The notes under the pieces: model-generated
Database searches by the model: none
Told to the model about the DNA's origin: nothing
Seen by the model: only the letters and a program-made list of their open reading frames with translations
Shown: positions 1-64,000 of the stretch, in pieces
How positions within the stretch are numbered: position 1 is the first letter of the stretch
How the letters are laid out: every line of letters begins with the position of its first letter
IMG/VR virus record: IMGVR_UViG_3300025362_000477
Origin: a virus
Taxonomy: Duplodnaviria; Caudoviricetes
Direction: 5' to 3' (one strand)
DNA length: 64,000 nt
Made by a program: the position numbers and the translations under genes

Positions 1-1
1 T

Positions 2-256
2 ATAGATGTATTCACAGAAACCATTGGAACATTCCTAGGGTTTAAAAATAATATTACGCCTTATGATATGTATAGCAGTGTAATCGGAAAACTCTCCAGA
101 AATAGTTATAACTCATTTCTTAATAATAAAGAAATAGTTAATTTTCCATTAGCCAAATTAGAAATAGATGTCATCAAATTTTATAATGATTATTTTGATG
201 GGCGCATGGAGCATTTGTTTGACGATCTTAGAGAAAAGATCGATATTTTGTTATAG
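2..256 (+). CDS. hypothetical protein, 5'-truncated by the window edge
   Basis: Frame is open from position 2 (IDVFTETIG...) into the tracked ORF 68..256. Confidence 0.6.
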   Translation: MDVFTETIGTFLGFKNNITPYDMYSSVIGKLSRNSYNSFLNNKEIVNFPLAKLEIDVIKFYNDYFDGRMEHLFDDLREKIDILL

Positions 257-257
257 T

Positions 258-1412
258 TTAAAGGGACTTTAGATTAATTTCTAAAGTCCCTATTTTATGC
301 GCAAATTCCTTGAATTTTTTTATACATTTTTCTTTATCATTAAACCAATCAACTTCCCAACATCGAAATATATGAAGATTATTTAAAAGATATGTATCAT
401 TTTTAATTTTATCATGTTTTTGAGATGCGGTAGATTTATGGTGAGGTTCATCAAATTCAATAACAATCTTCAATTCCTTAATATAACCATCAGGAAATAA
501 AGAATCTATCTTAGTATTATTATCAATAAAGTAATCAGTATGGTTTTGTAACTCAGAAATAAAAGATAATTCATTATTTCCTTTTCTCGGACTAAATTTT
601 TCACCATCTTTCAATCCATCTTCAATTGCTTTAATCATCATTTCTCTAGATCTTTTCCTTGATTCCATAGTTTGAAAATAATATTCAACCCCATGATTTT
701 TAAGTGTAGTCTTCTTTATTCGATCATAAATGATCTTTGATTGGGGAGGATATAATACTCCATAATGCTTCATACATGTTTTACTTTTCTGATCCTTAAT
801 TTGAGGCACCTGGCTAATATTAGAGACATCATATTTTAATTGAATTGAAGATTTAGATTTAGATCTTATTATTTCAGATTGCATCGGATAATCAGTTCCA
901 TGATGTTCAAAACAAGTTTCTCTTTGCTTTATTTTCACATTTTCAGATTGCATTGGATATGCAACTCCTCTGTTCTTAATATTAGTCTGTCTTTTGAGAG
1001 TTTGAATTTTTTTCGATTTAGATGGGTTATCCACCCCATAATGATTAATATAACTTTTAATCTTCTTGTCATTTAATTCCCGAGATTTAGAAGGATGATC
1101 TACTCCATAATTCATCATGCATGTATTTTTCTTTTTGATTTGAACCGCATCCGATGAATTCGAACATTTAGTTGAACAATACAATCTATAACCTTTATCA
1201 ATATTAATAAATTTACATTGATTCCCACATTCTATACATTTACCATTACGAGAATCATGAAGATAACAATCATAATATTGTTTGATAGTCATATCATGAA
1301 TATGACGCAAATGAGAAGATAGACGTTTAAATTTCTTATTGCATATTTGACATAATTTTAAAGGTTTCATATAATTTATTCTATTAATTTTTATAATGAT
1401 TATTAAAATCAT
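258..1412 (-). CDS. free-standing putative homing endonuclease (C2H2 zinc finger + KYGV repeats + Vsr/DUF559-like PD-(D/E)xK nuclease)
   Basis: CQIC...H...H finger, repeated NYGVDHPS/HYGVDNPS units, C-terminal FPDGYIKELKIVIEFDEPHH. Likely start MKPL at 1370. Confidence 0.8.
   Translation of the reverse strand: MILIIIIKINRINYMKPLKLCQICNKKFKRLSSHLRHIHDMTIKQYYDCYLHDSRNGKCIECGNQCKFINIDKGYRLYCSTKCSNSSDAVQIKKKNTCMMNYGVDHPSKSRELNDKKIKSYINHYGVDNPSKSKKIQTLKRQTNIKNRGVAYPMQSENVKIKQRETCFEHHGTDYPMQSEIIRSKSKSSIQLKYDVSNISQVPQIKDQKSKTCMKHYGVLYPPQSKIIYDRIKKTTLKNHGVEYYFQTMESRKRSREMMIKAIEDGLKDGEKFSPRKGNNELSFISELQNHTDYFIDNNTKIDSLFPDGYIKELKIVIEFDEPHHKSTASQKHDKIKNDTYLLNNLHIFRCWEVDWFNDKEKCIKKFKEFAHKIGTLEINLKSL
262..291. 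terminator. bidirectional hairpin at a convergent gene junction
   Basis: AGGGACTTTAGA-TTAATT-TCTAAAGTCCCT, perfect 12-bp stem. Confidence 0.6.
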
Positions 1413-1458
1413 AAGATTCTAATCCCGATTAAGGGAATAAAATAAAAAGGAGATTTAT

Positions 1459-1653
1459 ATGAAAACTATTACAAAAACCATAGACGAACTTATTGAATCT
1501 AAAGATTCCCCATTACCATTAAAAGTAATTCCTAATAATATGGGAATTAATTTAAATAGTGTATCTACTATATCATGGAAACGATTAGAAAGTAGTAATC
1601 AATTAATGAATTTAACGATCAATTTCACCCCATCTAATGAGAATGTTCAATGA
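1459..1653 (+). CDS. hypothetical protein
   Basis: AAGGAG RBS; ATGA overlap with the next gene. Confidence 0.7.
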   Translation: MKTITKTIDELIESKDSPLPLKVIPNNMGINLNSVSTISWKRLESSNQLMNLTINFTPSNENVQ

Positions 1654-2210
1654 AAAGATTAGATCATATATCTTATGATGATATGTTTATTAGTATGGCT
1701 GCTATAGCCTCATATAGAAGTAAAGATCCAAACACTCAAAATGGATGTGTTATTACTACTAATGACCATAGAGTTGTTTCGCTTGGATATAATGGATTTC
1801 CTGAGTGGTGCAGTGATGATATTTTTCCATGGTCTTCACCTGAAAAATATGATTATGCAGAACATGCAGAAAGAAATGCAATATATAATGCCACTCGATT
1901 AGGTATCTCAACAATTGGATGTAAATTATATCTATATTCTGAAAGAGGTTATTATCCGTGTTCTGATTGTGCAAGAGCAATCATCCAATCTGGAATTAAA
2001 ACAGTAATAATGGCATGTGCTCAGAAAGGAGAGGCATCAGAAAATGGAAAATATTTATGGGAACCAACCAAACGAATGTTTATTGCTGCTGATGTTCAAC
2101 TATATACTCTTCCAAAATGTGAAAAATCATTCGTAAAAATATCTAATAAATTACTGGTATCATCAGGTATCATAAAAAATACTACAGGAGAAGAAGATAA
2201 TGTCTACTAG
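1650..2210 (+). CDS. dCMP deaminase
   Basis: SKDPNTQNG, GYNGFP, HAERNAI and PCSDC zinc-deaminase motifs. Confidence 0.93.
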   Translation: MKRLDHISYDDMFISMAAIASYRSKDPNTQNGCVITTNDHRVVSLGYNGFPEWCSDDIFPWSSPEKYDYAEHAERNAIYNATRLGISTIGCKLYLYSERGYYPCSDCARAIIQSGIKTVIMACAQKGEASENGKYLWEPTKRMFIAADVQLYTLPKCEKSFVKISNKLLVSSGIIKNTTGEEDNVY

Positions 2211-2451
2211 AGAAGATAGAAGTCGAGTAAAAAATAAAAAGAAATTTGATGAAGGTATGGATATGATCGACTGGGGAAAACGAAAAAGTACATCTGTTAG
2301 AGTCGAGGAAGGTGTATTGGATCATACGTGGGGTCGTGCAACTAAATATCATTACCATGAAAAACCAGATTATAAAATAGGTGATGCACCAGCAGTTAGC
2401 TTTCCGAATGCCCCAATGGAAAAATCTTTAATGGACTATAAGATCAAATAA
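2200..2451 (+). CDS. hypothetical protein
   Basis: Overlaps the upstream stop; GGAG RBS. Confidence 0.65.
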   Translation: MSTREDRSRVKNKKKFDEGMDMIDWGKRKSTSVRVEEGVLDHTWGRATKYHYHEKPDYKIGDAPAVSFPNAPMEKSLMDYKIK

Positions 2452-2471
2452 AGATGACGTCTATATCTTTA

Positions 2472-2519
2472 TAAAGAACCTAGTTATTTTGACATTAAAG
2501 TTGAGGTTTAGGTTCTTTA
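2472..2519 (+). terminator. putative terminator hairpin
   Basis: TAAAGAACCTA ... TAGGTTCTTTA, 11-bp inverted repeat downstream of the operon. Confidence 0.4.
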
Positions 2520-2586
2520 AAGTATAGTTTAATTCAAAAGATGAATAAATGTTTATTGTAAAGAGTAATTATATCATACGTTTTTT

Positions 2587-3765
2587 TTGATGGATGGAAT
2601 AAAGAATAAATTTAAAAGGAATATTATGCTCAAATGTAAAATATGCAATTCTGAATTTGATAAGAGTTTTCATTTATCTATTCATATCAAACAGAAACAC
2701 AATATACCAATTAAAGACTATTATGATAAATACTATAAAACAGAAGATGAAGGTTTTTGTAAAACATGCAGAAAAACAACCAAATTTCAATGTATGACTA
2801 ATGGATATATTACATATTGTTGTAATAGATGTGCTGCGATGGATAAAGATTTACAAAAAATAAAAAAATCAAAAATGAAAGTTCATTATAGAAATGGATC
2901 TATCCAAAAGAAAACCAAAGAAACATGTAATGAACGGTATGGTGTAGATAATCCATCTCAATCTAAAAAAATAAAAAATAAAAAGAAACAAACATTCCGA
3001 CAAAATTATGGAGTTGATAATTGTTTTCAACATCCAAAAATTCAAGAAAAATCAAAAGAAACATGTTTAGAAAAATATGGCGTAGAATATTCAGGATCAT
3101 CACCAATCGTACAGAAAAAGAAAAAACAAACATGTTTAAAAAAATATGGAGTAGAACATTATTCTGAAACAGATGAATACAAAGAGAAAATCAAACATAC
3201 ATGTAATGAACGGTATGGTGTAGATAACGTATTTGAATTAGATGAAATTAAAAAAAAATCCAAAGAATCATGTCTTAAAAAATATGGTACGGAATTTGCC
3301 TCACAATCAATAATAGTAAAAGATAAATCAAAAGAAACATGCATGTTGAAATTTGGAGTTGATAATCATGCTAAGACTTACATAGCAAGATTGAAATCTA
3401 GAAACATGCTGATTGAACGAATTAAAAAAGAAAATGGAAATAAGATAAATCCGATGAGAGGTAGTGGTGAAAAACCATGCTTTGATGAATTAGAAAAACA
3501 TATCCCATTTAAAATCGATAGAGATTTTACTAAAATTGGTTACTTCCCAGATGGATTCATTCATGAACTTAATTTAGTGATTGAATTTGATGAACCTGAA
3601 CACCAGTCTAGAGAATGGTATAAGGAACATGATATGAGGCGGAATTCTGATTTTGAAAAAATTGGTTATGAAACCCATAGAATTAAAAAAATCAATTGGG
3701 ATGATGATCCCAATAAATGTATAAAGAAATTCAAAAATATAATAACAAAATTAGACGGAGAATGA
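2587..3765 (+). CDS. free-standing putative homing endonuclease (same family as 258..1412)
   Basis: CKIC...H...H, many KYGVE/RYGVDN repeats, YFPDGFIHELNLVIEFDEPEH. Likely start MLKCK at 2626. Confidence 0.8.
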   Translation: MMDGIKNKFKRNIMLKCKICNSEFDKSFHLSIHIKQKHNIPIKDYYDKYYKTEDEGFCKTCRKTTKFQCMTNGYITYCCNRCAAMDKDLQKIKKSKMKVHYRNGSIQKKTKETCNERYGVDNPSQSKKIKNKKKQTFRQNYGVDNCFQHPKIQEKSKETCLEKYGVEYSGSSPIVQKKKKQTCLKKYGVEHYSETDEYKEKIKHTCNERYGVDNVFELDEIKKKSKESCLKKYGTEFASQSIIVKDKSKETCMLKFGVDNHAKTYIARLKSRNMLIERIKKENGNKINPMRGSGEKPCFDELEKHIPFKIDRDFTKIGYFPDGFIHELNLVIEFDEPEHQSREWYKEHDMRRNSDFEKIGYETHRIKKINWDDDPNKCIKKFKNIITKLDGE

Positions 3766-3769
3766 TATA

Positions 3770-4375
3770 ATGTTTATAGTCATAGACGGTCCAAATGGCG
3801 CGGGCAAAACAACTTTGATTAATCAATTAAAAGATAGAGGTTATGATACTTTATCAAGTCCAAATGGGACAGACTTAGCTAAATTTCTTAGACCTGTATG
3901 CCGAGGAACTGAACCATGGGAAGAAGTTGATAAAACAGTTCAGTTTCTAGCATTTAGTGCAGCAAGACTTGATGAATATATTAAACGAGTCAAAGATAAA
4001 TCACATCAAATCATTGCTGATAGATGGTGGACATCAACATATACCTACCAATGTGTTCTACAGGGATTGGATGCTAAGTTCATGGAATATACTATCCACC
4101 CAGAAGAAAAAATTGATTTAGTTATTATATTAACAGCTGATTCAGATACTTTAATCTCTAGAGTTGAAAAGGAGAGATTGAAGAATCCTGATCATGGTAA
4201 ATGTTCATGGACTAAAGAACGAAAAACCATGGAACGAATAGCAGAAATATATGTTAAAGAACTTCCTGATTATTTAGAAAGTAAAAAAATTCCTCATATG
4301 ATTATTGATTCAAGTGGCAAAGATGCAGATGAAATTGAAGATCATGTATTATCGATTCTAGAATTATATAAATAA
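3770..4375 (+). CDS. tmk: thymidylate kinase
   Basis: IVIDGPNGAGKTT P-loop, LAFSAAR, IIADRW, YQ motifs. Confidence 0.88.
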   Translation: MFIVIDGPNGAGKTTLINQLKDRGYDTLSSPNGTDLAKFLRPVCRGTEPWEEVDKTVQFLAFSAARLDEYIKRVKDKSHQIIADRWWTSTYTYQCVLQGLDAKFMEYTIHPEEKIDLVIILTADSDTLISRVEKERLKNPDHGKCSWTKERKTMERIAEIYVKELPDYLESKKIPHMIIDSSGKDADEIEDHVLSILELYK

Positions 4376-4386
4376 GTCGTGAAATA

Positions 4387-4416
4387 AGATCCTAGTAATT
4401 AATTTTACTAGGATCT
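4387..4416. terminator. bidirectional hairpin at the strand switch
   Basis: AGATCCTAGTAA-TTAATT-TTACTAGGATCT, perfect 12-bp stem between convergent genes. Confidence 0.65.
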
Positions 4417-4439
4417 ATTACACGTCAAATTTTAAATTG

Positions 4440-4895
4440 TTAACCGGAACCTTTTGCTTTTTTCAATCTCCGAGATTCTAAAATAGATGTTGCATTTGAT
4501 GCGATATCAAACTGTTTATGATCGAGCATTCTTTGCTTTCTTAGATTATGTTTTTTCATAACAGCCTGTATTGCATTATTATATTCTTTACCAGTTTTGA
4601 ATTTACCATCGGCAGCAGCACGAACTAATCGAGTCATATCTATTTTGAGAGATTTATTTTGACGTGTTCCGGTACGTGCCATTATTTTAAATGCATTCAC
4701 AGTATCTGACCAAAGATATGATGGCCATAACCATATTTTAAATGATTTAACGAACTTTCTAACGTCACCTTTAAATCCAGTACTGAAACGATTCCAGAAA
4801 CGTTTAACTCGGCTTCTCTCATTACCGCTTTCATCTTTAGATTCCAGATATACAGTCTGCAAATCTTCTTTTAATAGTTGTTTATCAGTCTTCAT
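4440..4895 (-). CDS. hypothetical basic protein, possible virion head protein
   Basis: Acidic N-terminus with LKED/YLES motifs followed by a basic body; function is inference only. Confidence 0.5.
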   Translation of the reverse strand: MKTDKQLLKEDLQTVYLESKDESGNERSRVKRFWNRFSTGFKGDVRKFVKSFKIWLWPSYLWSDTVNAFKIMARTGTRQNKSLKIDMTRLVRAAADGKFKTGKEYNNAIQAVMKKHNLRKQRMLDHKQFDIASNATSILESRRLKKAKGSG

Positions 4896-4944
4896 AATTT
4901 AATCCTTATATAATGTATACATTTAATTTTATTCTTTTTCATTA

Positions 4945-5484
4945 TCATCCTTTCATTAATACCATCGGTTTAATAGCAGCCATGAACTTGGGCTTATCAA
5001 AGAATTTACCAGGACATGCATTATCTTTATCCTGAGATACTTCATTATGAAGAAATATATGCCCAAAAGGTATTGAAAACCATTTCATAACAGACGCAAC
5101 TGATCGATAACCTATCTGTTGATATGCTCGTTGTGTTGGTTGAACTAATGAATAATTACCAGCTATTGCTATATGAATAGAAACATCAAATTCAGAAGGG
5201 ATATCATCATATATACATCGATAACAAAATGGAGTACACATTACAGTTTCATAATCCTGATCTATTTTATCACAAAGAAAATGAAAAGGCATATCAAATT
5301 CATCATTAAATATCCAATTATAACTTCTAAGATATGCACTTACTGATTTCTTAGAATCAACTTTAGCCCTATCCAAATCTCCAAATCGACAAGATAGATC
5401 ATGAATAATAATATATTTAAACTTTCGTGTTGTTTTCTTGAAATAAACAGGTTTATATGGAACTATCATGCTATATCCCCTCAA
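4945..5484 (-). CDS. N-acetylmuramoyl-L-alanine amidase (Amidase_2-like endolysin)
   Basis: YIIIHD, FHF, IAIAGNY, FLHNEV...CPG zinc-amidase pattern. Confidence 0.75.
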   Translation of the reverse strand: MRGYSMIVPYKPVYFKKTTRKFKYIIIHDLSCRFGDLDRAKVDSKKSVSAYLRSYNWIFNDEFDMPFHFLCDKIDQDYETVMCTPFCYRCIYDDIPSEFDVSIHIAIAGNYSLVQPTQRAYQQIGYRSVASVMKWFSIPFGHIFLHNEVSQDKDNACPGKFFDKPKFMAAIKPMVLMKG

Positions 5485-5537
5485 TTAATCTAATATTCTT
5501 TTTAAATTTATTTATTACTGAATTTACAATATATAAA

Positions 5538-6692
5538 TTATAACCGAGATTTATTCATTCTATCAATTTTATCATAAATCAATATCACTTCTTCCCAATA
5601 TAATTCCCATTCCATTCTTAACTCTTCATCATATATCCAATCTGAACCAGCAGCCTTTAATTTATCATTCATGACTTTATAACGCATACCCATTAAAGAA
5701 TTAGGATGGGGAATAACCATAACTTTATTATCTTTATAAATCAACTTATCATATAATGATTGATATTGATTTATTCTTTTATTCGTAGAATCATCAATTT
5801 TTGTTACTATAAAAGAATTAGTAGGAATATCTATCCAATTCACCATTGAACTATAATCAGCAATACCGTTAACAGATATACCATTTACATTCATCCAATT
5901 CACCATTGAACTATAATCAGCAATACCGTTAACAGATATACCATTTACATTCATCCAATTCACCATTGAACTATAATCAGCAATACCGTTAACAGATATA
6001 CCATTTATAACGACGTCATTTATATTCATCCAATTCACCATCGAGTCATAATCAACGACACCATTAACAGATATACCATTTATAACGACGCCATTCACGT
6101 TCATCCAATGAATCTTAGAACTATAATCAACGATATTAGTAACAGATATAACATGAATATCTATATTATCAACATCAACAACCAGAATACTTAATCCATC
6201 AACATCCATCATAATTTCTGGCTCATTTTCAGTCTTAAGTAAATTATATTTCGTTTTAAGTTGAACAAGTATGGGTAATAATTCTATTTTTTTATTATCA
6301 GACAAATAATCATATAAAGTAGAAATTTCCTTAATAGCCAATGATGGAACTGGATCAGCACTCAAATCATAACGTGAAAAAAATCTACCAGCAGTTATCA
6401 AATCAATATCATTTATATTACATGCCAACCATTCCATAACCTTTTTATTAATAATTGAATTATCAACAGATGATCTTAACATATCAATATCATTCAAAAC
6501 TTCAATAATATTACTTTCTGATATACCGCCTCTTGATTTTTCAACGAATAAATTTTTAGCAGTTACAATATCGTATTTCTGAGTTGATTCTTCTACATAT
6601 AAAGGTGCAATCACCCGAGCACTAGATAAACCAAACATCAACATACATAATATAAATATCATTCGTTTCATATATACCTCACAAAAACACAT
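5538..6692 (-). CDS. putative secreted protein with 20-aa tandem repeats
   Basis: Signal peptide MKRMIFILCMLMFGLSSA (likely start 6671); YSSMVNWMNVNGISVNGIAD repeats. Confidence 0.65.
   Translation of the reverse strand: MCFCEVYMKRMIFILCMLMFGLSSARVIAPLYVEESTQKYDIVTAKNLFVEKSRGGISESNIIEVLNDIDMLRSSVDNSIINKKVMEWLACNINDIDLITAGRFFSRYDLSADPVPSLAIKEISTLYDYLSDNKKIELLPILVQLKTKYNLLKTENEPEIMMDVDGLSILVVDVDNIDIHVISVTNIVDYSSKIHWMNVNGVVINGISVNGVVDYDSMVNWMNINDVVINGISVNGIADYSSMVNWMNVNGISVNGIADYSSMVNWMNVNGISVNGIADYSSMVNWIDIPTNSFIVTKIDDSTNKRINQYQSLYDKLIYKDNKVMVIPHPNSLMGMRYKVMNDKLKAAGSDWIYDEELRMEWELYWEEVILIYDKIDRMNKSRL
5833..6007. repeat. 60-bp in-frame tandem repeat (about 3 perfect copies, degenerate copies to about 6130)
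   Basis: Lines 5821, 5881 and 5941 repeat ATCCAATTCACCATTGAACTATAATCAGCAATACCGTTAACAGATATACC. Confidence 0.92.
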
Positions 6693-6730
6693 ATCATGAT
6701 ATGATATTATATTATATCATATCATGATAT
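6691..6730. promoter_or_regulatory. 16-bp perfect inverted repeat, intergenic
   Basis: ATATCATGATATGATA-TTATATTA-TATCATATCATGATAT. Confidence 0.5.
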
Positions 6731-6737
6731 GTTTTGT

Positions 6738-7283
6738 TTATTTTAACAGTTCAAGTTTAGACTTAACTTTACCAAGAAACTCAGAATTCTCCTCGGTTGC
6801 AGAAACAACCATCAAAACTCTAGTTAAGAACTTGATGTAATTTTCTACCGACATAGTAGCAGCTACTTTATCTATTAAAGATCTTAATATATTATTATCT
6901 CCGTACTTCAACATAGCCAGATATGCTTCATCACCATTTTTTCCCTGCGCAATTAAACAATGACCAATACCACACTGGGCACGAGCTAAAATACTATTCT
7001 CAGCATCAGGGTAATCTGCTATGACTTTATTATACGCAATAGCAGCTGCGGAATAATCTCGAGTATATTTATAGCACTGACCAATATCATACTGGGCACT
7101 AGCTAAAATATCCTTATTTGCTGTAGGGTAATCAGTAATCAACTTTTCAAATGCAACCACAGCTCCATTATAATTCTGATTCAAATACAGAGCTTCTGCG
7201 TTATCAAAATCATTAGTTATATCAGCATTTGCTAACATTGTCGTCATCATAATAACCATCGTTATTAATTTTTTCATTTTCAT
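6738..7283 (-). CDS. secreted TPR-repeat protein
   Basis: Signal peptide; AEALY..NY..A...FEKLI..YP and AQYDIGQCY tetratricopeptide pattern twice. Confidence 0.75.
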   Translation of the reverse strand: MKMKKLITMVIMMTTMLANADITNDFDNAEALYLNQNYNGAVVAFEKLITDYPTANKDILASAQYDIGQCYKYTRDYSAAAIAYNKVIADYPDAENSILARAQCGIGHCLIAQGKNGDEAYLAMLKYGDNNILRSLIDKVAATMSVENYIKFLTRVLMVVSATEENSEFLGKVKSKLELLK

Positions 7284-7329
7284 CTCTCCTCGTTTTTTAT
7301 TATAAAATGTTTAAACCATTTAAACATAA

Positions 7330-8937
7330 TTATTCACTTTTACGTTTCGGAACCCAATCTATTGTAACAGGATTCCATTTCTGTAAAGTACTATTGTGAT
7401 TCATTTCTGGACCTAAAGAATTATATCTTACAAATACAGCCCTTAAATTATGCTCATTCTGTTTCCATTGCCATGTCTCCCATGGAACACTGCACCCATC
7501 ATGAGATGGAAAATGCAAAACCGTTTCCACCACTGTATTTAGACTTATAAACTGCAAAGCTAAAGATTGAATATCTATAACACCCTCAGTTACATTCTGA
7601 TATAACATCCATTTACGAACATCTGATGCATTATAATCATCTACATAATATACTCTAGCATCCCTATCACCCAAAGTTTCTTGATGATTATCAACACCAT
7701 CCCATGGATCTCCCATAGTCTGATAATAATAAACTAGAGTATTAAGTGGCCAAGATTCCACAGAATTAGTGACAAATAATATCTTAAGTTCATAATCAGT
7801 CCAAGTACCAGGATAACCACCAGGATTTAAAGGAATTTCAATACGAATATAATATTCTAATGCGTTTGTATAAACACCTTCAATAAAACCATCTGGTCGT
7901 TCAATAGTGAAAATATCATTAGTTCGAACAGTATAAGTATTAATAAAAGCATCCAAAAATGAATTATTTATTAAATCCGGCCATGTATTTCTGAAAATAC
8001 CACCAAGAGTAATACCCCCATAAACAATCATATCATCAACTTGATAATCTAAAAATATCTGAGGTGGGTCAAACACAACAGGCTGTCCACCAAACTCACT
8101 TCCCCATCCTTGTACATGTGGATCAGTAATAACATTAGTTATTGGTGATGGTATTATATTATCCGATAATACTGGAGGTGTTCTTGCAAACTCTATACTA
8201 GTTAAATCCCAACAATTACTAACAAAAGAATTCCCAATGGATATAATTTCAGGTAACTCAACCCGAGTTAAATAATAACAACTACCAGCAAAAGAATCTC
8301 CAATTGATGTTGCTTTAGATAACCGAATATTAGTCATTGTATCACAATTATAAGCAAAGGAATCCCCGATTGATCTTGTTTGAGGTAACTCAACATCAAG
8401 TAAATAATAGCAATGACTGACAAATGAATCACCAATTGAAATTGCTTGTGGTAACTCGACACGAATCAAATGCCCACAATACCCAGCAAAAGAATCTCCA
8501 ATGGATGTTACTTGCGGTAACTCAATACTACTCAAATAATAACACTGAACAGCAAAAGAATCCCCAATTGATGCTACTTGTGGTAATTCGATACGAGTTA
8601 AAATATCACAATTATAGGCAAAAGAATCTCCAATTGATGTTAAATTTCTACTACCAACTATTACCTCTATATTATCATCATCATAAAATACATCATCTCC
8701 AACTGCAGTAATAGGAATGTTATAAAATTCATATGGAATTACAATATTAACATAACTCCCAGTATAACCCATAATAGTAGCTTTATCATTCAACACTGTG
8801 AAACTAAATACATTAGTCGGAGTAATAATGGTATCTGAATCATCATAATGGTATCGAATATCAGATATCTCTGAAGCATTACTTCTATTGAGTGTAATAA
8901 ATATAATAATACACATCAATATAATTCTCTTTATCAT
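7330..8937 (-). CDS. secreted BspA-type leucine-rich repeat (LRR_5) protein
   Basis: Signal peptide; about seven 22-aa units of L..IELPQV.SIGDSFA..C. Confidence 0.8.
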   Translation of the reverse strand: MIKRIILMCIIIFITLNRSNASEISDIRYHYDDSDTIITPTNVFSFTVLNDKATIMGYTGSYVNIVIPYEFYNIPITAVGDDVFYDDDNIEVIVGSRNLTSIGDSFAYNCDILTRIELPQVASIGDSFAVQCYYLSSIELPQVTSIGDSFAGYCGHLIRVELPQAISIGDSFVSHCYYLLDVELPQTRSIGDSFAYNCDTMTNIRLSKATSIGDSFAGSCYYLTRVELPEIISIGNSFVSNCWDLTSIEFARTPPVLSDNIIPSPITNVITDPHVQGWGSEFGGQPVVFDPPQIFLDYQVDDMIVYGGITLGGIFRNTWPDLINNSFLDAFINTYTVRTNDIFTIERPDGFIEGVYTNALEYYIRIEIPLNPGGYPGTWTDYELKILFVTNSVESWPLNTLVYYYQTMGDPWDGVDNHQETLGDRDARVYYVDDYNASDVRKWMLYQNVTEGVIDIQSLALQFISLNTVVETVLHFPSHDGCSVPWETWQWKQNEHNLRAVFVRYNSLGPEMNHNSTLQKWNPVTIDWVPKRKSE

Positions 8938-9053
8938 ATTACTTCCCCTTTTTATTTATTCATAATAATATATAACAAGACTTACTTATACATCTTACGT
9001 TTTTCTAATAATATTTCTCTATTATCTCTAGACATTTTATTATTTTATTTTCC

Positions 9054-10457
9054 TTATTCATAAATTATTGTTGCACTTGCTGTATCGCCTGTATCAACAT
9101 AAAATCTCAATCCATTACTAAATGGCATGCCGTGAAAATCCAATGCTACGGGTTGATCGAATATCTTACCAGTAGTGGTTTTCCATAATACTGGTGTTGT
9201 GGTGGTCGTACTATCAGTTAAGTATATGACTGCCCCACTAGTAGCATTATTTAAAATTATGCCTCTAACAATTCCAGACCCATATTTTAACTGTACCCCA
9301 CCCGGTAATGTTGCATCAGCATGATAATAACTTGTTGGATTAGTTGTAATTTCACCTTGTCTTGCAATATAAGCACCAAAGGTTTTGAATGTATTAGCCG
9401 TGTCTACTGTATCATTATTACATTCCATTTTTATAGGCAGTGTCATTGTGTCGGAATAATTACCACCAGATATTTTATGCAATAATGTACCATTGATATA
9501 CCAATGAACTGCCAATGGAGAATACTCAATAGTTAACTTATAATAGGTATCAGCTACTGGTGTAAATGAAGCACCTAGGTTACCATTAAAATCACCTGAA
9601 TCTATTAAAGTATCAACTCCTGCTGTTGTGCCATCATATTTTCTTGTACCAATGCTAAACGTAGTGTTTACAAATTGAGCAAACACACCATTGTCATCAT
9701 CATAAGCACCTATACGTCTAGTGTTACCTGCTGCTGCAGCTGAACTAGCGAACCCACCTTGAAACAACATAGCGGAACCTGCAACAAACCTTGCTCTTCT
9801 TACTGATGTAAGACTAGTAGTACCACCTGCTGTACCATTAGTATTTAATGTAACTATACCACCATCTTGCACAATTGTACCTGCATTAGTTACAACCGCT
9901 GTCCAGAAATTAGTATCAACTGCTCCTGCATTACCATCATTATCAAAAGCTGTACCAACCATACGATATACTGGACTTATAGCTAATTCATTAGTGGGAT
10001 TAATCCAAACATATCTATTAGTATTTTCACGACCTACTAAGGTACTTTCGCTTTTAAGTCTACCATCAGCACTTAAGTCACTAGGCAAGGGTAATGCCAC
10101 AGGACAAAGTACAGAAGACAATCTAAAATAAGATGTTGCAATTACACCTAGATTAGTTACTGTTACTCGCCAGTATGCTTTAGTAGCTTGTACTGTTTCA
10201 CCACGACCACCTTTACTAGCTATATAATCAAAGCAATAACTTATATCCCAATTGGAATCTTGTGAGTCTGATTCTTCTATACAAACAGTACAGTTCTCAG
10301 TTGTTTTTAGTGACCATTGTAATCCGTTAACTCCTAAAGTAGATTTACCTACTCCTGTAAAGGTTGTAGATGGGTCAAGATTAGTAGTGCTAGAATTACC
10401 AGTATCCTCTTTTACGTCTTGCGTTATAACTGTATCATTAAATCTACTCATAAACAT
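9054..10457 (-). CDS. putative virion tail/lectin-fold structural protein
   Basis: Thr/Gly-rich beta-type sequence within the tail module. Confidence 0.55.
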   Translation of the reverse strand: MFMSRFNDTVITQDVKEDTGNSSTTNLDPSTTFTGVGKSTLGVNGLQWSLKTTENCTVCIEESDSQDSNWDISYCFDYIASKGGRGETVQATKAYWRVTVTNLGVIATSYFRLSSVLCPVALPLPSDLSADGRLKSESTLVGRENTNRYVWINPTNELAISPVYRMVGTAFDNDGNAGAVDTNFWTAVVTNAGTIVQDGGIVTLNTNGTAGGTTSLTSVRRARFVAGSAMLFQGGFASSAAAAGNTRRIGAYDDDNGVFAQFVNTTFSIGTRKYDGTTAGVDTLIDSGDFNGNLGASFTPVADTYYKLTIEYSPLAVHWYINGTLLHKISGGNYSDTMTLPIKMECNNDTVDTANTFKTFGAYIARQGEITTNPTSYYHADATLPGGVQLKYGSGIVRGIILNNATSGAVIYLTDSTTTTTPVLWKTTTGKIFDQPVALDFHGMPFSNGLRFYVDTGDTASATIIYE

Positions 10458-10463
10458 TACCTC

Positions 10464-11978
10464 TTAACTAATTGTTAATCCTTGTATAATAATTCCCATT
10501 AATTCTGTATAACTTGTTGTAATAATATACTCATACCAAAGATGGGGATAATCAACACCATTAATAAACCATACAGCAGCTGATTCAGATCCATCATGAT
10601 TTTCCTCAAGTATAATGTCCCAATTGTTATAAATACTCCAATTTATATTATAAAAATCTGTTTTGTCAGATGTTTTGTTAGCGCTACCTTCTCCTGCTGT
10701 AAAATTTCGGTCTCTTGGAGCTCCAATATCATAATTTATTATGCCTCCGGTCAATACACCACAATTAGTTATTGACGTATTATTTTCTTCCCAACCGAGA
10801 AATCTTCCGGTTCTTGTACCAATATTAGGAGAAATATCTCCCGTACAATAACAATCATTGATTTCTGAAAATCCTCTTCCATTTAAATGTCCACAAAAAC
10901 CACCGGTACGAGGATCACCATTTGTAGGCATTGTTGAATTTATGTAGTTTATATCACCAGTGCAATAACATTTATTGATTGATGTCGTAGCTCCTGAATA
11001 TACAGTATAATGAAATCCACAAAAACCTCCTATATATGAAGCCCCGTTTCCATTTATACGGGAGTCCGTTATAGTTACATTTCCAGTGCAATAACAATTA
11101 GTAACTGTTGCATCAGGAGTACCTGTGACTTTATAAGCATATACATAAACTGCGAAACCACTAGTATTAATTCCATTGTTGGTATAAAATTCATGAGTGG
11201 TTACATTTCCAGTGCAATGACAATTGTCAACAGTAATAGATCCAGCTTTATAAGCGAATACATAACCTGAAAAGCCGGCGGATATACAATATGCAGATAC
11301 ACTTGTATCATATGCGCGATACCCTACATCTATATTTCCAGTGCAATAACAATTTTTCACAATTATATAATCACCAATATCACTTGTTCGTATCTGTCCA
11401 AAAAGACCTCCACATATTACATATCGGACTGTGCCTTCATTTGTAATATGCGCAGTTGAACTACAATTATTAACTGTTATTGTAGTTGAACTTGGACCAA
11501 TAACACTATCTTTATAAAACATCGCAACTAAACCACCCATATAACAATGAGGGTTACCATAAATACAATTTACATGACTATTTCCTGTGACATGGACATT
11601 ATCCATATTAAATGCACCATAACAAGCTACACATCCAGCAAAAGATATGCCCATATTATTTGATATATCAACACCCATGTCTTTTAATATGAGATTTGTC
11701 ACACTTGCCCCAACACCATATATTGCGCCAAACAATCCTGCATAAGTATTTTCCGCGACTGATGGATTGCCGATATTAATTGTTAAATTAGAAATGGTGT
11801 GATTATCACCATTTAGAGTTCCGGAAAAATAATCAACAAGATCTCCGATTGGTTCCCAATCATCACCAATACCAATATAATCCGCATCGGCCGATGATAG
11901 ATCAGTTGTTAAAATATAATCTTCTGTTAAATCTAAAGCAATCGTTGCTAAATCTGTCCATGATGAAATATTAGTCAT
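10464..11978 (-). CDS. GLUG-motif beta-helix protein (tail fibre/adhesin-like)
   Basis: GTLNGDNHTISNLTI...AGLFG and repeated NCYCTGNV / GGFCG units. Confidence 0.7.
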   Translation of the reverse strand: MTNISSWTDLATIALDLTEDYILTTDLSSADADYIGIGDDWEPIGDLVDYFSGTLNGDNHTISNLTINIGNPSVAENTYAGLFGAIYGVGASVTNLILKDMGVDISNNMGISFAGCVACYGAFNMDNVHVTGNSHVNCIYGNPHCYMGGLVAMFYKDSVIGPSSTTITVNNCSSTAHITNEGTVRYVICGGLFGQIRTSDIGDYIIVKNCYCTGNIDVGYRAYDTSVSAYCISAGFSGYVFAYKAGSITVDNCHCTGNVTTHEFYTNNGINTSGFAVYVYAYKVTGTPDATVTNCYCTGNVTITDSRINGNGASYIGGFCGFHYTVYSGATTSINKCYCTGDINYINSTMPTNGDPRTGGFCGHLNGRGFSEINDCYCTGDISPNIGTRTGRFLGWEENNTSITNCGVLTGGIINYDIGAPRDRNFTAGEGSANKTSDKTDFYNINWSIYNNWDIILEENHDGSESAAVWFINGVDYPHLWYEYIITTSYTELMGIIIQGLTIS

Positions 11979-12288
11979 TATTAATTTCCAGTTTTATTTT
12001 ATGTTTTAAAATTTCTTTTTCTAATTTTTCCCGACGATTGTTATGAAATTTCTTTTTTCTTTTATTTAATTTTTTCTTAAGATTTTTATTAGTATAAGGA
12101 CTATTTATAAAGGATTGTATTTTGACAATTTGGTTATTAGTATATTCAAAATCTTTTAATTTTTTATCAACAATGTTGTTGATAGTTTCAATTAAAGAAT
12201 TTTCTTCTTCTTCAATAAACTTTTGGAGGTCTATATCTTCCATATTCATATTTATATCCATATTACCACCATCCCTCAGTCGTTTCAT
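11971..12288 (-). CDS. hypothetical charged protein
   Basis: Fills the gap between tail genes; start uncertain. Confidence 0.45.
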   Translation of the reverse strand: MKRLRDGGNMDINMNMEDIDLQKFIEEEENSLIETINNIVDKKLKDFEYTNNQIVKIQSFINSPYTNKNLKKKLNKRKKKFHNNRREKLEKEILKHKIKLEINND

Positions 12289-13648
12289 AAGTTAAAATTA
12301 TAATACCAGTTCCCATTGTTTTAGATGCATTTACACCATCAATCAATTCAGCACTGTTAGGAGCTACTGTGAGTGTACCTGAACCCGTATTGATGATTCT
12401 ATACTCCTGTCCGTCAATGCCCTCAGGGAGCGTTACAGTGAAGTCTCCACCATCTGTATTACAAAAAACTCTATGATCACTAACAAGAATTGTATAAGTT
12501 GTTGTGACCCTGGATGTGTTAACTATTCTACCACCGCTAGATTTGATACTTCCAGCAACCTCTAAATCGCCACCTACTGTTAAATCATTGGCACCAAGAT
12601 CAACATCATCTGTTGCTCCAGTGTAAGGTACTAAACCTGACAAAGCTTGATCACCTGTATTAGTACCACTCAAATTATCAGCAAATAAATCATTATTGAC
12701 AGTTACATTGATAGAAGATAAAACTATCATATCCTCTTCGCCAGTATAACCTATTTGATGTGATACACCACCTACTATAATCTTTGAATTTGTAGTATCT
12801 ACTGTAAATACATCTCCGCCGTCAGAATCTTTTCTAACTAATAATGCTTCCACACTTGAACCATCTATAATTAAATCACCATCAAATTGATCAGTAGTGT
12901 TTAATAAATAACCCGACAGATCTTGATCGCCGGTGTTGGTACCCGACAGATTGCTAGCGGATATGTTTCCGGTAACTGTTACTGCTCGATTGAATCTATG
13001 ACCAGTCGTTGCACCATAATCCATATAGCCGCTAGCAAGGCTGTCAATGTATTCATTACTGTCAGTTTGGGTAAACTTAATCTTATCGCTGAATAATGTT
13101 TCTCCACCAACTACTAGATCACCACTGAAGTCGCCATCAGTTGCAGCGAAGTCATAAGCTCCAATATCCCAATTGCCAGCTGCAGTCGAAGATCCATCAC
13201 GTTCCCAATAAGAACTAAGATCTTGATCACCGGTATTTTCTCCGCTCAAATTTCCCAGATTTGTGATGTCAGTTGCAGTGATATTTGCTGCTTGGTGAGC
13301 AACGAAAACTGGATCTGTTTCTGTAAAACTATAAAGTGGCGGAGTTGCAAGTAACCAAGCAGCGAAAACTGGATCTGTTTCAAATGTCAGATATCCAGAT
13401 AGATCTTGATCACCGGTATTTTCTCCGCTCAAATTTCCCAGATTTGTGATGTCAGTTACAGTGATATTTGCTGCTTGATGAGCAGCGAAAACTGGATCTG
13501 TTTCTGTAAAACTATAAAGTGGCGGAGTTGCAAGTAACCAAGCAGTGAAAATTGGATCTGTTTCTGTAAAACTATAAAGTGGTGGAGTTGCAAGTAACCA
13601 GGCAGCGAAAACTGGATCTGTTTCAGATGTCAGATAGATCTTGATCAC
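12263..13648 (-). CDS. tail fibre protein, distal part of a frameshifted gene
   Basis: ETDPVF repeats, SGTNTGDQ repeats, C-terminal VTLP..IDGQEYRIINTGSG tail-fibre motif. Confidence 0.7.
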   Translation of the reverse strand: MIKIYLTSETDPVFAAWLLATPPLYSFTETDPIFTAWLLATPPLYSFTETDPVFAAHQAANITVTDITNLGNLSGENTGDQDLSGYLTFETDPVFAAWLLATPPLYSFTETDPVFVAHQAANITATDITNLGNLSGENTGDQDLSSYWERDGSSTAAGNWDIGAYDFAATDGDFSGDLVVGGETLFSDKIKFTQTDSNEYIDSLASGYMDYGATTGHRFNRAVTVTGNISASNLSGTNTGDQDLSGYLLNTTDQFDGDLIIDGSSVEALLVRKDSDGGDVFTVDTTNSKIIVGGVSHQIGYTGEEDMIVLSSINVTVNNDLFADNLSGTNTGDQALSGLVPYTGATDDVDLGANDLTVGGDLEVAGSIKSSGGRIVNTSRVTTTYTILVSDHRVFCNTDGGDFTVTLPEGIDGQEYRIINTGSGTLTVAPNSAELIDGVNASKTMGTGIIILTYETTEGWW

Positions 13649-13800
13649 CAGTATTCTCTCCGCTCAAATTTCCCAGATTTGTGATGTCAGTTGCAGTGAT
13701 ATTTGCTGCTTGATGAGCAGTGAAAATTGGATCTGTTTCTGTAAAACTGTAAAGTGGTGGAGTTGCAAGTAACCAGGCAGCGAAAACTGGATCTGTTTCA
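13218..13800. repeat. mosaic in-frame repeats (60-bp ETDPVFAAWLLATPPLYSFT unit and an HQAANIT...GDQDL unit) spanning two ORFs
   Basis: Near-identical copies near 13218, 13300, 13400, 13490, 13550, 13640 and 13720. Confidence 0.9.
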
Positions 13801-14015
13801 TTGGCATCTATGATTATATCACCAGACCCAAGAATAGATCCACCATTAATAGTTTTAATGTTAATTCCCGAAATCAACACATTTTGTTTATCAAATAATA
13901 CTGGATTTTTTGAAGAATCAAATCCCATTACATACAAAGCAACTGGAGACAAATTACTCTCAAGAAAACTTCCATTGGATTGTTCTTGAATTAATTTAAG
14001 ATCTTTATCACTCAT
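13623..14015 (-). CDS. tail fibre protein, proximal part of a frameshifted gene
   Basis: INIKTINGGSILGSGDI motif, then the same repeats as the downstream ORF; stops at an 8-bp deletion. Confidence 0.65.
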   Translation of the reverse strand: MSDKDLKLIQEQSNGSFLESNLSPVALYVMGFDSSKNPVLFDKQNVLISGINIKTINGGSILGSGDIIIDANETDPVFAAWLLATPPLYSFTETDPIFTAHQAANITATDITNLGNLSGENTGDQDLSDI

Positions 14016-14027
14016 AAGTTCTCCTCA

Positions 14028-14474
14028 TTACCATGCAGCAATTGCTGTTCTTCGCCATACATTATCTAAAACACATACATAAAAATAATTTTCATCATAA
14101 GATGTCTGTCCTTGGGTTCCAGAACTAGTTGCTGTTATTGGAGGCGGTACCCAATCAACAGCACCTTCAATTTGATCATCAACATATTTTTTTGTTACAA
14201 TTTCACCAGGATGAGAAACAGGTGGATCAATTGGAATTTCAGAAAAATCTAATCTTTTTAAAACAACATTCGTAAAGTCATCACCCAAAGTTTCATCTAT
14301 TTCAGATTCATTTCCATCATAATCATCCAATGAATCTCGAAGTAAACAAGTAGTGTATTTTAAAAGTAAATCCTCTTTCATCTGCAATCCCACTAACGGA
14401 TCACTAGAAAGAGTAGATGGATCAACATTCTCTATAATAAATTGTCTAATCCCATCTAAAATATGACTTGACAT
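14028..14474 (-). CDS. tail fibre-associated protein
   Basis: VTKKYVD and C-terminal PPITATSSGTQGQ.SYD.NYFYVCV..NVWRR motifs common in tail proteins. Confidence 0.65.
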   Translation of the reverse strand: MSSHILDGIRQFIIENVDPSTLSSDPLVGLQMKEDLLLKYTTCLLRDSLDDYDGNESEIDETLGDDFTNVVLKRLDFSEIPIDPPVSHPGEIVTKKYVDDQIEGAVDWVPPPITATSSGTQGQTSYDENYFYVCVLDNVWRRTAIAAW

Positions 14475-14483
14475 AATAATCCT

Positions 14484-16808
14484 TTAAGTAAAATCAATAA
14501 AACCACTATTGGTTGTATTACCAATGACTTCTCTCATTGCACATCTCTGGTTTGGCGCGAAAATATAATTCATAACATTAACATGAGTTATATCCATGCC
14601 TTCTGGGATAGTATCTTTAAACTCAGACATCTTCCAAGTATTCATACATGGGATCCCTGTAATGCCACAACCACGAATATAACTTTTATAACCATCAACA
14701 GTTGCAGTACCACCCAATTCACCATCAACCATCTCTTCAATATTCAAAATATCATTACCCGGAATATCACTATCATAAACAGTTTTGAAATTACAATATG
14801 GGTTTTTGTCATATAATGAATCTGATAATGATAATTTATTTGATGATATACCCAGTTCATTAACCAAGAACATTATAAGATTTCTAAGATAACCAGAAGT
14901 AGGTAAATCAGTCCCATAATCACGAACACCCAAATTAAGAATATAATCAACCCCACTAGATTTGATAATATTTACTAGATTTCTTAAATATTCACCTTGC
15001 TTAGAATCTGACCAATTATCAAATTGATATGGATTAGGAAGATGATTGATATATGGATCATTAGGGCTATCACTAAAGTCAAATAGAGATGGGATGATTG
15101 TTATTTGATTTGTGGCGGCTAAATTACAAAACTCTTCTAAGTTCTTCCACCATTGATCTTCTAAGTTTATCATCCAGTCGGTAGGATCTTCATAATCATC
15201 ATATACAGGAACCACGTCAGTATCAATAAATTCATAATCTATCATATCAGAACTATAATTTTTGAAAGCATAAAATCCTGTGAATGTACCATATGATTTA
15301 TCTACTAAAGCTGGAATCTTTTCCCAATATTCTCTTTTGAGACATAATGCATACATATGACCAACACCACCCTGTCGATCTACCAGTTCTTCTGAATCAA
15401 ATGATCTCTGGGAATCATCATCATCCGGTAGCGGTCTACTTGGGCAACCACCACATGTTGATGATCTCTTATTATCTTTCAATTCTTGTGATGGTTCTTG
15501 TTTATCAGATGCTCCACAACCAACCGATGCATTATAACACTGGGTAACTTCATGAGGTGCACATGCAGCACATGGAGGCTCAATATCCTCTGATGGGACA
15601 ACTGGCTCAACTGATGGATGTCTCATACATGTCATACCTCTATCTGCTGATGGTATAGCTATATCTGCAGACTTAGACATCGATGAATATATCATTGGTA
15701 TGTTTATAATTGGAGAAGAATTAGTAACGATAGATGTTGGGGTATCCAAAACAATAGTGGATAAACATTTTAACATACAATTAGTTGCCCCAGTAATTAT
15801 CATATTAGAAGCAGCAATTTTCATAGATCCAGCACAACTTTGAGTCATTGTTGTTAATGCAGTATCATTTATCTCCGTGAATGCAGTTCTATTATCTTTA
15901 GTCTTAGAAAATCTACTAAATTCATTGGCAGTTTCAGAGTGTTTATCCCCCGCCAAAGTATCGATCGTTGTCCCCGCTGTTAAATTAAAATTAGTCCCAA
16001 CATCTATATGAAATGATTCTCCGCTTTTCATGTATATATTCTTCAAAGATTCAATATGAATATCATTTTTAAAAAACACATGAAATTGATCTTGACCTAC
16101 AGAATCATCAGTATGAAAAGCTAAATAATTCCCTCTATAATCTTTAATAAACAATCTCTCTTCACCTGGTCGTTCATCAATCATAATAGTCGTCATATTA
16201 TCATCAATCAAATAAACAGAATCAGTATCACCATCTGGAGGTTTACCAATCATTCTCTTTTTTCCGGTGATTTCAATTCTAGCATCAGTTCCATCATCAT
16301 CAGAGATAACTATGCATCGACCAGCCTTTGATTTGAATAAAACCCATTTTTTCCAATATTCAGAACCTTCTTGACATTCTGGTAATACCTTACGTTGACC
16401 AAATTCACCAGAAGCAAAGAAATATGGATGATTCGGATCACCATTCTCAAAAAATATAAAAACCCAACTACCTTTTGGTGGAGTCAAACATGATCCTTGA
16501 TACCAAGCATCTTCGAAACTAGCTCGTTGCCCCATAGTATCCTGGATATTGCGGCCGCCTAAAAAATTATTTGCAGGATGAGACCACAGACCTTTTGCAT
16601 TATAACAACCACAATCATCACTACCATTTTCAGGCATCAGATCTGGGATCCTCACTTTGACCCGACCAAGCATTCTAGGATCTTTAGCAGACAAAACTAA
16701 AGCTCGATAAAATCCATTCCATTTAAATTCACATCGTTCTTGTTGATTGGATTTCTGTGGATTATCAATATTTATAGACATTTTTACAAACTCCAACAAA
16801 TTCATCAA
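14484..16808 (-). CDS. baseplate hub/spike, T4 gp5/VgrG-like, with a long C-terminal extension
   Basis: FYRALVLSAKDPRMLGRVKVRIP and PPKGSWVFIFFENGDPNHP OB-fold motifs, followed by beta-helix repeats. Likely start 16781. Confidence 0.8.
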   Translation of the reverse strand: MMNLLEFVKMSINIDNPQKSNQQERCEFKWNGFYRALVLSAKDPRMLGRVKVRIPDLMPENGSDDCGCYNAKGLWSHPANNFLGGRNIQDTMGQRASFEDAWYQGSCLTPPKGSWVFIFFENGDPNHPYFFASGEFGQRKVLPECQEGSEYWKKWVLFKSKAGRCIVISDDDGTDARIEITGKKRMIGKPPDGDTDSVYLIDDNMTTIMIDERPGEERLFIKDYRGNYLAFHTDDSVGQDQFHVFFKNDIHIESLKNIYMKSGESFHIDVGTNFNLTAGTTIDTLAGDKHSETANEFSRFSKTKDNRTAFTEINDTALTTMTQSCAGSMKIAASNMIITGATNCMLKCLSTIVLDTPTSIVTNSSPIINIPMIYSSMSKSADIAIPSADRGMTCMRHPSVEPVVPSEDIEPPCAACAPHEVTQCYNASVGCGASDKQEPSQELKDNKRSSTCGGCPSRPLPDDDDSQRSFDSEELVDRQGGVGHMYALCLKREYWEKIPALVDKSYGTFTGFYAFKNYSSDMIDYEFIDTDVVPVYDDYEDPTDWMINLEDQWWKNLEEFCNLAATNQITIIPSLFDFSDSPNDPYINHLPNPYQFDNWSDSKQGEYLRNLVNIIKSSGVDYILNLGVRDYGTDLPTSGYLRNLIMFLVNELGISSNKLSLSDSLYDKNPYCNFKTVYDSDIPGNDILNIEEMVDGELGGTATVDGYKSYIRGCGITGIPCMNTWKMSEFKDTIPEGMDITHVNVMNYIFAPNQRCAMREVIGNTTNSGFIDFT

Positions 16809-16920
16809 TGATCAAATTTTTATCTAAAACCTTTTTAGTTCTTTTATAATGACCTTTGATCATTGTTGCAGTAGGACTAATAACTTCTCTACCACAGCCA
16901 CAAGAACATAATTTTTTCAT
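16765..16920 (-). pseudogene. 51-aa CxCGCG ORF, probable truncated homing-endonuclease remnant (not in ORF track)
   Basis: MKKLCSCGCGREVISPTATMIKGHY... parallels the N-terminus of 53148..53978 (MKLCECGCGKEVNSKSARFISGHN). Confidence 0.55.
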
Positions 16921-16922
16921 TT

Positions 16923-17816
16923 TTACATAGCCTTATTTATCGTACTAACTGTAATCTCAACTACTTTAGAAAAATAACCAGGATTGAACATTTGGAATGC
17001 GGGAGAAAAATATGAATTTCCTCCAACAGTAGAAGCAAGCATTATAGATGAAAATCTCATCATATCTTCAAAGAAAGGAAGATTCATAGTTCCAAAACTT
17101 CTAATTATTTGTTCCAAAAATTTATATTCTAACATGCCAGGAGTCACTTCACTCTCTGATAACAATTCAAGGAATCTTTTAAATATTAACAAATCATATT
17201 TCATTGGATCAACATCCATATTTGAATAATCATATTTGGCTAATATTGATCCTGCTTTTAGTGCTTGTTGTTGATTCATTCCGAAAAATGATCTATATAC
17301 ATATGAATATACTATGAATCTAAATTGAGGAATCTTATCAACATAAGATCCAGTAATACCATACCTCTTTGCAAATAATTTCAGAAACACAAACCCCATA
17401 TACTTACAAACAGGTTCAGCATATTTAGTTGGGATTCCTGTTTTTGTAAATGATAAAACTAAAGCAGAATGAGCATATATTAAAATAGTATATAAATCCC
17501 GCATATCAATATTTGAGATGGATCTTTTCTGTAAAGCAGCTATATTAATTATTGAATGTCTAGTTGTTTTATTAAATACTGCTGGTAATGGATATTGTTT
17601 CATTCTAATGATATCTATATGTTTAAATTTCGTCTGAACATGAAAATCAGCATATGGATAAGTAATATGATTTTTCATTCTAGGCATGAACATTTTAATT
17701 GAAGATAAAAACAACTCTTTATCTTCTGGATCAGATTGAAATGAATCTATCGTAGATTGTGGAAAACTAAAAATATTTGGCTTATTATTAAGCAGTGATA
17801 ATGAATTTTTGATCAT
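16923..17816 (-). CDS. hypothetical protein (structural module)
   Basis: Long ORF with RBS; no recognised motif. Confidence 0.7.
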   Translation of the reverse strand: MIKNSLSLLNNKPNIFSFPQSTIDSFQSDPEDKELFLSSIKMFMPRMKNHITYPYADFHVQTKFKHIDIIRMKQYPLPAVFNKTTRHSIINIAALQKRSISNIDMRDLYTILIYAHSALVLSFTKTGIPTKYAEPVCKYMGFVFLKLFAKRYGITGSYVDKIPQFRFIVYSYVYRSFFGMNQQQALKAGSILAKYDYSNMDVDPMKYDLLIFKRFLELLSESEVTPGMLEYKFLEQIIRSFGTMNLPFFEDMMRFSSIMLASTVGGNSYFSPAFQMFNPGYFSKVVEITVSTINKAM

Positions 17817-17843
17817 TTTATGGATCCTTTTATTATTTGTTCA

Positions 17844-18218
17844 TTATTGTGAAACATATCGGATATGGGCATATTCATTTATATTAAGATACAATATATC
17901 ATATAAAGTACCTATCAACATCCATAACGGATCAGGAATAAAACATTCAGATGATGAAGATGATGTTGATAATTCATTATATGACCAACTGATAACATAA
18001 TCATATAGATCAACATCTGGAAATAAAACTTGGAGATCTTCATCTACTTGAACTATAGAATATTGGGGAGTAATAACTTGGGTATAATTTCCAATAGTAA
18101 GTCTAACAGATTTAACTTCTGGAATTTTAGACAAAATATGATAACCCTTTTCTATTATTGCAGTTGTAATAAGAAAACGATCTAATACATATAAATCATT
18201 AAGTGGAGTAGTTATCAT
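17844..18218 (-). CDS. hypothetical protein
   Basis: ATGA overlap with the upstream baseplate gene. Confidence 0.6.
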   Translation of the reverse strand: MITTPLNDLYVLDRFLITTAIIEKGYHILSKIPEVKSVRLTIGNYTQVITPQYSIVQVDEDLQVLFPDVDLYDYVISWSYNELSTSSSSSECFIPDPLWMLIGTLYDILYLNINEYAHIRYVSQ

Positions 18219-19012
18219 GATGGGTTCTTCCGAGCATAAGATATCTCAAACTGGGTCCCCTCAACCATAGTACTCAACATTCCAACTCCAGTTGATAATC
18301 TTCTAGGATCCCATGTAAATCTATTATTCCCCAACTTACCTCTTATTAAACCATAATGCTTATCTTTTAAATAATTAACATCACCAAGAACTTGAATTGT
18401 AACTGATTCATTAATTGGTTCATCACTCAAATCAATATATCTATTCCGAACATCCACAATACCCAATGTAAAAACTTCTCTCATAAAATAAATATTATTA
18501 GGAGCAAAAACCGGAACATCTACAGTAGACATATTCATCTTAGGAGTCACCTTCCGTTTTGAAAACAATGGAGCGGTTGCAGATAATGGTTTATCATATA
18601 AAGGAACAATTTCCTTCAAAGTTTTTCTCTCTGATGCGGCATTAGTTAAATTCATTATTGCTTCATGAGATGGAACCTTGATAGTTTCAACATTAAAATC
18701 CTCAATAGTAGGAATATCATTTATGAACAGAAGTAACCCCCACAAATTAATAGTCCCGTATTCATAATAAGAAACATAATCAGGTCGATAATATAATTCA
18801 GGCTTTAACTGTTTTATAACCGAATTTTGGAGTAAATAAAATCTAAATTCTTCAAATAAAAATAATTTCGGTGCAACAAACTGAATAGATATTTCTTCAC
18901 CATCATTCTTTTCTGTCATTGAATAGAATCGTCTATAATTATCTAAATCGCTGTAGACTCTAGATAAAATTCTAGCCTCATTACCAATATCCAATGATCT
19001 CGTTAATGGCAT
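18215..19012 (-). CDS. baseplate wedge protein, T4 gp53/LysM-like
   Basis: YYRPDYVSYYEYGTINLWGLLLFINDI motif. Confidence 0.72.
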   Translation of the reverse strand: MPLTRSLDIGNEARILSRVYSDLDNYRRFYSMTEKNDGEEISIQFVAPKLFLFEEFRFYLLQNSVIKQLKPELYYRPDYVSYYEYGTINLWGLLLFINDIPTIEDFNVETIKVPSHEAIMNLTNAASERKTLKEIVPLYDKPLSATAPLFSKRKVTPKMNMSTVDVPVFAPNNIYFMREVFTLGIVDVRNRYIDLSDEPINESVTIQVLGDVNYLKDKHYGLIRGKLGNNRFTWDPRRLSTGVGMLSTMVEGTQFEISYARKNPS

Positions 19013-19025
19013 TATGCATCCTTTA

Positions 19026-19682
19026 TTAAGCAGTTATTTGTTTAGCATCTTCTGATTCCTGAATTCCTGGATACTCATCTTTTTTCCATGTCTGTTTCAT
19101 ATCAGATAAATGAACATTACACAATCTACAAACCTTATCATATTCATTCTCTTCAATAGAAAAATTCTGTAAAATATATTTATATTCCCCATGAACTATC
19201 TCTACTGGCAAATTAAGAAACCCATTATGATATTTTTTATGTAAATCAGATAATAGTACTATGTATCCAACTCTATTCTGAAAATGTAATTCAATAACTT
19301 TAGTTGCAATATCAAAAGTAGAAAATTCTTGATTCTTAGCCATAGAATCATTTATTACTGCTTTCACAACAGTATATAATGTTATAGGGTGATGATGAAT
19401 TTCTAATGAACATTCATTGATGTTCTCATTAGTTAAAGCACATTTAGTATGACCAAGATGTTCAGTAATATACTTCACCCATAACCGATATTCTTGACTA
19501 TAACGAACTACTCGTTCAACATTTTTCACAAAATTTTCATAATCCTTAGATGAAGGAAATGAATTAACTCTTAGAGGTAATTCAAATTGAGAATCAGGTA
19601 AAGTAAACACATTTTCATCATTATCAGCCATTGTATCGGGGACAGATAATTTATTTAAATCCACATCTTGTTCTTTACTCAT
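19026..19682 (-). CDS. HNH-fold-like protein
   Basis: KCALT...LEIHHHPITLY...LLSDLHKKYHNG pattern. Confidence 0.5.
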   Translation of the reverse strand: MSKEQDVDLNKLSVPDTMADNDENVFTLPDSQFELPLRVNSFPSSKDYENFVKNVERVVRYSQEYRLWVKYITEHLGHTKCALTNENINECSLEIHHHPITLYTVVKAVINDSMAKNQEFSTFDIATKVIELHFQNRVGYIVLLSDLHKKYHNGFLNLPVEIVHGEYKYILQNFSIEENEYDKVCRLCNVHLSDMKQTWKKDEYPGIQESEDAKQITA

Positions 19683-21202
19683 TATTTATACATTGCCTTT
19701 TTGACAGATTCAAATAATCCAGATTCTCTACTTAATTTATTAGCCAAAGTAGAAACATTACCTGATCTCATTTGGAACCCTTTAGATTTTCTTTTAAATT
19801 CATCACTATCATACACTTTATCCATCTTCAGTGCATTAAACATATAACTATATGGCAGAATATGTAATAACCCACCATCAAGAGATGAAATAAAATAAAT
19901 CTTTTCATCTATCTCTTTCATCACCACAAATGTATTCCATCCAGCTTTAAACATTTTATTCAATTGTGATTTATCATTGAAGAAATTCTCACCACCATCA
20001 TACGTCATATCATCATCCCTAAATATAACAGAAGCTGATGAAAAATTATAAAATGAAGGGCTATTTCTATTATGTTTGAATGATCCGGCATTCACAAATC
20101 CTTGAGGTGATAATAAAATCATTCTCTTCACTGGATCTTTAATCATCGCAGCAACATCAACATCAATACCAGCAATCTTCTTAATGGAACGTTCAACGAA
20201 TCTAAATATACCACGAACTGATTTACGTGATATTATTTTAAACCACATTTCAACTCGATTAGTAAAATAATCATCAAGGATAGCATCTTGAATTTTCTGA
20301 AAATTTTGTATTCTACATGGGATAACTTTAGTTCCTATTGCTACTTCTTCTACATCAATATTTTTAGAATCTCCATAACCCTCACCCGGCCCACCAATAT
20401 AATGAATTTTAACTTTAATGGTTGCCATTGTTGGCTGTAAAGATGTACCCTCGGTATCACTTATCTGATAAGAACCTCTTACTTGTGATTGAGAAGCTTT
20501 TTCTCTTTTCTTTTCTTCATCAGCCTTATCTTGTTCTCTTTTCTCTTTATTAGCTTTAAATGAATCATCAGATGAATTTTGATTTTTCAATGCTCGTTCA
20601 ACAGTATTCAATTCACCTCGATCAGTATTTCGTCTCATCTCTAAAGTATCCAAAATAATTTTAAGATCAGTAATAAAACGACGAATTTCTTTAAGAGCAG
20701 ATATATCAGGTTTCGCATTAAAATCACCTTCAACAATTTTTGTAGCTGTTAAAAAAGCAGTAATCTGTCTCATATAAACATTACATTGTGTTTCATCTGC
20801 AACTAAAATAGATTTCCAATTTAACAGTTCTGATTCAGGTGCCCCATTTGCCGGAATATTTTTATCAATAACCTTTGGATAAGGAATGAACTTATCAGAA
20901 ATTTCATCTATGAGTTGCTTTGCTAAAATTGGATCAATATCTTTAGCATTATCAGTTACAACAAGAGGAATAACTCTCATTGCTTCCATCATCAATGTTT
21001 TAGAATCATTATTTTTATGTTCCAATACTAATGGACCGTATATTTTTTTCCGTATATTATATACTGATTTAACTCGGAGATTTCCACTACCAAATGATTG
21101 AAGTATCTGTAATAGATAGAATTGCTCTAGAGTTTTAGCGATAGCCGGATACATGTGATCCGGAACATTTTCTGATATTACTGAGGGATATACAAAAATC
21201 AT
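19682..21202 (-). CDS. hypothetical protein (probable virion)
   Basis: 506-aa ORF with RBS in the structural block. Confidence 0.65.
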   Translation of the reverse strand: MIFVYPSVISENVPDHMYPAIAKTLEQFYLLQILQSFGSGNLRVKSVYNIRKKIYGPLVLEHKNNDSKTLMMEAMRVIPLVVTDNAKDIDPILAKQLIDEISDKFIPYPKVIDKNIPANGAPESELLNWKSILVADETQCNVYMRQITAFLTATKIVEGDFNAKPDISALKEIRRFITDLKIILDTLEMRRNTDRGELNTVERALKNQNSSDDSFKANKEKREQDKADEEKKREKASQSQVRGSYQISDTEGTSLQPTMATIKVKIHYIGGPGEGYGDSKNIDVEEVAIGTKVIPCRIQNFQKIQDAILDDYFTNRVEMWFKIISRKSVRGIFRFVERSIKKIAGIDVDVAAMIKDPVKRMILLSPQGFVNAGSFKHNRNSPSFYNFSSASVIFRDDDMTYDGGENFFNDKSQLNKMFKAGWNTFVVMKEIDEKIYFISSLDGGLLHILPYSYMFNALKMDKVYDSDEFKRKSKGFQMRSGNVSTLANKLSRESGLFESVKKAMYK

Positions 21203-21214
21203 AGTTTCTCCTTA

Positions 21215-21496
21215 TTATAACCATGTCACGTTTTTATCTTTCTTTGAAAGAAAATCTATATTTAAAGGGCGAACTCGCCGCTCGATGTTATTATCAATTT
21301 CAACAGGGGCTGAAATTGGTTTCTCAACAATTAATTCAATTGTTGGTTTATTTAATTTTTTAATCTTTTCCGTCTGATCAGAAAGATCTTTAATAATCTT
21401 TTTTCTTTTTTCCATGCTACGAAAAGCAGAAAGATTTACTGTTGGTGAATTTTCACCTTCCAAATAAACTATTAAATTCTGATCCTGATATTGCAC
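21215..21496 (-). CDS. hypothetical protein
   Basis: Co-oriented ORF filling the operon gap. Confidence 0.5.
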   Translation of the reverse strand: MQYQDQNLIVYLEGENSPTVNLSAFRSMEKRKKIIKDLSDQTEKIKKLNKPTIELIVEKPISAPVEIDNNIERRVRPLNIDFLSKKDKNVTWL

Positions 21497-21501
21497 ATTA
21501 A

Positions 21502-22404
21502 TTAAACCACATTTTTATTTTGAAATCCAGTTTTTAGATGTGTTATCTTAGCCAATTGTCTTTGATATTGAACCGTTCTTATCTGGGCTCGTTTAACATC
21601 GCGAGAATATTTATTTCTTGCATGAACATCATTAGTATGTGCAGCAGATTGTCTGAAAATTGAAACTATCTTTTGTTGAGTCTTAATTTTACATTTCAAG
21701 GTACATGCTTTTTTAACAGAATCGTTTAATCTCATTTGGTCACATCTACTTTCACATCGAGTTAAAAATGCATCTACAGCTTTAGCTGCTGATCCGGCCA
21801 ATGCAAACCCGAGGACATTACCAGATGAATCATCCATAGCCTCTCTCATATTATATTTTTTTGCTAATTTAACCATGTCAGTTCGAACAGTCAAATAACT
21901 TTGCTCTAAAATTTCTCCCTTGAAATCAGAAATCTTATCTTTGTTTTCACATTTGAGTATCGGTTCACCAATTAATATATTATCAAGGCACATTTTATTA
22001 AATCTTTCATTGATCACCATATCTGATAATTTCTCGACATTCTGAGTAGGATTCTTTGAAAACTGTTCTTTGATATGAGTTCTCATATATTTTATCATAT
22101 CTAAATTCTCTAACATTCGAGCTGTAACACTTTTACTTCTCATAGCAATACTCTTTGCATTTTCCTGTATGATCTTATGATCTTTAGGAATCTCATTATT
22201 AGTAGGAACATAACCAATATGATTATAAAATTCATTTAAATCATTCATCATAGCAGCTTTCAATGACACATATTCATCATAATCTTTTTTCTCAGTAATC
22301 GCATATTTTGCGTGATTATTTAATAACACTGAATCAATAAAATACCAATTCTGTAGCATTTCAATAATCATGGGTGTTTTTCTAGCCATATCATTCACTC
22401 CCAT
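21502..22404 (-). CDS. hypothetical protein (possible processed head protein)
   Basis: Acidic MREAMDD linker, then a basic C-terminal domain with CESRC...CTLKC. Confidence 0.6.
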   Translation of the reverse strand: MGVNDMARKTPMIIEMLQNWYFIDSVLLNNHAKYAITEKKDYDEYVSLKAAMMNDLNEFYNHIGYVPTNNEIPKDHKIIQENAKSIAMRSKSVTARMLENLDMIKYMRTHIKEQFSKNPTQNVEKLSDMVINERFNKMCLDNILIGEPILKCENKDKISDFKGEILEQSYLTVRTDMVKLAKKYNMREAMDDSSGNVLGFALAGSAAKAVDAFLTRCESRCDQMRLNDSVKKACTLKCKIKTQQKIVSIFRQSAAHTNDVHARNKYSRDVKRAQIRTVQYQRQLAKITHLKTGFQNKNVV

Positions 22405-22416
22405 TAATATTTGTCT

Positions 22417-22662
22417 TTAATCTAACATATTCTGAATTAGCGATTTTTTAGTTAAATCTTCTGTATTTCTATCAGCTCTATATTCAGCAATCTTCAATTC
22501 TCTTTGAGTGAATAATAAACATCGCTCATTATCACCATCAGCATCTTCTACGAAAACAGCAATATATTCATTTTTTGCATTAGAAAATTTTGGTTTGTCA
22601 GTATTCCTAACACGGATCAATCTTCCTGGTGCAACTCTAACATCATCTATTTTTTCAGACAT
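22417..22662 (-). CDS. hypothetical protein
   Basis: GAGG RBS; co-oriented. Confidence 0.65.
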   Translation of the reverse strand: MSEKIDDVRVAPGRLIRVRNTDKPKFSNAKNEYIAVFVEDADGDNERCLLFTQRELKIAEYRADRNTEDLTKKSLIQNMLD

Positions 22663-22725
22663 AATTAAACCCTCACTTTTTTATTTGTTCTGATTAGATA
22701 AATAAAAAAGATCGGGTTTATTATT

Positions 22726-23961
22726 TTATGAATTAACTGACATATTAGGAGCAATGATAACAGATTCTATCAATTCAGATATAGTTTTATCAAAGATAGT
22801 TTTAAACTTCTCATCATTGTGATATAATGGATAAGCATCTTTTGTCCGAAATTTCTTTTCATCATAACCTAATATATAATTCCATGCCCCTGATTTAATC
22901 CTTTTATTATCAACTAAAAATTGATAGCTAGTCCAGAAGTTTGATACACCTCTATTAAAATCTACCATTAAAGTTATTGGTACATGAGGTCTAAAAAACT
23001 TATTTTTTACAAATGATGCTTCAATCTTAACACCATTGAATCCATATTGCTCAAACTTTAGATCTCCCCTATTCCTAAGAAACAATAAATGAAATGCATT
23101 AAATTTAACAGCCTGTCCACCAGGAATATCTTTATTTCCGAGTTTCTGCAAATCATTCGGGGCACTGAACATTCCCATATCAAGTTTTTCTCTAAGTTGA
23201 TTAACCGCAATTATAGAGATATTTGAACTTCTCATCTTTGGAAGGAATCTAGGGAATAGTTGAGATAACACTCGAGCTTTTAACCCAACTGTTTTATTAA
23301 TATCAACATCCTCTGATTCAATACCCTTTTTAGTATCAGTATTTGCTATAGAATCCCATGCAATAACAGAGGGGCATTCAACTATCTTTCTCTCTTGCTT
23401 AAATGCAGAAATAGCTTCAACTGTCTGAAAGATACTCTCAACAGAAACATTATCATAAGGAACTAATTTTGGATGATTCACACCCATCTGTTCCAATCTC
23501 TCAGTTGTCATACCATTTTCAGAATCATGGTAAGTAGCGAGCATTTTCCCACCATATTTTCTCTGACCAGCAGCAATCGTTTGCCCTAATAAAGAACTCT
23601 TGAATGTTCCTGGATTTCCCACAATCATAGTAAATGTACCAACACCAAAACCACCACCAGCAATAGCATCTAAAAGATCTATCCCAGTTGGAAATCTTTC
23701 AATACGAGAATTATCATTTTTAATATCAATTTTCTCTTCAATAAACTCAGATAGATCAGCTGTTAGTTGAAATATCTGCTCTTCTTCAGTCGAAACTTTT
23801 GCAACCTCAATTGCAGCTTCTGCCTTTTCTTTATCCTCTTCAGTAATAACAACTGAATTAACAACTTGTGCTACAACTTGTGCGGCAACAACATCTTGTT
23901 CTTTTAATTTTGCAGCAGTCAATTTAACGCCACTATCCCCAAGTACTGGATTATCACTCAT
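22726..23961 (-). CDS. RecA/UvsX-like recombinase
   Basis: FPTGIDLLD, GNPGTFKS Walker A, DSE, IAWDSIA Walker B, AVNQLR, PGGQAVKF, KNK motifs. Confidence 0.88.
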   Translation of the reverse strand: MSDNPVLGDSGVKLTAAKLKEQDVVAAQVVAQVVNSVVITEEDKEKAEAAIEVAKVSTEEEQIFQLTADLSEFIEEKIDIKNDNSRIERFPTGIDLLDAIAGGGFGVGTFTMIVGNPGTFKSSLLGQTIAAGQRKYGGKMLATYHDSENGMTTERLEQMGVNHPKLVPYDNVSVESIFQTVEAISAFKQERKIVECPSVIAWDSIANTDTKKGIESEDVDINKTVGLKARVLSQLFPRFLPKMRSSNISIIAVNQLREKLDMGMFSAPNDLQKLGNKDIPGGQAVKFNAFHLLFLRNRGDLKFEQYGFNGVKIEASFVKNKFFRPHVPITLMVDFNRGVSNFWTSYQFLVDNKRIKSGAWNYILGYDEKKFRTKDAYPLYHNDEKFKTIFDKTISELIESVIIAPNMSVNS

Positions 23962-24002
23962 ATAAATCTCCGTTTTATAATTTATTCCTAGAATTGATCT
24001 AA

Positions 24003-24437
24003 CTATTCGGTAGATTGATCTTTAACGTCTTCTGATGGTTTTGGTTGTTGGCTAAGAATTGCACCTTTACTTATCAATTCCGCTTCAACTATACTAGCTA
24101 TCTCTCTAATATCATCATCATTAGTTGTATTATCATCTACATTAGAAAATAGTTTTCTCCGCATCTCAATCTCTTCCTTAATTGATTTATTAAATTCCTG
24201 TCTGATATTAAGTAGTGTAGTGAAAAAAGAAGACATCGCTTTTATCTTTTCTTCTAGTACAAACTTATTTCGAAAATCTGCTGAATCGGGAAAAATCCCA
24301 TCAATTTTCAATCGAATCACATCAACTTCTGCCATGTACGCAGATAATTCACTTCGAGATTGAGAAAATTCTTTAAGGAGATTTTCTATCTTTGGATCAT
24401 ATAATCCAATATTATTAATATTATTTTCTTCATTCAT
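24003..24437 (-). CDS. hypothetical coiled-coil protein
   Basis: Helical, charged ORF. Confidence 0.6.
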   Translation of the reverse strand: MNEENNINNIGLYDPKIENLLKEFSQSRSELSAYMAEVDVIRLKIDGIFPDSADFRNKFVLEEKIKAMSSFFTTLLNIRQEFNKSIKEEIEMRRKLFSNVDDNTTNDDDIREIASIVEAELISKGAILSQQPKPSEDVKDQSTE

Positions 24438-24443
24438 CGTAAA

Positions 24444-24493
24444 AAACCCATCACCTCTTATAGAAACATATGAACTATAAGAAGTGATGGTTT
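24444..24493 (-). terminator. imperfect hairpin after the paralogue trio
   Basis: AAACCCATCACCTCTTATAG ... CTATAAGAAGTGATGGTTT. Confidence 0.45.
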
Positions 24494-24498
24494 ATTAA

Positions 24499-25152
24499 TT
24501 ATTTATTTTTATTCGCTCTACGAGCAGCCAGATAACCAGTTGCTACTCCGGTAGTAGCAATAGCAGCTCCAGTAGCAACATTTGAACCTTTAACTTTCGA
24601 AGCTTTATCTTTAGTTGCTTTAGCAATATCTTTAGCAATATCTTTAGCTTTACCTTTAACTTTCGAAGCTTTATCTTTAGTTGCTTTAGCAATATCTTTA
24701 GCTTTACCTTTAACTTTCGAAGCTTTATCTTTAGTTGCTTTAGCAATATCTTTAGCTTTAGCTTTAACTTTAGCTACTTTAGTTACTTTAGTTTTCGAAG
24801 GAGTAACTTTTTTACCAATAGAAGTAACTTTTTTACCAATAGCTGCTAATCCCTTCTTAATGTTAGCCTCTTCAATAATACCCAATACTGATTCTTGTAC
24901 TGGTGCTATATGGGCTTCATAAGCCTTCATAGCTACAAGTTCAAGAGCTTCAGTCTTCATATAATTAGTATCTCGATCTGGATTATAAACCAGATTCAGA
25001 AGCTGTTCATATGAAGCTTCATTAAGAATAAAATTCTCAGCGGAAGCCTTCTTTGATTCAGTAAGTACACCATCTACTCTAACCTGTTCAAGTAAAGCTT
25101 TTCTTGAAGCATAAACTAGATCTTTTCTATCTTCTTTAGTTAAAATGCTCAT
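24499..25152 (-). CDS. paralogue 3 of a tandem trio: conserved N-domain + Lys/Ala-rich tail
   Basis: MSILTKEDRKDLVYASRKALLEQV...; KAKDIAKATKDKASKVKG repeats; glycine-rich hydrophobic end. Confidence 0.8.
   Translation of the reverse strand: MSILTKEDRKDLVYASRKALLEQVRVDGVLTESKKASAENFILNEASYEQLLNLVYNPDRDTNYMKTEALELVAMKAYEAHIAPVQESVLGIIEEANIKKGLAAIGKKVTSIGKKVTPSKTKVTKVAKVKAKAKDIAKATKDKASKVKGKAKDIAKATKDKASKVKGKAKDIAKDIAKATKDKASKVKGSNVATGAAIATTGVATGYLAARRANKNK
24586..24759. repeat. 54-bp in-frame tandem repeat, 3 copies (one with an extra 12-bp duplication)
   Basis: ACCTTTAACTTTCGAAGCTTTATCTTTAGTTGCTTTAGCAATATCTTTAGCTTT repeated. Confidence 0.9.
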
Positions 25153-25193
25153 CTTGTTTCCTTTTTTAAAATCACCATGATATGATGATTGGT

Positions 25194-25703
25194 TTATTCA
25201 TCATCATCATTTGGATCAAACTTAGATGGTTCGGTTTTATTCTTTGATCTACCAGCAGCATAACCACCAGCAACACCCATAGATATAGCTGATTTTGGAT
25301 GCTTTTTAGCAAATGCAGTAACACCTTTACCACTACGACTAACACCACGACCAACGGCACGAATACCAGATCCGACAGCCTTAGCACCATCCCTAACAGC
25401 GCCACCAATACCTTCTTCGATTTGTCCAAATACAGATTCTTCAACTACATCTTCAGTTAAATAATCCTCATATTCTTTCATAGCAATAGCTTCCAGAGCT
25501 TCAGTCTTAAGTAGACTAGTATCTCGATCTGGGTTATATGCCAAATTTAACAGTTCTTGATAGGTAGCTTCATTCAAGATGAAATTCTTTGCCGATGCCT
25601 TCTTTGATTCAGTCAGTACACCTTCAACACTTACCTGTTCAAGTAGAGATTTACGAACAGCATAAACTAAATCTTTTCGATCTTCTTTTGTAAGAATGCT
25701 CAT
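25194..25703 (-). CDS. paralogue 2 of the tandem trio
   Basis: MSILTKEDRKDLVYAVRKSLLEQV...; Gly/Ala/Arg-rich tail. Confidence 0.8.
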   Translation of the reverse strand: MSILTKEDRKDLVYAVRKSLLEQVSVEGVLTESKKASAKNFILNEATYQELLNLAYNPDRDTSLLKTEALEAIAMKEYEDYLTEDVVEESVFGQIEEGIGGAVRDGAKAVGSGIRAVGRGVSRSGKGVTAFAKKHPKSAISMGVAGGYAAGRSKNKTEPSKFDPNDDDE

Positions 25704-25717
25704 ATTATCCCCTCAAA

Positions 25718-26350
25718 TTATTTATTTTTTCTGCGACCAGCAAGATAACCAGTTGCACCAACAGCAGCTACACCAGAACCAACAGCAGCACGGGCACCAT
25801 GTGTTTTCCAACGTTCTTTACCAAGATTTTTACTTGCAACTTTAACATCTTTAGCTTTATTGCTTAGTATCTTACCAGCTTTAGCTTTACCAGCTTTAGA
25901 AGCAATAGATTTCTTTGCTACCTTGGCCGCAGAACCCAAATTACCCTTTGCTGATTTCTTTGCTACCTTGGCCGCTTTTACTCCAGAACCAGCTAGAGCT
26001 TTTCCAAAGCCAGCTGCTTTTCGAGCAATCATATCTTTTGCACCCTCTTCGACCTGACCGAATACAGATTCTTCAACTACATCTTCAGTTAAATATTCTT
26101 CATATTCTTTCATAGCGATAGCTTCAAGAGCTTCTGTCTTCATATAATTAGTCTCTCGGTCTGGGTTATAAACCAGATTCAGAAGTTGCTCATAAGTAGC
26201 TTCGTTAAGAATGAAATTCTCAGCTGAGGCCTTCTTTGACTCAGTCAACACACCTTTGGTACGAACTTGTTCTAATAAAGCTTTTCTTGAAGCATAAACT
26301 AGATCTTTTCTATCTTCTTTTGTAAGAATACTCATTCTATTCTCCTTCAT
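25718..26350 (-). CDS. paralogue 1 of the tandem trio
   Basis: MSILTKEDRKDLVYASRKALLEQV...; AAKVAKKS repeats; GYLAGRRKNK end. Confidence 0.8.
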   Translation of the reverse strand: MKENRMSILTKEDRKDLVYASRKALLEQVRTKGVLTESKKASAENFILNEATYEQLLNLVYNPDRETNYMKTEALEAIAMKEYEEYLTEDVVEESVFGQVEEGAKDMIARKAAGFGKALAGSGVKAAKVAKKSAKGNLGSAAKVAKKSIASKAGKAKAGKILSNKAKDVKVASKNLGKERWKTHGARAAVGSGVAAVGATGYLAGRRKNK

Positions 26351-26398
26351 GGTTAATTTACTTACAAAGTAACATACATTGAAACTTTATATTTTGTT

Positions 26399-26665
26399 CT
26401 ATTGATTTTGTATAATGTTAATAATTTTCACAGAATTTAAATTTTTTAAAAGAGTTGAAGTATCAACTATCTTATCCAATGAATCATTTAAAATAACTGG
26501 TAATTGTTGACTTGTGTTCAATTTAGTTAATGCCCGTTTAATTTTCAAAATTTTGACATCTCCAAATGAACCTTTTTTCAGTTCAACATAAGGAATATCA
26601 GGTAAAAATTTTTTAGCTATTTTACATGATTTACAATTTTCGATACCAACGATAATCATCATCAA
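26399..26665 (-). CDS. glutaredoxin-like protein
   Basis: IVGIENCKSC (CxxC) and QQLPVIL; near the RNR. Confidence 0.6.
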   Translation of the reverse strand: MMMIIVGIENCKSCKIAKKFLPDIPYVELKKGSFGDVKILKIKRALTKLNTSQQLPVILNDSLDKIVDTSTLLKNLNSVKIINIIQNQ

Positions 26666-27714
26666 CCACCATATTCTGAAAGAGCTTTAACTAATAAACC
26701 TTCAGCAACTGCTGTTAAGGGATCATCAGCCATACGAACATGTTTCACATCAAATGCAAAATCCTCTTTATATTCTGTTAATACCTCATTAAATAAAGGC
26801 AGGAATCCAGTAGCAAGTGAAGTTCCACCACTAACAATAATAGAAAGAGATTCAGGTAAATCAATATTATCAGTAACTTGATTTAATTTCACTTTAATTT
26901 GATCGAGTGAATAACGAATCATCTCTCTATAATAATAAACAATCGCTTCCCTAGTACGTCTTTCTTTCTTACCACCAATAGTAAAATTCTGGAGGTCAGT
27001 ATTACGTTCTTTAATAGCAGTAATTCTATTAGGTACAGTCCCCATTGAATTAGCTACATTTTCATCAATCCAATCTCCAGAACGAGCAACACTAAATGTT
27101 ACAACTGGAACGCTCTTATACGCGAGACACACATTGACCATACCCGCGCCAAATGAAAATGATAATCCAGTAAATTGATCATCTTGACAATGACTGTATA
27201 TAATAGCCATAGCTTCATTGAATGATTGTGCTCGATATCCGAGATCAGAAAATATTCTATGAAATACACCTTCATGATATGTTATATTATTTTTAGAATC
27301 AATTGATTCAGCTGGTACACTATATATACAATGACCATCATTTGTTGTACCAACTAATTTCTTTATAATCAACTCTAAAATATCAAGACTATCAATCTCA
27401 CTTGGAGATATTAACCCTTTTGACATAGGTCTCTTTACACTCTTCCCAAATATATTGCTAAAATTAAAAGCATCATTTCCAATAATATAAACGGAATCAT
27501 CAGTCTCAACATAGTCTATATTTGATAGCTCTGCCATGGGTACTTGACTTTTATCGAGAGGTAAATACATATTTCTAATAGATGAAATTTCAGCAGATTT
27601 ACCTTTAGGTTCAGCCAGTACTATATTCATAGTCCCACAATCAACCGCGATAATACGAGGTGGTTTCGGAGCTGTTAGATCTACAACTTCTGATTTTGTT
27701 TTCTTTTCAGGCAT
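26662..27714 (-). CDS. actin-fold ATPase (MreB/MamK/ParM-like)
   Basis: Phosphate-1 VDCGTMN, PMSKGLI, FNEAMA connect-1, SFGAGMVN phosphate-2, SGDWID, VSGGTS adenosine motif, DPLTAVAEG connect-2. Confidence 0.85.
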   Translation of the reverse strand: MPEKKTKSEVVDLTAPKPPRIIAVDCGTMNIVLAEPKGKSAEISSIRNMYLPLDKSQVPMAELSNIDYVETDDSVYIIGNDAFNFSNIFGKSVKRPMSKGLISPSEIDSLDILELIIKKLVGTTNDGHCIYSVPAESIDSKNNITYHEGVFHRIFSDLGYRAQSFNEAMAIIYSHCQDDQFTGLSFSFGAGMVNVCLAYKSVPVVTFSVARSGDWIDENVANSMGTVPNRITAIKERNTDLQNFTIGGKKERRTREAIVYYYREMIRYSLDQIKVKLNQVTDNIDLPESLSIIVSGGTSLATGFLPLFNEVLTEYKEDFAFDVKHVRMADDPLTAVAEGLLVKALSEYGG

Positions 27715-28624
27715 TTATATTCTCCAAGGTAGATTTAAATTCACTTATTACTAAATTTTTATTTTGTTCCCATTTATTCTTTTTAATTCTTATACACTTG
27801 AATCCATATTTCATATAATCCTCATCTTTCTGAATATCATAAGGTTTATATGTTTCATAATTATCAATAAAATGATGACGTTCATCAAATTCTATTACTA
27901 ATTTCAATTCTTCAATATACCCATCAGGAAAATATCCAATCATTCGTGGATTTCGAATTATTTTATATTGAGTATGTTTTTGTATCTCATTCAAACACGG
28001 ACGTTCCATATCACCAATATTTGGCATCAATGGTTCACCATTTAATTTTTGCATTTCAACTCTATTGATTGCTATATTTCTTAATTTCAAACGAACAGAA
28101 TATATTTGACTTGGATTTTCTACTCCATATTTATTCATGCATGTTTTCTTCTTTTTCTCTTTGATATATTTAGATTTATTAGGATTATCAACACCATATT
28201 TTTTTAAATATGAATATTTTTTTTTCTGTTTTATTTTTTCTAATTGATTTGGATTTTCTACTCCATATCTAAACATGCAAGTATCTTTTTGTTTCTGCCG
28301 AATCTCAATATTCTCACTTGGTGATCCACACCCAAATCTATCATAACAAGTTATTTTAAATTTATTCCGAACTATCAATGAATTTGAAGAACATTTATTA
28401 CTACAATATATTCGATAACCACTTACTATATTTTGATAGTATGTAGGATCCCCACATACAAGACATATATCTTCATTTTCTTTTTTAAGATATTTATCAT
28501 AATATTCTTTAGATGATAAATGATGTTTTTGTCTAAAATGAGAAACTAAACCTTTCACTAATTTAAATTCTTTACTGCAAATTTTACATTTAAGATCCAT
28601 TCTTCTCTGCCATAGTAGCACCAA
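27707..28624 (-). CDS. free-standing putative homing endonuclease (family of 258..1412)
   Basis: CKIC...H...H, KYGVENP repeats, YFPDGYIEELKLVIEFDERHH. Likely start 28600. Confidence 0.8.
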   Translation of the reverse strand: MVLLWQRRMDLKCKICSKEFKLVKGLVSHFRQKHHLSSKEYYDKYLKKENEDICLVCGDPTYYQNIVSGYRIYCSNKCSSNSLIVRNKFKITCYDRFGCGSPSENIEIRQKQKDTCMFRYGVENPNQLEKIKQKKKYSYLKKYGVDNPNKSKYIKEKKKKTCMNKYGVENPSQIYSVRLKLRNIAINRVEMQKLNGEPLMPNIGDMERPCLNEIQKHTQYKIIRNPRMIGYFPDGYIEELKLVIEFDERHHFIDNYETYKPYDIQKDEDYMKYGFKCIRIKKNKWEQNKNLVISEFKSTLENINA

Positions 28625-29723
28625 GATCCCCTAATTCACAAGCTCCACCAGAACATGCTTCTCCAGCACTACCAAATCCCAATGAACCATACTCATCCTC
28701 ATAACATTCTGACCAATCAATATCAACATAATCTCGTTTAAGATCACACCAAATTTTCCAGTTATGAACATCCTTTAAACAATAAGTCATCAAACGTTCA
28801 TTACCATCAAAATATCTTACAGCAAATTGTTTGGCCCTTCTTATCCATTCAATCTTATCAACATAATTAGATACTTCTGATTTCAACCATGCATTTAATA
28901 ACTTAATTGGAGATTTTGGGGAAAGTCCTAAAGCTATCCAATTAGCGCCATTCATCTGACAATCAGATTCAATCTTAATTTTCAATTTATTAGAATCTAA
29001 TATCTCCCCAACACCAAGAACACAATCACTAGCAGCCCATAAATCATTATTAAATGCGCGTAACCCATCCACTATCAACCCACTCGCGAACATAGAAGCG
29101 TTACCATGCATCCTAACCATTTCGTATGGAGTATATACCGCAGTGAAGGGTGCCTGTGGGTAATCCTTATCACCCGATACTGGAAGAAATGATATACCAG
29201 CAAACCACATTCTATTCCGATATACGAACTTTTCTACATCATCCCATTCATCGGGTCGAACATGGATAGTATTAGAAACATTATGTTTCAACCAAGGACG
29301 ATTTAATGAAGTATATCGGGTTCCGGCTTCTACCCAATTTTGTTGGGTAAGCCTAACATTTTCGAGTAATTCTAATGCACCTACAGTATTTTTTGTTTTT
29401 GCCCCATCAGGAACTTCACATAAGAAAGTAATAATTTTATCAGTATCAGACCATACTGATTGTTCAACTGCAGACGGATTAAATGTTTCAAAATATTGCA
29501 GTGGAGTTTCTATCTTATTCGATTGAACTCTTCTAAAATATCTCTTAGCATGATGAGGATGAATTCCAGACGCTGTTCCTAAAATACAACTTGTTGTATT
29601 ATGAGTCACTGTTCGATTAGATAATTGATATGTATGTGAACCGCCGACCTCAATGTCTACAGTCATTTGTTTCTTCTTATTCAATAATGGTTTTAATATA
29701 ATTTTCATAAAATCCCCCGTCAT
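28590..29723 (-). CDS. nrdJ: class II (B12-dependent) ribonucleotide reductase, C-terminal part preceded by a 37-aa C-intein
   Basis: MKIIL...TVDIEV...YQLSNRTVTHN|TTSCILGTASGIHP; DYPQAPF; C-terminal CSGGAC. Start 29708. Confidence 0.9.
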   Translation of the reverse strand: MTGDFMKIILKPLLNKKKQMTVDIEVGGSHTYQLSNRTVTHNTTSCILGTASGIHPHHAKRYFRRVQSNKIETPLQYFETFNPSAVEQSVWSDTDKIITFLCEVPDGAKTKNTVGALELLENVRLTQQNWVEAGTRYTSLNRPWLKHNVSNTIHVRPDEWDDVEKFVYRNRMWFAGISFLPVSGDKDYPQAPFTAVYTPYEMVRMHGNASMFASGLIVDGLRAFNNDLWAASDCVLGVGEILDSNKLKIKIESDCQMNGANWIALGLSPKSPIKLLNAWLKSEVSNYVDKIEWIRRAKQFAVRYFDGNERLMTYCLKDVHNWKIWCDLKRDYVDIDWSECYEDEYGSLGFGSAGEACSGGACELGDLGATMAEKNGS

Positions 29724-30747
29724 TTAAGTTATAAAATTCTTGTTCCCATATAATTAACACATTATATCCCAATTCTTTCAATGTATCAATTCTTTTCTGA
29801 TCAGATTTCCATATATCAGAAGCTGTCATTTTCATAGTGGGATGATAAGAATCAGAATTCCATTGAAGTGGATTACAATGCCAATAATCTCCAAAAAATT
29901 CAATTATTGTATTGTAATCATCTAAAAAAATATCAACAAAATAAGACAATATTCGTTTAGAATCAGTATATCTTATATGATATTCATCCAATATTTTTAA
30001 AATTTCTTTCTCTGGTTTTGATTGGCTCCCTGATTTCCATATTTGAGATTTAACCATCTTTTCATATCTTTTAGTTCCCTCTTTTTCACCATATTTATCA
30101 ATAAAAAATACTAAATCATGAGTTGAATTTTTCTTCAATATCTCCGCAGCTTCTATTTCCGTATACCCCCGTTTGATCCAATACTGTTTATTGAAATAAC
30201 TATTAGTTCTTAGTTTTGAAATATATTTTAGATATCTTTCACACCCTTTAACATCCCCGTATCGATCAACAAATGAATTTAATGTCTGGGTAGATCTAAA
30301 AGAATGTTTTTTCTTAATATCTTTAATCTCTACATCATCGTATCCATTCAATCTCAATGATGCTTCACTAACTGATAATTTTTTATTTTTTTCTTTATAT
30401 CTCAATAATCCATCATCTTTACCATATTTATCAACATACCATTGAAGAGTACCCCGCTTTTTATAATTTAACAATACTTTATTCCATTTTTTCAATCCTA
30501 TTTCATCGCCAAACTTTCGAATATAATAATCTTTATCAAAACCTTTCAATGGTAATATATCATCTAAAGTATAAGTAGGCGGTAAAAATTGAAGATAAAA
30601 CTCAAAACAAGATGATTTTGGATTTCTATCTGGAAAATTTTTTTGTTTGAATTCTCGCATAGATATCTGCAAATCACATAATTTTTTAAATTTATCTAAT
30701 TCCAATTCAAACTCAGTAATTTTGTTTTTTGCTAGGATTACCTTCAT
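29677..30747 (-). CDS. Vsr-like homing endonuclease between the split-intein halves of nrdJ
   Basis: KYG..EG..RY repeats; YFVDIFLDDYNTIIEFFGDYWHCNP. Confidence 0.8.
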   Translation of the reverse strand: MKVILAKNKITEFELELDKFKKLCDLQISMREFKQKNFPDRNPKSSCFEFYLQFLPPTYTLDDILPLKGFDKDYYIRKFGDEIGLKKWNKVLLNYKKRGTLQWYVDKYGKDDGLLRYKEKNKKLSVSEASLRLNGYDDVEIKDIKKKHSFRSTQTLNSFVDRYGDVKGCERYLKYISKLRTNSYFNKQYWIKRGYTEIEAAEILKKNSTHDLVFFIDKYGEKEGTKRYEKMVKSQIWKSGSQSKPEKEILKILDEYHIRYTDSKRILSYFVDIFLDDYNTIIEFFGDYWHCNPLQWNSDSYHPTMKMTASDIWKSDQKRIDTLKELGYNVLIIWEQEFYNLNDGGFYENYIKTIIE

Positions 30748-30807
30748 AAATTAAACCTCTGTTAAATTAATATAATTATATACTTTTAATTTAATTCATA
30801 TCATAAA

Positions 30808-32538
30808 TCAAAAAGATACTATATCATCACCGACATCCAATTCATCAGCACGCTTCCATAATCCATTAGTTAATTTAAACTTATGATTAGGAGTACATGT
30901 ATATATTGATCCATCTTCAAATGGAATATTGTACACATCAGATTCACCATTAACATATAATTTTGTAACCTTTTCCAATTCATCATTCTCATTATAAATA
31001 TATAATGGATATTTCAAATCTAACCATATATCTGATTGATTTTCATAATCCTTTAAATCATAACCCTGTTCATTAAATATGAGTTCTAAACTCTTATCAC
31101 CATCAATAGTTCTAACTTCACTATCTATAGAAAGACATCCCGCTGGTTTAACGCAAGTTGCTCTAGCACATTTATTAATCCCAAGAATAGCAGATATCCG
31201 CTCATTCTCAGATAATATTAATTTAGCTCCTTGTCTTTGTAATTTAGGATCAAATGCAATTTCAGGAACATCGGACATACCAGTCATTGATACACCAAGT
31301 AAAGCTTCTTTCTCTGCAATAAGATGACTCACCTCACCAAGATAATCAAATTGAGTATATTTAGCTTGAATAGTGCCAAGAATAGCTCCTGCCTTACACG
31401 CTTCTAAAAATCGTTCTGGACTAGTAGCTTTTTTAAGATTAATTTCACATAAGTTACAAAATTGCCATCCAGATAGAATATCATTATTACCCTGAATTCT
31501 AATTTCATCAGCAAATTTCACTCTAAGTTCATCTGTCAAATCAAGTTTAGCAAACATACCAATTTCAACACATGGATTATATAAAGCATCAACATTATCA
31601 GCCCACACAAATCCAGGTTCACCAAATTCTTTAACTCTATGCATCAATTTTGAAAATGTTTCTCTATCAGTACCATTTCTAATTAGAACAGCTGAATTAT
31701 TAGATCTAGCTCTATGTTTAAATTCTTTTCTCCATGATCCAGTCTTTGAATCTGCCATTTCATCATCTTCTGGTGAGAATAAACAAATGGTTGCACTACG
31801 TCTAATACCTCCTGATAATACTGCTTCTGAAGAATGCATTATAATATCATAAGCATTAATTGGCTTCAGTTTATCTTGATGTTTAGAACATATATCCATT
31901 AAATGAGCAATAGCATCTAAAGATTCATGCAATTTATCTGGACCCGGAGCCTTAGCCCCTGACGATAACGGTGAACCTTTTGGTCTAATTTCACTATAAT
32001 CAAAATTAACTTTTTTACCAAAATATTCTGGAAATGGAGAATTTGCATCAACAAAATAAGATGAAAGTAAAACCCCAAGAGCATCAGCCCATCCTTCGAT
32101 AGTGTCAGGAATAGTATATGTTATTTCATCTTCTTGATTGATTGACCTAATACCCGGAAGTTTATTTACATGACAGTATTGTACTGAAAATCCTACTCCA
32201 CAACCACATAAAAGTAACCACATTGATTCTTGAAAGAATCTAGGACGATCACAATATGAAACAGTACAATTATATAACCTAGCATTCTTTTTCAAAATAG
32301 GATCACCACCAAATTGAAGTGCTCGTTGAGAACCAAGTACTCTTTTTTGCATAACCATTTTTTTAGCAAATGCAAAATCATCTTTAATATTATGAATCAT
32401 ATCAGAACCAAGATACTCTTCATGCATATTAAATACTCTATCTACTTGTTCTTGCCAAGTTTCACGTCGATGTAATTCTGGACAATATCTCGCATATCGA
32501 GCAAATCGAGTATATTCCTGTAAAGCTGTAATAGACAT
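30808..32538 (-). CDS. nrdJ: class II ribonucleotide reductase, N-terminal part ending in a 109-aa N-intein
   Basis: LGSQRALQFGG, NCT, GGIRRSA, NPCVEI, FCNLCEIN, TCVKPAG|CLSIDSEV...CTPNHKF...RADEL.VGD. Confidence 0.93.
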   Translation of the reverse strand: MSITALQEYTRFARYARYCPELHRRETWQEQVDRVFNMHEEYLGSDMIHNIKDDFAFAKKMVMQKRVLGSQRALQFGGDPILKKNARLYNCTVSYCDRPRFFQESMWLLLCGCGVGFSVQYCHVNKLPGIRSINQEDEITYTIPDTIEGWADALGVLLSSYFVDANSPFPEYFGKKVNFDYSEIRPKGSPLSSGAKAPGPDKLHESLDAIAHLMDICSKHQDKLKPINAYDIIMHSSEAVLSGGIRRSATICLFSPEDDEMADSKTGSWRKEFKHRARSNNSAVLIRNGTDRETFSKLMHRVKEFGEPGFVWADNVDALYNPCVEIGMFAKLDLTDELRVKFADEIRIQGNNDILSGWQFCNLCEINLKKATSPERFLEACKAGAILGTIQAKYTQFDYLGEVSHLIAEKEALLGVSMTGMSDVPEIAFDPKLQRQGAKLILSENERISAILGINKCARATCVKPAGCLSIDSEVRTIDGDKSLELIFNEQGYDLKDYENQSDIWLDLKYPLYIYNENDELEKVTKLYVNGESDVYNIPFEDGSIYTCTPNHKFKLTNGLWKRADELDVGDDIVSF

Positions 32539-32559
32539 ATATATTTTCCCTTCATTAAA

Positions 32560-32943
32560 TCATGGTTGTTTCTGGAATTTAGCTAATTTTTGAGCTGCTG
32601 CTGATAAATTCGTTTCTTTTTTTCTTTTTTCGATAGTAGATACATTCATAGTCATACCATCTATATTGACAGTAGGTATGAATGGTCTCGATGATAGTTC
32701 AGCCACCTCTTTTTTCTCACCATTTTCCCGATAAGTCGGATGGTGATCTTTTAATTCTTTAAGGGCGTTAGTCATATTACTCATCGCAGATCTCATTTCA
32801 AAGGTCAAAGAATCAATTTTTTCATTTAAATCCTTCTGTTCCTTTCTGAGAGAAATATTTTTTTCAAGTAATGAAGACTGTTCTCTCATATTCATTAAGA
32901 ACCTCTTTGAATTTCTTTGTATCCACAGTAAGCTATTCCACAT
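32560..32943 (-). CDS. hypothetical coiled-coil protein
   Basis: Co-oriented ORF; start uncertain. Confidence 0.5.
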   Translation of the reverse strand: MWNSLLWIQRNSKRFLMNMREQSSLLEKNISLRKEQKDLNEKIDSLTFEMRSAMSNMTNALKELKDHHPTYRENGEKKEVAELSSRPFIPTVNIDGMTMNVSTIEKRKKETNLSAAAQKLAKFQKQP

Positions 32944-33650
32944 GCGTCACTTATATCCTCTGTAAAACCTGTTTGAGCTGCAATATCGTTTTTAACATTA
33001 TTCATTTTTTTATCAAATGCCTTTTGTGATAACTTCATATTTTCTTTTTCTAATTTAATAGATATATCTAATTCTTTAATTCGCTCTCTTGTAGCTAAAC
33101 CATTGAAAACATCTAATTTATTTCTCTTTCTATTTAATGCAGCTTTACACTTATTGATTTCAACTCTACTAGATTTTATATATTGTTTCAAATCATCGAT
33201 TCGTTGCAAATCTATATTAACTTGAACTTTGATATTATCAAAATTACCAGTTATGGGAATATTATAATGTTTAATTACAGCCAATTGAGTTTGCCATTTT
33301 TTTGCATTACCCATTAAACCTTCAAATGAATGACATTTCCAATAACATGGTTCATATAATTTAACTCTCTCCTGTAATATGGTAAATGTAGTATTTATTG
33401 CAACTCCATTCAATCTAGCCAGAAATGCTAAAGTCTTAGCACCTGAAATTCCTAATATAACATCCTCTATAAAACAATAATCGGGATGCAACCGAGTCAC
33501 TAAATTTTTTAACTCCAAATGAAAATAATGTAACTTCTGTGGTAAAGACATACCTGATATTAATCGAATAGTACCGCGATCAATCAACACATCATCTTCT
33601 AAATATACCCACCCAGTAGCCGTAGCAATATCCAATCCTAAATATTTCAT
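32895..33650 (-). CDS. RuvC-like Holliday junction resolvase with an internal coiled-coil insertion
   Basis: YLGLDIATATGW, FIEDV, EDISDACGIA acidic catalytic pattern. Confidence 0.78.
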   Translation of the reverse strand: MKYLGLDIATATGWVYLEDDVLIDRGTIRLISGMSLPQKLHYFHLELKNLVTRLHPDYCFIEDVILGISGAKTLAFLARLNGVAINTTFTILQERVKLYEPCYWKCHSFEGLMGNAKKWQTQLAVIKHYNIPITGNFDNIKVQVNIDLQRIDDLKQYIKSSRVEINKCKAALNRKRNKLDVFNGLATRERIKELDISIKLEKENMKLSQKAFDKKMNNVKNDIAAQTGFTEDISDACGIAYCGYKEIQRGS

Positions 33651-33663
33651 AAACTATTTCCTA

Positions 33664-34128
33664 TTAATGAACGTCCAATACTTTTAAACAAAAAGATGGA
33701 ATTACACCATCAGAACATTCAATAGCAGTCCGAGGTAAAGAATTTAAATCATCCTCATTAGCAATCATAGATGATAATTTTTTAGAGTATTTAACTAATA
33801 TCTTTTCAATATCAAACTCATCTAATGTACCCTTTTCCCATTCAAAATTAACCGGTTTAATAATAACCTTCTGATCTTTAATCTTTGATAATTTAGATGC
33901 AGATATTTTAACAGGAGTATGACTTTCCAAATATCCAGAATATTTATTTGGAGGTATCCTAGTAAAAAATGCAGTTATAGATCCTTCTTCTCCACATGAA
34001 AGACCATTTTCCTTAATATCTTCTATTTCATCATTTGATATATAAGCATAAAGATATGGTTTTATTATAAGCATATCAATATTTGGATCACCTAGTACAA
34101 TTTCTGAAATTATTTTATATCCGTTCAT
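33664..34128 (-). CDS. hypothetical protein
   Basis: Co-oriented ORF with RBS. Confidence 0.65.
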   Translation of the reverse strand: MNGYKIISEIVLGDPNIDMLIIKPYLYAYISNDEIEDIKENGLSCGEEGSITAFFTRIPPNKYSGYLESHTPVKISASKLSKIKDQKVIIKPVNFEWEKGTLDEFDIEKILVKYSKKLSSMIANEDDLNSLPRTAIECSDGVIPSFCLKVLDVH

Positions 34129-35137
34129 TATTAATTACCTCTTTAAATTTTTGTATAATAGGTTCTGAATCAGATAACCATTCAGATTCTTTGATTCTAA
34201 AAACTATATAACCTAAATCATTATAAATTTCATTCTTTTTTTTATCATGTAATATGGCCCATGGTTTTCTATGATATGATTCATCAATTTCAATTATTAA
34301 ATCTAAATGTTCAACTAAACCATCAGGATAAAATCCACCTATAATCTGATTTCTCAAAATATTATTTTGCACAATAAACTGTAACTGCTCTATTATGATG
34401 TCTTCATTCAATCCTTTACCAGGAAATCCAAATATGTTAAATCTTGCGAAATTTTTACGAGCAATATCTTTACATTTATCTGTTTTAGAATAATTATCAA
34501 CACCATATTTTTTAAGACATGATTTTTCAATTTTCAATCTAATAATATCTGAACCAAATCCAACTCCACCATATTTTTTTACACATGATAATTTTTGTTT
34601 TAATTTAACCTCTTCTGATTGATTCGGACTGGATGTACCATAATTTTCAAGTGATGTTTTTTTACTTTTATTCTGAATTATTTTAGATTGTAACGGACAC
34701 TCTACACCCCAATTCTTTATAGATGTCTTAATTTTTTTATGTTTTACAATAATTGATTGAGATGGGTTGTCTACTCCATATCGTTTATTACATGTTATTC
34801 TATTTTTTAACAAACATTCTTTGGATCTACATTGACATTTTCTACTACAGTAATCATAATACCCATACCGATAACCTTTAAAATTAGTCAAAGATCCGCA
34901 CGTCAAACATATTCCATCGTTTTTTGTTTTTATAAATTTATCATAATAATCTTTCATTCTAAATTTATGACATTGAAATAAATGTGCCGCAAATCCCCTA
35001 AGATCATTTATTTCATATTCATCACATATTTTACATTTATCCATGATCAAACACCACATTAGGAATAGCTGATCTTTCAAATTTCTCGATAGTTCTATCA
35101 TAAATCTCTTTCCCATCTTGATATAGCATATCACCAT
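34115..35137 (-). CDS. free-standing putative homing endonuclease (family of 258..1412)
   Basis: CKIC...H...H, YGVDNPS repeats, FYPDGLVEHLDLIIEIDESYH. Likely start 35044. Confidence 0.8.
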   Translation of the reverse strand: MVICYIKMGKRFMIELSRNLKDQLFLMWCLIMDKCKICDEYEINDLRGFAAHLFQCHKFRMKDYYDKFIKTKNDGICLTCGSLTNFKGYRYGYYDYCSRKCQCRSKECLLKNRITCNKRYGVDNPSQSIIVKHKKIKTSIKNWGVECPLQSKIIQNKSKKTSLENYGTSSPNQSEEVKLKQKLSCVKKYGGVGFGSDIIRLKIEKSCLKKYGVDNYSKTDKCKDIARKNFARFNIFGFPGKGLNEDIIIEQLQFIVQNNILRNQIIGGFYPDGLVEHLDLIIEIDESYHRKPWAILHDKKKNEIYNDLGYIVFRIKESEWLSDSEPIIQKFKEVINNERI

Positions 35138-35747
35138 TTAAAGGTATTTCCCCAAATGGAGTTTGAGTAGTACTATACTTTGATCTGAGTCTCCCGAGCA
35201 TCATAAAGAACATGCCTAAGCACAGGTCAATAAAATTATCTTCCATTTCTGGATTTATAGATGATAATTCCGGATCATGAGATCTCTCATATTCTACAGT
35301 AGCTTTACCATGGAACTTTGGAGTTATGCGCAGACAATTCGGTGGAATAAACTCATGGCAGTATTTATAATTAGAAAACGGGGCTAATAAATTTGAATTA
35401 AATACACTTAAGTGCCATTCTGGTACTTCACTCGCTGACCAAGGACCCAAAAATGGATGACCATTCATAATAGTTGGAGATAAAGTTGGAATTACATCTA
35501 TTACCGTTTTTATTTCCCTCTCATCTGGATCTATTAAGTAAAACTCAGAAGAACGACCAGGAACTTTAAATGTATTATCGGCACAATCAAGAGTCAATCT
35601 CCATTTTTGAGGATAATAAAATGTAAATTTTCTTAAAGCATTTCTCTTTAAATAATCTATAATCTGTTCATCACTCTTTTCTAGCATCTGAAACGGTAAA
35701 GATAATTCTTCTCTTACACGTTCTACGATAAAACCCCATGATAACAT
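35037..35747 (-). CDS. neck/head-completion protein, T4 gp13-like
   Basis: LGRLRSKY...PFGEIPLNGDMLYQDG motif. Confidence 0.75.
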   Translation of the reverse strand: MLSWGFIVERVREELSLPFQMLEKSDEQIIDYLKRNALRKFTFYYPQKWRLTLDCADNTFKVPGRSSEFYLIDPDEREIKTVIDVIPTLSPTIMNGHPFLGPWSASEVPEWHLSVFNSNLLAPFSNYKYCHEFIPPNCLRITPKFHGKATVEYERSHDPELSSINPEMEDNFIDLCLGMFFMMLGRLRSKYSTTQTPFGEIPLNGDMLYQDGKEIYDRTIEKFERSAIPNVVFDHG

Positions 35748-35764
35748 AATTAAATCCTTTTTAC

Positions 35765-35772
35765 ATTTGTTC
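35765..35772 (-). promoter_or_regulatory. recurrent upstream motif GAACAAAT (representative copy)
   Basis: Copies 5-40 nt upstream of starts at 17835, 22683, 26392 (variant), 35765 and 48910. Confidence 0.4.
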
Positions 35773-35800
35773 TAATCTGATAAAAATATCGATGATATTA

Positions 35801-36388
35801 TTATATATCTTTTTGAAGATATGTTTTTGCAAGATCAGCAAATACATTAGGAGCATGATCATTTAGAATATCCAAACACTTAGTCATAGCATATCTGATT
35901 TCCCATTGTGCATGTTTATCACATCTCACTGCAAATATAGATCTCCATTCTCTAAAATTACAAGTAGTAACAATCTCAGAACAGCATGCATTTGGTAATA
36001 CAAATCGAGCATCTTCTTTTTTAACACCCCTAATAATCCATTCATTATACATTGATTGTATGGTTTTCATATGTGAATCATATAACGCCTGATGTTTCTT
36101 TATAGCTGGAGGAGTAACATAATCAAATTGATCTTCTGATACATATCTCTGACTCTTCTGGTTAAACGAACATAGACGATGCCTAACTAGTTGATGTGTC
36201 ATTACTCTGGATACACCACTAAATTTAAAAGTAGCATATGCATGTTCTAAAGCAGAATGATGTCCATTTTTAATAAGAGCACCTATTAACTTTCCATCAC
36301 CTTTATATTGACTTTGATAACATGTACGTGCAGCTAACTCAATAGCAGCTTCAGCATCAGGTGTTATTGAATTTAAATGTATATTCAT
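35801..36388 (-). CDS. thyX: flavin-dependent thymidylate synthase
   Basis: GHHSALEH, SRVMTHQLVRHRLCSFNQKSQRY, EDARFVLP, HAQWEIR. Confidence 0.96.
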   Translation of the reverse strand: MNIHLNSITPDAEAAIELAARTCYQSQYKGDGKLIGALIKNGHHSALEHAYATFKFSGVSRVMTHQLVRHRLCSFNQKSQRYVSEDQFDYVTPPAIKKHQALYDSHMKTIQSMYNEWIIRGVKKEDARFVLPNACCSEIVTTCNFREWRSIFAVRCDKHAQWEIRYAMTKCLDILNDHAPNVFADLAKTYLQKDI

Positions 36389-36452
36389 TACCTATTCTCC
36401 TTCCTTTTAACTAATTTTAATCAACACATAAAACCTTTATTTTCTTTTTCCA

Positions 36453-37616
36453 TCATATATCTCCAAATAAATTTAATAGAGTAGCTTCGCTTATAATATC
36501 ACTCTGACCAGCCTTAGCCAATGCGTTATGTAATACTCCAGCTTGATTACACTTGTTTGTATTATGTACAGTATCTGTAATTTTCTTCTTTTTAGCAAAT
36601 ACTTCTGTTGGATAATCACCATTAACATAATCAGATAACAATTTATATGATGCTAACTTTAAATTTCTGATAATGATATCTTCTGCAGCTATAATCTTAT
36701 TCAAAGCTTTATTAGATGTTGCATATGATTTAGAGAATATTGATAATCCTTTTGATATATTATCATATACTTTATCCATTGAATTACCACACATTGTTTT
36801 AACATATCCAAAAGTTTTTTGTAATGCAACTGGTCCAACTCCAGTAACGCCTTTAAACCCATCTCCATCATCTCCAATAATTGATAATACTAATGGGAAC
36901 CATAACCCTTGATCCTCAGTTTCTAAATCCTTTTTTAACCAGTGAGTATATATATCATCTTGGGATATCATTTTTACACTTTTGTAGTGTTTATAAAATT
37001 GATATATGTTAGAAGCATCCAAACATTGAAGCATATCTTTATCAGTACTATAAACTATATTTACAGCAGATTCAACATCTTCTTTAGGTAATGCATGTTT
37101 CATTAAATACCAAGGAACAAAATCAGCTTCCATTCTATCCAATCTAATAAAAGAAACTCCTGGTATTTTATTAGCTACCTTTTCGGCCACTATATAATTT
37201 TTACTTAAAATAGTAAAATAAAAATCCTTCTTCTCCATATCTAATCCGAAAAAATCACCTGATTGTCGATTTGATTTATAACCATCATAAACATCCAAAT
37301 GATATTTAGATTTACCAGTTTCCATAAACATATACATATGTAAATCAATTTGTCTCTTCTTTGCATACATTTTATGAAACCCAATAAAATCCATTATAGC
37401 TGAAAAAAGAGATGTGTCGATTGACCGAGATCCTTGACTCTGAAACAAAATTTGTTTAACAGCCCATTCTTGAAACAATGCTTGTCCGCATCCTTTAACA
37501 TCAATATATAAATTAACTCGCCGCCTACCAGATAGAGATATAACATTATCAAGATACTCGTATTTTGGATAATATGAAAACATTTGAGATGTACTAGAAT
37601 TCCATTGCTCATTCAT
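36453..37616 (-). CDS. 5'-3' exonuclease / flap endonuclease (T4 RNase H-like)
   Basis: EADF, STDKDMLQ, IIGDDGDGFKGVTGVG (helix-3-turn-helix) motifs. Confidence 0.85.
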   Translation of the reverse strand: MNEQWNSSTSQMFSYYPKYEYLDNVISLSGRRRVNLYIDVKGCGQALFQEWAVKQILFQSQGSRSIDTSLFSAIMDFIGFHKMYAKKRQIDLHMYMFMETGKSKYHLDVYDGYKSNRQSGDFFGLDMEKKDFYFTILSKNYIVAEKVANKIPGVSFIRLDRMEADFVPWYLMKHALPKEDVESAVNIVYSTDKDMLQCLDASNIYQFYKHYKSVKMISQDDIYTHWLKKDLETEDQGLWFPLVLSIIGDDGDGFKGVTGVGPVALQKTFGYVKTMCGNSMDKVYDNISKGLSIFSKSYATSNKALNKIIAAEDIIIRNLKLASYKLLSDYVNGDYPTEVFAKKKKITDTVHNTNKCNQAGVLHNALAKAGQSDIISEATLLNLFGDI

Positions 37617-37659
37617 ATAACAGATAACTCCTTTTTAATTTATTCTATAAACTAAAATG

Positions 37660-39606
37660 TTATACATAATAAAAAAATTGAACCATTTCTCCAATAATTG
37701 GTTTTATTTTTAATGTTATTGTATTAGCATCTATATCTATTTCATAATCATCACCATAATTCAATTTTCCACCATATGAAACAACAATAATATTTTCATG
37801 TCTATCTATTGGTTCAGCTATATCAATTACTATATTATCTTCTATACGATCAATATCACCTTGAGTAAACTCATACATTGCAACTAATTTAGATTCTTTA
37901 ATAACTAATAACTCTCCGCCGATATAAATTGAAGATCCTCTAGCTGGAGCTGAAATAAAATTCAATTGATTATTATTAATGACACTATAATCAATATCCT
38001 GTATTTGTAAAACATCATTTACATAGATCAATAACCCTTCAGTATTTTTATCATCCAATATATATCCCATAGGAAATTGAGTTTTAAGACCATCAGTATA
38101 ATCACACACAAGTCTCTTAGACATATGATTAACATGTTCAGTTGCCTTTTGCATAGGTAAATCATATGGAAATAAACCATCTTTAGCAACTACCATAGCT
38201 TCCTTATATGCATCCGGATCAACCTCTTTAATATCAAGTAAAGCATCAAAATTAGAAGCAGCATCATTTGAATTAACTTCTATTACTGTTAATTCTCCAT
38301 CATATATTTTACGGCGACGAGTATCCAATGTAACACATTCATCAACCTTTGATAATACTAATGATTTCTCTTCATTTGTTAAATTACATATACATGGTTT
38401 CTTCATAATTTCACATTTAGAATAAAATTCATCTGATCCAGTATCATTAATACTGATAGCAGCACATGCTTTTCTAAGATATGGTAAATAATCTTTTTTA
38501 TAAGAATCTATCACAATGATATTATCTCTTTTCACTTTATTTTTTGGATCAGAAATAAACTCATCATTTATATATAAAAGAACACCACTACTAATATGAG
38601 ACCATACTTGTAATTTAATTGGATACACTAAAGAATTTTCAGAAAAATCAATCAATAAATTATCTCGTTCCTCGATATCATTTTCTATCCGATAAAAATT
38701 AAATCCATTTTCAAAAAATTTATCATAAACTTTAGTATCTTTTAATGCAGATATAATTTTATAAGGAGATATCATTGGATATTTAGTATGAGTAGAACCC
38801 ATAGATAAATTCAATGTTAAAGTTGGATCAATATGTTCTGATAATACAATATATGTTGGGAGATTAACTTCATACCCAAATGATGCCGTTAATTTATGTT
38901 CAGATACATTATCCCCACCATGTTTAGTAGAATTATCAGAAAATGATTCAAGTCTCCACATTGGATGGAGGTTTAATGGAATAACTCTCTTATGTTTATT
39001 AATAGTCTGAATATGCATTACTTCTGATAATGTATTTCCCCAATCAATCTGTTCACCATCTTCTTTTTCATATTCTGCTATTGATTCTGGTAGCATTAAA
39101 TAAGTCCAAAAAATATCTGGACGACACCATCTATTAAAACCACCACAAAATTGAAGTAAAGCAACTCTAAAATCCATGATTTCATAAATAGATGATAACC
39201 AAAAAGTAACTTCAAAAGTCCCCTGGTATCTAGAATGAACAGGAGTTACTATTATATCCTGTTCCTTTAAATCAATACTAGGCCACAATCTAAGACCCAT
39301 AGCTGGAGCATACCTAGAATGTTGCCATAAAAACTTTCCGGCATGTTCAGCATTAGAAAAATCAATCATCGGATCTAAAGTTATACTTGGTAATATATTA
39401 GAAGTGATCTCAGTACCATGAATCTTTTTCTTTTTGAAGAATTCAATTGCCTTATCAAATGAGCCAATAACTTTATAATTAAATCGGGGATAGAATTCTT
39501 CATCAAACCAATTAAGAATCCCATTGAAAAAAGAACCAAAAACATTATGGATAAAAAATGTATTAGTTACTTGATGCTCTCTGCTTCTTTTATCATACCC
39601 AGGCAT
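37660..39606 (-). CDS. tail terminator/sheath stabiliser-like N-domain fused to virion beta-domains
   Basis: LPSITLD...YQGTFEVTFW pattern; C-terminal IYVNDVLQ...DYSVINNNQLNFISAP module. Confidence 0.5.
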   Translation of the reverse strand: MPGYDKRSREHQVTNTFFIHNVFGSFFNGILNWFDEEFYPRFNYKVIGSFDKAIEFFKKKKIHGTEITSNILPSITLDPMIDFSNAEHAGKFLWQHSRYAPAMGLRLWPSIDLKEQDIIVTPVHSRYQGTFEVTFWLSSIYEIMDFRVALLQFCGGFNRWCRPDIFWTYLMLPESIAEYEKEDGEQIDWGNTLSEVMHIQTINKHKRVIPLNLHPMWRLESFSDNSTKHGGDNVSEHKLTASFGYEVNLPTYIVLSEHIDPTLTLNLSMGSTHTKYPMISPYKIISALKDTKVYDKFFENGFNFYRIENDIEERDNLLIDFSENSLVYPIKLQVWSHISSGVLLYINDEFISDPKNKVKRDNIIVIDSYKKDYLPYLRKACAAISINDTGSDEFYSKCEIMKKPCICNLTNEEKSLVLSKVDECVTLDTRRRKIYDGELTVIEVNSNDAASNFDALLDIKEVDPDAYKEAMVVAKDGLFPYDLPMQKATEHVNHMSKRLVCDYTDGLKTQFPMGYILDDKNTEGLLIYVNDVLQIQDIDYSVINNNQLNFISAPARGSSIYIGGELLVIKESKLVAMYEFTQGDIDRIEDNIVIDIAEPIDRHENIIVVSYGGKLNYGDDYEIDIDANTITLKIKPIIGEMVQFFYYV

Positions 39607-39608
39607 AT

Positions 39609-40238
39609 TTATATCTCCAAATCTCTTTTTATATTTTTTCTAGATTTAAACACATTTGACATAACAGAATCAACATCAGAACTCTCAACAATATATTGTC
39701 TATTAGAAGATTCAATTATATCTGCCATATCTTCATATGTTTCATTAGAACATAACTGTATCGCAGATGTCCTAACAATTTTCTTCTCTAAAACAACATC
39801 TATATGTTGCCGTTCAGCTAAACAATATATAAAATCATTCCCAAAATCAGTATATCGAAAACAATAAATAAATAAACAGCTTTCATAAATCCCTTTTCGA
39901 GTTTGTATTTTTGCAAGTTTCACTGTTTCATTTGTTTCATAATGAATATGAGAACGAAAGGCAGGGAGAATATTACAAAACTGCTGTTTAATATCAAGAT
40001 TTTTTGATCTAACATTTTTAATATCTAAAAAACTAGTAGCAAATCCAGATTTACTAAGATCTTGATATATAGTACTATGTAATTCATTATTGCGAGATTT
40101 AATATAATTAGTGTGATCCAAATTGAATCCAATGAATGAATTAAATTTATTAAAAACAATATCAATATCACAAGAAGAATCCATGAATGGGATATGTATA
40201 GAATACAATCTGTTAATTTTATTACCTAGTGAAAACAT
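39609..40238 (-). CDS. hypothetical protein
   Basis: Co-oriented ORF. Confidence 0.65.
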   Translation of the reverse strand: MFSLGNKINRLYSIHIPFMDSSCDIDIVFNKFNSFIGFNLDHTNYIKSRNNELHSTIYQDLSKSGFATSFLDIKNVRSKNLDIKQQFCNILPAFRSHIHYETNETVKLAKIQTRKGIYESCLFIYCFRYTDFGNDFIYCLAERQHIDVVLEKKIVRTSAIQLCSNETYEDMADIIESSNRQYIVESSDVDSVMSNVFKSRKNIKRDLEI

Positions 40239-40252
40239 ATATAATCCCCTTA

Positions 40253-42559
40253 TTAATTCCTAACTGCTATAAAACTATTTACAAAATCAACATCAACGAC
40301 ATCTTGAATATTAGTCAAAAGTGAAATGATCATATCTTTAGTCAATGATGAATTATTAACTAATTCTCTATAATGTAAATAATTAATTGTAATTTTATTA
40401 TCCATTCCAATATCCCATAAGAATATAGATCTCAAAACCTCAACTGATAATGGTGTTAAATCAATCTTAATATTTTTTAAATCTCTATAGCTATAATTGA
40501 TATGTTCAGCTATAGCAAGTGATTGATTCTGATGTGTTTCATTATCCTTTGTAAATTCTTTAATTAATCTTTTAAGATTGGTACTGTCATATTTAGTTTC
40601 TTTTATATCATATTTACTTAATATACCTGATGGTATATCATCGAAGTTGTTATATGTGATTTCATCATATATAATCTTCCCATTTTTTCTAATATTAAAT
40701 TCTAACGCTATAATCTTTTTAATTTGTTCACACCCAAGAAGATTATTTTTAAAGCTATCATAATTCAATTTAAGATTTAAAAAATTAAACTTCTTAAATG
40801 TATAATCAACGGTCAATTTATCAAAAGAAGCTGTAATTGCTTTATATATTCTTGATACTTCAACCTTTAATGATTCTTCTGATAGATCAAATTCTATAGA
40901 ATGTTTCATTTTAATATCTGTATTGATATTATTGAATGTTCCATTCTCTTTATACCTTCTCAGTCTATTAGTTATCTCTGATATGATAGTTGCTTCGTCT
41001 ACATCTTTAAATAATGATATAGCTAATGGAGACGCAATATTTTTAAAACAGAAACACATAAAATCACGATTATTCATTGGATTATAATCTTTATCCTTTA
41101 ACATATTACGTAACTGAGTATAATATACAAAATAGATAATCAAATCATACATTAGAGATTTCATCTCGGGTGTTGATTTAATAGATTCAAATACAATAGG
41201 AGATACATTGGCTGGAAAATCTATAGATGATTGCAAATTCTGCTGTAACGTATATTTTACATAATTTGCAATTAAATAATTTGCACCATTCAATTCTTCT
41301 GGTGATACTCCATCTAACGGATCAAATCCAAGTTTAGTTTGGATTAATTCACAAAATTTTGTAAATGGAAGTTCATCATTTATTATATTAATAGTATGCA
41401 TCTCTAAATTCAATACATCATTCTTCAAAATCTTTTCAGTAAATGACCCAGACGAAATAATATTCACATCTATCGTTGGCTTAATAATAGGTTTAGATTC
41501 AATTGTATCATCCCCTAATTGCAAGTCAACCTTTGGTGCTTCCGTTATTATAAATGAATCCAACGCAGATTGCAAACTCTCTGACATTGGTTCTTTTTTT
41601 ATCTCCTCAGTCATATTTTGCCATAGAACTTCCTTCAGATCAATCTTAGAATCTATTTTTACATCGAGATCTTTAATGACATTATCGGCAACAACTTCTT
41701 TTTTATCCTCCATCTCTTTTCCAATGTCATCTAATCCAAATATATCCTGATACTCTTCTGGAATTATATTTGCATCCAATGATTGTTCTGAAATGGGTTT
41801 ACTTAATTGTTTTGATATATCAGATAATCCAAAATCATCTTCATCTTTAACAGATTCAATTGGTTGTTTAGGTAATTCTTTAATAGGTAATTCTTCTGGT
41901 GATATAGGTTCAGAACTAGCAGTCCATGTATTATTCATCTTGGCTTGTTGTGTCAAAAGCTTAGTTCTATCTTTAAACATATTCATCAATTCACCATAAT
42001 AACTTGATGCCTTTTCATTTAGATCATGAACTTCCTCACACATCTTACCTAATAGAATTGAATGACTAGCATCTGATGAAATTTTGATGAAACTATCTCT
42101 ATATTCTACAAGGACTTTAATCATACTCAAAAAATCAAATAGAGGTAAATAAATCTTTTCAGAATCTAAATAATCATCATTTTTATCGCTCAAAATTAAT
42201 CTGATACATGATCCACCATATTCAGTTCTATGCAAAACAGATACAACAATAGTTTTCTTTAGCTTTATTGTATAATTTACAACTTTATTATTATCTAAAT
42301 TAATTTGATTGATATTAGAAACAAGATTTGTTTCAAATTTTTTCAATTTATGTATTATCTGAAAAACATCAGCATGAGCTAAATACAAATGATTATTACT
42401 CTTTGATTTAAATTGACTGATCGCTATTTTTAATTTTAGCGGGGATCCACCCCACTTATCAATCACTTTAAATTTATCTAGAGATAAATAAGATTTTGAT
42501 ACTTGTCCATCATTATATTGCCATAAACTTTCATTGAAAAATTCAACATCTTCGTTCAT
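40253..42559 (-). CDS. large hypothetical protein with an acidic low-complexity linker
   Basis: 768-aa ORF; no recognised motif. Confidence 0.7.
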   Translation of the reverse strand: MNEDVEFFNESLWQYNDGQVSKSYLSLDKFKVIDKWGGSPLKLKIAISQFKSKSNNHLYLAHADVFQIIHKLKKFETNLVSNINQINLDNNKVVNYTIKLKKTIVVSVLHRTEYGGSCIRLILSDKNDDYLDSEKIYLPLFDFLSMIKVLVEYRDSFIKISSDASHSILLGKMCEEVHDLNEKASSYYGELMNMFKDRTKLLTQQAKMNNTWTASSEPISPEELPIKELPKQPIESVKDEDDFGLSDISKQLSKPISEQSLDANIIPEEYQDIFGLDDIGKEMEDKKEVVADNVIKDLDVKIDSKIDLKEVLWQNMTEEIKKEPMSESLQSALDSFIITEAPKVDLQLGDDTIESKPIIKPTIDVNIISSGSFTEKILKNDVLNLEMHTINIINDELPFTKFCELIQTKLGFDPLDGVSPEELNGANYLIANYVKYTLQQNLQSSIDFPANVSPIVFESIKSTPEMKSLMYDLIIYFVYYTQLRNMLKDKDYNPMNNRDFMCFCFKNIASPLAISLFKDVDEATIISEITNRLRRYKENGTFNNINTDIKMKHSIEFDLSEESLKVEVSRIYKAITASFDKLTVDYTFKKFNFLNLKLNYDSFKNNLLGCEQIKKIIALEFNIRKNGKIIYDEITYNNFDDIPSGILSKYDIKETKYDSTNLKRLIKEFTKDNETHQNQSLAIAEHINYSYRDLKNIKIDLTPLSVEVLRSIFLWDIGMDNKITINYLHYRELVNNSSLTKDMIISLLTNIQDVVDVDFVNSFIAVRN

Positions 42560-42563
42560 AATG

Positions 42564-42806
42564 TTATACTCCTTTAAAAAAATTCCTTTTAGCCCATAAA
42601 AGATAACAGCAGTTCATAATATCGATCAAATTATGATCCATATCACCATCTACCTGAAATTCATGGAACTGTTGCATAAGATCATCGATTAGCTCATGTT
42701 CACTTTTAAATCTCCAGCTATTACCCTTAGAAATATTATGACCTTTTAATACTTTACGCATCTCACTGATCACTGCTTCAAAATATTCTTGGTTACTACT
42801 TGTCAT
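42564..42806 (-). CDS. small all-alpha protein, possible MazG-like NTP pyrophosphatase
   Basis: KG.SW...E...E....LIDIMNCCYLL pattern. Confidence 0.4.
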   Translation of the reverse strand: MTSSNQEYFEAVISEMRKVLKGHNISKGNSWRFKSEHELIDDLMQQFHEFQVDGDMDHNLIDIMNCCYLLWAKRNFFKGV

Positions 42807-43342
42807 CCAGAAAAATTCTCCATTAAATCACCCAAACTAACTTCCTTTACTAATTTTTGTTCGGGTTTTTGTTTTTCCATTCTTTTCCGTTCTGCCTTAG
42901 TAGTTTTCTTTTTCTTCGGCTTATAAAATCCAAACATCTCATATATTGAATCTTTTTCATCGCTAACATCAATAAAATCAACTAACATGAACAACTCTTC
43001 TTTTTTTAAGAAAGTATATTTCACTTTAATAGCATCAACCATTTTACTTTTTAATTTAGATCCTCTCTGAACGAATGGTGGTTTATATCCAGTTAGCTGT
43101 ATACACTGTTTCATAAATTTGAATATCTCACATCTATCCATTGAGAATAATCCATAATTATTAAACGTTTCATTAATATAAAGATTAAAATGACTCTGCT
43201 GAAAGTAATAAAGAATATACAATTGAGAAATAGATTTATCATTTACTACATCTTCAGGTATAAGGGTATCTTTACTCCCATCATTCAACCATCTAGATAG
43301 TAATGTATAATTTGATATTGGTTTTTTAGCTTTCGCCATCAC
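42803..43342 (-). CDS. hypothetical protein
   Basis: Co-oriented, overlapping ORF. Confidence 0.6.
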   Translation of the reverse strand: MMAKAKKPISNYTLLSRWLNDGSKDTLIPEDVVNDKSISQLYILYYFQQSHFNLYINETFNNYGLFSMDRCEIFKFMKQCIQLTGYKPPFVQRGSKLKSKMVDAIKVKYTFLKKEELFMLVDFIDVSDEKDSIYEMFGFYKPKKKKTTKAERKRMEKQKPEQKLVKEVSLGDLMENFSG

Positions 43343-44084
43343 ACATCTCCCACCATTTTTTAATGTAAGCTATAGTATTACATGATCTAATTGTTGGATT
43401 AATTGGATTCCTAAATTCACGTTCATATTTATTTATAATTGAATGATTTGCATCTGATATAAATGGGACAAATATACCAATACTAAACAATACTGCACAT
43501 TTTCTAAAGCATGCAGAACATTTCATACATTCATCAGTAATATATGAATATCTATCACCATCCATAAAATAATGATATGATTGTTTAGGTGTGGGATTAA
43601 AACAAGAAAAGGTATCTTTTAACAAATTCATCTTAAGTGCCGGATGATTACATGAATACCAACTGATCATATCAGATTTATAACAATTATAAAAGGGAGA
43701 ATCGATCTCACAATAACTCTTATTGACATTTGTTAATAGACGTGATACATCTCTACATACTTCAAATTTATTGTCACCAATCCTATCTGATAGTGACCCA
43801 CCCAACCATACTTTATCATAACCCAATGAATTCGCATATATAGTCATTAAAAGATTTCTATTTGGAATATGAGCATCATCGCATTCAATAGTTTGAAAAT
43901 TAAGATCTTCACAGAATCTCATATTACTTATATTTAAAGATTTAATCTTTTCAATCTCATTCTTACAATATCGACCCTTATGATTGAAATATAAACAATC
44001 AAATTGATGTCCATTATCTAAAAGATACTGTCTAGCGATAAAACTATCCAATCCACTGCTATAAAGTAAACATTCTTTTCTCAT
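43326..44084 (-). CDS. queC: 7-cyano-7-deazaguanine synthase-like PP-loop ATPase
   Basis: LLYSSGLDS, HIPNRNLL, K..MI, SCFNP...CMKCSACFRK zinc site. Confidence 0.82.
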   Translation of the reverse strand: MRKECLLYSSGLDSFIARQYLLDNGHQFDCLYFNHKGRYCKNEIEKIKSLNISNMRFCEDLNFQTIECDDAHIPNRNLLMTIYANSLGYDKVWLGGSLSDRIGDNKFEVCRDVSRLLTNVNKSYCEIDSPFYNCYKSDMISWYSCNHPALKMNLLKDTFSCFNPTPKQSYHYFMDGDRYSYITDECMKCSACFRKCAVLFSIGIFVPFISDANHSIINKYEREFRNPINPTIRSCNTIAYIKKWWEMCDGES

Positions 44085-45129
44085 TTATAATCTCCTTAAA
44101 AATATCTATTATATTATTTCTATTTTGTTCCCAGTCTCGTTTTTTGATTCTAAAAATTTGCAAACCTTCACTTAGATAATCATGATCCTTTCGAATATCT
44201 TTATCTATATAAATTTCCCAACCATCTAAAAAATGTTGACTCTCATCAAATTCAATAACTAATTTTAACTCTTCAATATATCCATCTGGAAAATATCCAA
44301 TTATTTTATGATTTCTTTGAATTTTTAAATCAGTATATTTTTGTAATTCGTTTAAACATTGTCTTTCATCATGACCTATTCGTGGACATAATGGTTCACC
44401 ATTAAGTTTTTGAGCCTCAATAAAAGAAATAGCAGAATTCCTACATAACATTCGACCTTCATCAGTCTTAGTCCAATGATCAACTCTATAACGTAATCTA
44501 GATGATTCTTTTTTCTTTTCTTTCACATAAGGTATTTGGGAAACATTATTCACACCATAAATTATATTACATGTATTTTTAGCTTTTAATCTAGATTTAA
44601 CATAATCTTTCCTTAATGAACTATCTCTTAATTTTTTCTTTACTATTGATGATTTTGAAACATTATCAACTCCATATTTTTGAATGACAGTTTTTTTTAT
44701 TTTTAATTGAATTTCCGCATTTCCCAGTGCAGATTTACAACCAAATCTTTTAATACATGTAATATATCCATTTTGTTTAATTTGATCATTCTGGTATGGC
44801 CGATTAACTCCATATCTATCTTGAAAAGTTTTGATCTGTTTAGACATTATCTCTTTATTTTTCAAATGATGTGTTTCACCATATCTTTGAATGTTAGTAG
44901 CTATATGTTTGTCTTTTACATCTTGAGAATTAGCAGAACATTTACGACTACAATATTTTGAATATCCACCAAGTCCATTAAATGTAGTATCGTTCCCACA
45001 TTGAATGCATTTTCCATCACCCGGTTTCAATAAATATTGATCATAATAATCTTTAAGATGAATTTTATGAGTTCTAATAAGATGAGTTCCTAGAGCCTTA
45101 TATTCTTTACCACACAGTTCACATTTCAT
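44059..45129 (-). CDS. free-standing putative homing endonuclease (family of 258..1412)
   Basis: CELC...H...H, YGVDNVS repeats, YFPDGYIEELKLVIEFDESQH. Confidence 0.8.
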   Translation of the reverse strand: MKCELCGKEYKALGTHLIRTHKIHLKDYYDQYLLKPGDGKCIQCGNDTTFNGLGGYSKYCSRKCSANSQDVKDKHIATNIQRYGETHHLKNKEIMSKQIKTFQDRYGVNRPYQNDQIKQNGYITCIKRFGCKSALGNAEIQLKIKKTVIQKYGVDNVSKSSIVKKKLRDSSLRKDYVKSRLKAKNTCNIIYGVNNVSQIPYVKEKKKESSRLRYRVDHWTKTDEGRMLCRNSAISFIEAQKLNGEPLCPRIGHDERQCLNELQKYTDLKIQRNHKIIGYFPDGYIEELKLVIEFDESQHFLDGWEIYIDKDIRKDHDYLSEGLQIFRIKKRDWEQNRNNIIDIFKEIINEKRMFTL

Positions 45130-45205
45130 AGTATATCCTACATTTTAATTTATTCATAAAATGTTTCAACCAGATGTAAATAGTATTAACTCCTTTTTAT
45201 TTTAT

Positions 45206-45604
45206 TCACAACTGTAGAGATTTGATATATTTTACAGCATCATCTACATCAGAAACAATCATATGTACATGAGCTTCAATCCATAAATCTCCTTGACATA
45301 TTTCATTAGGGTTTATAACAATAACAGGAATAGTATTTTGTAAGAATGCATGATATATTTCCATAGCTGTTCCAAAACTAGGTCTTTCAATATAAGCAAT
45401 TACTACATCACTTGAATTGATTAATGCTTTATCTCTAGGAACCATAGTTAAATCACATTCATTTGAAGGATCGGGATCTATAAACTCATAACGACCATCT
45501 AAATCATCTACAAAATTATCACACAATCTAGCTTTCCATGTATTAGCAGGTTCTTCTTCATATATAGTACCTGCTAAATAAACTCTTATCTTTTTATCAT
45601 TCAT
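45206..45604 (-). CDS. nucleoside 2-deoxyribosyltransferase-like protein
   Basis: VYLAGTI, FIDP, RDKALINSSDVVIAY, SFGTAMEI. Confidence 0.8.
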   Translation of the reverse strand: MNDKKIRVYLAGTIYEEEPANTWKARLCDNFVDDLDGRYEFIDPDPSNECDLTMVPRDKALINSSDVVIAYIERPSFGTAMEIYHAFLQNTIPVIVINPNEICQGDLWIEAHVHMIVSDVDDAVKYIKSLQL

Positions 45605-45903
45605 AATTCAATCCTTTGATTCAGCTCATTCAATGATGAGTTTGCATTATGATATCTCTGCCACCATAACATCATCGCTCTATTCGCAATGTCATGGAGG
45701 TGCAAGCAATCTTGATCAAGGTGCTGTATAAAGGCATCAGCCTTTAAATCTTTAGCGATATGATCGGCATAAAAAGGGTCATCCCACCCTCGATATCCCT
45801 GCGCGGCCTTTTCGTATAACCTAAATCGCATATCTTCTGTGAAAAGCGATAATGCTTTGTCAATCTCTCGACACTCTTTTGTATATGTTTTTTGTCTTGG
45901 CAT
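45601..45903 (-). CDS. cassette gene: small all-alpha phage protein (possible NTP-PPase-related)
   Basis: F.EDM..RL.EKA..GY.GWD...HDIANRAMMLW; reads through the relic core ATTATGA at 45646. Confidence 0.6.
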   Translation of the reverse strand: MPRQKTYTKECREIDKALSLFTEDMRFRLYEKAAQGYRGWDDPFYADHIAKDLKADAFIQHLDQDCLHLHDIANRAMMLWWQRYHNANSSLNELNQRIEL

Positions 45904-45925
45904 CTCTTTATTCTCCTGAACTTAA

Positions 45926-46004
45926 TCATAACAATTGAATGGAGAACTACCTCCAATCCGCTCGTTCCTCGCTCCTTTACGGAGTCTCATTCATGGCGTT
46001 CAGT
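45926..46004 (+). other. attC-1 (79 bp, complete)
   Basis: R'' TCATAAC-5nt-L'' AATGGAGA ... L' TCTCATT-6nt-R' GTTCAGT; left arm AAT[G]GAGA[A]CT[A]CC pairs with GGAGTCTCATT. Confidence 0.88.
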
Positions 46005-46231
46005 GTACTGAATGCAATCTGCACGAGCGATGGGTCCGCATCGCGGAACCGTGACGCCATCGTACCTTTCAGCCTTATTGTGACAACAAGCCTGCCGTGG
46101 TCTTCGTCCTCGAATTGAACCACATCACCAATGACGGGACGCACCGAACAAGATGCTGGACAAGTACCCAAAGGGGCCCTGTTGATCTCATTCATAGCCT
46201 CTCCGCTTGTACACTCATTATACTTTTTCAT
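45977..46231 (-). CDS. cassette gene, hypothetical
   Basis: Start MKKYNE at 46231 lies inside the attC-2 loop; ends LNAMNETP* inside attC-1. Confidence 0.65.
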   Translation of the reverse strand: MKKYNECTSGEAMNEINRAPLGTCPASCSVRPVIGDVVQFEDEDHGRLVVTIRLKGTMASRFRDADPSLVQIAFSTLNAMNETP

Positions 46232-46269
46232 AAATTCCCCCTTTGGGACTGTCAGCATTAGCGTTATAT
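46143..46269 (+). other. attC-2 (127 bp, complete)
   Basis: R'' ACCGAAC-5nt-L'' GCTGGACA ... L' TGTCAGC-6nt-R' GTTATAT; GCT[G]GACA[A]GT[A]CCCAAAGGGG pairs with CCCCTTTGGGACTGTCAGC. Confidence 0.9.
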
Positions 46270-46465
46270 GATTATAAAATCCTTGAACTCATTGATTATA
46301 TAATCAGTTTGGCTCGTTCCTTTAATATCTTGCAAATCATCAATCACAAAACTGATTGTTTTTGTGCACCTTTGCAACATGTATTTCAATCGTATTGCGG
46401 ACTAACGCGATATGAATCGAGTCAGCGGTTAATGATTCTTTTAATTTCAAAATTTCTGTTAACAT
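46264..46465 (-). pseudogene. cassette gene with a 1-nt frameshift (not in ORF track)
   Basis: GGAG RBS + ATG at 46465 (MLTEILKLKES...) to the TAA inside the attC-2 core spans 202 nt = 67 codons + 1. Confidence 0.55.
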
Positions 46466-46483
46466 TCCTGCTCCCTCATTTTA

Positions 46484-46541
46484 AGATAACAAAAACATGC
46501 ACCGTACGGCGTACTGCCGGCATGCGATGTTGGTGTTATGT
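46484..46541 (+). other. attC-3 (58 bp, right arm degenerate)
   Basis: R'' AGATAAC-5nt-L'' CATGCACC GTACGGCGTAC ... GTTATGT; left arm shared with attC-6. Confidence 0.75.
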
Positions 46542-46768
46542 TATTTAATCTCAATTCGTTTGCCACAAAACGGGCAGAATTTCCAATCCTGTTCTTTTGG
46601 CCCGAAATCCTCAAACCAATAATTAGCACCATAGCTTGTTTGCCAGTCGTTGGATTCTGGTTGATTTTCCCAGACCCAACAATCTACTGAGCAAGTACCC
46701 GAATGGGCTGTCAGAGGGCAATCGTCACGTCTTATCATATCACCTTTATCATTGTATGTTATTCGCAT
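46541..46768 (-). CDS. cassette gene: small zinc-ribbon-type phage protein
   Basis: WQTSYG...WKFCPFCGKRI; start lies inside the attC-4 loop after GGAG. Confidence 0.7.
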   Translation of the reverse strand: MRITYNDKGDMIRRDDCPLTAHSGTCSVDCWVWENQPESNDWQTSYGANYWFEDFGPKEQDWKFCPFCGKRIEIK

Positions 46769-46813
46769 TTCAACTCCTTGTCCCCTTTGGGACTGTCAGC
46801 ATTAGTGTTGGGG
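46674..46813 (+). other. attC-4 (140 bp, related to attC-2)
   Basis: R'' ACCCAAC-5nt-ACTGAGCA AGTACCCGAATGGG ... CCCCTTTGGGAC TGTCAGC-6nt-R' GTTGGGG. Confidence 0.8.
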
Positions 46814-47034
46814 AGAATTGGTGTCCGCCCGCACGCTCTCCAAAATGCATCCAGTTGTTCCAGCGTTCGGAACTTCATTTCTCCGTAGGTGTTATCTGTT
46901 TCTTCGACGCACTCGATTACTGCATTAAGTGTGCCCCATAAACGGCAAGCTATTGTGCCTGATCCGCAAACGCCTCTAGTTGATTTTAAATCTTCCTTGG
47001 CATTTAATATTCGCAACTTTAATCTATCTTTCAT
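46759..47034 (-). CDS. cassette gene, hypothetical
   Basis: GGAG RBS; C-terminus PNTNADSPKGDKELKCE is read through the attC-4 right arm. Confidence 0.65.
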   Translation of the reverse strand: MKDRLKLRILNAKEDLKSTRGVCGSGTIACRLWGTLNAVIECVEETDNTYGEMKFRTLEQLDAFWRACGRTPILPNTNADSPKGDKELKCE

Positions 47035-47120
47035 AATATTCTCCTTTTGGGGCTGTTTTTGGTTGTTTGTTTTCGTTGCTCATAATTCATTCTCTCCGGT
47101 TGTGCTGGCTCCCGTTGTCC

Positions 47121-47140
47121 GGTGAGCCAGAGCGTTATGA
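47121..47140 (+). other. attC-5, right half only
   Basis: L' GGTGAGC-CAGAGC-R' GTTATGA; no matching left arm found. Confidence 0.7.
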
Positions 47141-47341
47141 ATTTTTCAACCCTCTAATTTTACCAGCAATCTCTCGCAGTTCATCCGATTTAACTAAAAA
47201 ATCACCTTCAACGTAAGCCATACTCTCTTTAATGGCTTTACGTTGCTCGTTTTCGTATTTCATGCCTTGAATATCGCAACATACCGCTGTGCCCTCAATT
47301 GCGAGTGCTTCAAATTCTAAAGCTCTTTCTTCTCTACTCAT
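47135..47341 (-). CDS. cassette gene, hypothetical helical protein
   Basis: AAGGAG RBS and MSREERA start at 47341; stop TAA lies inside the attC-5 core. Confidence 0.7.
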   Translation of the reverse strand: MSREERALEFEALAIEGTAVCCDIQGMKYENEQRKAIKESMAYVEGDFLVKSDELREIAGKIRGLKNS

Positions 47342-47361
47342 ATTGTTTCTCCTTAATTTTA

Positions 47362-47426
47362 AGATAACAAGCACATGCACATGCACCGTACGGCGTACCA
47401 CAGACAGGTGATGCTAGGCGTTGGGT
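47362..47426 (+). other. attC-6 (65 bp, with a 6-bp duplication in the left arm)
   Basis: R'' AGATAAC-AAGCA-(CATGCA)-CATGCACC ... L' GGTGATG-CTAGGC-R' GTTGGGT. Confidence 0.85.
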
Positions 47427-47698
47427 TTAATAACATCATCCAGCATCCACCTTGCAAGCGCGACTACAGAGCATCTCTCACAATGCGATACGGCTTGGCA
47501 GTCGCACGGTCTTGGCTCAAAGCGCGTTAGCAAAAATTCCGCTGTTCGCTTGGCTGCTATGTGCCAGTGGTCTGGATGAAACTGGCACATAGGGGTACAC
47601 TTTCTTTCGCATCCAGCGCAATGCTCTGAATGCCTACCCAACAAGTCAGTCGAGCATACCTTTTGGGGCGTTTTCGGTTGTTCGTTTTCTTTACTCAT
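47414..47698 (-). CDS. cassette gene: Cys/His-rich putative zinc-binding protein
   Basis: HCAGCERKCTPMC...CDCQAVSHCERC; N-terminus reads through attC-7, C-terminus PNA* lies in attC-6. Confidence 0.7.
   Translation of the reverse strand: MSKENEQPKTPQKVCSTDLLGRHSEHCAGCERKCTPMCQFHPDHWHIAAKRTAEFLLTRFEPRPCDCQAVSHCERCSVVALARWMLDDVIKPNA
47636..47655 (+). other. attC-7, left half only
   Basis: R'' ACCCAAC-AAGTC-L'' AGTCGAGC; R'' is the exact complement of the attC-6 core GTTGGGT. Confidence 0.7.
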
Positions 47699-48492
47699 AA
47701 TCTAAACGCTTCACTCGATAAAAAATTTGTTGCATTTTTTCCTTCTGAAAATTCATATATTGGGATATTATACTTAATACATATTGGTGTAAGAAGGATA
47801 TTGGGGAACGTAAATAACTTCTTACTACTTGTAATATAATTAACGATCATTTGATTATCTTTTGTTATAACATGGTTGATATTAGTTAATTTCTTCAACC
47901 TTAATACATCAGAATAAGGCAGTATCTTATTAACATCTCCTATTAAACATATTATATAATCATTAAATCGTTTTGATATCTGTCCAATACATTTGAAATC
48001 TATTCTATTTCCGTTATTACTGTTTTCTAAATTAATAGTTATGAAATCTCTATGAAGTTTAATATCTTTTGTTTTATCTATATCAACAGATATTATTTCT
48101 TTAACTTCAATCTCCTCTAATATAGTTGGTGCTTTTTCCTTTGGTGTTGGTATAACAGCTGGCCGATCTATTTTTTCATCTTCTGTTCTATTATCAGACT
48201 TAATATAATTTTCAATACATGCACCATTATGTATATCTTTACCACATCGTTCACAAAGATTTTTCTTCTTTCTATAACTTATAATAGTTTCTTTTTTTCT
48301 TTCTCTTTTTAGATCCAATTGCACTTCTGGAGGTTCTGGTATCCCTCTCATATCAGACTTAATATAATTTTCAATACATTCACCTTCATGGATATCTTTA
48401 CCACATCGTTTACATAATCCTTTACGTTTTCGATGACCAATAATCACAGCTTTTCTAAGTCTTATTTTCTGTTCAGCTTTTGTTTCGCTCAT
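47695..48492 (-). CDS. hypothetical protein with a duplicated CxxC...H...C motif
   Basis: LCKRCGKDIHEGECIENYIKSD and LCERCGKDIHNGACIENYIKSD. Confidence 0.7.
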   Translation of the reverse strand: MSETKAEQKIRLRKAVIIGHRKRKGLCKRCGKDIHEGECIENYIKSDMRGIPEPPEVQLDLKRERKKETIISYRKKKNLCERCGKDIHNGACIENYIKSDNRTEDEKIDRPAVIPTPKEKAPTILEEIEVKEIISVDIDKTKDIKLHRDFITINLENSNNGNRIDFKCIGQISKRFNDYIICLIGDVNKILPYSDVLRLKKLTNINHVITKDNQMIVNYITSSKKLFTFPNILLTPICIKYNIPIYEFSEGKNATNFLSSEAFRL

Positions 48493-48905
48493 TAGTCCTC
48501 TTTTATAAAATTAGGTGGTTTAGTTGGATTTTCATACAATTCTCGTAAATGATTAAGTAACATAAGTTGACGTTCTATAAATTTAATTTGTCTTTCTTCC
48601 CATCCATTATGAGTATGCACTCCCTTTATAATTTCAATAAAATTTTTACATATATCAATATAAGAAGTAACTTCAATAATAGCAATATAAATCAAATCAT
48701 TTTCAAAAACAATTTTATTTCTAGTAATGGACGTTAAATACTTATATATCAATTCATAGTTTTTATTTAATTCTTTATCTTTTCCAGTTATTTTAAATTT
48801 ACCAAGGAAAACAGTTTGTTCACATGTACGTTTAAAATTCCTTATAAATTTATGATTATCAAATGTCTGATAGTTAAAGTCTAAATTTTGGTTTTTATTT
48901 TTCAT
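48492..48905 (-). CDS. hypothetical protein
   Basis: First gene of the leftward block. Confidence 0.65.
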   Translation of the reverse strand: MKNKNQNLDFNYQTFDNHKFIRNFKRTCEQTVFLGKFKITGKDKELNKNYELIYKYLTSITRNKIVFENDLIYIAIIEVTSYIDICKNFIEIIKGVHTHNGWEERQIKFIERQLMLLNHLRELYENPTKPPNFIKED

Positions 48906-49087
48906 TATTATTTGTTCTTAATAGTGTATTTCTATTCATTCTTAATTATAATACAAAAAACAAGTAAGAAATACTGTAGGTAATGGATTAAAAATTAAAA
49001 CAAGTATGAAGTTGAGAATTAATTTAGAAGTATGTCATTTAGATTCCTTTACGATTGTTATTTTATTATACTTATTTTTGTTAACTT

Positions 49088-49189
49088 TTACTAAATAGTA
49101 ATACGGTTCCGAACGGAAGAACCTTTCAGGTTCATCAATATTATCCCTCCTCCCGGAGGGATAAATGGGTTAGAGAGATTCTCTAACCC
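49088..49189. other. cluster of five tandem perfect hairpins in the divergent intergenic region
   Basis: TTACTA-AA-TAGTAA; TTCCG-AA-CGGAA; GAACCT-TTC-AGGTTC; TTATCCCTCC-TCCC-GGAGGGATAA; GGGTTAGAGA-GAT-TCTCTAACCC. Confidence 0.8.
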
Positions 49190-49364
49190 TTGGTTTACAT
49201 GCTTATTTTTTATTCTAACGTTTCAAAATGGTTTCTTTAGATATTTCAGTAAGAAACACAATATTATATTAAAGAATAAATTTAAAATTAATGATGGATA
49301 ACGTTGATATTTCTCATTGAATAGAAAATATCATAATAAATAAATACAAAAATGGAGAATTAGA

Positions 49365-49649
49365 ATGAGTGATGAAACACAGACATATTATGAGTTTATT
49401 GAACGCATAAAGAATAAATTTGGTTCTTTTGAATTAGATGCACAGGCTGGGGCAGATAATAAATCAGCAGCACTACGAGCTCGAAAACTTTCAATGGAGC
49501 TGCGTCGGGATCTACAGGATTTTCGTAAGGTATCCGTTGATAATGATCGGGTTAATACAAAGCATCGTCCTGAGACTGTTGCGGTAGAAGTTAGTGATGC
49601 ACCGGCAGCAGGTGAGCCAGTCGCTATGCCTGATGAAGCAGTAGTATAA
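49365..49649 (+). CDS. histone H1-like (Hc1-family) small basic protein
   Basis: IK..F.SFE.DA....NKSAALRARKLSMEL...LQDFRKVS pattern. Confidence 0.7.
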   Translation: MSDETQTYYEFIERIKNKFGSFELDAQAGADNKSAALRARKLSMELRRDLQDFRKVSVDNDRVNTKHRPETVAVEVSDAPAAGEPVAMPDEAVV

Positions 49650-49676
49650 TAAAAATTTAAGACACTCAATTGTTTA

Positions 49677-49709
49677 CCCGATCTATTTTTTAAATAGGTC
49701 GGGGTTTTT
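49677..49709 (+). terminator. intrinsic terminator
   Basis: CCCGATCTATTT ... AAATAGGTCGGG followed by a T-run. Confidence 0.65.
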
Positions 49710-49744
49710 CCCGTCAAAATTAAGTACCATAATCTAATATATAG

Positions 49745-49751
49745 GAATAAA
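49745..49751 (+). promoter_or_regulatory. recurrent upstream motif GAATAAA (representative copy)
   Basis: Copies upstream of starts at 1435, 2604, 49745, 52966, 56427, 56686, 60352, 61370 (+) and 1375, 4928, 8955, 23981, 37639, 45149 (-). Confidence 0.5.
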
Positions 49752-49768
49752 TATAAAAAGGAGTTAAT

Positions 49769-52700
49769 ATGCTTAAAAGTTTTGCAGAATGTTCAAAATG
49801 CCCGTTACAAAAGTGTGAAGGTAAAGTGTGTAAAACTAATTGTATAAAAAACATCGCAGACGTAGAGATTTTTTATCTTGTTGATGATGTTAAATGGTGG
49901 GATGATATTCAATATCATGCAGAGGGACATAATCAGAAGTATTTGATTACTTCTCCAGTATTATGTAAATCTAATGAAACGCTATCACATAACGAATTTG
50001 AAGATGTGATGGATATTTGTAAAATAAACGCTAATACAATAATAAAGAAGTGTGAACCCAGAACAGTCATTGCAGTAGGTATATATTCATGTGCAGTAAA
50101 CGCTAAACCCGGAACTGAAATTATTGTTTACAGAGACTTTGAGGAGTTTACTGAAATGATGATAGAAACAGACGATATGATGGATCAATTAGGAGAAGAT
50201 TTTGATATTCTCAATGAGGATATTCCAAACAAACCAGTATATGTAGATCAATCAGATAGAACTGATATTAAATGGGGATCTAAAGATGAACCCTATATGT
50301 TTACAATTCCCGATAAATATTACACTGATGAATATAGATTAATAGATGTTCAGATGATTGCTAGTCAGTGTAGAGTGATTTATATCTTTAGAAATAAAGA
50401 TAATAAGAAAATTTTCTATGAAGTTCCTGGAAAACAGAATGATTTTTATTGGTATGAGTCTCCGAGTACTGAAAATCGAAATATTGAATCAATGGATCGA
50501 TTAGAATTGAAGATTGATAATTATAAGAATAGACTTACTGATGCTCGAGGATATGGAGGAGATGTGAATTTAGCATCTCAGCATAGTGTTGATTATTGGA
50601 GACAAAACAAAGGCGAAGCACCAGTTATAAGTAAAAATGCTCTTCATTTTGATATTGAAGTATATACTTATAAAGATAAGATCTTTCCGGATCCAACTAG
50701 TGCATTATATCCAATCAATGCTGTTTCATTCAGGATGAATGATAATACTGATACTGAACATGTGTATCTTTTGAAGATTGACAAACATATTGATCCTAAA
50801 ATAGATGCTTTGGTTGCATCTAAGAAATATCCAAATCTAACTGTATTCACATCTGAATATACTATGTTAACGGCTTTTATTTCTAAGATAAGATCGATGG
50901 ATCCTGATTTTATATGTGGATGGAATAGTAATTCATTTGATATTCCTTATATTGTTGGTAGAATGAAGAAACTGAATATTCCTATGACGGCTTTATCTCC
51001 ATTTGGAAATATATATGCTGATATAAGAGGGAAGGTTATTCTTACAGGTTTTGTTCCAATATGTCAACTTCAATTATATAAAGAGTTGACCTATATTACT
51101 TTACCATCATATAAATTAGACGCCGTTGCTAAAAAAGAGAAAGTTGGTCGAAAAGTATCATATACTGGAAATTTAGATGGATTGTATAATAATAATATTG
51201 ATGTGTTTGTTGAATATTCTTTGACTGATACTGTACTATTAAAAGGAATTGAAGATGCAACTCAGCATATTACAATTCAGGATGAACTTCGTCAGATTAC
51301 AACTAATTCTCATGCAGGTGCATCATCAACATTAGGTCAGGCAGAAGGTTTATTCATGACTTCAATGAAGAATGATGGTTTAATAGCAAGAAATAATCAA
51401 CATGATGCCGTTAAAGAAAAATTTCCTGGTGCTTATGTATTTGATGCTAGAGGTGGTTTATATGAAGGTCTATTATGTGATTTTGATTTTACTTCTTTGT
51501 ATCCCAGTATTATTAATACTTGGAATATTGGTCCGGATACATTCTTAATGAAATTAAAGAATGAAGATGATATGTTTAATCTAATATATGATAGATCTAA
51601 ATTAAAAGATAAACAAATTGAGGTTACTCGAGATCCAATTCATAATAAGATTTCAAAAAAGATGACCTTGAAAGAACTTGAAGTATTTATTGATGAAAAT
51701 GAAGCTAATTTAAATATCACTGGATCAATATTCAGTGGTCATGATAAGCATGTTAGTATATTCTTTACTGTAATTGATTTTCTATTTAAAAGTCGCAAGA
51801 TTTATAAAAAGAAAATGCTTGAAGCTAAAGAAGCTGGTGATATGGTAATGGCTAGTATATATAATGGAAAACAGATGGCTTATAAGATCCTAGCCAATTC
51901 ATTGTATGGAGCTATGGGTAATGAACATTTTAGATTTTATAATATTGATATTGCAAAGAGTATTACTCTTGCTGGACAAGAACTTTTAAAATATTGCGCA
52001 GTTCATTGTGATGAATATTTGGTTAAACGAGGAGATATACCTAAATTCAAGATGAATATTGATTTTCTTGATAAGGTAAAATCATTAACTGATGTTCTTT
52101 ATGGTGATACTGATTCAATCTTTGTTTATCTCACTAATTATTTGAAAGATAAAGGAATTGTAGTTAAAAATTCTAAGGAAGTGCAAGATGAGATTCAAAA
52201 AATTCAAAATTTTGTAAATGAAGATTCATTGAATCCTTTTCTTGCTTTACATAATTTAAAGAAGGTCCATTCAATGATTTTCTTAAAAAATGAATTTTTA
52301 TTCTCGAAATACTATACTCTGAATGGTAAGAAACATTATGCTGCTAAAGTGATTTCCCAGGAAGGAAAAGATATTTCATTCACTGAGATCAAAGGTCTGG
52401 AGATGAAGCGCAGTGAAATCCCGTCGAGATCTCAAAAATTTCTTACTACAGTTCTTGATATTATTCTTCAAGATGACATAAAAAAGAGTGATATTAAAAT
52501 TCAAGTTGATAAATTAGTAGATATTACTAGAGAAGAGATGATGGAATTAGTTGAAGAACGAGATAACTCAATTGTTCGAGTTGTATCTTATTCTAAACCA
52601 TTGAATCAGTATAAAAAATTACCCCAGCATATCAAAGCCATGCTTATGTGGAATTGTATTATGGGTGAGGATTTTAGATATGGTGCAAAAGGAAAGTTAT

Positions 52701-52945
52701 GGAATATTCAAGGTATTGATTTAAATAAAGCACCTGAGTCAGTTAAAGTTAATTTTAATGAGAAATTTTTGAAAAATTATTGTCATAAAGATTTAAATTG
52801 TATATGTGTTCCTGAAGATGTGGATAAATTACCTGAATGGTTCATTCCTGATATGAAAAAATTGATTTCTTATTGTTGTGATGATCGTGTTGGTAATTTG
52901 ACTGAACCATTATGGAAAGAATCCGAATCAATTTTATTATTTTAG
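49769..52945 (+). CDS. polB: family B DNA polymerase with an N-terminal UDG-family-4-like domain
   Basis: ExoI FDIE, ExoII GWNSNSFDIPY, ExoIII YSLTD, motif A DFTSLYPS, motif B KILANSLYG, motif C YGDTDS. Confidence 0.96.
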   Translation: MLKSFAECSKCPLQKCEGKVCKTNCIKNIADVEIFYLVDDVKWWDDIQYHAEGHNQKYLITSPVLCKSNETLSHNEFEDVMDICKINANTIIKKCEPRTVIAVGIYSCAVNAKPGTEIIVYRDFEEFTEMMIETDDMMDQLGEDFDILNEDIPNKPVYVDQSDRTDIKWGSKDEPYMFTIPDKYYTDEYRLIDVQMIASQCRVIYIFRNKDNKKIFYEVPGKQNDFYWYESPSTENRNIESMDRLELKIDNYKNRLTDARGYGGDVNLASQHSVDYWRQNKGEAPVISKNALHFDIEVYTYKDKIFPDPTSALYPINAVSFRMNDNTDTEHVYLLKIDKHIDPKIDALVASKKYPNLTVFTSEYTMLTAFISKIRSMDPDFICGWNSNSFDIPYIVGRMKKLNIPMTALSPFGNIYADIRGKVILTGFVPICQLQLYKELTYITLPSYKLDAVAKKEKVGRKVSYTGNLDGLYNNNIDVFVEYSLTDTVLLKGIEDATQHITIQDELRQITTNSHAGASSTLGQAEGLFMTSMKNDGLIARNNQHDAVKEKFPGAYVFDARGGLYEGLLCDFDFTSLYPSIINTWNIGPDTFLMKLKNEDDMFNLIYDRSKLKDKQIEVTRDPIHNKISKKMTLKELEVFIDENEANLNITGSIFSGHDKHVSIFFTVIDFLFKSRKIYKKKMLEAKEAGDMVMASIYNGKQMAYKILANSLYGAMGNEHFRFYNIDIAKSITLAGQELLKYCAVHCDEYLVKRGDIPKFKMNIDFLDKVKSLTDVLYGDTDSIFVYLTNYLKDKGIVVKNSKEVQDEIQKIQNFVNEDSLNPFLALHNLKKVHSMIFLKNEFLFSKYYTLNGKKHYAAKVISQEGKDISFTEIKGLEMKRSEIPSRSQKFLTTVLDIILQDDIKKSDIKIQVDKLVDITREEMMELVEERDNSIVRVVSYSKPLNQYKKLPQHIKAMLMWNCIMGEDFRYGAKGKLWNIQGIDLNKAPESVKVNFNEKFLKNYCHKDLNCICVPEDVDKLPEWFIPDMKKLISYCCDDRVGNLTEPLWKESESILLF

Positions 52946-52989
52946 AATGAATTCATTAATTATATGAATAAAATATTAAAAGGAATATT

Positions 52990-53151
52990 ATGAAAAATAA
53001 TCAAATAACTATTGATATTAATCCAGACATTCGATATGCAGCTAAATTATTAGCTAAAAAATTTGATGTATCTTTAAAATATATTATTCGTATAGCATTA
53101 ATTGATATTTTGAAAAAACATAATTGTGATATTCCCGTGGAAGAATTATGA
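52990..53151 (+). CDS. 53-aa ribbon-helix-helix-like protein (not in ORF track)
   Basis: MKNNQITIDINPDIRYAAKLLAKKFDVSLKYIIRIALIDILKK...; AAGGA RBS; ATGA overlap with the next gene. Confidence 0.7.
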   Translation: MKNNQITIDINPDIRYAAKLLAKKFDVSLKYIIRIALIDILKKHNCDIPVEEL

Positions 53152-53978
53152 AATTATGTGAATGCGGTTGTGGTAAAGAAGTTAATTCCAAATCTGCTCG
53201 ATTTATATCTGGACATAATATTAAAAAAGGACATAAATGGAAACCAAGAACTGATGAACATGCTAAAAAAATTATAAATACTAGAGTTGAAAATAAAAGA
53301 TTATTTGATTTAAATATTCCGTTTTCATTATGTAAATGTGGTTGTGGGAAACGAGTTTCAAAAAGAACTAATGTTTATATTGAAGGTCATCATCCTAGAA
53401 TCGCAGGGTTTAAAGATCATAAACATAGTCAAAAAACTAAAGACTTATTTTCAAAAATTTATAAAAGCCAAGAATTTAAAGATAAAGTATTTAAAACTAT
53501 GATTGATCGTTATGGAGTTAAACATGCTTTTCAAAATCCAAAATTTATTAAAAAAGCTAATAAGACTTATTTTGAAAAAACAGGATATCATAATCCATCA
53601 AAAAATCCTTTAGAGATCGCAAAAGCTTTAAAGACTAGAAGAAAAACTAATTTAGAACGAGGTATTTGGATACCAGATGATCAATTACCTATGTTTCAAC
53701 TTTACTATAGAAGAGTGTGGCATTATACCAATATAGCAGCGAAGTTAAAATATGATGATGAAAAATTATCAAAAAGAAAACTATGTGGTGTTAAAAATGG
53801 TTTACAATTAGATCATAAGTTTTCTATTCGAAAAGGATATGAAAATAATATTTTACCGCATATAATAGGTAGTCAATACAATATCAATTTAATTTCATGG
53901 GAAGATAATAGATTAAAAAATATCAGTTGTTCTATAACAAAAGAAGAACTTTTTGAACACGTTAACAAGGAAAACTAA
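53148..53978 (+). CDS. putative homing endonuclease (CxCGCG + NUMOD3-like + HNH-like)
   Basis: Two CxCGCG...GH units, KHSQKTK, LQLDHKFS...NLISWEDNRLK. Confidence 0.75.
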   Translation: MKLCECGCGKEVNSKSARFISGHNIKKGHKWKPRTDEHAKKIINTRVENKRLFDLNIPFSLCKCGCGKRVSKRTNVYIEGHHPRIAGFKDHKHSQKTKDLFSKIYKSQEFKDKVFKTMIDRYGVKHAFQNPKFIKKANKTYFEKTGYHNPSKNPLEIAKALKTRRKTNLERGIWIPDDQLPMFQLYYRRVWHYTNIAAKLKYDDEKLSKRKLCGVKNGLQLDHKFSIRKGYENNILPHIIGSQYNINLISWEDNRLKNISCSITKEELFEHVNKEN

Positions 53979-54303
53979 AATGTTAGATGAACTTAAAAAA
54001 CTACAGAAAACTATTCATCAAACTGCGTGTGATAAAGGCTGGCATGATGAACCTATAGAGTTGGGAACATCTATTGCTCTGATGCACTCGGAATTATCCG
54101 AGGCATTAGAGGCTGGGAGACACGGAAATCCTCCAGATGATAAGATACCTGAACACGATGGAATATCAGCTGAAATGGCAGATGTTATTATTAGAATACT
54201 CGATTATGCTGAAGAAGAAAATTTAGATGTGATTGGAGCAATGATAGCTAAAGTTGAAATGAACAAGACTAGAAGTTATAAACATGGTGGAAAACAATTT
54301 TAA
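53953..54303 (+). CDS. MazG-like nucleotide pyrophosphohydrolase
   Basis: IALMHSELSEALE...EMADVIIRILD...NKTRSYKHGGK. Confidence 0.85.
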   Translation: MNTLTRKTKMLDELKKLQKTIHQTACDKGWHDEPIELGTSIALMHSELSEALEAGRHGNPPDDKIPEHDGISAEMADVIIRILDYAEEENLDVIGAMIAKVEMNKTRSYKHGGKQF

Positions 54304-54315
54304 AGGATATAAAAT

Positions 54316-54768
54316 ATGAAAATATATTGTGTGAAACCAATCAGTGGTGAGAGTGGAGAAGATGTATTTAATTATTATGAAAAAATTCGAGAAGTTTTAG
54401 TAAATATTGGATATCATGTACTGACTCCTCTATATGGTAAAGGAAAATTACGAACTGAATTAGAATTTAAAGCTCATGGATATGAAAATGATCCATTAAC
54501 AACAAATCATGCTATTTTCTATAGAGATAAATTTTTTGTTCAGCAAAGTGATATATTGTATGCTAATTTTATTGGAGCTAAACGAGTCTCAATTGGATCT
54601 ATAATGGAGATTGCTATTGGTCATATGTTGGGGAGACAAGTTGTTGTTGTGATGGAAGATGATAATATTCATCAACATGCTTTTGTTTTAGAGGCAAGTA
54701 CTATAGTTTTCAATAATGAACCAGATGCTATTAAATATTTGGATGAAATACAAAACCAAGAGTTTTAA
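54316..54768 (+). CDS. nucleoside 2-deoxyribosyltransferase-like protein
   Basis: IYCVKPISG, RDKFFVQQSDILYAN, SIGSIMEIA. Confidence 0.75.
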   Translation: MKIYCVKPISGESGEDVFNYYEKIREVLVNIGYHVLTPLYGKGKLRTELEFKAHGYENDPLTTNHAIFYRDKFFVQQSDILYANFIGAKRVSIGSIMEIAIGHMLGRQVVVVMEDDNIHQHAFVLEASTIVFNNEPDAIKYLDEIQNQEF

Positions 54769-54790
54769 TTAGAATAATAAAAGGATTGAA

Positions 54791-55795
54791 ATGAAAAAAC
54801 AAATAACTTTTAATGATGTCTTGATTGAACCACAATATAGTGAAATAAAGTCCAGAAATGATGTGATATTAGATACCTATCTATCAGATAATTTAAAATT
54901 TTCATTACCGATATGTGGTGCTAATATGAAAAATATAACTGGATCTAAAATGGCTATTGAACTGTATAAAAATGGCGCCTTTGGTATTTTACATAGATTT
55001 ATGAGTATAGAAAAAAATGTAGAAGAATATTTAAAATGTAAAGATATTGCTTCAACGACATCAGTATCAATAGGAATTAAAGAAAATGAAAAAGATCGAT
55101 TTGTAGAATTGTATCTAAATGGTGCTAGAATCATAACAATAGATATTGCTCATGGACATTCATTGAATATGAAAAATATGATTCAATATATCAAAGAATA
55201 TGATCAAGATATTACTGTTATTGCCGGTAATATAGCCACTGGGAGCGCTGCGATTGATTTATATAATTGGGGTGCTGATGTGATTAAGATTGGGATAGGA
55301 CCCTCCCCAGTATGTGAAACACGGAGAAATACTGGAGTAGGTGTATCTCAATTATATGCTTTAAAATCAATAGATAAAACTTTAAAGGATAATGATATAA
55401 AAATTCCTAGAATTGCTGATGGGGGAATTAAATATGTTGGTGATATAAGTAAAGCTTTAAAGTATTCCGAAATGTGCATGCTCGGTAGTATGTTATCTGG
55501 ATATACTGAAACACCATGTAAATTCTTTCAGCGATTAAATGATCATGGTGAATTGGAATGGTATACTATGTATGGGGGTTCTGCATCAAGTGAAAATACA
55601 GGAAATTCTTCTTTCTCAGAAGGTCGAGTTCAAACTGTTCCATTAAGAGGAAAAGTAAAATATCAATTAAGAAAAATTGAAGATGGTTTGCGATCAGCAT
55701 TTTCTTATTCAAATTCAAAAAATTTATCAGAATATCAAGAAAAATGTAAATTAAATGAAATTAGTATAGCATCTATAAAGGAGAGTAAATTTTAA
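54791..55795 (+). CDS. guaC: GMP reductase / IMP dehydrogenase family enzyme lacking CBS domains
   Basis: TFNDVLIEP, ANM, GILHRF, IDIAHG, AGNIAT, KIGIGP..VCETR, ADGGIK, MLGSML. Confidence 0.8.
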   Translation: MKKQITFNDVLIEPQYSEIKSRNDVILDTYLSDNLKFSLPICGANMKNITGSKMAIELYKNGAFGILHRFMSIEKNVEEYLKCKDIASTTSVSIGIKENEKDRFVELYLNGARIITIDIAHGHSLNMKNMIQYIKEYDQDITVIAGNIATGSAAIDLYNWGADVIKIGIGPSPVCETRRNTGVGVSQLYALKSIDKTLKDNDIKIPRIADGGIKYVGDISKALKYSEMCMLGSMLSGYTETPCKFFQRLNDHGELEWYTMYGGSASSENTGNSSFSEGRVQTVPLRGKVKYQLRKIEDGLRSAFSYSNSKNLSEYQEKCKLNEISIASIKESKF

Positions 55796-55796
55796 C

Positions 55797-56402
55797 ATGA
55801 AAGATTTTATAGTATTGGATACTGAAACCAAAAAACATGCTGATCAGATTCAGGGTGGATGGGATAATATTGAAAAGATGGAACTTGCAACTGAAGTTAC
55901 ATATTCATCTCAATTAGATCGATATGTTTTTTGGAAACCTTCTCAAAAAAAAGAATTATGCAAATATTTACATGATCAATTAGTGGTTACTTTTAATGGG
56001 ATGATGTTTGATACTAAACTATTGTTAGGTAATGATAGAATTCTTCAAGATAATGGAGTGACTGAAAATGATAAATATAGATGGTATAATGCTGATATTT
56101 ACGTTGAGATTTGGCGTCACATTTTGAACATGGATCGGTCCAATTATAATATGATACTCAAAAAAATAGGTGAGCAGAAATTCCCTAGAAACGTATTCAA
56201 TTTAGAATCAGTTGCTAGCGCTACTCTAGGAATACCAAGAACTGGTAAAGGGGACCAAGCACCCGATCTCTTTCAGCAAGGAAAGTTGTTAGAGTTATTT
56301 CAATTTAATTTACAAGATGTGAGAATGATTAAATCATTGTATCAGTTTATACAAAAGAGACAATATATCATTTCTGGTAGTTTCGATGTTGTGTCTTTTT
56401 AA
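55797..56402 (+). CDS. RNase H-fold DEDD 3'-5' exonuclease-like protein (YprB-like)
   Basis: VLDTET, FNGMMFD, FNLESVA, FNLQDV. Confidence 0.75.
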   Translation: MKDFIVLDTETKKHADQIQGGWDNIEKMELATEVTYSSQLDRYVFWKPSQKKELCKYLHDQLVVTFNGMMFDTKLLLGNDRILQDNGVTENDKYRWYNADIYVEIWRHILNMDRSNYNMILKKIGEQKFPRNVFNLESVASATLGIPRTGKGDQAPDLFQQGKLLELFQFNLQDVRMIKSLYQFIQKRQYIISGSFDVVSF

Positions 56403-56449
56403 TAGGATACGTTTTCTTACTTAAAGGAATAAAATTTAAAGGAGTTAAT

Positions 56450-56665
56450 ATGTTTGAAAGTGGAGATAATATGTTAGATCAATTATGGGTTGAAAAATTT
56501 AGACCTAGAACAATTGATGATGTCGTATTGAATGCTGATCAAAAGGAATTTGTTGAAAGGTGTTTAGCGAAGCAGGAAATACCTCACATGGCGTTTTTTG
56601 GACCACCTGGATCCGGGAAATGCCATGCAGGTGATGAAACGATTACAATATATGTAGAAGATTAA
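56450..56665 (+). CDS. clamp loader AAA+ subunit, N-terminal part + 14-aa N-intein
   Basis: WVEKFRPRTIDDVV, PHMAFFGPPGSGK|CHAGDETITIYVED*. Confidence 0.9.
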   Translation: MFESGDNMLDQLWVEKFRPRTIDDVVLNADQKEFVERCLAKQEIPHMAFFGPPGSGKCHAGDETITIYVED

Positions 56666-56709
56666 AATAATTCCATATCCAGCATGAATAAATATAAAGG
56701 ATTGCTAAT

Positions 56710-57999
56710 ATGAAATGTAAAATTTGTTCAAAAGAATATGCGAAATTATCATCATTCATTCAGCATATTATTAAAGGTCATAATATATTATTTTATGATT
56801 ATTGTTTAGAATATGACGATAGTTTAATTAGATGTCAATATTGTAAAAATATAGTCGATCGTGGATGTTCTTATTCATTCTGTGGTAGTAAACATTGTAG
56901 ATCATTTAAAATGCGATTAAGTAGGTACCCATCAGTTAATGATATTTTTAATATCTATGATCCGCTATATTGGATTTCTTTCTATGATAATGATATCATT
57001 AAAACCAATGAAAAATTATCATATTTAAAAAATTTTGATGTGTTTTTGAAATCTGACCAATATTTAAAATTGTTTAAAAGTGAAAATTTAGAATGTGATT
57101 TCTTTCAATTTATTGATAGAATTAAAGATGGGTTAATAAATATTGAAGATTTAAAAAAATATAAAAATATGAATTCTATTGGACGATATAACGTTTTGGG
57201 TTTTAGTGAAGATGTTTTTAAAATTTTAAACCCGTATTTTACCACTAATAAAGAATCATATATTGATCGACATGGAAAAAATAAATGGGAACAATATTCC
57301 AGTAAATTAGGTAGTACTCAAGTAATATCTTGTTGGCAAACTAAATACTGGATAAATAAAGGTTATTCATATGAAGATGCAAAAAAATTAATTTCAAAAA
57401 ATGCAAGTAGAGATATTAATTATTTTATAAATAAATATGGAAAAGAAAAAGGAAAACAGTCATATCAAAATATGATCGAAAAAAGAAAATTTTCTTTTAG
57501 TTTAGAGGGTTATTGTAAAAAATATGGTTCAGATGGATTTAAAAAATACCATGAATGTATTAAAAAGAAGACTTCATGGGTTCCAAATATACAAAGTAAA
57601 GTATCATTAGATTGTATTTCTGAGTTATATACATTATTACCCAATAATATAAAATGCATATATGAAGAACCAATTGAATTTTACGTGTGTGATTTTTATT
57701 TTCCAGAATTGAAATGCGTTATAGAATTTTATGGTGATTACTGGCATCAAAATCCATTGATATCTAATATCGGAGATCGATATCATATTGAAAAATGTCA
57801 TGATAATCATAAAAGACGATCTGAATGTTTATTGAATTCAGGTCGAGTTGATAAAATTATCATTGTGTGGGAATTAGCATATACTAAATCTAAAACTGAA
57901 TGTTTATTAAATATATTAAAATGTTTTAAATTACACCACAAATATAATGAATTAAATTTTCAAAATGGGAATATATTATATAATAAGGAGTTAATATAA
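56710..57999 (+). CDS. Vsr-like homing endonuclease between the split-intein halves of the clamp loader
   Basis: CKIC..H..H, KYGKEKG repeats, YVCDFYFPELKCVIEFYGDYWHQNP. Confidence 0.8.
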   Translation: MKCKICSKEYAKLSSFIQHIIKGHNILFYDYCLEYDDSLIRCQYCKNIVDRGCSYSFCGSKHCRSFKMRLSRYPSVNDIFNIYDPLYWISFYDNDIIKTNEKLSYLKNFDVFLKSDQYLKLFKSENLECDFFQFIDRIKDGLINIEDLKKYKNMNSIGRYNVLGFSEDVFKILNPYFTTNKESYIDRHGKNKWEQYSSKLGSTQVISCWQTKYWINKGYSYEDAKKLISKNASRDINYFINKYGKEKGKQSYQNMIEKRKFSFSLEGYCKKYGSDGFKKYHECIKKKTSWVPNIQSKVSLDCISELYTLLPNNIKCIYEEPIEFYVCDFYFPELKCVIEFYGDYWHQNPLISNIGDRYHIEKCHDNHKRRSECLLNSGRVDKIIIVWELAYTKSKTECLLNILKCFKLHHKYNELNFQNGNILYNKELI

Positions 58000-59219
58000 T
58001 GAAAAAAATAACAATTAATTTTAAAGATTTGTTTGATATCTATTCAATATCAGATAAATCCAATGATGTTCATGAATTATCAAAAAAGATTTTTGTAAAA
58101 GATCCAAGTGGTAAATTGGTACCTGTTAGAGGTATCATTAAAAAAACCGATGTGGATATGTGTAAATTTACAACAGAAAATAATATATCTCGAAAAATGG
58201 CATATGGGCATTTACTAAAATGCACAACTGGTTTTAAACAATTAAAAGATATAGATAATAATGATGATATTTATATTTATAATAATCAATCTACGAAGAT
58301 TAAATCAATAGAACCGTGTAACGATATTGATGTTGCTTATGATATTTCTTTAGATGCACCCCATGAATATGTTACACCTGATAATTTAATTCATCATAAT
58401 ACAACAATAGCCAGAATCATTGTTGATGCATTGATTCAAAATGATTCTGATGTGTTAGTAATGAATGGATCCGATAATACTGGTGTTGAATCTATGCGAA
58501 CAACAGTAGCTGGATTCTTAAAATCACCGCCATATCAGGCTAAATTGAAGATTGTATATATTGATGAATTTGATTACACAACTCAGAATGCTCAAGCGGT
58601 TTTGCGTAATATGATGGAAGCATATTCTTCAACGGGTAGATTTATAATAACCGGCAATTACTGGTCTAAGGTAATGGAACCAATTCAATCTCGATTCACA
58701 TTATATGAGATGAAGACCTTACCAAAGGAATTTGTAATTGAATATGCAAAGAATATTCTTACTAAAGAGAAAGTAGAATTTGATGAACAGTCTGTTGAAT
58801 TAATCGTTACTAGTTTATTACCTGATGTGCGAAAAGTTGTAAATACTTTGCAAAAAAATACAATTAATAAGAAACTAAAGAAGATTGATGTAAATACTAT
58901 TATCAGTAATGAAAAGAAAATTAGTGGCTTGTTGGTTCAAATAGGTGAACAGATGGGTAGTGCTTCAGAAAAAGCAACTATTAATAGAAACATACCTCAG
59001 ATAACGGAGTTATTAAATACTGGATCAGAACCAGACTATCTCCATATCTATCAGACATTGTTTTTTCATCCAGAGTTACCAGCATGGGCTAAGATTAAAG
59101 TAAATGAATATTCAAATAAGCATAATTCATGTGTAAATCCAGTTAGTCATTTCATGGCAATGGTATATGATGTAGTTCAATCTGGTATGACATTCTTTAA
59201 TTTATTTGGCAAAAAATAA
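57999..59219 (+). CDS. 134-aa C-intein + clamp loader AAA+ subunit C-terminal part
   Basis: AYDISLDAPHEYVTPDNLIHHN|TTIARII, MNGSD, IVYIDEFD, AQAVLRNMME, FIITGN, PIQSRF. Confidence 0.92.
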   Translation: MKKITINFKDLFDIYSISDKSNDVHELSKKIFVKDPSGKLVPVRGIIKKTDVDMCKFTTENNISRKMAYGHLLKCTTGFKQLKDIDNNDDIYIYNNQSTKIKSIEPCNDIDVAYDISLDAPHEYVTPDNLIHHNTTIARIIVDALIQNDSDVLVMNGSDNTGVESMRTTVAGFLKSPPYQAKLKIVYIDEFDYTTQNAQAVLRNMMEAYSSTGRFIITGNYWSKVMEPIQSRFTLYEMKTLPKEFVIEYAKNILTKEKVEFDEQSVELIVTSLLPDVRKVVNTLQKNTINKKLKKIDVNTIISNEKKISGLLVQIGEQMGSASEKATINRNIPQITELLNTGSEPDYLHIYQTLFFHPELPAWAKIKVNEYSNKHNSCVNPVSHFMAMVYDVVQSGMTFFNLFGKK

Positions 59220-59255
59220 AAAGGGGAGAGTGAATTAACACTCATCCCCTTTTTT
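59219..59255. terminator. bidirectional intrinsic terminator
   Basis: AAAAGGGGAGAGTG-AATTAA-CACTCATCCCCTTTTTT between convergent genes. Confidence 0.75.
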
Positions 59256-59261
59256 AAAATT

Positions 59262-59738
59262 CTAAGTGTTTATTTTTTTGGCCCATCCTTGGGCCGTTTT
59301 AATCCACCACTTAGAATTTGGAGGGCACCACCGTCTAGCAAAGGACACTAGTCCTTTACCTCGATATCTACTCTTGATAGTGCCCGCAGCCCATTCAGCT
59401 TGTAGGCGGAGGGATTTTTTGAAATTCCCTGCATACCTCTTCGCTGGATGGTTTTTAGTACCATCACCGACACCAAACTGCATGCCATTAGATGGGAATG
59501 GCTTTCCATTCTTGTCATATCGGGTATGTTTTCCATACTCATTTATTCTAAGCATACCAGAATTTTCCATTCGACGGGTTATGAATAACAACTCCGTTTC
59601 GATTGGAGTTAATTCATACTGTCTCGCTACTTGCGAGATAATATTCACTTCCGATTGTGGGAAGTGGTTTAGATACTTTTCGTGACTTGCTTCACATAAC
59701 AATGTGAAACATATCATTCCGAGGATCATTATTTTCAT
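59262..59738 (-). CDS. putative secreted lysozyme-like protein
   Basis: Signal peptide; RRMEN..., QFGV, QAEWAAGTI, FARRWCP pattern. Confidence 0.45.
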   Translation of the reverse strand: MKIMILGMICFTLLCEASHEKYLNHFPQSEVNIISQVARQYELTPIETELLFITRRMENSGMLRINEYGKHTRYDKNGKPFPSNGMQFGVGDGTKNHPAKRYAGNFKKSLRLQAEWAAGTIKSRYRGKGLVSFARRWCPPNSKWWIKTAQGWAKKINT

Positions 59739-59760
59739 ACTTTTCCTTTTTAGGGATTAG

Positions 59761-59791
59761 GGGAATTGGTATCCACTCGGATACCATTCCC
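59761..59791 (-). terminator. hairpin between the two leftward genes
   Basis: GGGAAT-T-GGTATCC-ACTC-GGATACC-ATTCCC. Confidence 0.55.
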
Positions 59792-59798
59792 ATCTTCA

Positions 59799-60281
59799 CT
59801 AACACTCCTGTAAAGTTCCATCCACAATAATGTGGGGTATTGGATACCATACAGAAATATCATTTGACATTACTGGTTTGCCACCGCTGTCATAGTTAAC
59901 AGCAAGTGTTATATGGGAAGTGTTGTTAATGGTATGAAAATTACCATATGTCACTTCCGCTTTCACGGCAATGACTTTTCCATCAATCCCACCAATATGA
60001 GTGACGGCAAATCCGATGTCCGCACCTTTCGATACATGAGACATTGGACCATCACATATGCCGCCCATGTTAACAGTAACATGATGACACATGGTAGTCC
60101 AATCTACTACATCTATTCGATCTAGTATTTCTCTTAATTTCTTAATGGACTTAATGTCCATAACGATCGCAGTATACATAATCAAAATCCTTGATATAAG
60201 TACTTTCTGAATAGAAAGATTATCCTTATACATGAGTAAATATATATAGTAATTAAAATCCATCTTTATAAAATAGATCAA
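59799..60281 (-). CDS. 2H phosphoesterase
   Basis: Two HxT motifs (HHVT, SHITLA). Likely start MYTAIV at 60179. Confidence 0.72.
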   Translation of the reverse strand: MIYFIKMDFNYYIYLLMYKDNLSIQKVLISRILIMYTAIVMDIKSIKKLREILDRIDVVDWTTMCHHVTVNMGGICDGPMSHVSKGADIGFAVTHIGGIDGKVIAVKAEVTYGNFHTINNTSHITLAVNYDSGGKPVMSNDISVWYPIPHIIVDGTLQEC

Positions 60282-60362
60282 ATTAATACATATATATAGT
60301 AATGCTGATTATTAGTCGACTATTTAAACCGATTTAGTATTTTTAAAATAGGAATAAAAAAT

Positions 60363-61346
60363 ATGGACATAGATAAACTCAAACACATTCTTATAGAAAA
60401 TAAAATATACGTTTCTAAAAATTCAAAAAATATCATATGTAAATGCCCGTACTGTGGTGACCATCCAGATCCTAATAAAAAAGGACATTTATATGTATCA
60501 ATAAATTCATCATTGCCGGTTGCTCATTGTTGGTTTTGCAATGGTGCTTGGTCGATTCCTCTTCTTATTAAAGACTTGACTGGTGATAAACTCCTATATA
60601 AAGAAGTTATTAGTGATGAAGAACTTCAAAGTTCATATCAAAAAACTAAACGATATTCTGCTAAAAAACGAACTACTATTTATAAAGTCCCAGATATTTC
60701 CAAAGATAAATTTTCAGAAAAGAAAATGTATATTCGAAAAAGAACAGGAAATAAAGTGACAGCAGAAGAAGTTCCGAATCTGATTTTAAACCTTATAGAA
60801 TTTATTCATATGAATAATTTAGATATCATTGGGGAAGGGAAATTGATATCTGATTGGGAAGCTGATTTATTACATAGAAACTTTGTTTTCTTTTTGAGTG
60901 CCAATCATTCTTTATTGTACTGTAGAAGTATTGATGATAATGCAAAATTTAAATTTAAGAAGATTCCGTTACAAAGTGACCCATTATTATTACTGGATTA
61001 TTGGAAAATTCCTATGTGTGAATACGGAAATACAATAGTCTTATCAGAGGGAAATTTCGATATTTTAAGTGAATATGGATTTGATTCATTAGGATTAAAA
61101 GATAATGTAAGATTGTTTGCAAGCGGAAATACTTTCTCATATGGCTCTTTAATTAAATCAGTTTGTTATGATGAGAGTATTTATAAGGCAGATGTGATAA
61201 TTTTGAGCGATACTGATAAACCTGGTTATTGGTATAAAAAGATGTTGCGAGAGAATAGTCATATAATTAAAAGTTGTAAAATTTACATGAATAAAAGAGG
61301 GAAAGATTTTGGTGTATTTCCACCAATTCCCAGTCAGATTATTTAA
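60363..61346 (+). CDS. DNA primase-like protein (zinc finger + TOPRIM)
   Basis: CPYCGD...HCWFC zinc finger, LSEGNFD, ILSDTD. Confidence 0.8.
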   Translation: MDIDKLKHILIENKIYVSKNSKNIICKCPYCGDHPDPNKKGHLYVSINSSLPVAHCWFCNGAWSIPLLIKDLTGDKLLYKEVISDEELQSSYQKTKRYSAKKRTTIYKVPDISKDKFSEKKMYIRKRTGNKVTAEEVPNLILNLIEFIHMNNLDIIGEGKLISDWEADLLHRNFVFFLSANHSLLYCRSIDDNAKFKFKKIPLQSDPLLLLDYWKIPMCEYGNTIVLSEGNFDILSEYGFDSLGLKDNVRLFASGNTFSYGSLIKSVCYDESIYKADVIILSDTDKPGYWYKKMLRENSHIIKSCKIYMNKRGKDFGVFPPIPSQII

Positions 61347-61414
61347 AAAGATACCGTTGGTTACTTCTAGAATAAATTAAAACTACAAATTATAATTATT
61401 TTGGAGGTCTAAAA

Positions 61415-61768
61415 ATGGCAATCTCACAACTTAAAGCAGTGATTCGATTATATCAAGAGGTTATCTCAAATGGTATCACCGTAGATGAGAATCAATCAAT
61501 TGATGAAATTACTACGTCCTGTGAGAAAAAAGGCCAATTTATTTTCAGAGGTGATTCTTATTGGAGTTTCGTTCAAACTAAAAAGGATGGAAAAAAATGT
61601 ATTAGAATGATTTTCGCTCTGAAAGAAAATGCAGGAGGTAAGGTTCAAAATATTGATCGGATTATAGAATTGATGGATAATATTGAACATATTTTAATTT
61701 TTATAGATCATGTAAAAATCATTAAAAAGGGTGGTTTTATTTATCTTGATGCTATTAAATTCATATAA
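61415..61768 (+). CDS. hypothetical protein
   Basis: GGAGG RBS; co-oriented. Confidence 0.65.
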   Translation: MAISQLKAVIRLYQEVISNGITVDENQSIDEITTSCEKKGQFIFRGDSYWSFVQTKKDGKKCIRMIFALKENAGGKVQNIDRIIELMDNIEHILIFIDHVKIIKKGGFIYLDAIKFI

Positions 61769-61788
61769 TAAAAAAGGAAAAAATAACT

Positions 61789-62562
61789 ATGTCAACTGAA
61801 ACTGATTACCAACTCACTATAAGTCGTGATGACTTTTCAAAATTTTTAACTCTTTTGAAAGTTTTTGAAAATTATTGTAGTGATTGTGATATCCAAAATG
61901 GAATGATAAGATGTAGGATTAATGATCGTCAAGCTATCATATCAATGAATCTAGTCTCTATTCTTGAAAATAATTCAATGCAATGGAGTTTGATGAAGAA
62001 TAAAATCGGTCTATTGAAAGCATTTGAATTGGATGATAATGTACAAATGGAAGATAAAACTATTAATATCCATTGTAATGAAAGTAACTATGAATTCATT
62101 GATCCACTTTCAAAAATCATATTCCGTAAGCCGGTTCAGAAATATATTGATAATAAATTTATTATTGATTCAGAATTTAATGGGATGATTAGCTGTCAAG
62201 AAGAGAATCTATTGTTCTCTTATGATATTAATAACTATCTCAAAAAGAGAATGTCTAATGTTGTTCAGGGTTTCCAGAGCGATATTTTGAAATGTAAAAT
62301 CATTGAGAATAATGGTAATCTAACGGCAGAAACTAGAAATCATGAAGATTCTTGTAATTTTGCTAGTAATATTATTCTCAATCGTGAAGTTGCAGACTGT
62401 GAATTTAAAATGATTGCTATGCCATTTCTATTGGATGTTGCATCTGATATGAAATTGAGTGTATACCAGGTATCTAATGATGTATTCCTGTGTCGCTTTG
62501 ATCAGTCATTTTATGGAGTTCCTATTAATATTTATACACAGGTGAAAGTGACTTCTCTGTAA
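61789..62562 (+). CDS. sliding clamp (gp45/PCNA-like)
   Basis: 257 aa, alternating beta/alpha pattern, replication-gene context; no diagnostic motif. Confidence 0.55.
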   Translation: MSTETDYQLTISRDDFSKFLTLLKVFENYCSDCDIQNGMIRCRINDRQAIISMNLVSILENNSMQWSLMKNKIGLLKAFELDDNVQMEDKTINIHCNESNYEFIDPLSKIIFRKPVQKYIDNKFIIDSEFNGMISCQEENLLFSYDINNYLKKRMSNVVQGFQSDILKCKIIENNGNLTAETRNHEDSCNFASNIILNREVADCEFKMIAMPFLLDVASDMKLSVYQVSNDVFLCRFDQSFYGVPINIYTQVKVTSL

Positions 62563-62598
62563 ATGGAACTATATATCAATAATTAAGGAGATAATAAA

Positions 62599-64000
62599 AT
62601 GAATATTGATAATACATGGAATTCTGGTCCTGGCAGATACATGGTAGCAGGCGCTGATTGCATGGTATCATTACTAGGTAATTTCATTGATAAGCATAGT
62701 GATGGTGAATTCTTTAAAGACCCAGAAGTAGCCAATTTTCTAGAAAATTCTATAGATAAATACCTCTATAGTTTTGGTACTGGTTTATCATATAAGACTC
62801 GAAAGATGTCAAAGAAGCATTCTGAAAAGATTGCTAGGGAAGTTAGAAAAATATCTTCTCGTCCATTTATGAAGAATACTAAACTTTATATTGATAGTGG
62901 TGGATTTCAGGTGGCTATGGGAGCTGTTGAAACAAAGGATATGCCTAAATTTATTGAAACATATCATAAATTCATTACTGAAAATCATGAATCTTTTAGT
63001 TATGCTTTTAGTTTGGATTTACCACCTGGACCATCAAGTGCGTCTCAGATATTTGATTCTTATCAGCAAATTGAAGATTTGAATCGTTTATCATATCGGA
63101 CTAGTGCTAATCTGCCACAAAATATTAAAGATAAAATGATTTATATTCATCATTTCAGAACTCCATCTCTATATGATACATGGTCAAAATTTCTATGGGA
63201 AGAGGGGATGGCTGATGGTTTTAAGAATTTCGCAACTGGTGGTTTGGTAGCAAATCTCGCAACAGATATGACTATACCTGTTATTATTTATAGTATCCCC
63301 CTTTCGGAGATTCTGAAATATGCAATGAGTAGAGGCATGAAAGAATTTAATTTTCATGTCTTGGGTGGGGCTAATTTTATTGATGTGTTTTATCATAAGC
63401 TTTTTTCTTATCATATTAAACGTGTTCATGACGTAAAAGTCAACATTACCTATGACTCAAGTGCCATCTTTAAAGCACTTGCAGTAGGGCGTTTCGTACC
63501 AGTATTCAAGCGTGATGGTACTTTAGTTAAGATGGATCTTAGAAGTAATAATCTGCATCTGAGATTTGATGGGATGGATACTGTTAATGATACTGTTTAT
63601 AAATTATTAAATGATATTGCTGATCATTATAATTTCAAAAGATTAAATCCAGAAGATCATCCAATATATAATTCTGAGACTGGAACATTAACTAGATCAG
63701 TTCATATGTATTTAATATGTTATATGCTTCGAATTTATAGACATTTAGAATTAATATCAGAAGATTTTATTGATGGAGTTTATCCTTTATATGAACAAGG
63801 TAAGATTCAAGATTTTGATAATAAGTGTTATCAATTAGCTCAAAAATTTAATCAGGGAAAAAATACTAAAAAACAAAAAGCTAAAATTTCTAGCATCTAT
63901 CGGTCATTAGGTATTTTAACTGATCTTGATAGGGATTATAATAAATTTCTTATTCATAAGTTTATGTCTAATGATGATATTTCAATTATGGCTGATGGCG
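62599..64000 (+). CDS. TGT/DpdA-like guanine transglycosylase, 3'-truncated by the window edge (not in ORF track)
   Basis: AAGGAG RBS, ATG at 62599, frame open to the window end; LYIDSGGFQ (62893..62910 = DSGGFQ), LDLPP, FHVLGG, YDSS. Confidence 0.75.
   Translation, partial: MNIDNTWNSGPGRYMVAGADCMVSLLGNFIDKHSDGEFFKDPEVANFLENSIDKYLYSFGTGLSYKTRKMSKKHSEKIAREVRKISSRPFMKNTKLYIDSGGFQVAMGAVETKDMPKFIETYHKFITENHESFSYAFSLDLPPGPSSASQIFDSYQQIEDLNRLSYRTSANLPQNIKDKMIYIHHFRTPSLYDTWSKFLWEEGMADGFKNFATGGLVANLATDMTIPVIIYSIPLSEILKYAMSRGMKEFNFHVLGGANFIDVFYHKLFSYHIKRVHDVKVNITYDSSAIFKALAVGRFVPVFKRDGTLVKMDLRSNNLHLRFDGMDTVNDTVYKLLNDIADHYNFKRLNPEDHPIYNSETGTLTRSVHMYLICYMLRIYRHLELISEDFIDGVYPLYEQGKIQDFDNKCYQLAQKFNQGKNTKKQKAKISSIYRSLGILTDLDRDYNKFLIHKFMSNDDISIMADG

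Follow-up and report, generated by a model that had tools for sequence, protein, structure and literature searches.

Known cassette clusters in phages and bacteria

Clusters of attC sites lacking an integrase have already been described in virulent phages (Qi et al. 2023, Front Microbiol, PMC9892861), one being PH101, a Pseudoalteromonas phage of 132 kb, and one a further myovirus. In that study, which used an attC score cut-off of 20 bits, IntI1 recombined five of the six phage sites tested with attI1, two of them from PH101 (PMC9892861). PH101 (H101; NC_029094) is a large virulent phage with a few attC sites between small hypothetical genes and no integrase, and we computed here that its genes are antisense to its sites, with attC at 76529-76585 and 77931-77987 on the plus strand and gp133-gp136 on the minus strand. 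Tetrasphaera phage TJE1 (NC_019930; Qi et al. 2023), also virulent, has an integrase-less attC cluster in its early region, adjoining methyltransferase-type accessory genes, and its attC sites (244-293 and 1462-1519, plus strand) point the same way as the genes, which is the textbook arrangement. In T4-type phages, gene shuffling by homologous recombination takes place in hyperplastic regions. The PeSLs of these phages (Arbiol et al. 2010, PMC2839356; Comeau et al. 2014, PMC4122927) are promoter and terminator motifs, an early promoter coupled to a terminator-like stem-loop, that recombine by homology; they sit in variable regions of large myoviruses, where they flank small novel genes and have been proposed to mediate modular shuffling.

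The locus described here is an island of ~2.1 kb (45601-47698, minus strand) in a large salt-lake virus that is distantly T4-like; the window, the whole stretch of DNA analysed, covers 64 kb of its 221-kb genome. The island consists of seven small co-directional genes and a series of attC-like sites, and is probably a horizontally acquired integron-type cassette array without an integrase (CALIN). The window phage is like PH101 in being large and virulent, with a few such sites between small hypothetical genes and no integrase in view, and the suggestion in the sequence-only reading that this would be new to large myoviruses is overtaken by the cases in Qi et al. 2023 (PMC9892861). Compared with PH101, the window array has more cassettes (6-7) and these are very short (265-350 bp); further, the PH101 sites were recombined by IntI1, whereas those of the window are predicted only and are thermodynamically weak. 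The methyltransferase-type neighbors of the TJE1 cluster recall those in one contig bearing a sister array (L003), but the window genes, unlike those of TJE1, are all antisense. With the attC of bacterial integrons (class 1, aadA type; chromosomal sedentary arrays, for example the Vibrio superintegron), the window sites share the AAC/GTT cores, the 5/6-nt spacers, the 8/7-nt L boxes, an extrahelical base at the same index and an inner core complementary to the start of their own cassette, and in both systems a few site types are common to many cassettes. Up to three bulges on one arm, as in the window sites, are known from VCR2 and attCoxa2 (Nivina et al. 2016, PMC5027507). In contrast to bacterial integrons, the window array has no intI, attI or Pc promoter, its gene polarity is inverted, its sites overlap coding sequence and translation starts, and its hairpins are far less stable.

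Location and insertion of the island

The island is bounded upstream by a conserved phage gene of 265 aa (47695-48492, minus strand), with orthologues in six related phages (L007-L010, L021 and L022), and downstream by a conserved gene of 132 aa encoding a nucleoside 2-deoxyribosyltransferase-like protein (45206-45604, minus strand). In five of these relatives (L007-L010 and L021), whose DNA polymerase is 63-66% identical to that of the window phage, the aligned junction is empty and the 265-aa gene directly abuts a gene of 127 or 142 aa. Because both flanking genes are joined in these five phages, the island is an insertion; that it is foreign to the phage lineage is supported. The compositional contrast pointed out earlier is likewise evident, with a GC content of 0.434 in the island against 0.305 across the remaining window (43% versus 30%). 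The junction itself is variable: the relative L022 has another gene in the place of the island.

Both outer junctions of the block (45601 and 47698) lie at an ATTATGA stop/start overlap and not at a G|TT core; hence, the block probably entered via ordinary short-homology recombination. A further idea, that the right junction carries a second copy of the 3' end of the 265-aa gene, was rejected, as the alignment was no better than those of shuffled sequences (388/500). No DNA match to the island was found in 50,697 phage records, nor did exact-word scans of viral contigs with two site cores return any match. The sole match among species genomes, to a Nitrososphaeraceae assembly, was discarded as a chance 20-mer.

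Architecture of the sites

Six sites of 51-140 nt, bounded by inverted AAC...GTT cores, lie on the plus strand. The GTT cores on this strand occur at 45998, 46263, 46535, 46807, 47134 and 47420; the site coordinates of the sequence-only reading and its core-to-core spacings of 265, 272, 272, 327 and 286 bp were reproduced, as was its observation of one short gene per interval, each interval holding an ORF with a Shine-Dalgarno sequence on the minus strand. Site 1 (45926-46004) is attC-like, with an L box of 7/7, a bulge index of 3 and three bulges (G, A and A). Site 2 (46143-46269), also attC-like, has a 21-bp stem with three bulges as in site 1; its central loop is long and, on the opposite strand, contains both the start codon of gene F and its ribosome-binding site. 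Site 3 (46484-46541) is of the sequence type of site 5, the two having a core in common at 46496-46514 and 47380-47398; its right arm is degenerate, as had been proposed, in that its L box fails the strict blueprint, but it still folds end to end as a hairpin. Site 4 (46674-46813) is a decayed homologue of site 2 (right arm 96% and left arm 77% identical; the right arm of this type lies at 46238-46265 in site 2) and overlaps two genes, C at its end and D at its start. Site 5 (47362-47426), attC-like with an L box of 6/7 and a bulge index of 3, is homologous to the sites that follow the gene A homologues in two sister arrays (L003 and L005). Site 6 (47636-47686) is a weak attC-like remnant, now coding for the N-terminal extension of gene A. 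In addition, a half site (47087-47140, plus strand) comprises a 10-bp hairpin (fold z -3.5) followed by a GCGTTATGA core and has no inner AAC core, while a degenerate core, c0 (45646-45652, plus strand), marks the start of the gene G cassette with ATTATGA in place of the expected GTTATGA and pairs with the site 1 inner core at every position. Repeats of 28-48 nt are seen at boundaries beside unrelated genes of the island.

A strict scan for the attC blueprint (AAC+5+8 ... 7+6+GTT, one bulge allowed) matched four sites on the plus strand, with 7/7 for sites 1 and 2 and 6/7 for sites 4 and 5, and found zero matches on the minus strand of the island. These four sites fit the blueprint as genuine class-1 attC do: the same scanner retrieves 17 genuine class-1 attC sites with identical spacers and bulge index, the index being 3 in 15 of these 17 and in three of the four window sites. 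Shuffled versions of the island gave a mean of 0.39 hits, and 0/1000 shuffles reached five. In the AT-rich remainder of the window the scan returns 0.46 hits per kb per strand, and therefore about one hit per strand is expected by chance. The AAC/GTT triplets are invariant across four aligned sites. The extended core consensus is mostly absent, GTTRRRY occurring only at 47420 and RYYYAAC only at 46674 and 47636; likewise, only the AAC/GTT triplets are strictly conserved in genuine attC sites.

Sites 1 and 2 have the common pattern 6 bp-G-3 bp-A-2 bp-A with different stem letters, bearing out the earlier remark on their unpaired bases, and show compensatory stem changes around these three bulges. 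Across the L helix, 92% of positions are paired and 9/14 pairs are changed on both sides, whereas slid controls are 30-45% paired. Compared with the core of the site before it, the inner core of a site agrees at 18/24 positions, whereas comparison with its own core gives 11/24 (permutation P=0.012), and the same previous-core match is seen in the sister arrays (7/8 in L005 and 6/8 in L003). This match is the expected footprint of cassettes once cut at G|TT.

Using the working definition of a CALIN as at least two co-oriented sites within 3-4 kb with no integron integrase nearby, the island presents six sites in 1.8 kb, all on the plus strand. As the sequence-only reading had it, no integrase is in view: none of 20 ORFs of 236-429 aa in the 64-kb window of the 221-kb genome matched the tyrosine recombinase family PF00589.

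Sister arrays, covariance models and folding

A covariance model trained only on 12 genuine class-1 attC sites (R1) gave zero false hits at E<=1 when 79 kb of plasmid DNA was searched; over 143 kb from phage relatives, it gave hits at E<=10 only in L004, a near-copy of L003. It recovered seven sites in other salt-lake contigs, namely three in L003, three in L005 and one in L026 (13.6-27 bits). In the window it scored site 5 at 11.8, site 3 at 9.5, site 1 at 9.1 and site 6 at 7.3 bits; its top three hits in the island are thus sites of the sequence-only reading, all on the plus strand, though they are non-significant (E 0.1-0.5 in 3.5 kb), and at 9-12 bits they lie below the cut-off of Qi et al. 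and the 29.6-30.5 bits that R1 gives the PH101 sites. A second model (R2), built only from the seven sister sites outside the window, returned exactly four hits in the 64-kb window (128 kb of strand searched), all at previously noted coordinates and with 23.9-27.2 bits: site 1 scored 26.1 (E 1.3e-4 in 64 kb), site 2 26.2, site 3 23.9 and site 5 27.2 bits. This model does not act independently of sequence homology, since two of its training sites are homologues of sites 3 and 5, and a 14-mer in the site 1 loop recurs in L005. Sites 4 and 6 scored only 9.0 and 11.6 bits. The sister sites come from unrelated contigs of 44-57% GC and are absent from ~140 kb of the phage's relatives. Both the site types and the genes link the island to arrays in other salt-lake viral contigs. 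Site geometry and the sister-site model together support the earlier proposal of an array of attC-type sites between small accessory genes.

We compared DNA-fold z-scores of the bottom strand of six window sites with those of shuffled sequences, taking the 17 genuine attC sites as reference. Sites 2 and 3 are the only ones that clearly fold better than shuffles, and the mean z of -0.95 (range +0.58 to -3.14), against -4.65 in genuine attC, is weaker than the earlier reading implied. Sites 5 and 4 fold no better than shuffles, with a z of about 0 for site 4. The hairpins are far weaker than those of functional attC and do not reach the stability of their single-strand structures.

Genes of the island

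The seven genes all run against the polarity of the sites, so that the mRNA strand has the "bottom-strand" geometry. Three ORFs cross predicted cassette boundaries. The same antisense layout is found in the three contigs with sister sites (L003, L005 and L026) and in the published PH101 array. The top strand of attC is usually co-oriented with the genes, an arrangement that is typical but not defining.

Gene A (47414-47698, minus strand, as are all that follow) specifies a Cys/His-rich protein of 94 aa, whose homologues from contigs of 54-57% GC are 64-70% identical and have no counterpart of its 22-residue N-terminal extension, which arises by read-through of site 6. Gene B (47135-47341; 68 aa) has no family match, and its TAA stop overlaps a core. 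Gene C (46759-47034; 91 aa) follows a remnant of the gene A leader, 19 codons in length (47025-47084). Gene D (46541-46768) codes for a Trp-rich protein of 75 aa with a zinc ribbon; its conserved domain begins near residue 20-30, past the part encoded within site 4. Homologues of the gene D product are many, and none is named. Gene E (46264-46465), with a 41-aa ORF (46340-46465) and a second frame running to 46264, where the TAA stop again overlaps a core, is probably frameshifted. Gene F (45977-46231; 84 aa) has its final seven codons beyond the core of site 1. Gene G (45601-45903; 100 aa), the last 15 codons of which lie outside its cassette, belongs to a viral family with a DIANRAMMLWW motif and is predicted to form three helices; an Atlas search recovered viral hypothetical clusters only, with weak MazG/PRA-PH leads, and the AlphaFold model (pLDDT 79, three helices) gave no significant PDB match. 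Other than weak zinc-ribbon hints, the cargo genes received no Pfam or PHROG assignment.

Breakpoints and stability of the array

The breakpoints recoverable from other sequences fall at the predicted cores. A homologue of gene G in contig L030 is ~85-90% similar from the inner core to CATAA|, and the similarity ends exactly at c0; the core at this point is intact in L030. In a different salt-lake run (X4), contigs break at 45647, 45929 and 46000, and a 72-nt identical copy of site 1 occurs in the same run with foreign flanks. A contig joint linking 46455 to 48061 was disregarded, as its sides are of 21 nt and lie in AT-rich sequence.

Other assemblies spanning the island or its sequenced part are, as assembler contigs, 99.99-100% identical, and no cassette shuffling is seen among them. 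This identity, the degeneracy of several sites and the weak hairpins run against the earlier idea that the phage may shuffle the array, which looks fixed and partly decayed rather than actively rearranged.

Alternative explanations

Since the phage is a distant T4-like virus and its island occupies a variable junction, with short boundary repeats beside unrelated genes, the hairpins could be regulatory modules akin to PeSLs, through which shuffling is documented (PMC2839356, PMC4122927); their resemblance to attC would then be superficial and the shuffling due to homologous recombination. We regard this as unlikely. Promoter-like sites (11 versus 11.8 expected) and terminator-like ones (2 versus 1.8) do not exceed expectation, and none occurs at the sites on the coding strand; the window sites have attC geometry without the signals that define a PeSL. 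Moreover, a PeSL of this phage group does not account for sites that occur in unrelated contigs of higher GC and are missing from its relatives, and PeSLs have neither AAC/GTT cores nor the fixed 5/6 spacing, the bulge index or the pairing with the core before. Chance, whereby AAC...GTT pairs with short complementary boxes were picked by eye in a GC-richer insert, could draw on the background rate of the strict blueprint elsewhere in the window, the E-values of single R1 hits and the weak fold z-scores, but it is very unlikely: four distinct sites on one strand with zero on the other, all at gene borders, the restriction of R2 hits to these sites over the whole searched strand, the concurrence of covariation with the previous-core rule and the existence of site homologues in other contigs all speak against it.

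An effect in mRNA, with the hairpins masking ribosome-binding sites or directing RNase processing and their structure conserved for that role, is likewise unlikely. The bulged-arm geometry is on the transcribed strand, genes F and D have their Shine-Dalgarno sequence and start codon inside the long-range stems of sites 2 and 4, and stem covariation suits an RNA as well as a DNA hairpin. However, no Rfam match was found, and such a role leaves unexplained the invariant AAC/GTT, the previous-core complementarity, the breakpoints at cores and the hits to a model of DNA recombination sites. RNA and DNA roles are in any case not mutually exclusive.

Origin and significance of the array

Under the preferred reading of the island as an acquired CALIN, its six or seven small genes would each have been formerly bounded by a folded attC-type site. 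We infer that an IntI-like tyrosine recombinase, which cuts at G|TT, joined the cassettes together outside this phage, the donor presumably being a cassette pool common to other, higher-GC, phage-like genomes of salt lakes. The 2.1-kb block would then have entered at the junction of two genes coupled in translation, with short-homology recombination at ATTATGA as the probable route. The island genes are read through from the flanking phage operon, with parts of the sites now used as ribosome-binding sites, start codons and protein ends. In the window phage the array is most likely a fossil, presumably inactive at present.

The island adds a well-delimited example of integron-type cassettes in a virulent phage of very large size, for which relatives provide a clean comparison with the empty site. 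It supports the published view that such cassettes are both carried and moved by phages. The antisense polarity of the genes in the window array, the sister arrays and PH101 was not remarked on in Qi et al. 2023 and, if general, is relevant to how phage cassettes form and how they are expressed. A more speculative and rather doubtful possibility is that unrelated salt-lake phage lineages share a pool of very short "inverted" cassettes (~270-350 bp), in which the coding strand has the recombinogenic bottom-strand geometry, the attC doubles as a translation-start module, and exchange takes place at both the AAC and GTT cores, so that genes and sites are shuffled independently. If true, such a pool would represent an integron variant adapted to phages, not a set of stray cassettes from bacteria.

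An inserted island of small genes

The window comes from a large phage. Among its products are a ribonucleotide reductase, a baseplate hub and a family-B DNA polymerase; a 220,894-bp contig carries an identical DNA polymerase protein, and gene A of the island is found on a 37.7-kb contig from a JGI saline-lake sample. Its polymerase has only about 24-29% identity to the polymerases of cultured phages, mainly T4-like ones, and all sequencing runs containing the stretch come from salt-lake metagenomes. The window also encodes a 350-aa actin-like protein (26662-27714), a full-length match to Pfam Volactin (PF25216; E 5e-72). A RecA/UvsX-like recombinase, a weak RuvC-like match and an Hc1 histone-like gene upstream of the DNA polymerase gene are placed jointly at 22726-23961, 32895-33650 and 49365-49649.

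The island (45601-47698; 43% GC vs about 30% in the window) contains seven small minus-strand genes, each preceded by a Shine-Dalgarno sequence: A (47698-47414), B (47341-47135), C (47034-46759), D (46768-46541), E (46465-46340), F (46231-45977) and G (45903-45601). Gene E, with a second frame continuing to 46264, looks frameshifted. At each end the island shares an ATGA with its neighbour: the stop of the 265-aa gene upstream overlaps the gene A start, and the gene G stop overlaps the start of the 132-aa gene downstream. ATTATGA occurs at both outer junctions. In five related contigs (L007-L010 and L021; DNA polymerases 63-66% identical) the orthologues of the 265-aa and 132-aa genes are adjacent and overlapping, and in the junction alignment homology to the relatives ends at ATGA on both sides; the island is an insertion. 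The junction seems to be a recurrent insertion spot in the sequences compared, because the more distant relative L022 (DNA polymerase 59% identical) holds at exactly this point a different gene (7212-7931), unrelated to the island, whose 239-aa product has a faint radical-SAM match. Three more assemblies of the same phage are 99.99-100% identical, two spanning the full island and the third reaching 46733. The outer ends of the block do not coincide with cores, and the array was acquired as one block; the phage's RecA/UvsX-like and RuvC-like recombination functions could mediate short-homology insertion.

Six paralogous DUF7487/DUF559 (homing-endonuclease-like) genes lie within the 64 kb (258-1412, 2587-3765, 27707-28624, 34115-35137, 44059-45129 and 53148-53978). 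One of them (44059-45129), which lies between a QueC-like gene and the 132-aa gene, is missing from L007-L010, L021 and L022, and is therefore a second recent insertion adjoining the island.

Geometry and folding of the attC-like sites

A strict scanner (AAC-5-L''(8)...L'(7)-6-GTT, one bulge permitted) scored sites 1 (45926-46004) and 2 (46143-46269) at 7/7 and sites 4 (46674-46813) and 5 (47362-47426) at 6/7, all on the plus strand, and found zero sites on the minus strand, against a background of 0.39 hits in dinucleotide shuffles and 0.46 per kb per strand in the AT-rich rest of the window. As a positive control, it recovered 17 genuine attC sites from class-1 integron arrays of plasmids; their spacers are the same, 15 of the 17 share the bulge index, and the top-strand base that bulges is C or G. 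The GTT cores, located at 45998, 46263, 46535, 46807, 47134 and 47420, bear out the spacings given by the sequence-only reading, which was also right that sites 1 and 2, unlike in stem letters, share a pattern of unpaired bases (6 bp-G-3 bp-A-2 bp-A). When the four best sites are aligned on their common structure, the L helix is 92% paired, with both sides changed in 9 of 14 pairs, versus 30-45% pairing with the partner columns slid.

Folding of the bottom strands, proposed earlier as a check, calls for caution, as the hairpins are weak: the mean z was -0.95 (with -1.63 for sister arrays and -4.65 for genuine attC sites), dG ranged from -3.7 to -16 as against -12 to -36 in genuine sites, and sites 4, 5 and 6 (the last a remnant at 47636-47686) folded no better than shuffles. 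The extended RYYYAAC/GTTRRRY consensus is seldom satisfied. Site 4 is site 2 in decayed form, the inner half of one site is missing, and the degenerate core at 45646-45652 has A where G is expected.

Covariance models and sister arrays

A covariance model of 12 genuine attC sites (R1) recovered every attC in 79 kb of plasmid loci and nothing else at E<=1. With default filters it reached no window site; with filters off, over 3.5 kb, its top three matches were sites 5, 3 (46484-46541) and 1, followed by 47636-47686, all on the plus strand at low scores of 7-12 bits. It matched three sites each in L003 and L005, contigs of 54-57% GC with gene A homologues, and one in L026, which has a gene G homologue. 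These matches score 13.6-27 bits, and in every case the genes lie on the other strand. Across 143 kb from relatives of this phage, R1 had no match at E<=10 except in L004, a near-copy of L003. A second model (R2), built solely from those seven non-window sites, though not free of sequence homology with the window sites, gave exactly four matches in the full 64-kb window (47362-47426, 46143-46269, 45926-46004 and 46484-46541, at 23.9-27.2 bits) and no site in 86 kb of control phage DNA; it added four sites in L026 and others in both L030 and L031. The sites that follow the gene A homologues of L003 and of L005 are homologous to sites 3 and 5, and a 14-mer is common to the site 1 loop and an L005 site.

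The sister array of L003 (1855-3208; also in L002 and L004) belongs to an early region of phage-like character that runs divergently from a PD-(D/E)XK/DUF2800 exonuclease gene. Besides the gene A homologue it comprises a small CxxC zinc-ribbon gene, a gene of 93 aa and a fourth gene. By sequence the zinc-ribbon gene reads like Lar and the start of the fourth gene like a cytosine-5 DNA methyltransferase motif, with no family match behind either name. Methyltransferases also occur beside phage attC clusters (Qi et al. 2023; PMC9892861).

Probable footprints of cassette recombination

The final four bases of an outer core form part of the following cassette in an integron array; the inner core of a site should therefore match the core of the site before it. 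The window inner cores match the previous site's core at 18 of 24 positions and their own at 11 of 24 (permutation P=0.012), and the match to the previous core is 7/8 in L005 and 6/8 in L003. The inner core of site 1 has a perfect complement in ATTATGA (45646-45652), where the gene G cassette is predicted to start. In L030, similarity of about 85-90% runs from the inner core across the gene G homologue to CATAA and ends there, where L030 has an intact AAC core and then a site of the 3/5 type. A different salt-lake run, whose joint sequence led us to L030 and L031, has contigs with this joint, at 45647, contains 45929-46000 in an identical copy between foreign flanks, and includes a 2-kb contig carrying the site 2 left arm twice. 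As read from these alignments, the breakpoints agree with the previous-core rule.

Several boundary sequences recur within the island: 46238-46265 and 46782-46809 match at 96%, 46143-46177 and 46674-46708 at 77%, and 47046-47086 and 47661-47701 at 83%, and 46455-46529 is similar to 47333-47413. The genes, too, give reason for caution: the reading frames of genes C, F and G cross predicted cassette boundaries (that of gene A by two codons); remnant site 6 encodes the first 22 residues of gene A, which its homologues lack, and the conserved domain of gene D begins only beyond the portion encoded within site 4. The first 13 codons of gene A (47660-47698; MSKENEQPKTPQK) are repeated at 47025-47084 in an upstream ORF of 19 codons (MSNENKQPKTAPKGEYYER), which overlaps the gene C start and provides its Shine-Dalgarno sequence; this repeated leader looks like a portable translation-start module. 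The 13-mer TCTCATTCATRGC, present at 45985-45997, 46186-46198 and 47224-47236, yields AMNE peptide motifs at the C-terminus of gene F and in its N-terminal region, and may be the trace of an older attC arm within coding sequence.

Polarity, alternative explanations and standing

According to Nivina et al. 2016 (PMC5027507), the arm that bears the extrahelical bases of the recombined bottom strand is the one opposite its AAC. Here the strand with that geometry is the coding strand; therefore, compared with the textbook arrangement, every island gene is antisense. Gene A is read in its true frame, since third-position changes dominate its alignment and this frame has the best tblastx score. With R1, the published phage array of TJE1 has sites co-oriented with its genes, and the 132-kb phage PH101, with sites on the plus and genes on the minus strand, has the same inversion as the island.

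Chance resemblance to attC is excluded by the one-strand clustering of the sites, the stem covariation and the homologues in other contigs. T4-type phages have promoter/stem-loop (PeSL) modules (PMC2839356, PMC4122927), and the sites could be a promoter/terminator module of this kind; this is not supported, as promoter-like and terminator-like sites occur only at chance level and the sites are common to unrelated GC-rich contigs rather than this phage's relatives. The hairpins may have a secondary use in the RNA, for example in hiding the ribosome-binding sites of genes F and D, but this leaves the cores, the previous-core rule and the breakpoints unexplained.

The island is a genuine integron-type cassette array, though a degenerate one. 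The sequence-only reading saw no integrase, and a search of 20 window ORFs of 236-429 aa likewise gave no tyrosine recombinase. Its idea was correct in kind but not new: in a screen of 10,705 phage genomes, Qi et al. 2023 (PMC9892861) already described 17 integrase-less attC clusters, with virulent phages among the carriers, and showed that IntI1 recombines five of six phage attC sites with attI1. Of the suggestion that the phage carries, and may shuffle, a cassette array, the array stands; with weak hairpins and degenerate sites, it is probably no longer mobile in this phage.

Follow-up and report, generated by a model that had tools for sequence, protein, structure and literature searches.

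A probable integron-type gene-cassette array between two genes of a salt-lake jumbo myovirus

Introduction

Clusters of attC sites that lack a neighbouring integrase (CALINs) have been documented in phage genomes, including those of virulent phages, and their attC sites are recombined by IntI1 (Qi, Rajabal, Ghaly, Tetu and Gillings 2023, Front Microbiol, PMC9892861). In classical integron arrays, crossover takes place between the G and the TT of a GTTRRRY core site (PMC3518468, PMC5027507); on the attC top strand, extrahelical bases occur in the AAC arm, and it is the bottom strand that is expected to fold better (PMC5027507). IntI can also insert cassettes into ordinary genomic DNA at attG sites (Loot et al., bioRxiv 10.1101/2022.09.11.507474).

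Here we analysed a 64,000-nt stretch of viral DNA (the window), in which the segment 45646-47701 probably represents a gene-cassette array of the integron type in which no integrase is seen, that is, a CALIN, lying in a decaying state between two phage genes. Like the published phage CALINs (PMC9892861), it is a row of attC-bounded small-gene cassettes in a phage genome with intI not nearby, and GTTRRRY-like motifs stand at its boundaries. It differs from them in its carrier, an uncultured salt-lake jumbo myovirus of at least 230 kb, in having all seven genes antisense to attC, in that three or four of its sites contain a leader peptide together with a start codon and ribosome-binding site, and in being fused into a phage operon by ATGA overlaps. 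As in classical integron arrays, 7-bp R''/R' boxes with AAC/GTT enclose imperfect palindromes of 58-140 nt, the sites are chimeric, with an R' tail from the next cassette, and the first six bases of a cassette complement its own R''. In contrast to those arrays, IntI, attI and the Pc promoter are absent from view, the genes are inverted relative to attC, some sites are truncated, and the partnership of gene and attC varies between homologous cassettes.

Results

A cassette row flanked by phage genes

Seven small-gene cassettes follow one another in an AT-rich jumbo myovirus from salt-lake metagenomes, whose genome spans at least 230 kb. The GC content of this island was 40-55%, compared with about 30% across the phage genome, and its flanks consisted of phage genes (family B DNA polymerase, baseplate, amidase and QueC). 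No tyrosine recombinase domain was detected among the 60 window ORFs scanned, and phage genes occupied the places where the intI and attI of a complete integron would adjoin the array. We classed the array as a CALIN and not as an integron because neither intI nor attI lies beside it (60 window ORFs). Five sites, attC-1, -2, -3, -4 and -6, fell within the length and box range of attC (about 57-141 nt; R'' ending in AAC, R' starting with GTT), with lengths of 79, 127, 58, 140 and 65 nt, respectively; attC-5 and attC-7 are truncated half sites.

Rfam 15 gave no attC-type match for the island, either at the gathering score or at E values up to 10, and island DNA had no match in 50,697 phage records. 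The phage genes I and A, used as queries, found no relatives in viral contigs, and the ancestral empty site was therefore not recovered. Further assemblies of the phage carrying the array were identical. Four salt-lake runs yielded short identical contig pieces only, and cassette-level polymorphism was not seen in them; one joint reported from these runs, with 21 nt only on one side, was probably spurious.

Sites and genes of the array

Other metagenome contigs contain related arrays that have genes B, D, F and H and site families in common with the window, and these are cited below by their locus numbers. In the window, the attC sites lie on the + strand and the genes on the - strand. Every 7-mer of the preliminary description was found in the sequence, and at its coordinate.

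The left boundary of cassette 1 is a relic R' box, ATTATGA (45646..45652, + strand), with the crossover between 45646 and 45647. Gene B, the 100-aa cargo of this cassette (45601..45903, - strand; ORF list and translation), has a homologue, P0006, in array L006 that is 71% identical; its last 15 codons cross the relic and continue into AT-rich DNA, ending in a stop that shares an ATGA with the start codon of phage gene A. The 79-nt attC-1 (45926..46004, + strand) has R'' TCATAAC at 45926, positionally homologous to a box of L006, and R' GTTCAGT at 45998. A motif of this site recurs in L004, in the site lying upstream of the H homologue. Were CCTGAAC at 45915 taken as the R'' of attC-1 instead, it would match the site's own R' at 6/7.

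Gene C, the 84-aa cargo of cassette 2 (45977..46231, - strand; ORF list and translation), stops 20 nt past the cassette boundary, within attC-1, and its ATG at 46231 is preceded, at a distance of 7 nt, by the ribosome-binding site AAAGGGGG. This ribosome-binding site falls, together with the ATG and about 29 codons of the gene, within the loop and arm of attC-2, a long leader-type site of 127 nt (46143..46269, + strand; R'' ACCGAAC at 46143, R' GTTATAT at 46263; repeats D7 and D10), whose R' marks the precise point where homology to the L011 D cassette ceases. Alignment with the 72-aa homologue in L011 showed that gene D, the cargo of cassette 3 (46340..46465, - strand), has been shortened to 41 aa by a 17-bp deletion. 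The 58-nt attC-3 (46484..46541, + strand; R'' AGATAAC at 46484, R' GTTATGT at 46535) forms the best hairpin of the island and belongs to family F1, which is present in five other contigs.

Gene E, the 75-aa cargo of cassette 4 (46541..46768, - strand), showed a weak zinc-ribbon match. It is followed by attC-4, a leader-type site of 140 nt (46674..46813, + strand; R'' ACCCAAC at 46674, R' GTTGGGG at 46807) that also encodes the last 16 codons of gene F, the 91-aa cargo of cassette 5 (46759..47034, - strand; homologue in L014). The leader-type attC-5 (47046..47140, + strand) has lost its R'' side and retains R' GTTATGA at 47134; an orphan leader ORF of 19 codons starts within it at 47083, and a repeat, D4, relates it to attC-7 (47046-47086 and 47661-47701, 83% identical).

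Gene G, the 68-aa cargo of cassette 6 (47135..47341, - strand; ORF list and translation), precedes attC-6, a 65-nt member of family F1 (47362..47426, + strand; R'' AGATAAC at 47362, R' GTTGGGT at 47420) with a 6-nt internal duplication. Gene H, the Cys-rich 94-aa cargo of cassette 7 (47414..47698, - strand), takes its first 21 codons from the leader of attC-7 and shares an ATGA with phage gene I, whose stop overlaps the start codon of H; its homologues in L002 and L004 begin just past their own box. The leader-type attC-7 (47636..47701, + strand) is the right end of the island, where R'' ACCCAAC at 47636 and the leader are kept and the loop end, L' and R' are lost.

Boxes pair across the genes in the window

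In the model considered here, a cassette would consist of TTxxxx, a small gene on the opposite strand, and an attC (R'' ... G). Recombination would cut between the G and the TT of R', so that the six bases after the G would belong to the next cassette and would complement the R'' of that cassette, not that of the resident site. The matches reported earlier for this offset register were reproduced exactly: 6, 6, 6, 5, 5 and 7 out of 7, the last between the R'' of attC-7 and GTTGGGT at 47420. Cassettes 4 and 6 fit poorly, at 5/7 each, and attC-5, which is without an R'' box, was absent from the earlier pairing list. The same-site scores were likewise as claimed: 4/7 at each of attC-1, -2 and -6, equal to the offset score at attC-3, and at attC-4 6/7 where the offset pairing reaches 5/7. 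This makes attC-4 the sole site that fits its own R' better than its offset partner.

Counting only the four variable positions after GTT, boxes facing each other across a gene agreed at 18/24 positions, compared with 9/20 for the boxes of one site. In the permutation check that had been proposed, the real pairing was the maximum (18) of the 720 possible pairings (mean 12; P=0.022). Chance agreement among a few similar AT-rich 7-mers, picked post hoc, is one conceivable source of the window matches: there are six pairs only and few box types (two GTTGGGT, two GTTATCT), removal of the relic reduced the agreement to 14/20 (P=0.067), a match as good as that of the relic (6/7) should arise randomly about 0.7 times per 300-nt search (estimated from base composition in AT-rich DNA), and the alternative attC-1 R'' (CCTGAAC, 45915) fits its own R' at 6/7. 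Against this stand random GTTNNNN 7-mers drawn from the island, which averaged 6.1/24 and never reached 18 in 50,000 draws. By itself, the window gives modest support for the offset pairing, with marginal statistics. In-silico circularisation, also proposed earlier, had a weak outcome: the predicted gain in folding appeared in four of five sites (0.1 to 3.8 kcal/mol) and failed at attC-4, which folded worse by about 5.

Related arrays follow the same register

We repeated the comparison in homologous arrays, where 19 independent cassettes agreed at 67/76 positions, compared with 28.8±4.6 for shuffled partners (maximum 49 in 100,000 shuffles) and with 33/96 for same-site boxes, the choice of boxes in these loci being partly steered by the matches themselves. 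In L006, six consecutive cassettes had perfect 7/7 pairs; this contig contains 12 exact pairs of GTTNNNN and its reverse complement, where 2.7 were expected, and six of them tile the consecutive cassettes. The boxes around gene H differ between arrays yet match within each one (GTTGGGT/ACCCAAC in the window, GTTAGAA/ATCTAAC in L002, GTTGGCG/CGTCAAC in L004). The offset interpretation put forward earlier thus gained its support from these 19 cassettes (67/76, 28.8 expected). On comparison of these sequences, the offset register is a general property of the cassette family and no one-window fluke, and the decisive evidence for it lies in the related arrays, not in the window.

Homology breakpoints pointed the same way. 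Between the window and the independent copies of the B cassette in L006 and the D cassette in L011, homology ended exactly at the predicted x|TT crossover, for D at ATATAA|C. The relic aligned with the box of the L006 B cassette, which is intact and reads TCATAAC on the gene strand, and homology decayed immediately beyond it. A 6/7 match alone is expected by chance about 0.7 times, and the relic is convincing only because of this homologous cassette; the eroded core that had been predicted at 45646 coincides exactly with the position of the intact box, where homology stops. The rule kept at 67/76 positions, and the positional homology of both the relic and the attC-1 R'' to L006 boxes, leave chance highly improbable as an explanation of the window matches, and together with the B and D breakpoints the related arrays effectively refute it. 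The offset rule and these breakpoints at x|TT also support the earlier proposal that the units once existed as circles and were inserted site-specifically, a history that we infer.

Alignment of nine family F1 sites showed conservation from AGATAAC to ...GCGTT that stops at the R' tail, whose four bases all differ. The homologues of genes B, H and F have different attC bodies in different arrays; gene and attC are therefore not inherited as one block, contrary to a simple model. Motif scans found no F1 members in IMG/VR, and blastn of an F2 site against plasmids gave nothing meaningful. Matches in L010, L012, L016, L018 and L021 from motif scans were set aside as chance matches.

The genes are antisense to their attC sites

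The F1 alignment bore out the earlier choice of the + strand as the attC top strand, as it has a constant R'' and a variable R' tail on the window + strand only. With the top strand so placed, all seven genes run antisense to attC, and the usual co-oriented layout is not found. In most integron cassettes the gene is co-oriented with its attC, and the cassettes here could be real and of this ordinary kind, with the gene strand as the attC top strand, attC downstream of the gene, and the R'' and R' labels swapped; in that case each following cassette would receive a start codon and leader peptide from the long site before it. Besides this general usage, many ORFs end in or just past the 3' box, like ordinary cassette genes, attC-3 has an extra base (C) on the AAC arm of the gene strand, and the offset test is blind to orientation because the same box pair is compared either way.

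Such an arrangement predicts the reverse of what was seen in family F1, where the box 5' of the gene is constant (GTTATCT, 8/9) and the box on the other side takes 8 distinct forms. The B and D homologies end exactly at xxxxAA|C, and an attC follows neither in the window (B) nor in L011 (D). All six leader-type junctions are in frame, with the G at three different codon positions, which under the ordinary orientation would take strong selection or a chance event of 1 in 729. Folding, too, favours the gene strand, as a bottom strand should: it was the more stable strand in 4/5 window sites and in 11/12 F1/F2 sites. In family F2, the 5' arm of the + -like strand has an excess of two unpaired bases, and F1 sites are nearly symmetric; the placement of extrahelical bases is clear for F2 only. 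A folding-energy scan of all AAC...GTT pairs did not separate the sites from random coding-region pairs, and we therefore relied on comparative evidence. As the F1 alignment and the breakpoints of B and D speak against it, the gene-sense orientation of attC was dropped, and we regard it as unlikely.

Site-specific cassettes or repeat-bounded modules

T4-type phages are reported to shuffle small genes between repeated promoter/stem-loop motifs (PMC2839356). Like the PeSL cassettes described for these phages (PMC2839356, PMC4122927), the present array consists of accessory small genes flanked by stem-loops in a hyperplastic region of a large myovirus, with modular exchange. The array might be no integron product but a set of small-gene modules with 7-bp terminal inverted repeats (GTTxxxx ... 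xxxxAAC), moved by another enzyme or by recombination of PeSL-type regulatory hairpins. The conserved B module indeed extends from one box to the other, and the site bodies beyond them are unrelated, in the window and in L006, and all contexts seen are phage-like, with an integron integrase in none. As described, PeSLs are near-identical promoter/terminator repeats with stem-loops that recombine by homology, without AAC/GTT boxes, and do not predict offset complementarity; the offset register and the mixed site families would argue against PeSL. Homologous recombination between repeats does not produce an offset register, and the D module was inherited with the adjacent half of its attC. Invariant AAC/GTT, sites of 58-140 nt, imperfect palindromes and crossover before TT form a specific attC/IntI signature, and a transposase-like gene lies near none of the arrays. 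We consider such modules quite improbable and retain integron-type cassettes as the preferred explanation.

The ends of the array

The base preceding TT is not G but A at the relic, the left end in the window, and T at the equivalent end in L011. With A before TT, the left end is no canonical G|TT junction, and an integrase is therefore not required for insertion of the array into the phage. Insertion of the attG type could explain an array between two phage genes; attG sites, however, keep G at -1 (5'-GWT-3'), whereas in the window A precedes TT at the left junction and attC-7 is cut off internally at the right end, so that a clean attG junction is found at neither end. The segment 45608-45645 showed marginal similarity to the 3' part of attC-5 (P=0.02). 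Entry of the island as a circle opened at TCATAAT, a 7-bp motif at both ends (45601 and 47695), was discarded as speculation; TCATAAT occurs 39 times in the window.

Discussion

We propose that the cassettes were once circular and were moved by an IntI-type tyrosine recombinase, which the host, or another part of the phage genome of at least 230 kb, could have supplied. The array would now be decaying, as suggested by its two truncated attC sites, the G-to-A change in the relic, the 17-bp deletion in gene D and the two cassettes with imperfect offsets. The cassette genes would be expressed from the leftward transcription of the phage, because they have good ribosome-binding sites and ATGA overlaps with phage genes I and A. 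More tentatively, and with somewhat less than even expectation, the array described here and those in L006, L011, L014, L015 and L017 may constitute a phage-adapted integron variant, in which the genes are antisense, attC supplies the ribosome-binding site, the start codon and a leader of 20-30 codons, expression within phage operons is free of Pc, and cassettes are exchanged among saline-lake phages by a candidate recombinase.

The offset rule is textbook integron biology, and phage CALINs were already published in 2023; this array is another such case, and the 7-mer observation itself is a confirmation of known biology. The offset register is a cheap test, requiring the sequence and nothing else, that distinguishes true integron-type cassettes from look-alike hairpins, and it works here. 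A large lytic-type phage of salt lakes probably gained seven accessory genes via the integron cassette pool, which is more evidence that phages share that pool, and the uniformly inverted genes, together with the translation starts inside some attC sites, suggest a route to expression without an integron promoter.

An integron-like array in a jumbo phage genome

Between phage genes A (45206-45604, left flank) and I (47695-48492, right flank) lies a 2.1-kb island of 40-55% GC in an AT-rich window (GC ~30%). Its genes B-H are seven small genes, all on the minus strand and each with a good ribosome-binding site, and ATGA stop/start overlaps connect the island to A and to I. Imperfect palindromes with AAC...GTT ends sit between and inside these genes. 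The palindromes have the structure by which attC sites are recognized, and the array falls outside the definition of a complete integron; on these two grounds it is a CALIN, an attC cluster without integrase. Qi et al. 2023 described 17 CALINs from phages, virulent phages among them, and found that IntI1 recombined 5 of the 6 phage attC sites tested (PMC9892861).

The window encodes a family B DNA polymerase (only ~29% identical to T4-like and jumbo phage polymerases), a RecA-like protein, a baseplate spike domain, an amidase, QueC and ThyX, together with many DUF7487/DUF559 endonuclease-like genes. Because of this gene content, a 230,269-bp contig that also carries one protein of the island, and the presence of window DNA in salt-lake metagenomes, we conclude that the window is part of a jumbo myovirus. 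At 26662-27714 there was a strong Pfam match (E 5e-72) to Volactin, an actin-like family, in a phage otherwise bacterial in look, with a peptidoglycan amidase at 4945-5484. Six dispersed DUF7487 paralogues (258-1412, 2587-3765, 27707-28624, 34115-35137, 44059-45129 and 53148-53978) resemble homing endonucleases; five carry an additional DUF559 or MTES_1575 nuclease domain, and one lies beside the island, 77 nt from gene A. Gene I contains a 99-nt direct repeat (48187-48285 and 48346-48444, 80% identity), so that a segment with a CxxC...C motif is encoded twice.

Box pairing within the window

In G|TT crossover, the downstream cassette contributes the bases that follow the G (PMC3518468; PMC5027507). 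The preliminary description had proposed that each R'' box matches the R' box at the left boundary of the same cassette, as a footprint of integration. Every cited 7-mer was found in place and all box-pair scores were reproduced. Scored over the four bases after GTT, the sole variable ones, boxes facing each other across a gene were identical at 18/24 positions and boxes of the same site at 9/20; random GTTNNNN 7-mers drawn from the island averaged 6.1/24. Cassettes 4 and 6 reached only 5/7 in the offset register, and attC-5, which has no R'', had been missing from the list of pairs. The real pairing reached the maximum score among all 720 pairings (P 0.022), a result that weakened to P 0.067 without the relic box ATTATGA at 45646. 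When each site was refolded with the tail from its own cassette's left boundary, the predicted benefit of circularization appeared weakly: four of five sites folded better, by 0.1 to 3.8 kcal/mol, and attC-4 folded ~5 kcal/mol worse. Taken alone, the window sequence is thus suggestive of cassette integration.

Homologous arrays support the integration footprint

With proteins H, B and F as queries, relatives were recovered on other metagenome contigs, and a scan with a motif common to attC-3 and attC-6 added five further contigs. These related contigs hold small genes in arrays, with sites of the window's families between them: F1 (AGATAAC ... GCGTT), F2, a long leader-type family and a family with the 14-nt motif of attC-1. 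Across 19 cassettes on seven contigs, boxes facing across a gene were identical at 67/76 variable positions, a count to be read with the matches themselves having helped locate some boxes; shuffled partners gave 28.8±4.6 and reached at most 49 in 100,000 shuffles, and same-site boxes matched at 33/96. One related array (L006) had perfect 7/7 pairs in six consecutive cassettes, and its region contained 12 exact box pairs versus 2.7 expected. Gene H occurred in three contexts with three differing box pairs, each self-matched, a case of covariation. The offset register as a footprint of cassette integration is therefore supported, mainly by homologous arrays rather than by window statistics.

The relic had been offered as an eroded core predicted by the same rule. 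Because a 6/7 match is expected ~0.7 times by chance per 300-nt search of window-like DNA, this prediction alone carries little weight. The L006 B cassette, ~82% identical to window B from ribosome-binding site to gene end, bore it out: the intact L006 box TCATAAC (gene strand) aligns exactly with the window TCATAAT and similarity decays directly after, so the relic is real. Similarly, the window D cassette is ~90% identical to a cassette in another contig (L011), and this identity stops exactly at ATATAA|C, which in the 46263 box is the x|TT point. The L006 B homologue (3132-3400) has an in-frame TGA in place of the window TGC (Cys), and its frame remains intact for 21 codons past the TGA, up to the attC box.

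All recovered contexts of the cassette pool were viral in look, and none showed an integron integrase. In L001-L003 and L011, phage-like contigs, related cassettes adjoin PD-(D/E)XK/DUF2800 nuclease genes, with a neighbour gene that is DNA methyltransferase-like by eye and without a Pfam match.

Orientation of genes and attC sites

Because the boxes compared in the offset test are the same on either strand, the test cannot orient the sites. The assignment of the plus strand as attC top strand was backed by four other lines of evidence, on which the usual layout, with each gene upstream of its own attC, was rejected. First, nine F1 sites share a conserved block from AGATAAC to ...GCGTT on the plus-like strand and all differ in the four bases after GTT, as G|TT crossover predicts for an R'' of the site's own and an R' tail from the neighbouring cassette. 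Second, the B and D homology breakpoints lie at the G|TT crossover, with no attC on the far side in either case. Third, all six leader-type junctions seen are in frame with the G at three different codon positions; a constant frame is automatic only if leader and gene belong to one cassette. Fourth, the gene-sense strand folds more stably at 4/5 sites of the window and 11/12 sites of families F1 and F2, and more stable folding has been reported for attC bottom strands (PMC5027507). Extrahelical-base placement supports this orientation for F2, and in F1 sites it is nearly symmetric. Because these lines reverse the usual layout, all seven genes are most probably antisense to their attC sites.

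Leader-type sites (46143-46269, 46674-46813 and 47636-47701 in the window; 4396-4512 in L006; 214-316 and 737-839 in a further contig, L015) hold the start of the adjacent gene, with its ribosome-binding site, its ATG and 20-30 of its codons, and therefore unrelated proteins have a common N-terminal stretch (AP.G...CSV-like). On mRNA, this ribosome-binding site would pair within a ~25-bp stem, which hints at translational control or at coupling with the ORF upstream: gene F overlaps the start of gene E by 10 nt. A 14-nt motif, GCGAGGAACGAGCG (gene strand), is common to attC-1 (45955-45972) and a site upstream of an H homologue (L004, ~105-125), and in Rfam this stretch matched Enterococcus-1 RNA weakly, below threshold.

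Decay and entry of the array

Several features show the array to be decaying. AttC-5 lacks its R'' side and attC-7 its R' side (their leader segments are 83% identical), the relic has A in place of G, the offset match of cassettes 4 and 6 is down to 5/7, and gene D (46340-46465) has a 17-bp deletion relative to its L011 homologue, shortening it from 72 to 41 aa, and is a pseudogene. A search of 60 window ORFs turned up no tyrosine recombinase domain. Other assemblies of the phage were identical, and public runs revealed no cassette polymorphism.

Both island ends differ from the canonical G|TT junction. The 7-bp TCATAAT (ATTATGA on the gene strand, ATG included) occurs at both ends (45601-45607 and 47695-47701) and in the attC-5 orphan leader (47080-47086), and could have served as microhomology when the array entered the phage, but the word is a common one, found 39 times in the window. 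The segment 45608-45645 was marginally similar to the 3' part of attC-5 (P=0.02). Loot et al. (bioRxiv 10.1101/2022.09.11.507474) showed that IntI can insert cassettes into genomic DNA outside att sites, at positions with a GWT core.

The offset finding is sound and its signature is already known; the more unusual features of this phage array are that its genes are apparently inverted and that translation starts lie within attC sites.

What the first reader, a model, noticed from the sequence alone, without database searches (positions are those of the whole stretch)
45977..47698. All cassette genes are inverted, and attC sites double as coding sequence and translation-start modules
SEEN: by bulge position the attC top strand is +, but every cassette ORF is on -. 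In attC-2 and attC-4 the loop holds the RBS, the ATG and about 20 N-terminal codons, and the protein reads through L''/R'' (PLGTCPASCSV, HSGTCSVDCWV). Upstream genes stop at the TAA within or next to GTTA (46264, 46541, 47135) or read into the neighbouring site (LNAMNETP*, PNA*, PNTNADSPKGDKELKCE*, the last overlapping the next start). KNOWN: most integron cassettes are co-oriented with attC and rely on Pc. INFERENCE: this architecture suits read-through from the phage leftward transcription unit, and reshuffling would swap C-termini and translational coupling.
Basis: partly seen in the sequence, partly recalled or inferred. Interest (0 to 1): 0.72.

Follow-up and report, generated by a model that had tools for sequence, protein, structure and literature searches.

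The report
Mirrored integron-type cassettes in a phage
A 2.1-kb foreign island in a giant salt-lake phage is a row of small swappable genes separated by integron-type DNA hairpins, and some hairpins are built back to front, so that they also carry the ribosome-binding site, start codon and first 13-34 codons of the next gene.

Summary
Window 45601-47701 is a GC-rich island (44% against about 30%) with seven small minus-strand genes. They are separated by imperfect palindromes bounded by AAC...GTT.

**Sites 2 and 4.** These carry three one-base bulges at positions 16-17, 20-21 and 24 from the outer end of the GTT box. This is the geometry of real attC sites, but on the arm opposite to that of a control attC (aadA1 of plasmid R100). 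The gene-sense strand is therefore the "bottom" strand. Their loops hold the Shine-Dalgarno sequence, the ATG and 19-21 codons, and the far arm is translated.

**Cassette footprint.** The box after GTT matches the reverse complement of the box before the next AAC at 51 of 68 positions. Permuted pairings give 29.7 +/- 4.

**Metagenome relatives.**
- One leader sits on four unrelated gene bodies.
- One gene body carries two different leaders.
- Five different C-terminal tails follow the same AAC codon.

**Limits.**
- Polarity is secure only for the leader-bearing sites; sites 1, 3 and 6 are ambiguous.
- No integrase lies in the window.
- Several breakpoints lie inside the sites, so homologous recombination also acts.

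attC clusters in phages were published in 2023. This scan has noted similar mirrored phage arrays on other DNA. I class this as a new variant of a known kind.

The parts
47636..47701 (-). Site 7: the 3' half of a gamma-type site. It holds the ATG, the leader MSKENEQPKTPQKVCSTDL and the box GTTGGGT (ACCCAAC on +, 47636-47642). The right end of the island lies at ATTATGA (47695-47701).
   Evidence: Repeat D3 matches site 5. The alignment with gamma sites starts at ATTATGAG. GC content drops from 50% to 29% here.
47414..47698 (-). ORF A, 94 aa. The cargo is bounded by GTTGGGT ... ACCCAAC (7 of 7 complementary). The tail is PN|A*.
   Evidence: No Pfam or PHROG family.
47362..47426 (.). Site 6, delta type: AGATAAC ... 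GTTGGGT on the + strand. It folds poorly and has one bulge on the gene-sense 3' arm.
   Evidence: Repeats D2 and D4 match site 3. Fold z is +1.26. Arm alignment.
47135..47341 (-). ORF B, 68 aa counted from the ATG behind AAGGAG. Its stop TAA lies inside TCATAAC.
47024..47140 (-). Site 5, a hybrid. It has a gamma-type 5' half: the box TCATAAC, a small hairpin, a Shine-Dalgarno sequence, the ATG at 47083 and the 19-codon mini-ORF MSNENKQPKTAPKGEYYER. At ACAGCCCC this half is fused to a beta-like arm and Shine-Dalgarno sequence that serve ORF C.
   Evidence: An X4 contig continues the same leader into a full GTCPxPC arm (loose end at 47055).
46759..47034 (-). ORF C, 91 aa. It reads through the box and arm of site 4 and overlaps the start of ORF D.
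46674..46813 (.). GTTGGGG on the + strand. The loop holds AAGGAG, the ATG at 46768 and 21 codons. Bulges lie at 18, 21 and 24 on the gene-sense 3' arm. There are several mismatches.
46541..46768 (-). ORF D, 75 aa, with a zinc-ribbon-like C-terminus. No homologue was found outside this phage.
46484..46541 (.). Site 3, delta type: AGATAAC ... GTTATGT on the + strand. It is the best-folding short site. Its polarity is ambiguous.
   Evidence: Fold z is -2.7. It ranks at the top of the AAC..GTT scan. The bulge is C16 on the gene-sense 5' arm.
46264..46465 (-). ORF E: two overlapping 41-aa frames, probably a frameshifted cassette gene.
   Evidence: An X4 variant contig covers it.
46143..46269 (.). 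GTTATAT on the + strand. It has a 21-bp stem with three one-base bulges. The loop holds the Shine-Dalgarno sequence, the ATG at 46231 and 19 codons.
   Evidence: In one search the bulges fall at 17(16), 21(20) and 24 on the gene-sense 3' arm.
45977..46231 (-). ORF F, 84 aa. The cargo module 45998-46149 is bounded by GTTCGGTG ... CACTGAAC. The tail AMNETP* is a remnant of a neighbouring gene's start.
45926..45970 (.). Site 1: a short alpha-like palindrome (TCATAAC ... GTTCCTC on the + strand) with a weak fold.
45601..45903 (-). ORF G, 100 aa. In relatives it ends at QRYHNA* on TCATAAC. Here the box is mutated to CATAAT and the frame runs on.
45601..45652 (-). Site 0: a degenerate, AT-enriched 5' half of a gamma site. 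The hairpin CTCAT..ATGAG is kept by changes on both arms. The left end of the island lies at ATTATGA (45601-45607), which is also the start of ORF H.
   Evidence: Alignment A4.

Best explanation
The stretch is a horizontally acquired piece of an integron-type cassette array, that is, a cluster of attC-like sites with no integrase nearby. It sits in the leftward gene block of a giant T4-like salt-lake phage.

**Units.** Small gene bodies ('cargos') are bounded by G|TT ... AA|C and joined by imperfect palindromes.

**Leader-bearing sites.** These are the beta type (sites 2 and 4) and the gamma type (sites 5 and 7 and remnant 0). In them the palindrome is mirrored relative to classical cassettes:
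- The strand with the bottom-strand geometry is the coding strand.
- The site lies in front of its gene.
- Its variable loop carries the Shine-Dalgarno sequence, the ATG and a 13-34-codon leader.
- Its bulged arm is translated as GTCPxxC.
- The conserved GTT sits in a Cys TGT codon.

**Consequences.**
- Cargos without their own start are expressed as in-frame fusions.
- The gene upstream ends on TAA inside TAAC, or reads through AAC into the next site. Its last residues therefore depend on its neighbour.

**Shown here:** the anatomy, the cassette footprint, the attC-like bulge geometry, and the reassortment of leaders, cargos and tails in other metagenomes.

**Inferred:**
- A tyrosine recombinase of the IntI or Xer kind, encoded elsewhere, acts on the folded single strand.
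- In the mRNA the same stem hides the Shine-Dalgarno sequence, so that translation is coupled to the upstream gene.
- In this phage the array is a decaying passenger. It entered by a crossover at the ATTATGA start region of a gamma site.
For: 1. **Cassette footprint.** For 17 cargos, the box after GTT matches the reverse complement of the box before the next AAC at 51 of 68 variable positions. Permuted pairings give 29.7 +/- 4.0, and none of 100000 permutations reached the observed value. Further perfect cases are GTTCGGTG..CACCGAAC in L254 and GTTCTGTG..CACAGAAC in L258.

2. **Bulge geometry.** Sites 2, 4 and L001 S1 have three one-base bulges, all on one arm, at 17(16), 21(20) and 24. Run through the same script, the real aadA1 attC of R100 gives 16 and 23. 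Published attC rules give 16, (20) and 23/24, with a 6-bp stem between the first and last bulge (PMC5027507).

3. **Mirroring.** In aadA1 the bulged arm is the 5' arm of the gene-sense strand. In beta, gamma and gamma-prime sites it is the 3' arm.

4. **Modularity.**
   - The leader MKKYNEC.. is joined to the window F cargo and occurs in P0007, P0008 and the chimera P0010.
   - The P0007 cargo also carries the leader MKEFKRC.., and belongs to a widespread family that normally starts at residue 3-7 of its protein.

5. **Cargo F in different contexts.** It keeps exact GTT and AAC ends in contigs of 42-64% GC and has a different tail in each.

6. **Reading phase.** In 11 of 12 leader sites the G of GTT is the second base of a Cys codon.

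7. **Background.** The island sites top the window-wide AAC..GTT hairpin scan.

8. **Different gene order elsewhere.** Another salt-lake run holds G-delta-E, an order different from the window's (one low-depth contig).

9. **Precedent.** attC clusters in virulent phages that IntI1 can recombine are published (PMC9892861).
Against: - No tyrosine recombinase was found among the 30 window ORFs put through Pfam (10 in or beside the island, 20 of 236-429 aa), nor in the sister contigs.
- Several breakpoints do not lie at AA|C or G|TT. The island ends lie at ATTATGA. The L002/L003 junction lies at AAGGAGAATTATG. Alpha sites swap their cores. Site 5 switches type at ACAGCCCC.
- Cargo-to-site linkage fails equally often on either side, so no single polarity explains the arrays.
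- Alpha sites measure 44-46 nt from AAC to GTT, 52 nt with both 7-nt boxes, below the published 57-141 nt range, and do not fit attC geometry. Sites 1, 4 and 6 fold poorly.
- In L254 no clear hairpin follows cargo F.
- The curated attC covariance model was not available, and no recombination was observed directly.
Confidence: 0.55

Rival explanations
1. The palindromes are conserved intercistronic linker modules made of a stem-loop, a 5' UTR, a Shine-Dalgarno sequence and sometimes a leader. The phages' own homologous-recombination machinery shuffles them, as described for PeSL elements of T4-type phages. No site-specific recombinase is involved.
For: - The phage encodes a UvsX/RecA-type recombinase at 22726-23961 and no integrase was seen.
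- Breakpoints lie at the ribosome-binding site or ATG and inside hairpin cores.
- Conservation of the alpha and delta modules runs past GTT to the Shine-Dalgarno sequence: GTTATCTTAAAATTAAGGAG precedes three different cargos.
- PeSL-mediated modular shuffling is published for T4-like phages (PMC2839356, PMC4122927).
Against: - Homologous exchange within linkers does not predict that the two boxes flanking one cargo should be complementary.
- It also does not predict three bulges at attC positions on one arm.
- Promoter-like and terminator-like sites are not enriched: 19 found against 20 expected, and 3 against 2.2. The defining promoter part of a PeSL is therefore not seen.
Confidence: 0.25
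2. The long stems are mainly RNA structures. The arm in the 5' UTR, which contains the Shine-Dalgarno sequence, pairs with codons 20-30 to gate translation. The shared DNA reflects a shared regulatory leader, not a recombination site.
For: - As RNA, the minimum-energy fold pairs the Shine-Dalgarno sequence AAAGGGG with CCCCUUUGGG in site 2 and in L001 S1.
- In L254 a different Shine-Dalgarno sequence (GGATG) pairs with CATCC of the same codons. The pairing is thus kept through changes on both arms.
Against: - The translated arm is conserved where the 5' arm is missing (L003 2438, L069).
- Fold z-scores are only -1.4 to -1.6.
- This reading does not explain the complementary boxes across cargos. 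It is compatible with the best explanation rather than exclusive of it.
Confidence: 0.1
3. The shared N-terminal peptides are functional protein tags, for example a Cys knuckle or a targeting or modification signal. Other leader-sharing protein arrays occur in this same phage. On this reading the palindrome is incidental.
For: - Leader differences are mostly synonymous and include an in-frame indel.
- The leaders carry conserved cysteines.
- Earlier notes of this scan report N-terminal tags on arrays of small proteins elsewhere in this genome.
Against: - The arm region has zero differences between the window and L001, synonymous sites included, whereas the 18 codons in front of it have four.
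- Homologues of the P0007 cargo normally lack any leader.
- The leader families differ widely apart from the arm.
Confidence: 0.1

Closest known systems
Clusters of attC sites lacking an integrase (CALINs) in virulent phages (Qi, Rajabal, Ghaly, Tetu, Gillings 2023, PMC9892861)
   Same: - Several attC-type hairpins between small genes in a phage genome, with no integrase nearby.
- Boundaries lie at short repeated motifs, which suggests capture by illegitimate or homologous recombination.
   Different: - Those arrays were called by the standard attC model and were mostly in the usual gene orientation.
- Nothing is reported there about start codons or leaders inside the sites.
- Here the sites were not tested with that model or in a recombination assay.
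Classical integron cassettes and attC sites (for example aadA1 of In2 on plasmid R100; Vibrio chromosomal integron repeats)
   Same: - AAC/GTT boxes.
- Bulges at about positions 16, 20 and 24.
- A size of 127-140 nt for the beta sites.
- The box of each cassette is complementary to the preceding core.
- One site family is shared by many unrelated cargos.
- The stop codon lies inside the box.
   Different: - The bulged arm lies on the opposite side relative to the gene.
- The site precedes its gene and supplies its start.
- There is no intI, attI or Pc.
- The first bulge is C where G is usual.
- Site-to-cargo linkage is broken on both sides.
PeSL promoter/stem-loop cassettes of T4-type phages (PMC2839356, PMC4122927)
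   Same: Short conserved intergenic modules with a stem-loop flank small genes of unknown function in the plastic regions of T4-like phages, and mark insertion, deletion and swap points.
   Different: - A PeSL carries an early promoter and recombines by homology.
- Here no promoter signal was found.
- The sites have attC geometry.
- The cargos have complementary end boxes.
Synthetic attC sites embedded in protein-coding sequence (Nivina et al. 2020, PMC7439510)
   Same: An attC-type hairpin is also read as protein, so recombination could join coding segments in frame.
   Different: Those sites were designed in the laboratory as linkers or placed inside lacZ. Here the embedding is natural and includes the ribosome-binding site and start codon.
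Class 1 integron cassettes that lack their own start and borrow translation signals from upstream sequence (aac(6')-Ib N-terminal fusions, ORF-11 in attI1). This item is recalled from my own knowledge and was not checked here.
   Same: The N-terminus of the protein depends on what lies upstream of the cassette junction.
   Different: In those cases the borrowed start lies in attI or in the preceding cassette, in the usual orientation. It does not lie in the loop of the gene's own mirrored attC.

Membership tests
attC recombination site (integron cassette site) | An imperfect palindrome closed by conserved AAC and GTT triplets within 7-nt boxes. | tested here: met
   Sites 1-4 and 6 and the sister sites begin at AAC and end at GTT. 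The match to RYYYAAC/GTTRRRY beyond the triplet is only partial.
attC recombination site (integron cassette site) | Extrahelical bases on one arm only, at positions 16, (20) and 23/24, with about 6 bp between the first and last (PMC5027507). | tested here: met
   This is met for the beta sites, which give 17(16)/21(20)/24. The real aadA1 attC control gives 16/23 in the same script. Gamma sites have one bulge at 17. Delta and alpha sites are inconclusive.
attC recombination site (integron cassette site) | Length 57-141 nt. | tested here: met
   Beta sites are 127-140 nt, a gamma site about 100 nt and delta sites 58-65 nt. The alpha sites of relatives measure 52 nt with both 7-nt boxes and fall short.
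attC recombination site (integron cassette site) | The inverse core of a cassette's site is complementary to the core at the start of that same cassette. | tested here: met
   51 of 68 positions match, against 29.7 +/- 4 for permuted pairings.
attC recombination site (integron cassette site) | Detected by the curated attC covariance model or HMM (IntegronFinder, HattCI). | not testable with these tools
   The model is not in Rfam. The Rfam scan of 45000-49500 gave nothing relevant.
attC recombination site (integron cassette site) | Recombined by an integron integrase as a folded single strand. | not testable with these tools
   This needs an attC x attI assay.
Complete integron | An intI gene (a tyrosine recombinase with the extra domain), with attI and Pc, next to the array. 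| tested here: not met
   No Phage_integrase-type hit among the 30 window ORFs scanned, nor in L003 or L258. The rest of the roughly 230-kb genome was not searchable.
CALIN (cluster of attC sites lacking an integrase) | Two or more attC sites close together with no integrase nearby. | tested here: inconclusive
   The structural criteria are met for sites 2 and 4 and partly for the others. The formal attC-model call that defines a CALIN could not be run.
PeSL (promoter-early stem-loop) of T4-type phages | An early sigma-70-type promoter joined to a stem-loop terminator in the repeated module. | tested here: not met
   Promoter-like and terminator-like sites are at background level. No minus-strand terminator-like site was found in the scanned region 45000-49500.

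The most novel reading that the evidence does not exclude
Phages of salt lakes and other waters run their own integron-like gene-swapping system. In it the recombination hairpin is mirrored and doubles as a portable translation-start and leader module. Recombination at either box of the site can then exchange whole genes, N-terminal leaders or C-terminal tails in frame. This would be a natural counterpart of the engineered coding-embedded attC sites, and a possible clue to how cassettes acquire their sites.
Probability: 0.3. Interest if true: 0.85.

Novelty: new variant of a known kind. Interest (0 to 1): 0.6.

Why it matters
Integron cassettes are thought of as promoterless genes followed by a non-coding hairpin and expressed from one platform promoter. 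Here the hairpin sits in front of the gene and supplies its ribosome-binding site, start codon and first residues, and the end of the previous gene runs into it.

If a recombinase really acts on these sites, three things follow:
- Phages would have a way to move small genes that stay translatable wherever they land in a long operon, without a Pc promoter.
- Recombination could remodel protein termini in frame.
- It would give a natural test case for two open questions in integron biology: what sets strand choice, and how a gene acquires its attC.

The practical weight is limited. The cargo functions are unknown, and in this phage the array looks like a decaying passenger.

Tried and rejected
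**DNA and pattern searches**
- A nucleotide search of the island against 50,697 phage records gave no match.
- Exact-pattern scans of IMG/VR for the beta, delta and alpha arms gave nothing, or one chance hit in a high-GC phage (L007).
- The single metagenome and genome pattern scans were swamped by chance hits. Only L050, L069 and L071 were real relatives. No bacterial genome with this site family was found, but the pattern was too loose to count as evidence.
- Seeking an 'empty site' through the 265-aa left-flank protein in IMG/VR found no relative.

**Family searches**
- Rfam gave nothing relevant.
- Pfam and PHROGs gave no function for any cassette protein.
- ORF D has no homologue outside this phage.

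**Sequencing runs**
- No RNA holder was listed, so the transcription strand could not be tested.
- Laying contigs of four salt-lake runs gave only fragmentary cover.
- The 46455-to-48061 joint has a 21-nt side and was dismissed as unreliable.
- The G-delta-E joint rests on one 285-nt contig of depth 2.8.

**Polarity and structure**
- Inferring polarity from which site travels with which cargo gave two cases for each polarity and was abandoned.
- Box complementarity is symmetric between the strands and cannot give polarity.
- Hairpin covariation in the alpha family is only modest: 91% of positions paired and 3 compensatory pairs among 12 sequences.
- The upstream ATG at 46258 (the 93-aa form of ORF F) was rejected as the start. 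It lacks a Shine-Dalgarno sequence and is absent from L001.
- The + strand ORFs of 101 aa were rejected as antisense artefacts.
Full report
**Setting.** The window is part of a large, uncultured, T4-like phage from salt-lake metagenomes. Its family-B DNA polymerase is under 30% identical to any deposited phage, and the runs that hold the sequence are salt-lake samples. Nearly all genes from 258 to 48905 lie on the minus strand. GC content is about 30% throughout, except for 45600-47700, which reaches 42-50%. That island holds seven small minus-strand ORFs, here called A to G. None has a Pfam or PHROG family.

**The observation.**
- The stops at 46264, 46541 and 47135 are TAA inside TAAC.
- ORFs A, C and F read through an in-frame AAC into the next site. 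Their tails are PN|A*, PN|TNADSPKGDKELKCE* (overlapping the ATG of D) and LN|AMNETP*.
- Sites 2 (46143-46269) and 4 (46674-46813) share both arms. The right arm is the 5' UTR of ORFs F and D. The loop holds the Shine-Dalgarno sequence, the ATG and 19 or 21 codons. The left arm is translated as APLGTCPASCSV or AHSGTCSVDCWV.
- Folded as DNA or RNA, site 2 forms a 21-bp stem with three single-base bulges, all on the + strand 5' arm.
- In a window-wide scan of all AAC...GTT pairs, sites 3, 2 and 4 are the strongest apart from a few plain bulge-free hairpins elsewhere.

*First, the cassette footprint.* In integrons the box at the start of a cassette is complementary to the inverse box of that cassette's own site. 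In an array, complementarity therefore runs across the gene, not across the hairpin.
- For 17 cargos from the window and its relatives, the four variable positions match at 51 of 68. Permuted partners give 29.7 +/- 4.0, and none of 100000 permutations reached the observed value.
- Striking cases are GTTGGGT..ACCCAAC around ORF A, GTTCTGTG..CACAGAAC around two unrelated cargos, and GTTCGGTG..CACCGAAC around cargo F.

*Second, the geometry.* Published attC sites carry extrahelical bases on one arm at positions 16, sometimes 20, and 23 or 24 (PMC5027507).
- I fetched the real attC of aadA1 from plasmid R100 and ran it through the same script as the phage sites. It gave bulges at 16 and 23.
- Site 2 gave 17, 21 and 24. 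The first two are equivalent to 16 and 20, because the neighbouring bases are identical.
- Site 4 and the L001 beta site behaved alike.

I could not run the curated attC model, and nothing here shows recombination itself.

**Polarity.**
- In aadA1 the bulged arm is the 5' arm of the gene-sense strand. In the beta sites, and in gamma and gamma-prime sites (one or two bulges at 17 and 20), it is the 3' arm.
- For the other sites the inference fails. Site 3 gives a C at 16 on the canonical arm. Its homologue, site 6, gives a bulge on the other arm and hardly folds. The alpha sites of sister arrays fit neither polarity.
- 'All cassettes inverted' is thus shown for sites 2 and 4 and is likely for the gamma-type sites, not for the whole array.

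**Relatives and modularity.** Protein searches and look-ups by identity recovered sister arrays on short metagenome contigs of 39-46% GC: L001, L002, L003, L069, L071 and L258. Cargo F was also found in phage contigs of 42 to 64% GC. The pattern is modular.
- The leader MKKYNECTSG..APLGTCPA.C heads the window F cargo and the proteins P0007 and P0008, and is part of the chimera P0010.
- The P0007 cargo also occurs behind the leader MKEFKRC... It belongs to a widespread small phage domain that normally begins at residue 3-7 of its protein, so the leader is an add-on.
- Similarity always ends right after CTTGTT. In 11 of 12 leader sites the G of GTT is the middle base of a Cys TGT codon.
- Cargo F keeps its GTT and AAC ends in every context, and after the AAC (Asn) codon it has five different tails.
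- Leader differences between the window and L001 are three synonymous changes, one Arg/Lys change and an in-frame 12-nt indel. The arm itself is identical even at synonymous sites. The leader is probably translated, and the arm is also constrained as nucleic acid.

**What does not fit a pure integron.**
- No tyrosine recombinase is present among the 30 window ORFs scanned or in the sister contigs. The phage does encode a UvsX/RecA-type recombinase.
- Both ends of the island lie inside gamma-type sites at the same ATTATGA, the start-codon region. The left end keeps a degenerate, AT-enriched 5' half of such a site. This looks like the entry of a circular or homologous segment by a crossover at a short shared sequence.
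- Other junctions lie at the ribosome-binding site (L002 against L003), inside the alpha hairpin core, or at ACAGCCCC in site 5.
- For cargos seen in two contexts, the upstream site is the constant one in two cases and the downstream site in two others. Either both boxes, that is both strands, are used, or homologous exchange between similar sites is frequent. I cannot separate these.
- ORF E is frameshifted, site 4 is eroded and site 5 is a hybrid. In this phage the array looks like a passenger in decay. It is nevertheless held at over 99% identity in runs of 2017 and 2018.

**Mechanism proposed.**
- Shown: small cargos bounded by GTT...AAC; attC-like junctions; and, in two site families, a loop that supplies the Shine-Dalgarno sequence, the start and the leader, with a translated arm.
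- Inferred: (1) movement by a tyrosine recombinase acting on the folded coding strand; (2) expression by read-through from upstream phage promoters, with no minus-strand terminator-like site in 45000-49500; (3) translational coupling, because the stem that would be the recombination substrate also pairs the Shine-Dalgarno sequence in the mRNA and the upstream ribosome stops at or runs into it.

**Comparison and novelty.** attC clusters without an integrase in virulent phages, recombined by IntI1, were published in 2023 (PMC9892861), so the category is known. I found no paper describing mirrored sites that contain the start and leader of the gene. The nearest precedent is the synthetic embedding of attC sites in coding sequence (PMC7439510). 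PeSL elements of T4-type phages are the main rival model. Earlier unchecked notes of this scan describe similar mirrored or loop-start arrays in other phages, some beside Xer-like recombinases. I found no such recombinase for this family.

**Verdict.** This is a new variant of a known kind, of moderate to high interest.

Noticed in passing
window 258-1412, 2587-3765, 27707-28624, 34115-35137, 44059-45129, 53148-53978: Six paralogous genes combine DUF7487 with a DUF559/MTES_1575 nuclease domain and look like homing endonucleases. One sits directly left of the island, beside ORF H.
   Followed up: no
window 46264-46465 (minus): ORF E is split into two overlapping 41-aa frames and is probably a frameshifted cassette gene. 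A contig from another salt-lake run differs at 9 places here.
   Followed up: partly
L258 1726-3066: A 1.4-kb non-coding stretch with iteron-like repeats (TCACCGA/TCGGTGA and CCAGGTGAC) lies just upstream of a sister cassette array. It may be a replication origin or a regulatory region.
   Followed up: no
window 49112-49195: A cluster of strong hairpins lies in the divergent region before the DNA polymerase gene, with a weak Rfam hit to whalefall-1 RNA (E = 0.3, below the gathering score).
   Followed up: no
window 45206-45604 and L069 1096-1416: The nucleoside 2-deoxyribosyltransferase-like gene at the left edge of the island starts at the ATG of a degenerate gamma site. A DUF4406 gene of the same broad kind closes a multi-gene cassette in L069, so ORF H may itself once have been cargo.
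   Followed up: partly
L254 and L255 (61-64% GC), L248-L253 (about 52-53% GC): The same cargo F, with a short MSEQSE or MSAENE leader, occurs in high-GC contigs. There a different Shine-Dalgarno sequence (GGATG) pairs with CATCC of the CPSA codons, which is covariation of the leader stem.
   Followed up: partly
window 22726-23961 and 26662-27714: A UvsX/RecA-type recombinase and a Volactin-family protein lie in the same leftward block.
   Followed up: no

Follow-up and report, generated by a model that had tools for sequence, protein, structure and literature searches.

A phage clamp-loader gene apparently fractured by a split intein with a 14-residue N-terminal fragment

The window analysed here is a 64-kb stretch (64,000 nucleotides) of the 220,894-bp contig of a salt-lake phage. 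Inspection of the sequence and of its open reading frame (ORF) listing revealed three co-oriented genes. These are a 71-aa N-gene, a 429-aa endonuclease gene and a 406-aa C-gene, in that order. The features of the locus, with the evidence for each, are as follows.

56439-56444, plus strand: Shine-Dalgarno sequence AAGGAG of the N-gene, ending 5 nt 5' of the ATG at 56450; read from the sequence.
56450-56620, plus strand: N-extein, 57 aa; phrog_168 match and alignment with L011 and with clamp loaders that carry contiguous inteins.
56621-56662, plus strand: IntN, 14 aa, CHAGDETITIYVED, with the stop codon at 56663-56665; ORF listing and sequence.
56710-57999, plus strand: free-standing endonuclease gene, 429 aa; ORF listing, Vsr profile match and homologues at the same position.
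57999-58400, plus strand: IntC, 134 aa; profile matches to solved inteins and conserved catalytic residues.
58401-59219, plus strand: C-extein, 272 aa, and stop codon; phrog_168 positions 56-306.
59223-59255, no strand assigned: terminator-like hairpin with a T-run, separating the C-gene from the convergent ORF 59262-59738; read from the sequence.

The N-gene (56450-56665, plus strand) encodes the N-terminal part of a gp44/RFC-type clamp-loader AAA+ domain. The last residues of this extein are the Walker A sequence GPPGSGK, which IntN and a stop codon follow. Briefly, IntN contains Cys1, block A, strands β1-β2 and a two-residue turn. The endonuclease ORF has a ribosome-binding site of its own, as had been proposed, in the form of a weak Shine-Dalgarno sequence. 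Its stop codon overlaps the ATG of the C-gene (TAATG). The C-gene (57999-59219, plus strand) has AAGGAG 8 nt upstream. Its residues 1-134 are IntC, which comprises β3 and helix α1 (MKKITINFKDLFDIY), block B (AYGH), block F (YDISLDAPHEY) and block G (LIHHN). The C-extein starts with Thr+1 (TTIAR) and completes the AAA+ domain, with Walker B reading VYIDEFD; it also contains the lid and the collar. The split intein is encoded as two separately translated fragments: IntN with its own stop codon and IntC with its own ribosome-binding site and ATG. Our coordinates for the locus, IntN and IntC are those of the original prediction, which had also read block B as AYGH. A scan listed the inner stem of the hairpin on the minus strand (59243-59228).

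The exteins were analysed separately. The N-gene matched the PHROG clamp-loader profile phrog_168 over positions 5-55 (E 7.9e-14). C-gene residues 135-391 matched positions 56-306 (E 8.9e-36). The halves adjoin at positions 55/56 with no gap and no overlap. The C-extein is 46% identical to an intein-free 327-aa relative in L011. This relative reads GPPGSGK-TTTARI, matching the joined exteins. The original prediction placed the insertion between GK and T of Walker A, with the motif restored seamlessly on joining, and both the profile junction and L011 bear this out. Walker A is whole only after joining; the YIDEFD of Walker B is present. Pfam matches of the C-extein to DNA_pol3_delta2 and Gp44_lid were weak and below curated cut-offs. 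Annotated clamp loaders were matched by tblastn in 2394 phage records, and a nucleotide search of the 3.1-kb locus against phage records gave no match. By homology, the locus encodes a gp44/RFC-type clamp-loader ATPase in two halves. By analogy with T4 biology, this protein would be essential.

We compared an IntC profile with solved inteins. The gp41-1 intein was matched at E 1.2e-9 (6qaz), inteins of DnaE, RadA, DnaX and CatC were also found, and VidaL (6vgv) was matched at E 0.006. Pfam Intein_splicing was detected in 28 of 50 family members. The intein motifs of the original prediction are present. The N-terminal nucleophile, Cys1, lies right after GSGK and is accompanied by block A, while blocks F and G lead to a terminal His-Asn with Thr as the +1 residue. 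In each of three alignments of split members H71, H133 and N134 were invariant. For D115 this held in two of the alignments, and the third had it in 90% or more of its sequences. The Thr position of block B is Ala (AxxH) throughout the clade, next to the invariant His71; across the wider family Ser predominates there, with Ala or Gly in some members. Judged from the alignments, AxxH is a stable trait of the clade.

Contiguous mini-inteins of the same family occupy the same GK/T site in four other clamp loaders. For one of these, P0061, an AlphaFold2 model (pLDDT 96) gave a HINT domain with TM 0.77-0.80 to the RadA, TFIIB and VidaL inteins. In this model β2 comprises intein residues 7-12, the turn residues 13-14, and β3 begins at residue 15. 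On alignment to the model, the IntN/IntC break after residue 14 maps to the two-residue β2-β3 turn. Using the definition in PMC13014065, the split site according to the model is S1, directly after β2, as in VidaL and PolB16.

Related loci retain these features. A 14-aa IntN is found in all five N-genes of the clade (that of the window and four more, one truncated at a contig end), which are 53-72% identical. Cys1, His2, Gly4 and Glu6 of IntN do not vary within the five. The three N-genes of full length (71 aa) also share positions 8, 10 and 11; the last residue is Asp or Glu. IntC opens six of six C-genes (window and five more, 43-54% identity). In four C-genes aligned together A68, H71, D115, PHEY, LIHHN and TT are invariant. 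For IntC against four relatives, pN was ~0.30-0.38 and pS 0.50-0.65, a rough estimate with dS saturated, and pN below pS suggests purifying selection. The locus architecture is not due to chance, because both halves match phrog_168 and the arrangement recurs in diverged relatives. One relative, L005, has both intein halves but no endonuclease, with only a 20-bp spacer containing a ribosome-binding site. Hence, the split intein persists without the endonuclease.

These observations bear on whether the gene is dead, in which case the endonuclease insertion destroyed the clamp loader and the phage uses another, its own or the host's. The richness of the genome in endonuclease insertions would fit such an event. 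However, in each of five independent and diverged loci both reading frames are open and their start signals intact, pN is well below pS for intein and exteins alike, and L005 lost the endonuclease with both intein fragments still intact. The original prediction had named a second intact clamp loader, together with a lack of splicing, as evidence that would speak against it. We searched for a second clamp loader by tblastn within the 64-kb window, and none was seen below E 1 in that part of the 220,894-bp contig. We regard a dead gene as very unlikely.

The endonuclease has a C2H2-like zinc finger at its N-terminus and a Vsr-like nuclease domain at its C-terminus (~residues 320-400), with a middle region between them. 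The single sequence found nothing meaningful in the PDB, and a four-sequence profile reached Vsr at E 0.2-0.3 only. A profile of the C-terminal domain from ten relatives matched the Vsr structures 1odg, 1vsr and 1cw0 at E 4.5e-4 to 6e-4. The Vsr-like motif residues are D328, E339 (the invariant Glu), GDYWH at 342-346 and VWE at 386-388. The profile and motifs agree with the Vsr-like endonuclease expected between the halves. The zf-C2H2 match was weak and below the Pfam cut-off, and Pfam contained no other match. Homologous endonuclease genes lie at the same position in six related loci. In one of these, L002, BLASTP found no significant similarity between the endonuclease and a DUF7487/DUF559 neighbour. 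The endonuclease gene has 23% GC and the window 31%. Many endonuclease insertions are present in the same genome. We conclude that the protein is Vsr-like by its C-terminal domain and a putative nuclease. A free-standing endonuclease gene on the same strand, between two intein-bearing halves, is the arrangement of a fractured gene as described by Dassa et al. 2009. Identical copies of the locus occur in salt-lake metagenome contigs from four runs. No endonuclease-less or intein-less allele was seen among these contigs, which carries little weight because contigs drop rare variants.

Phage genes often carry group I introns with endonuclease ORFs, and Vsr-like endonucleases are known in introns too (PMC2677866). 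Hence, the interruption could in principle be excised from the RNA as a group I or II intron, or skipped by translational bypass, to give a single polypeptide. Against this, a search of positions 56000-59600 gave no Rfam match at E up to 1. In L005 the halves are 20 nt apart, which leaves no room for a group I intron. Furthermore, conserved in-frame intein blocks flank the interruption, and selection acts on their amino acids; splicing of the RNA would not maintain such blocks. The spacer of L005 and the Rfam result led us to reject an RNA intron in practice; we give RNA-level removal almost no credence.

The remaining alternative concerns the protein products. In a predicted two-chain complex the score was 0.58, and the best control scored 0.14. 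Of 78 solved complexes, 51 attained this mark, as did 2 of 108 mismatched pairs. Scores of 0.60 or less were obtained for just 5 of the 78 solved complexes, yet for all four mismatches that passed. The score may also reflect memory, because inteins are well represented among solved structures. The predicted interface pairs partner residues 56-71 with IntC residues 1-9, 29-34, 65-71, 111-116 and 124-127. The prediction lends weak support to IntN/IntC docking.

Docking could occur without splicing, so that the clamp loader is a non-covalent two-chain protein. Such a precedent is described in PMC3045599. Briefly, the Aeromonas phage NrdA is fractured by a homing endonuclease and assembles non-covalently via interaction domains derived from the mobile element. 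The replacement of the block B Thr by Ala in the whole clade, where most family members have Ser, also counts against splicing, and the case for splicing is drawn from sequence. Conversely, after docking alone ~148 intein residues within the Walker A loop would still separate the Lys and Thr that bind ATP and Mg. ATPase function is hard to reconcile with this. In addition, Cys1, the block B His, the block F Asp, the His-Asn pair and Thr+1 are kept over ~50% divergence, and docking needs none of them. We consider docking without splicing unlikely. Conservation of the catalytic residues argues for trans-splicing.

Hence, our preferred interpretation, which we hold to be highly probable, is that this is a fractured clamp-loader gene whose product is trans-spliced at the protein level by an S1-split intein. 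An ancestral mini-intein would have separated Lys from Thr in the Walker A P-loop. Its tight turn after β2, the S1 site, would then have received a free-standing gene for a Vsr-like homing endonuclease. The resulting genes would encode the 57-aa N-extein with the 14-aa IntN, the endonuclease, and the 134-aa IntC with the 272-aa C-extein. After translation, IntN may dock as strands β1-β2 into the near-complete IntC. Protein trans-splicing by the rebuilt HINT domain would be of class 1 and would rely on Cys1, the His of block B, the Asp/His of block F, the terminal His-Asn and Thr+1. With GSGK joined to TTIAR, the product would be a clamp loader of 329 aa in which the Walker A motif, GPPGSGKT, is complete. 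The presumed role of the endonuclease is homing, by which the element would spread into alleles that lack the intein or the endonuclease.

The window intein belongs to a large family of S1-split P-loop inteins from metagenomes, a family that is apparently undescribed. The original prediction had noted neither this family nor the stability of AxxH. Other S1-split members of this family have an IntN of 22-32 aa. A broader reading, taken as a whole, seems to us slightly favoured. It holds that the IntN of the clade is the shortest natural one yet seen, with no tail past the β1-β2 hairpin, and that an intein with Cys1, Thr+1 and a block B Ala is fully active. The clade would be one tip of a large undescribed family of P-loop-targeting inteins whose hosts are clamp loaders, gp41/DnaB, UvsX/RecA, SF2 helicases and PhoH. 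One zinc-finger/Vsr-like endonuclease lineage would have repeatedly fractured this family at S1. The window also carries an NrdJ split intein (28590-32538), and a paralogue of the endonuclease would have broken that intein at the canonical site. If all this is true, cold or saline environments hold many natural peptide-sized split-intein pairs, possibly mutually orthogonal.

Natural IntN fragments of peptide size are rare and sought after, since solid-phase synthesis can then place labels or modified segments onto proteins. VidaL, AceL-TerL/Cat and PolB16 already serve for protein labelling. The dozens of natural relatives found here, with an IntN of 14-32 aa and various host proteins, form a panel for fast or orthogonal pairs. 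The main value of the clamp-loader split intein, should it splice, would be as a labelling tool, which is of moderate interest. The phage clamp loader also joins the list of fractured replication genes. Here the homing endonuclease would have entered the intein not at the canonical site but at the S1 turn, with a split that outlasts endonuclease loss, as in L005. The concept of split inteins and fractured genes is unchanged, this type of arrangement being already known.

Dassa et al. 2009 (PMC2677866) described fractured genes of the same layout: one half with IntN, a free-standing Vsr-like or GIY-YIG endonuclease gene, and IntC with the other half. Their examples are mostly phage DNA-metabolism genes, and one endonuclease-less locus was also seen. 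The host enzyme types named are gp41, IMPDH, DnaE, NrdA, NrdJ, DNA ligase and terminase, with no clamp loader among them. With one exception, those inteins are broken where endonucleases canonically insert, whereas the window intein is split at S1. We found no clamp-loader or gp44 split intein in the literature; an intein database may still list one. The Walker A P-loop is also the insertion site of the archaeal RFC small-subunit and Pho RadA inteins, which reside in orthologous or related ATPases (PMC4760082). Structurally, the P0061 model is closest to the Pho RadA intein (TM 0.77-0.79). In contrast to the window intein, these are contiguous and cis-splicing, and lie in archaeal chromosomes with no split and no free-standing endonuclease gene.

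Published natural IntN lengths are 15-37 aa (PMC13014065, PMC10189870), and the shortest characterised natural IntN is the 15-aa fragment of PolB16 OarG (PMC10189870). The original prediction that 14 residues, with a split near the N-terminus, fall at the short extreme is upheld by this range. The window IntN is a marginal record, one residue under the published minimum. AceL-TerL, GOS-TerL and Cat are likewise atypically split in nature and have a short IntN; they come from phage genes in metagenomes of saline lakes or the ocean. However, their split site is S2, which follows helix α1, their IntN is 25-37 aa long, and they interrupt the terminase large subunit. PolB16 OarG (PMC10189870; PDB 8cpn) is a natural atypical split of the S1 type. 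It differs in being cysteine-less (Ser1), in its PolB gene and sheep-gut metagenome, and in a dispensable block B His; the window intein has Cys1 and Thr+1, and its block B His is invariant. The fold of PolB16 OarG is also less similar to the P0061 model (TM 0.67). VidaL (PDB 6vgv) has a measured activity, with a t1/2 of ~1 min (Burton et al. 2020, as cited in PMC13014065), whereas that of the window intein is predicted. The two are distant in sequence, at the profile E-value given above. According to PMC13014065, VidaL has an IntN of 16 aa, against 14 here, and another host protein. As described there, VidaL is, however, also natural, cysteine-dependent, from a saline-lake metagenome and split at S1 after β2 with a very short IntN, and its fold resembles the P0061 model at TM 0.77/0.79.

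The original prediction described a clamp-loader gene divided into an N-gene ending in a 14-residue intein fragment, a 429-aa ORF and a C-gene headed by the remaining intein. The ORF list and raw sequence reproduce this arrangement exactly.

56439-56444, plus strand: Shine-Dalgarno sequence AAGGAG of the N-gene (raw sequence)
56450-56665, plus strand: N-gene, 71 aa (ORF list, raw sequence)
56621-56662, plus strand: N-terminal intein fragment (IntN), 14 aa, CHAGDETITIYVED (ORF list, raw sequence)
56710-57999, plus strand: endonuclease ORF, 429 aa (ORF list)
57999-59219, plus strand: C-gene ORF, 406 aa (ORF list)
about 59223-59255: hairpin and T-run after the C-gene (raw sequence, hairpin scan)

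The limits of IntN follow from the N-gene terminus, which reads ...FFGPPGSGK, then CHAGDETITIYVED, then stop. The N-gene and endonuclease ORF are separated by 44 nt. The C-gene ATG overlaps the endonuclease stop codon (TAATG), with AAGGAG 8 nt upstream. C-gene residues 1-134 are the C-terminal intein fragment (IntC), terminating ...PDNLIHHN, and TTIAR is next.

The exteins match phrog_168, a PHROG family annotated "clamp loader of DNA polymerase". The N-gene aligns with profile positions 5-55 (E 7.9e-14) and C-gene residues 135-391 with positions 56-306 (E 8.9e-36). Hence, the exteins abut without gap or overlap. The predicted spliced product has 57 + 272 = 329 aa. An intein-free relative, L011, is 46% identical and is a single 327-aa ORF on a 321,650-bp IMG/VR contig; its junction region reads GPPGSGK-TTTARI, uninterrupted. 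The meeting of the profile halves at 55/56, and the L011 junction, bear out both the clamp-loader identity and the restoration of Walker A by joining. In tblastn searches, the C-gene matched annotated clamp loaders in 2394 phage records, with alignments always from query residue ~135. A second intact clamp-loader gene, together with a lack of splicing, had been named as refuting; tblastn found no second clamp-loader-like sequence in the 64-kb window of the 220,894-bp contig (best other E 1.4). The locus lies in a phage replication module.

49769-52945: PolB
60363-61346: primase

Just downstream of PolB, a 276-aa ORF (53148-53978) weakly matches a PHROG homing endonuclease (phrog_3339, E 1.6e-6), a further sign of dense invasion of the module.

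To identify the intein, a profile of 29 IntC-type sequences was compared with solved structures. The best match was the gp41-1 intein (6qaz, E 1.2e-9), followed by DnaE inteins (E about 1e-8), the Pho RadA (E 1.4e-7) and Spl DnaX (E 9.5e-7) inteins, CatC (E 5.7e-5) and VidaL (6vgv, E 0.006). The predicted intein identity is thus upheld. Most members of the IntC family contain Pfam Intein_splicing or Hint. Contiguous mini-inteins of the same family occupy the same Walker A site, GK/T (slash, insertion point), in other clamp loaders (L001, P0056, P0061 and P0075); the L001 clamp loader is a 464-aa ORF in huge-phage record LR756508.1. In L001, regions 484-2349 and 3740-5134 of this 484-kb uncultured phage hold the contiguous clamp-loader mini-intein at GK/T and a PolB ORF as well; the latter also appears to hold an intein (Cys-start ... 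VVHN/TDS).

Folding of the P0061 intein with a 33-row alignment gave a model (pLDDT 96, pTM 0.88) resembling the RadA, TFIIB, VidaL and gp41-1 inteins (TM 0.70-0.80). Counting Cys as 1, β2 spans residues 7-12, a two-residue turn 13-14 and β3 15-20, with helix α1 directly after. Aligned to this model, the window IntN stops exactly at the β2-β3 turn; in IntC, MKKITINF is β3 and KDLFDIY the start of α1. By this model, the break is at the S1 site, which for VidaL and PolB16 is described as lying "immediately following β2" (PMC13014065). The turn varies in contiguous relatives (2 residues in P0061 and P0075, ~20 inserted in P0028 and P0056), which fits a permissive insertion point.

By word-indexed search, three more C-genes (405-406 aa, IntC 43-54% identical) and two more 71-aa N-genes were identified. 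The relatives are arranged as follows.

L002: N-gene, 72 aa; 491-aa endonuclease between the halves; C-gene, 406 aa
L004: N-gene, partial; 439-aa endonuclease between the halves; C-gene, 405 aa
L003: N-gene not on contig; endonuclease 3' end only; C-gene, 405 aa
L005, 413-1866: N-gene, 71 aa; 20-bp spacer with RBS, without endonuclease; C-gene, 405 aa

All five N-genes encode an IntN of exactly 14 aa in which Cys1, His2, Gly4 and Glu6 do not vary; the three full-length 71-aa N-genes further agree in Ile8, Ile10 and Tyr11, and the final position is Asp or Glu. Aligned C-genes share A68, H71, Y114, D115, P121-Y124, L130-N134 and T135-T136. For IntC, pN was 0.30-0.38 against pS of 0.50-0.65 (Nei-Gojobori), with similar ratios for IntN and exteins; because dS is saturated, this is only a rough sign of purifying selection on intein and exteins.

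L005 has both halves and no endonuclease. Hence, the split survives endonuclease loss or absence; in L005 the split intein is kept, the enzyme having been lost or not yet acquired. Its 20-bp spacer is also too short to contain a group I intron, and Rfam finds no RNA family in window 56000-59600 at E up to 1. Removal of the interruption at the RNA level, named as refuting in the original prediction, is therefore extremely improbable. Contigs from four salt-lake metagenome runs carry the locus in identical form, and no alternative joints were seen on them; the window itself may derive from one of these runs. Every run containing DNA of 56450-59219 is labelled salt lake metagenome, a habitat of the same kind as that of the published atypical inteins AceL and VidaL.

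The best reading, which we consider very probable, is that the 14-aa IntN β-hairpin would dock into IntC, followed by class-1 protein trans-splicing. The seamless junction, intein homology and conserved catalytic residues all favour this interpretation. A complex prediction scored 0.58 (best control, 0.14), with the interface at partner residues 56-71. Of 78 solved complexes, 51 attained the mark used, as did 2 of 108 mismatches; scores of 0.60 or below include only 5 of the 78 solved complexes, but all 4 mismatches that passed. The prediction lends docking weak support. Docking without splicing is unlikely, since about 148 residues would stay inside Walker A and the catalytic residues are conserved. 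Conservation makes a dead gene less likely still.

The endonuclease ORFs share an N-terminal C2H2-like finger (Pfam match below cut-off) and a conserved C-terminal domain with an invariant Asp, an Ile-Glu, a Gly-x-x-x-His and a near-invariant Trp; in the window, the His motif reads GDYWH and the Trp lies in VWE. A profile built from ten of these domains matches E. coli Vsr structures 1odg, 1vsr and 1cw0 (E 4.5e-4 to 6e-4), pairing it with Vsr Asp51 and the FWH motif, in agreement with the predicted Vsr-like enzyme. The invariant Glu noted in Vsr-like homing endonucleases by Dassa et al. (PMC2677866) is also found in these relatives. GC content is 23% in the endonuclease and 25% in IntC, against 32-36% in the exteins and 31% in the window, which fits an invading element. 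Two stretches, 57920-57965 (endonuclease 3' end) and 57977-58011 (IntC RBS/start), turn up again, with 4 mismatches, in all four salt-lake runs, on other contigs of much greater depth (up to 317x); they could be the conserved termini of related elements carried by other phages. L002 has two more free-standing endonuclease-like ORFs between replication genes (4689-5708 and 7905-8798; DUF7487 and MTES_1575/DUF559 nuclease domain); the corresponding window positions are unoccupied.

When the 134-aa IntC was searched exhaustively with HMMER against 1.84 billion representatives, 64 matches emerged. In about 50, the match begins at protein residue 1-10. Hence, these are likewise S1-split IntC plus extein genes. 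Most members with a recognisable junction read HN, then Thr or Ser, then a P-loop ATPase: many clamp loaders, DnaB/gp41 helicases, RecA/UvsX, ResIII/DEAD helicases and PhoH. Where upstream DNA is available, N-genes end GK/C..., with the same endonuclease type between the halves. IntN is 22 aa in UvsX (L009), 28 aa in a helicase (L010), 24 aa in L026, 29-32 aa in other clamp loaders (L012, L014, L015, L025) and 29-30 aa in L016, L017 and L018. Among these loci, the bare 14-aa core is confined to the window's clade. On the L009 contig, a DnaB_C-type gene (3789-5123) ends ...TTKSGK/SVICSEKH..., then stop, and could be the N-terminal half of one more split intein.

The window contains a second fractured gene.

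28590-32538, minus strand: NrdJ-type RNR gene, intein halves and endonuclease

The NrdJ N-half ends KPAG/CLSID..., its IntN being canonical and 109 aa long; between it and the IntC, which ends TVTHN/TTS, is a 356-aa endonuclease. This endonuclease is a paralogue of that at the clamp-loader locus (BLASTP E 8e-19). Hence, one lineage split two inteins in one genome, at canonical and S1 positions.

The clamp-loader locus is an S1-split intein in a fractured phage gene, a kind already known. It is distinguished by a new host protein, a marginal IntN-length record and a large family that we did not find described; its value is mostly practical. No clamp loader is among the host enzyme types named by Dassa et al., who had a single locus broken at a non-canonical point (PMC2677866). 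In RFC-S, DnaB and MCM, P-loop inteins are known in contiguous form (PMC4760082), whereas that of the window is split. Full-text literature searches turned up no split intein in a clamp loader or gp44. Natural atypically split inteins have reported IntN lengths of 15-37 aa (PMC13014065), and the 15-aa fragment of PolB16 OarG was "the shortest characterized to date" (PMC10189870). The 14-aa window IntN is one residue shorter, as predicted at the short extreme. VidaL shares the S1 split with an IntN of 16 aa (PMC13014065). In contrast, AceL-TerL and GOS-TerL are both split at S2, after helix α1, with IntN of 25 and 37 aa, respectively (PMC13014065).
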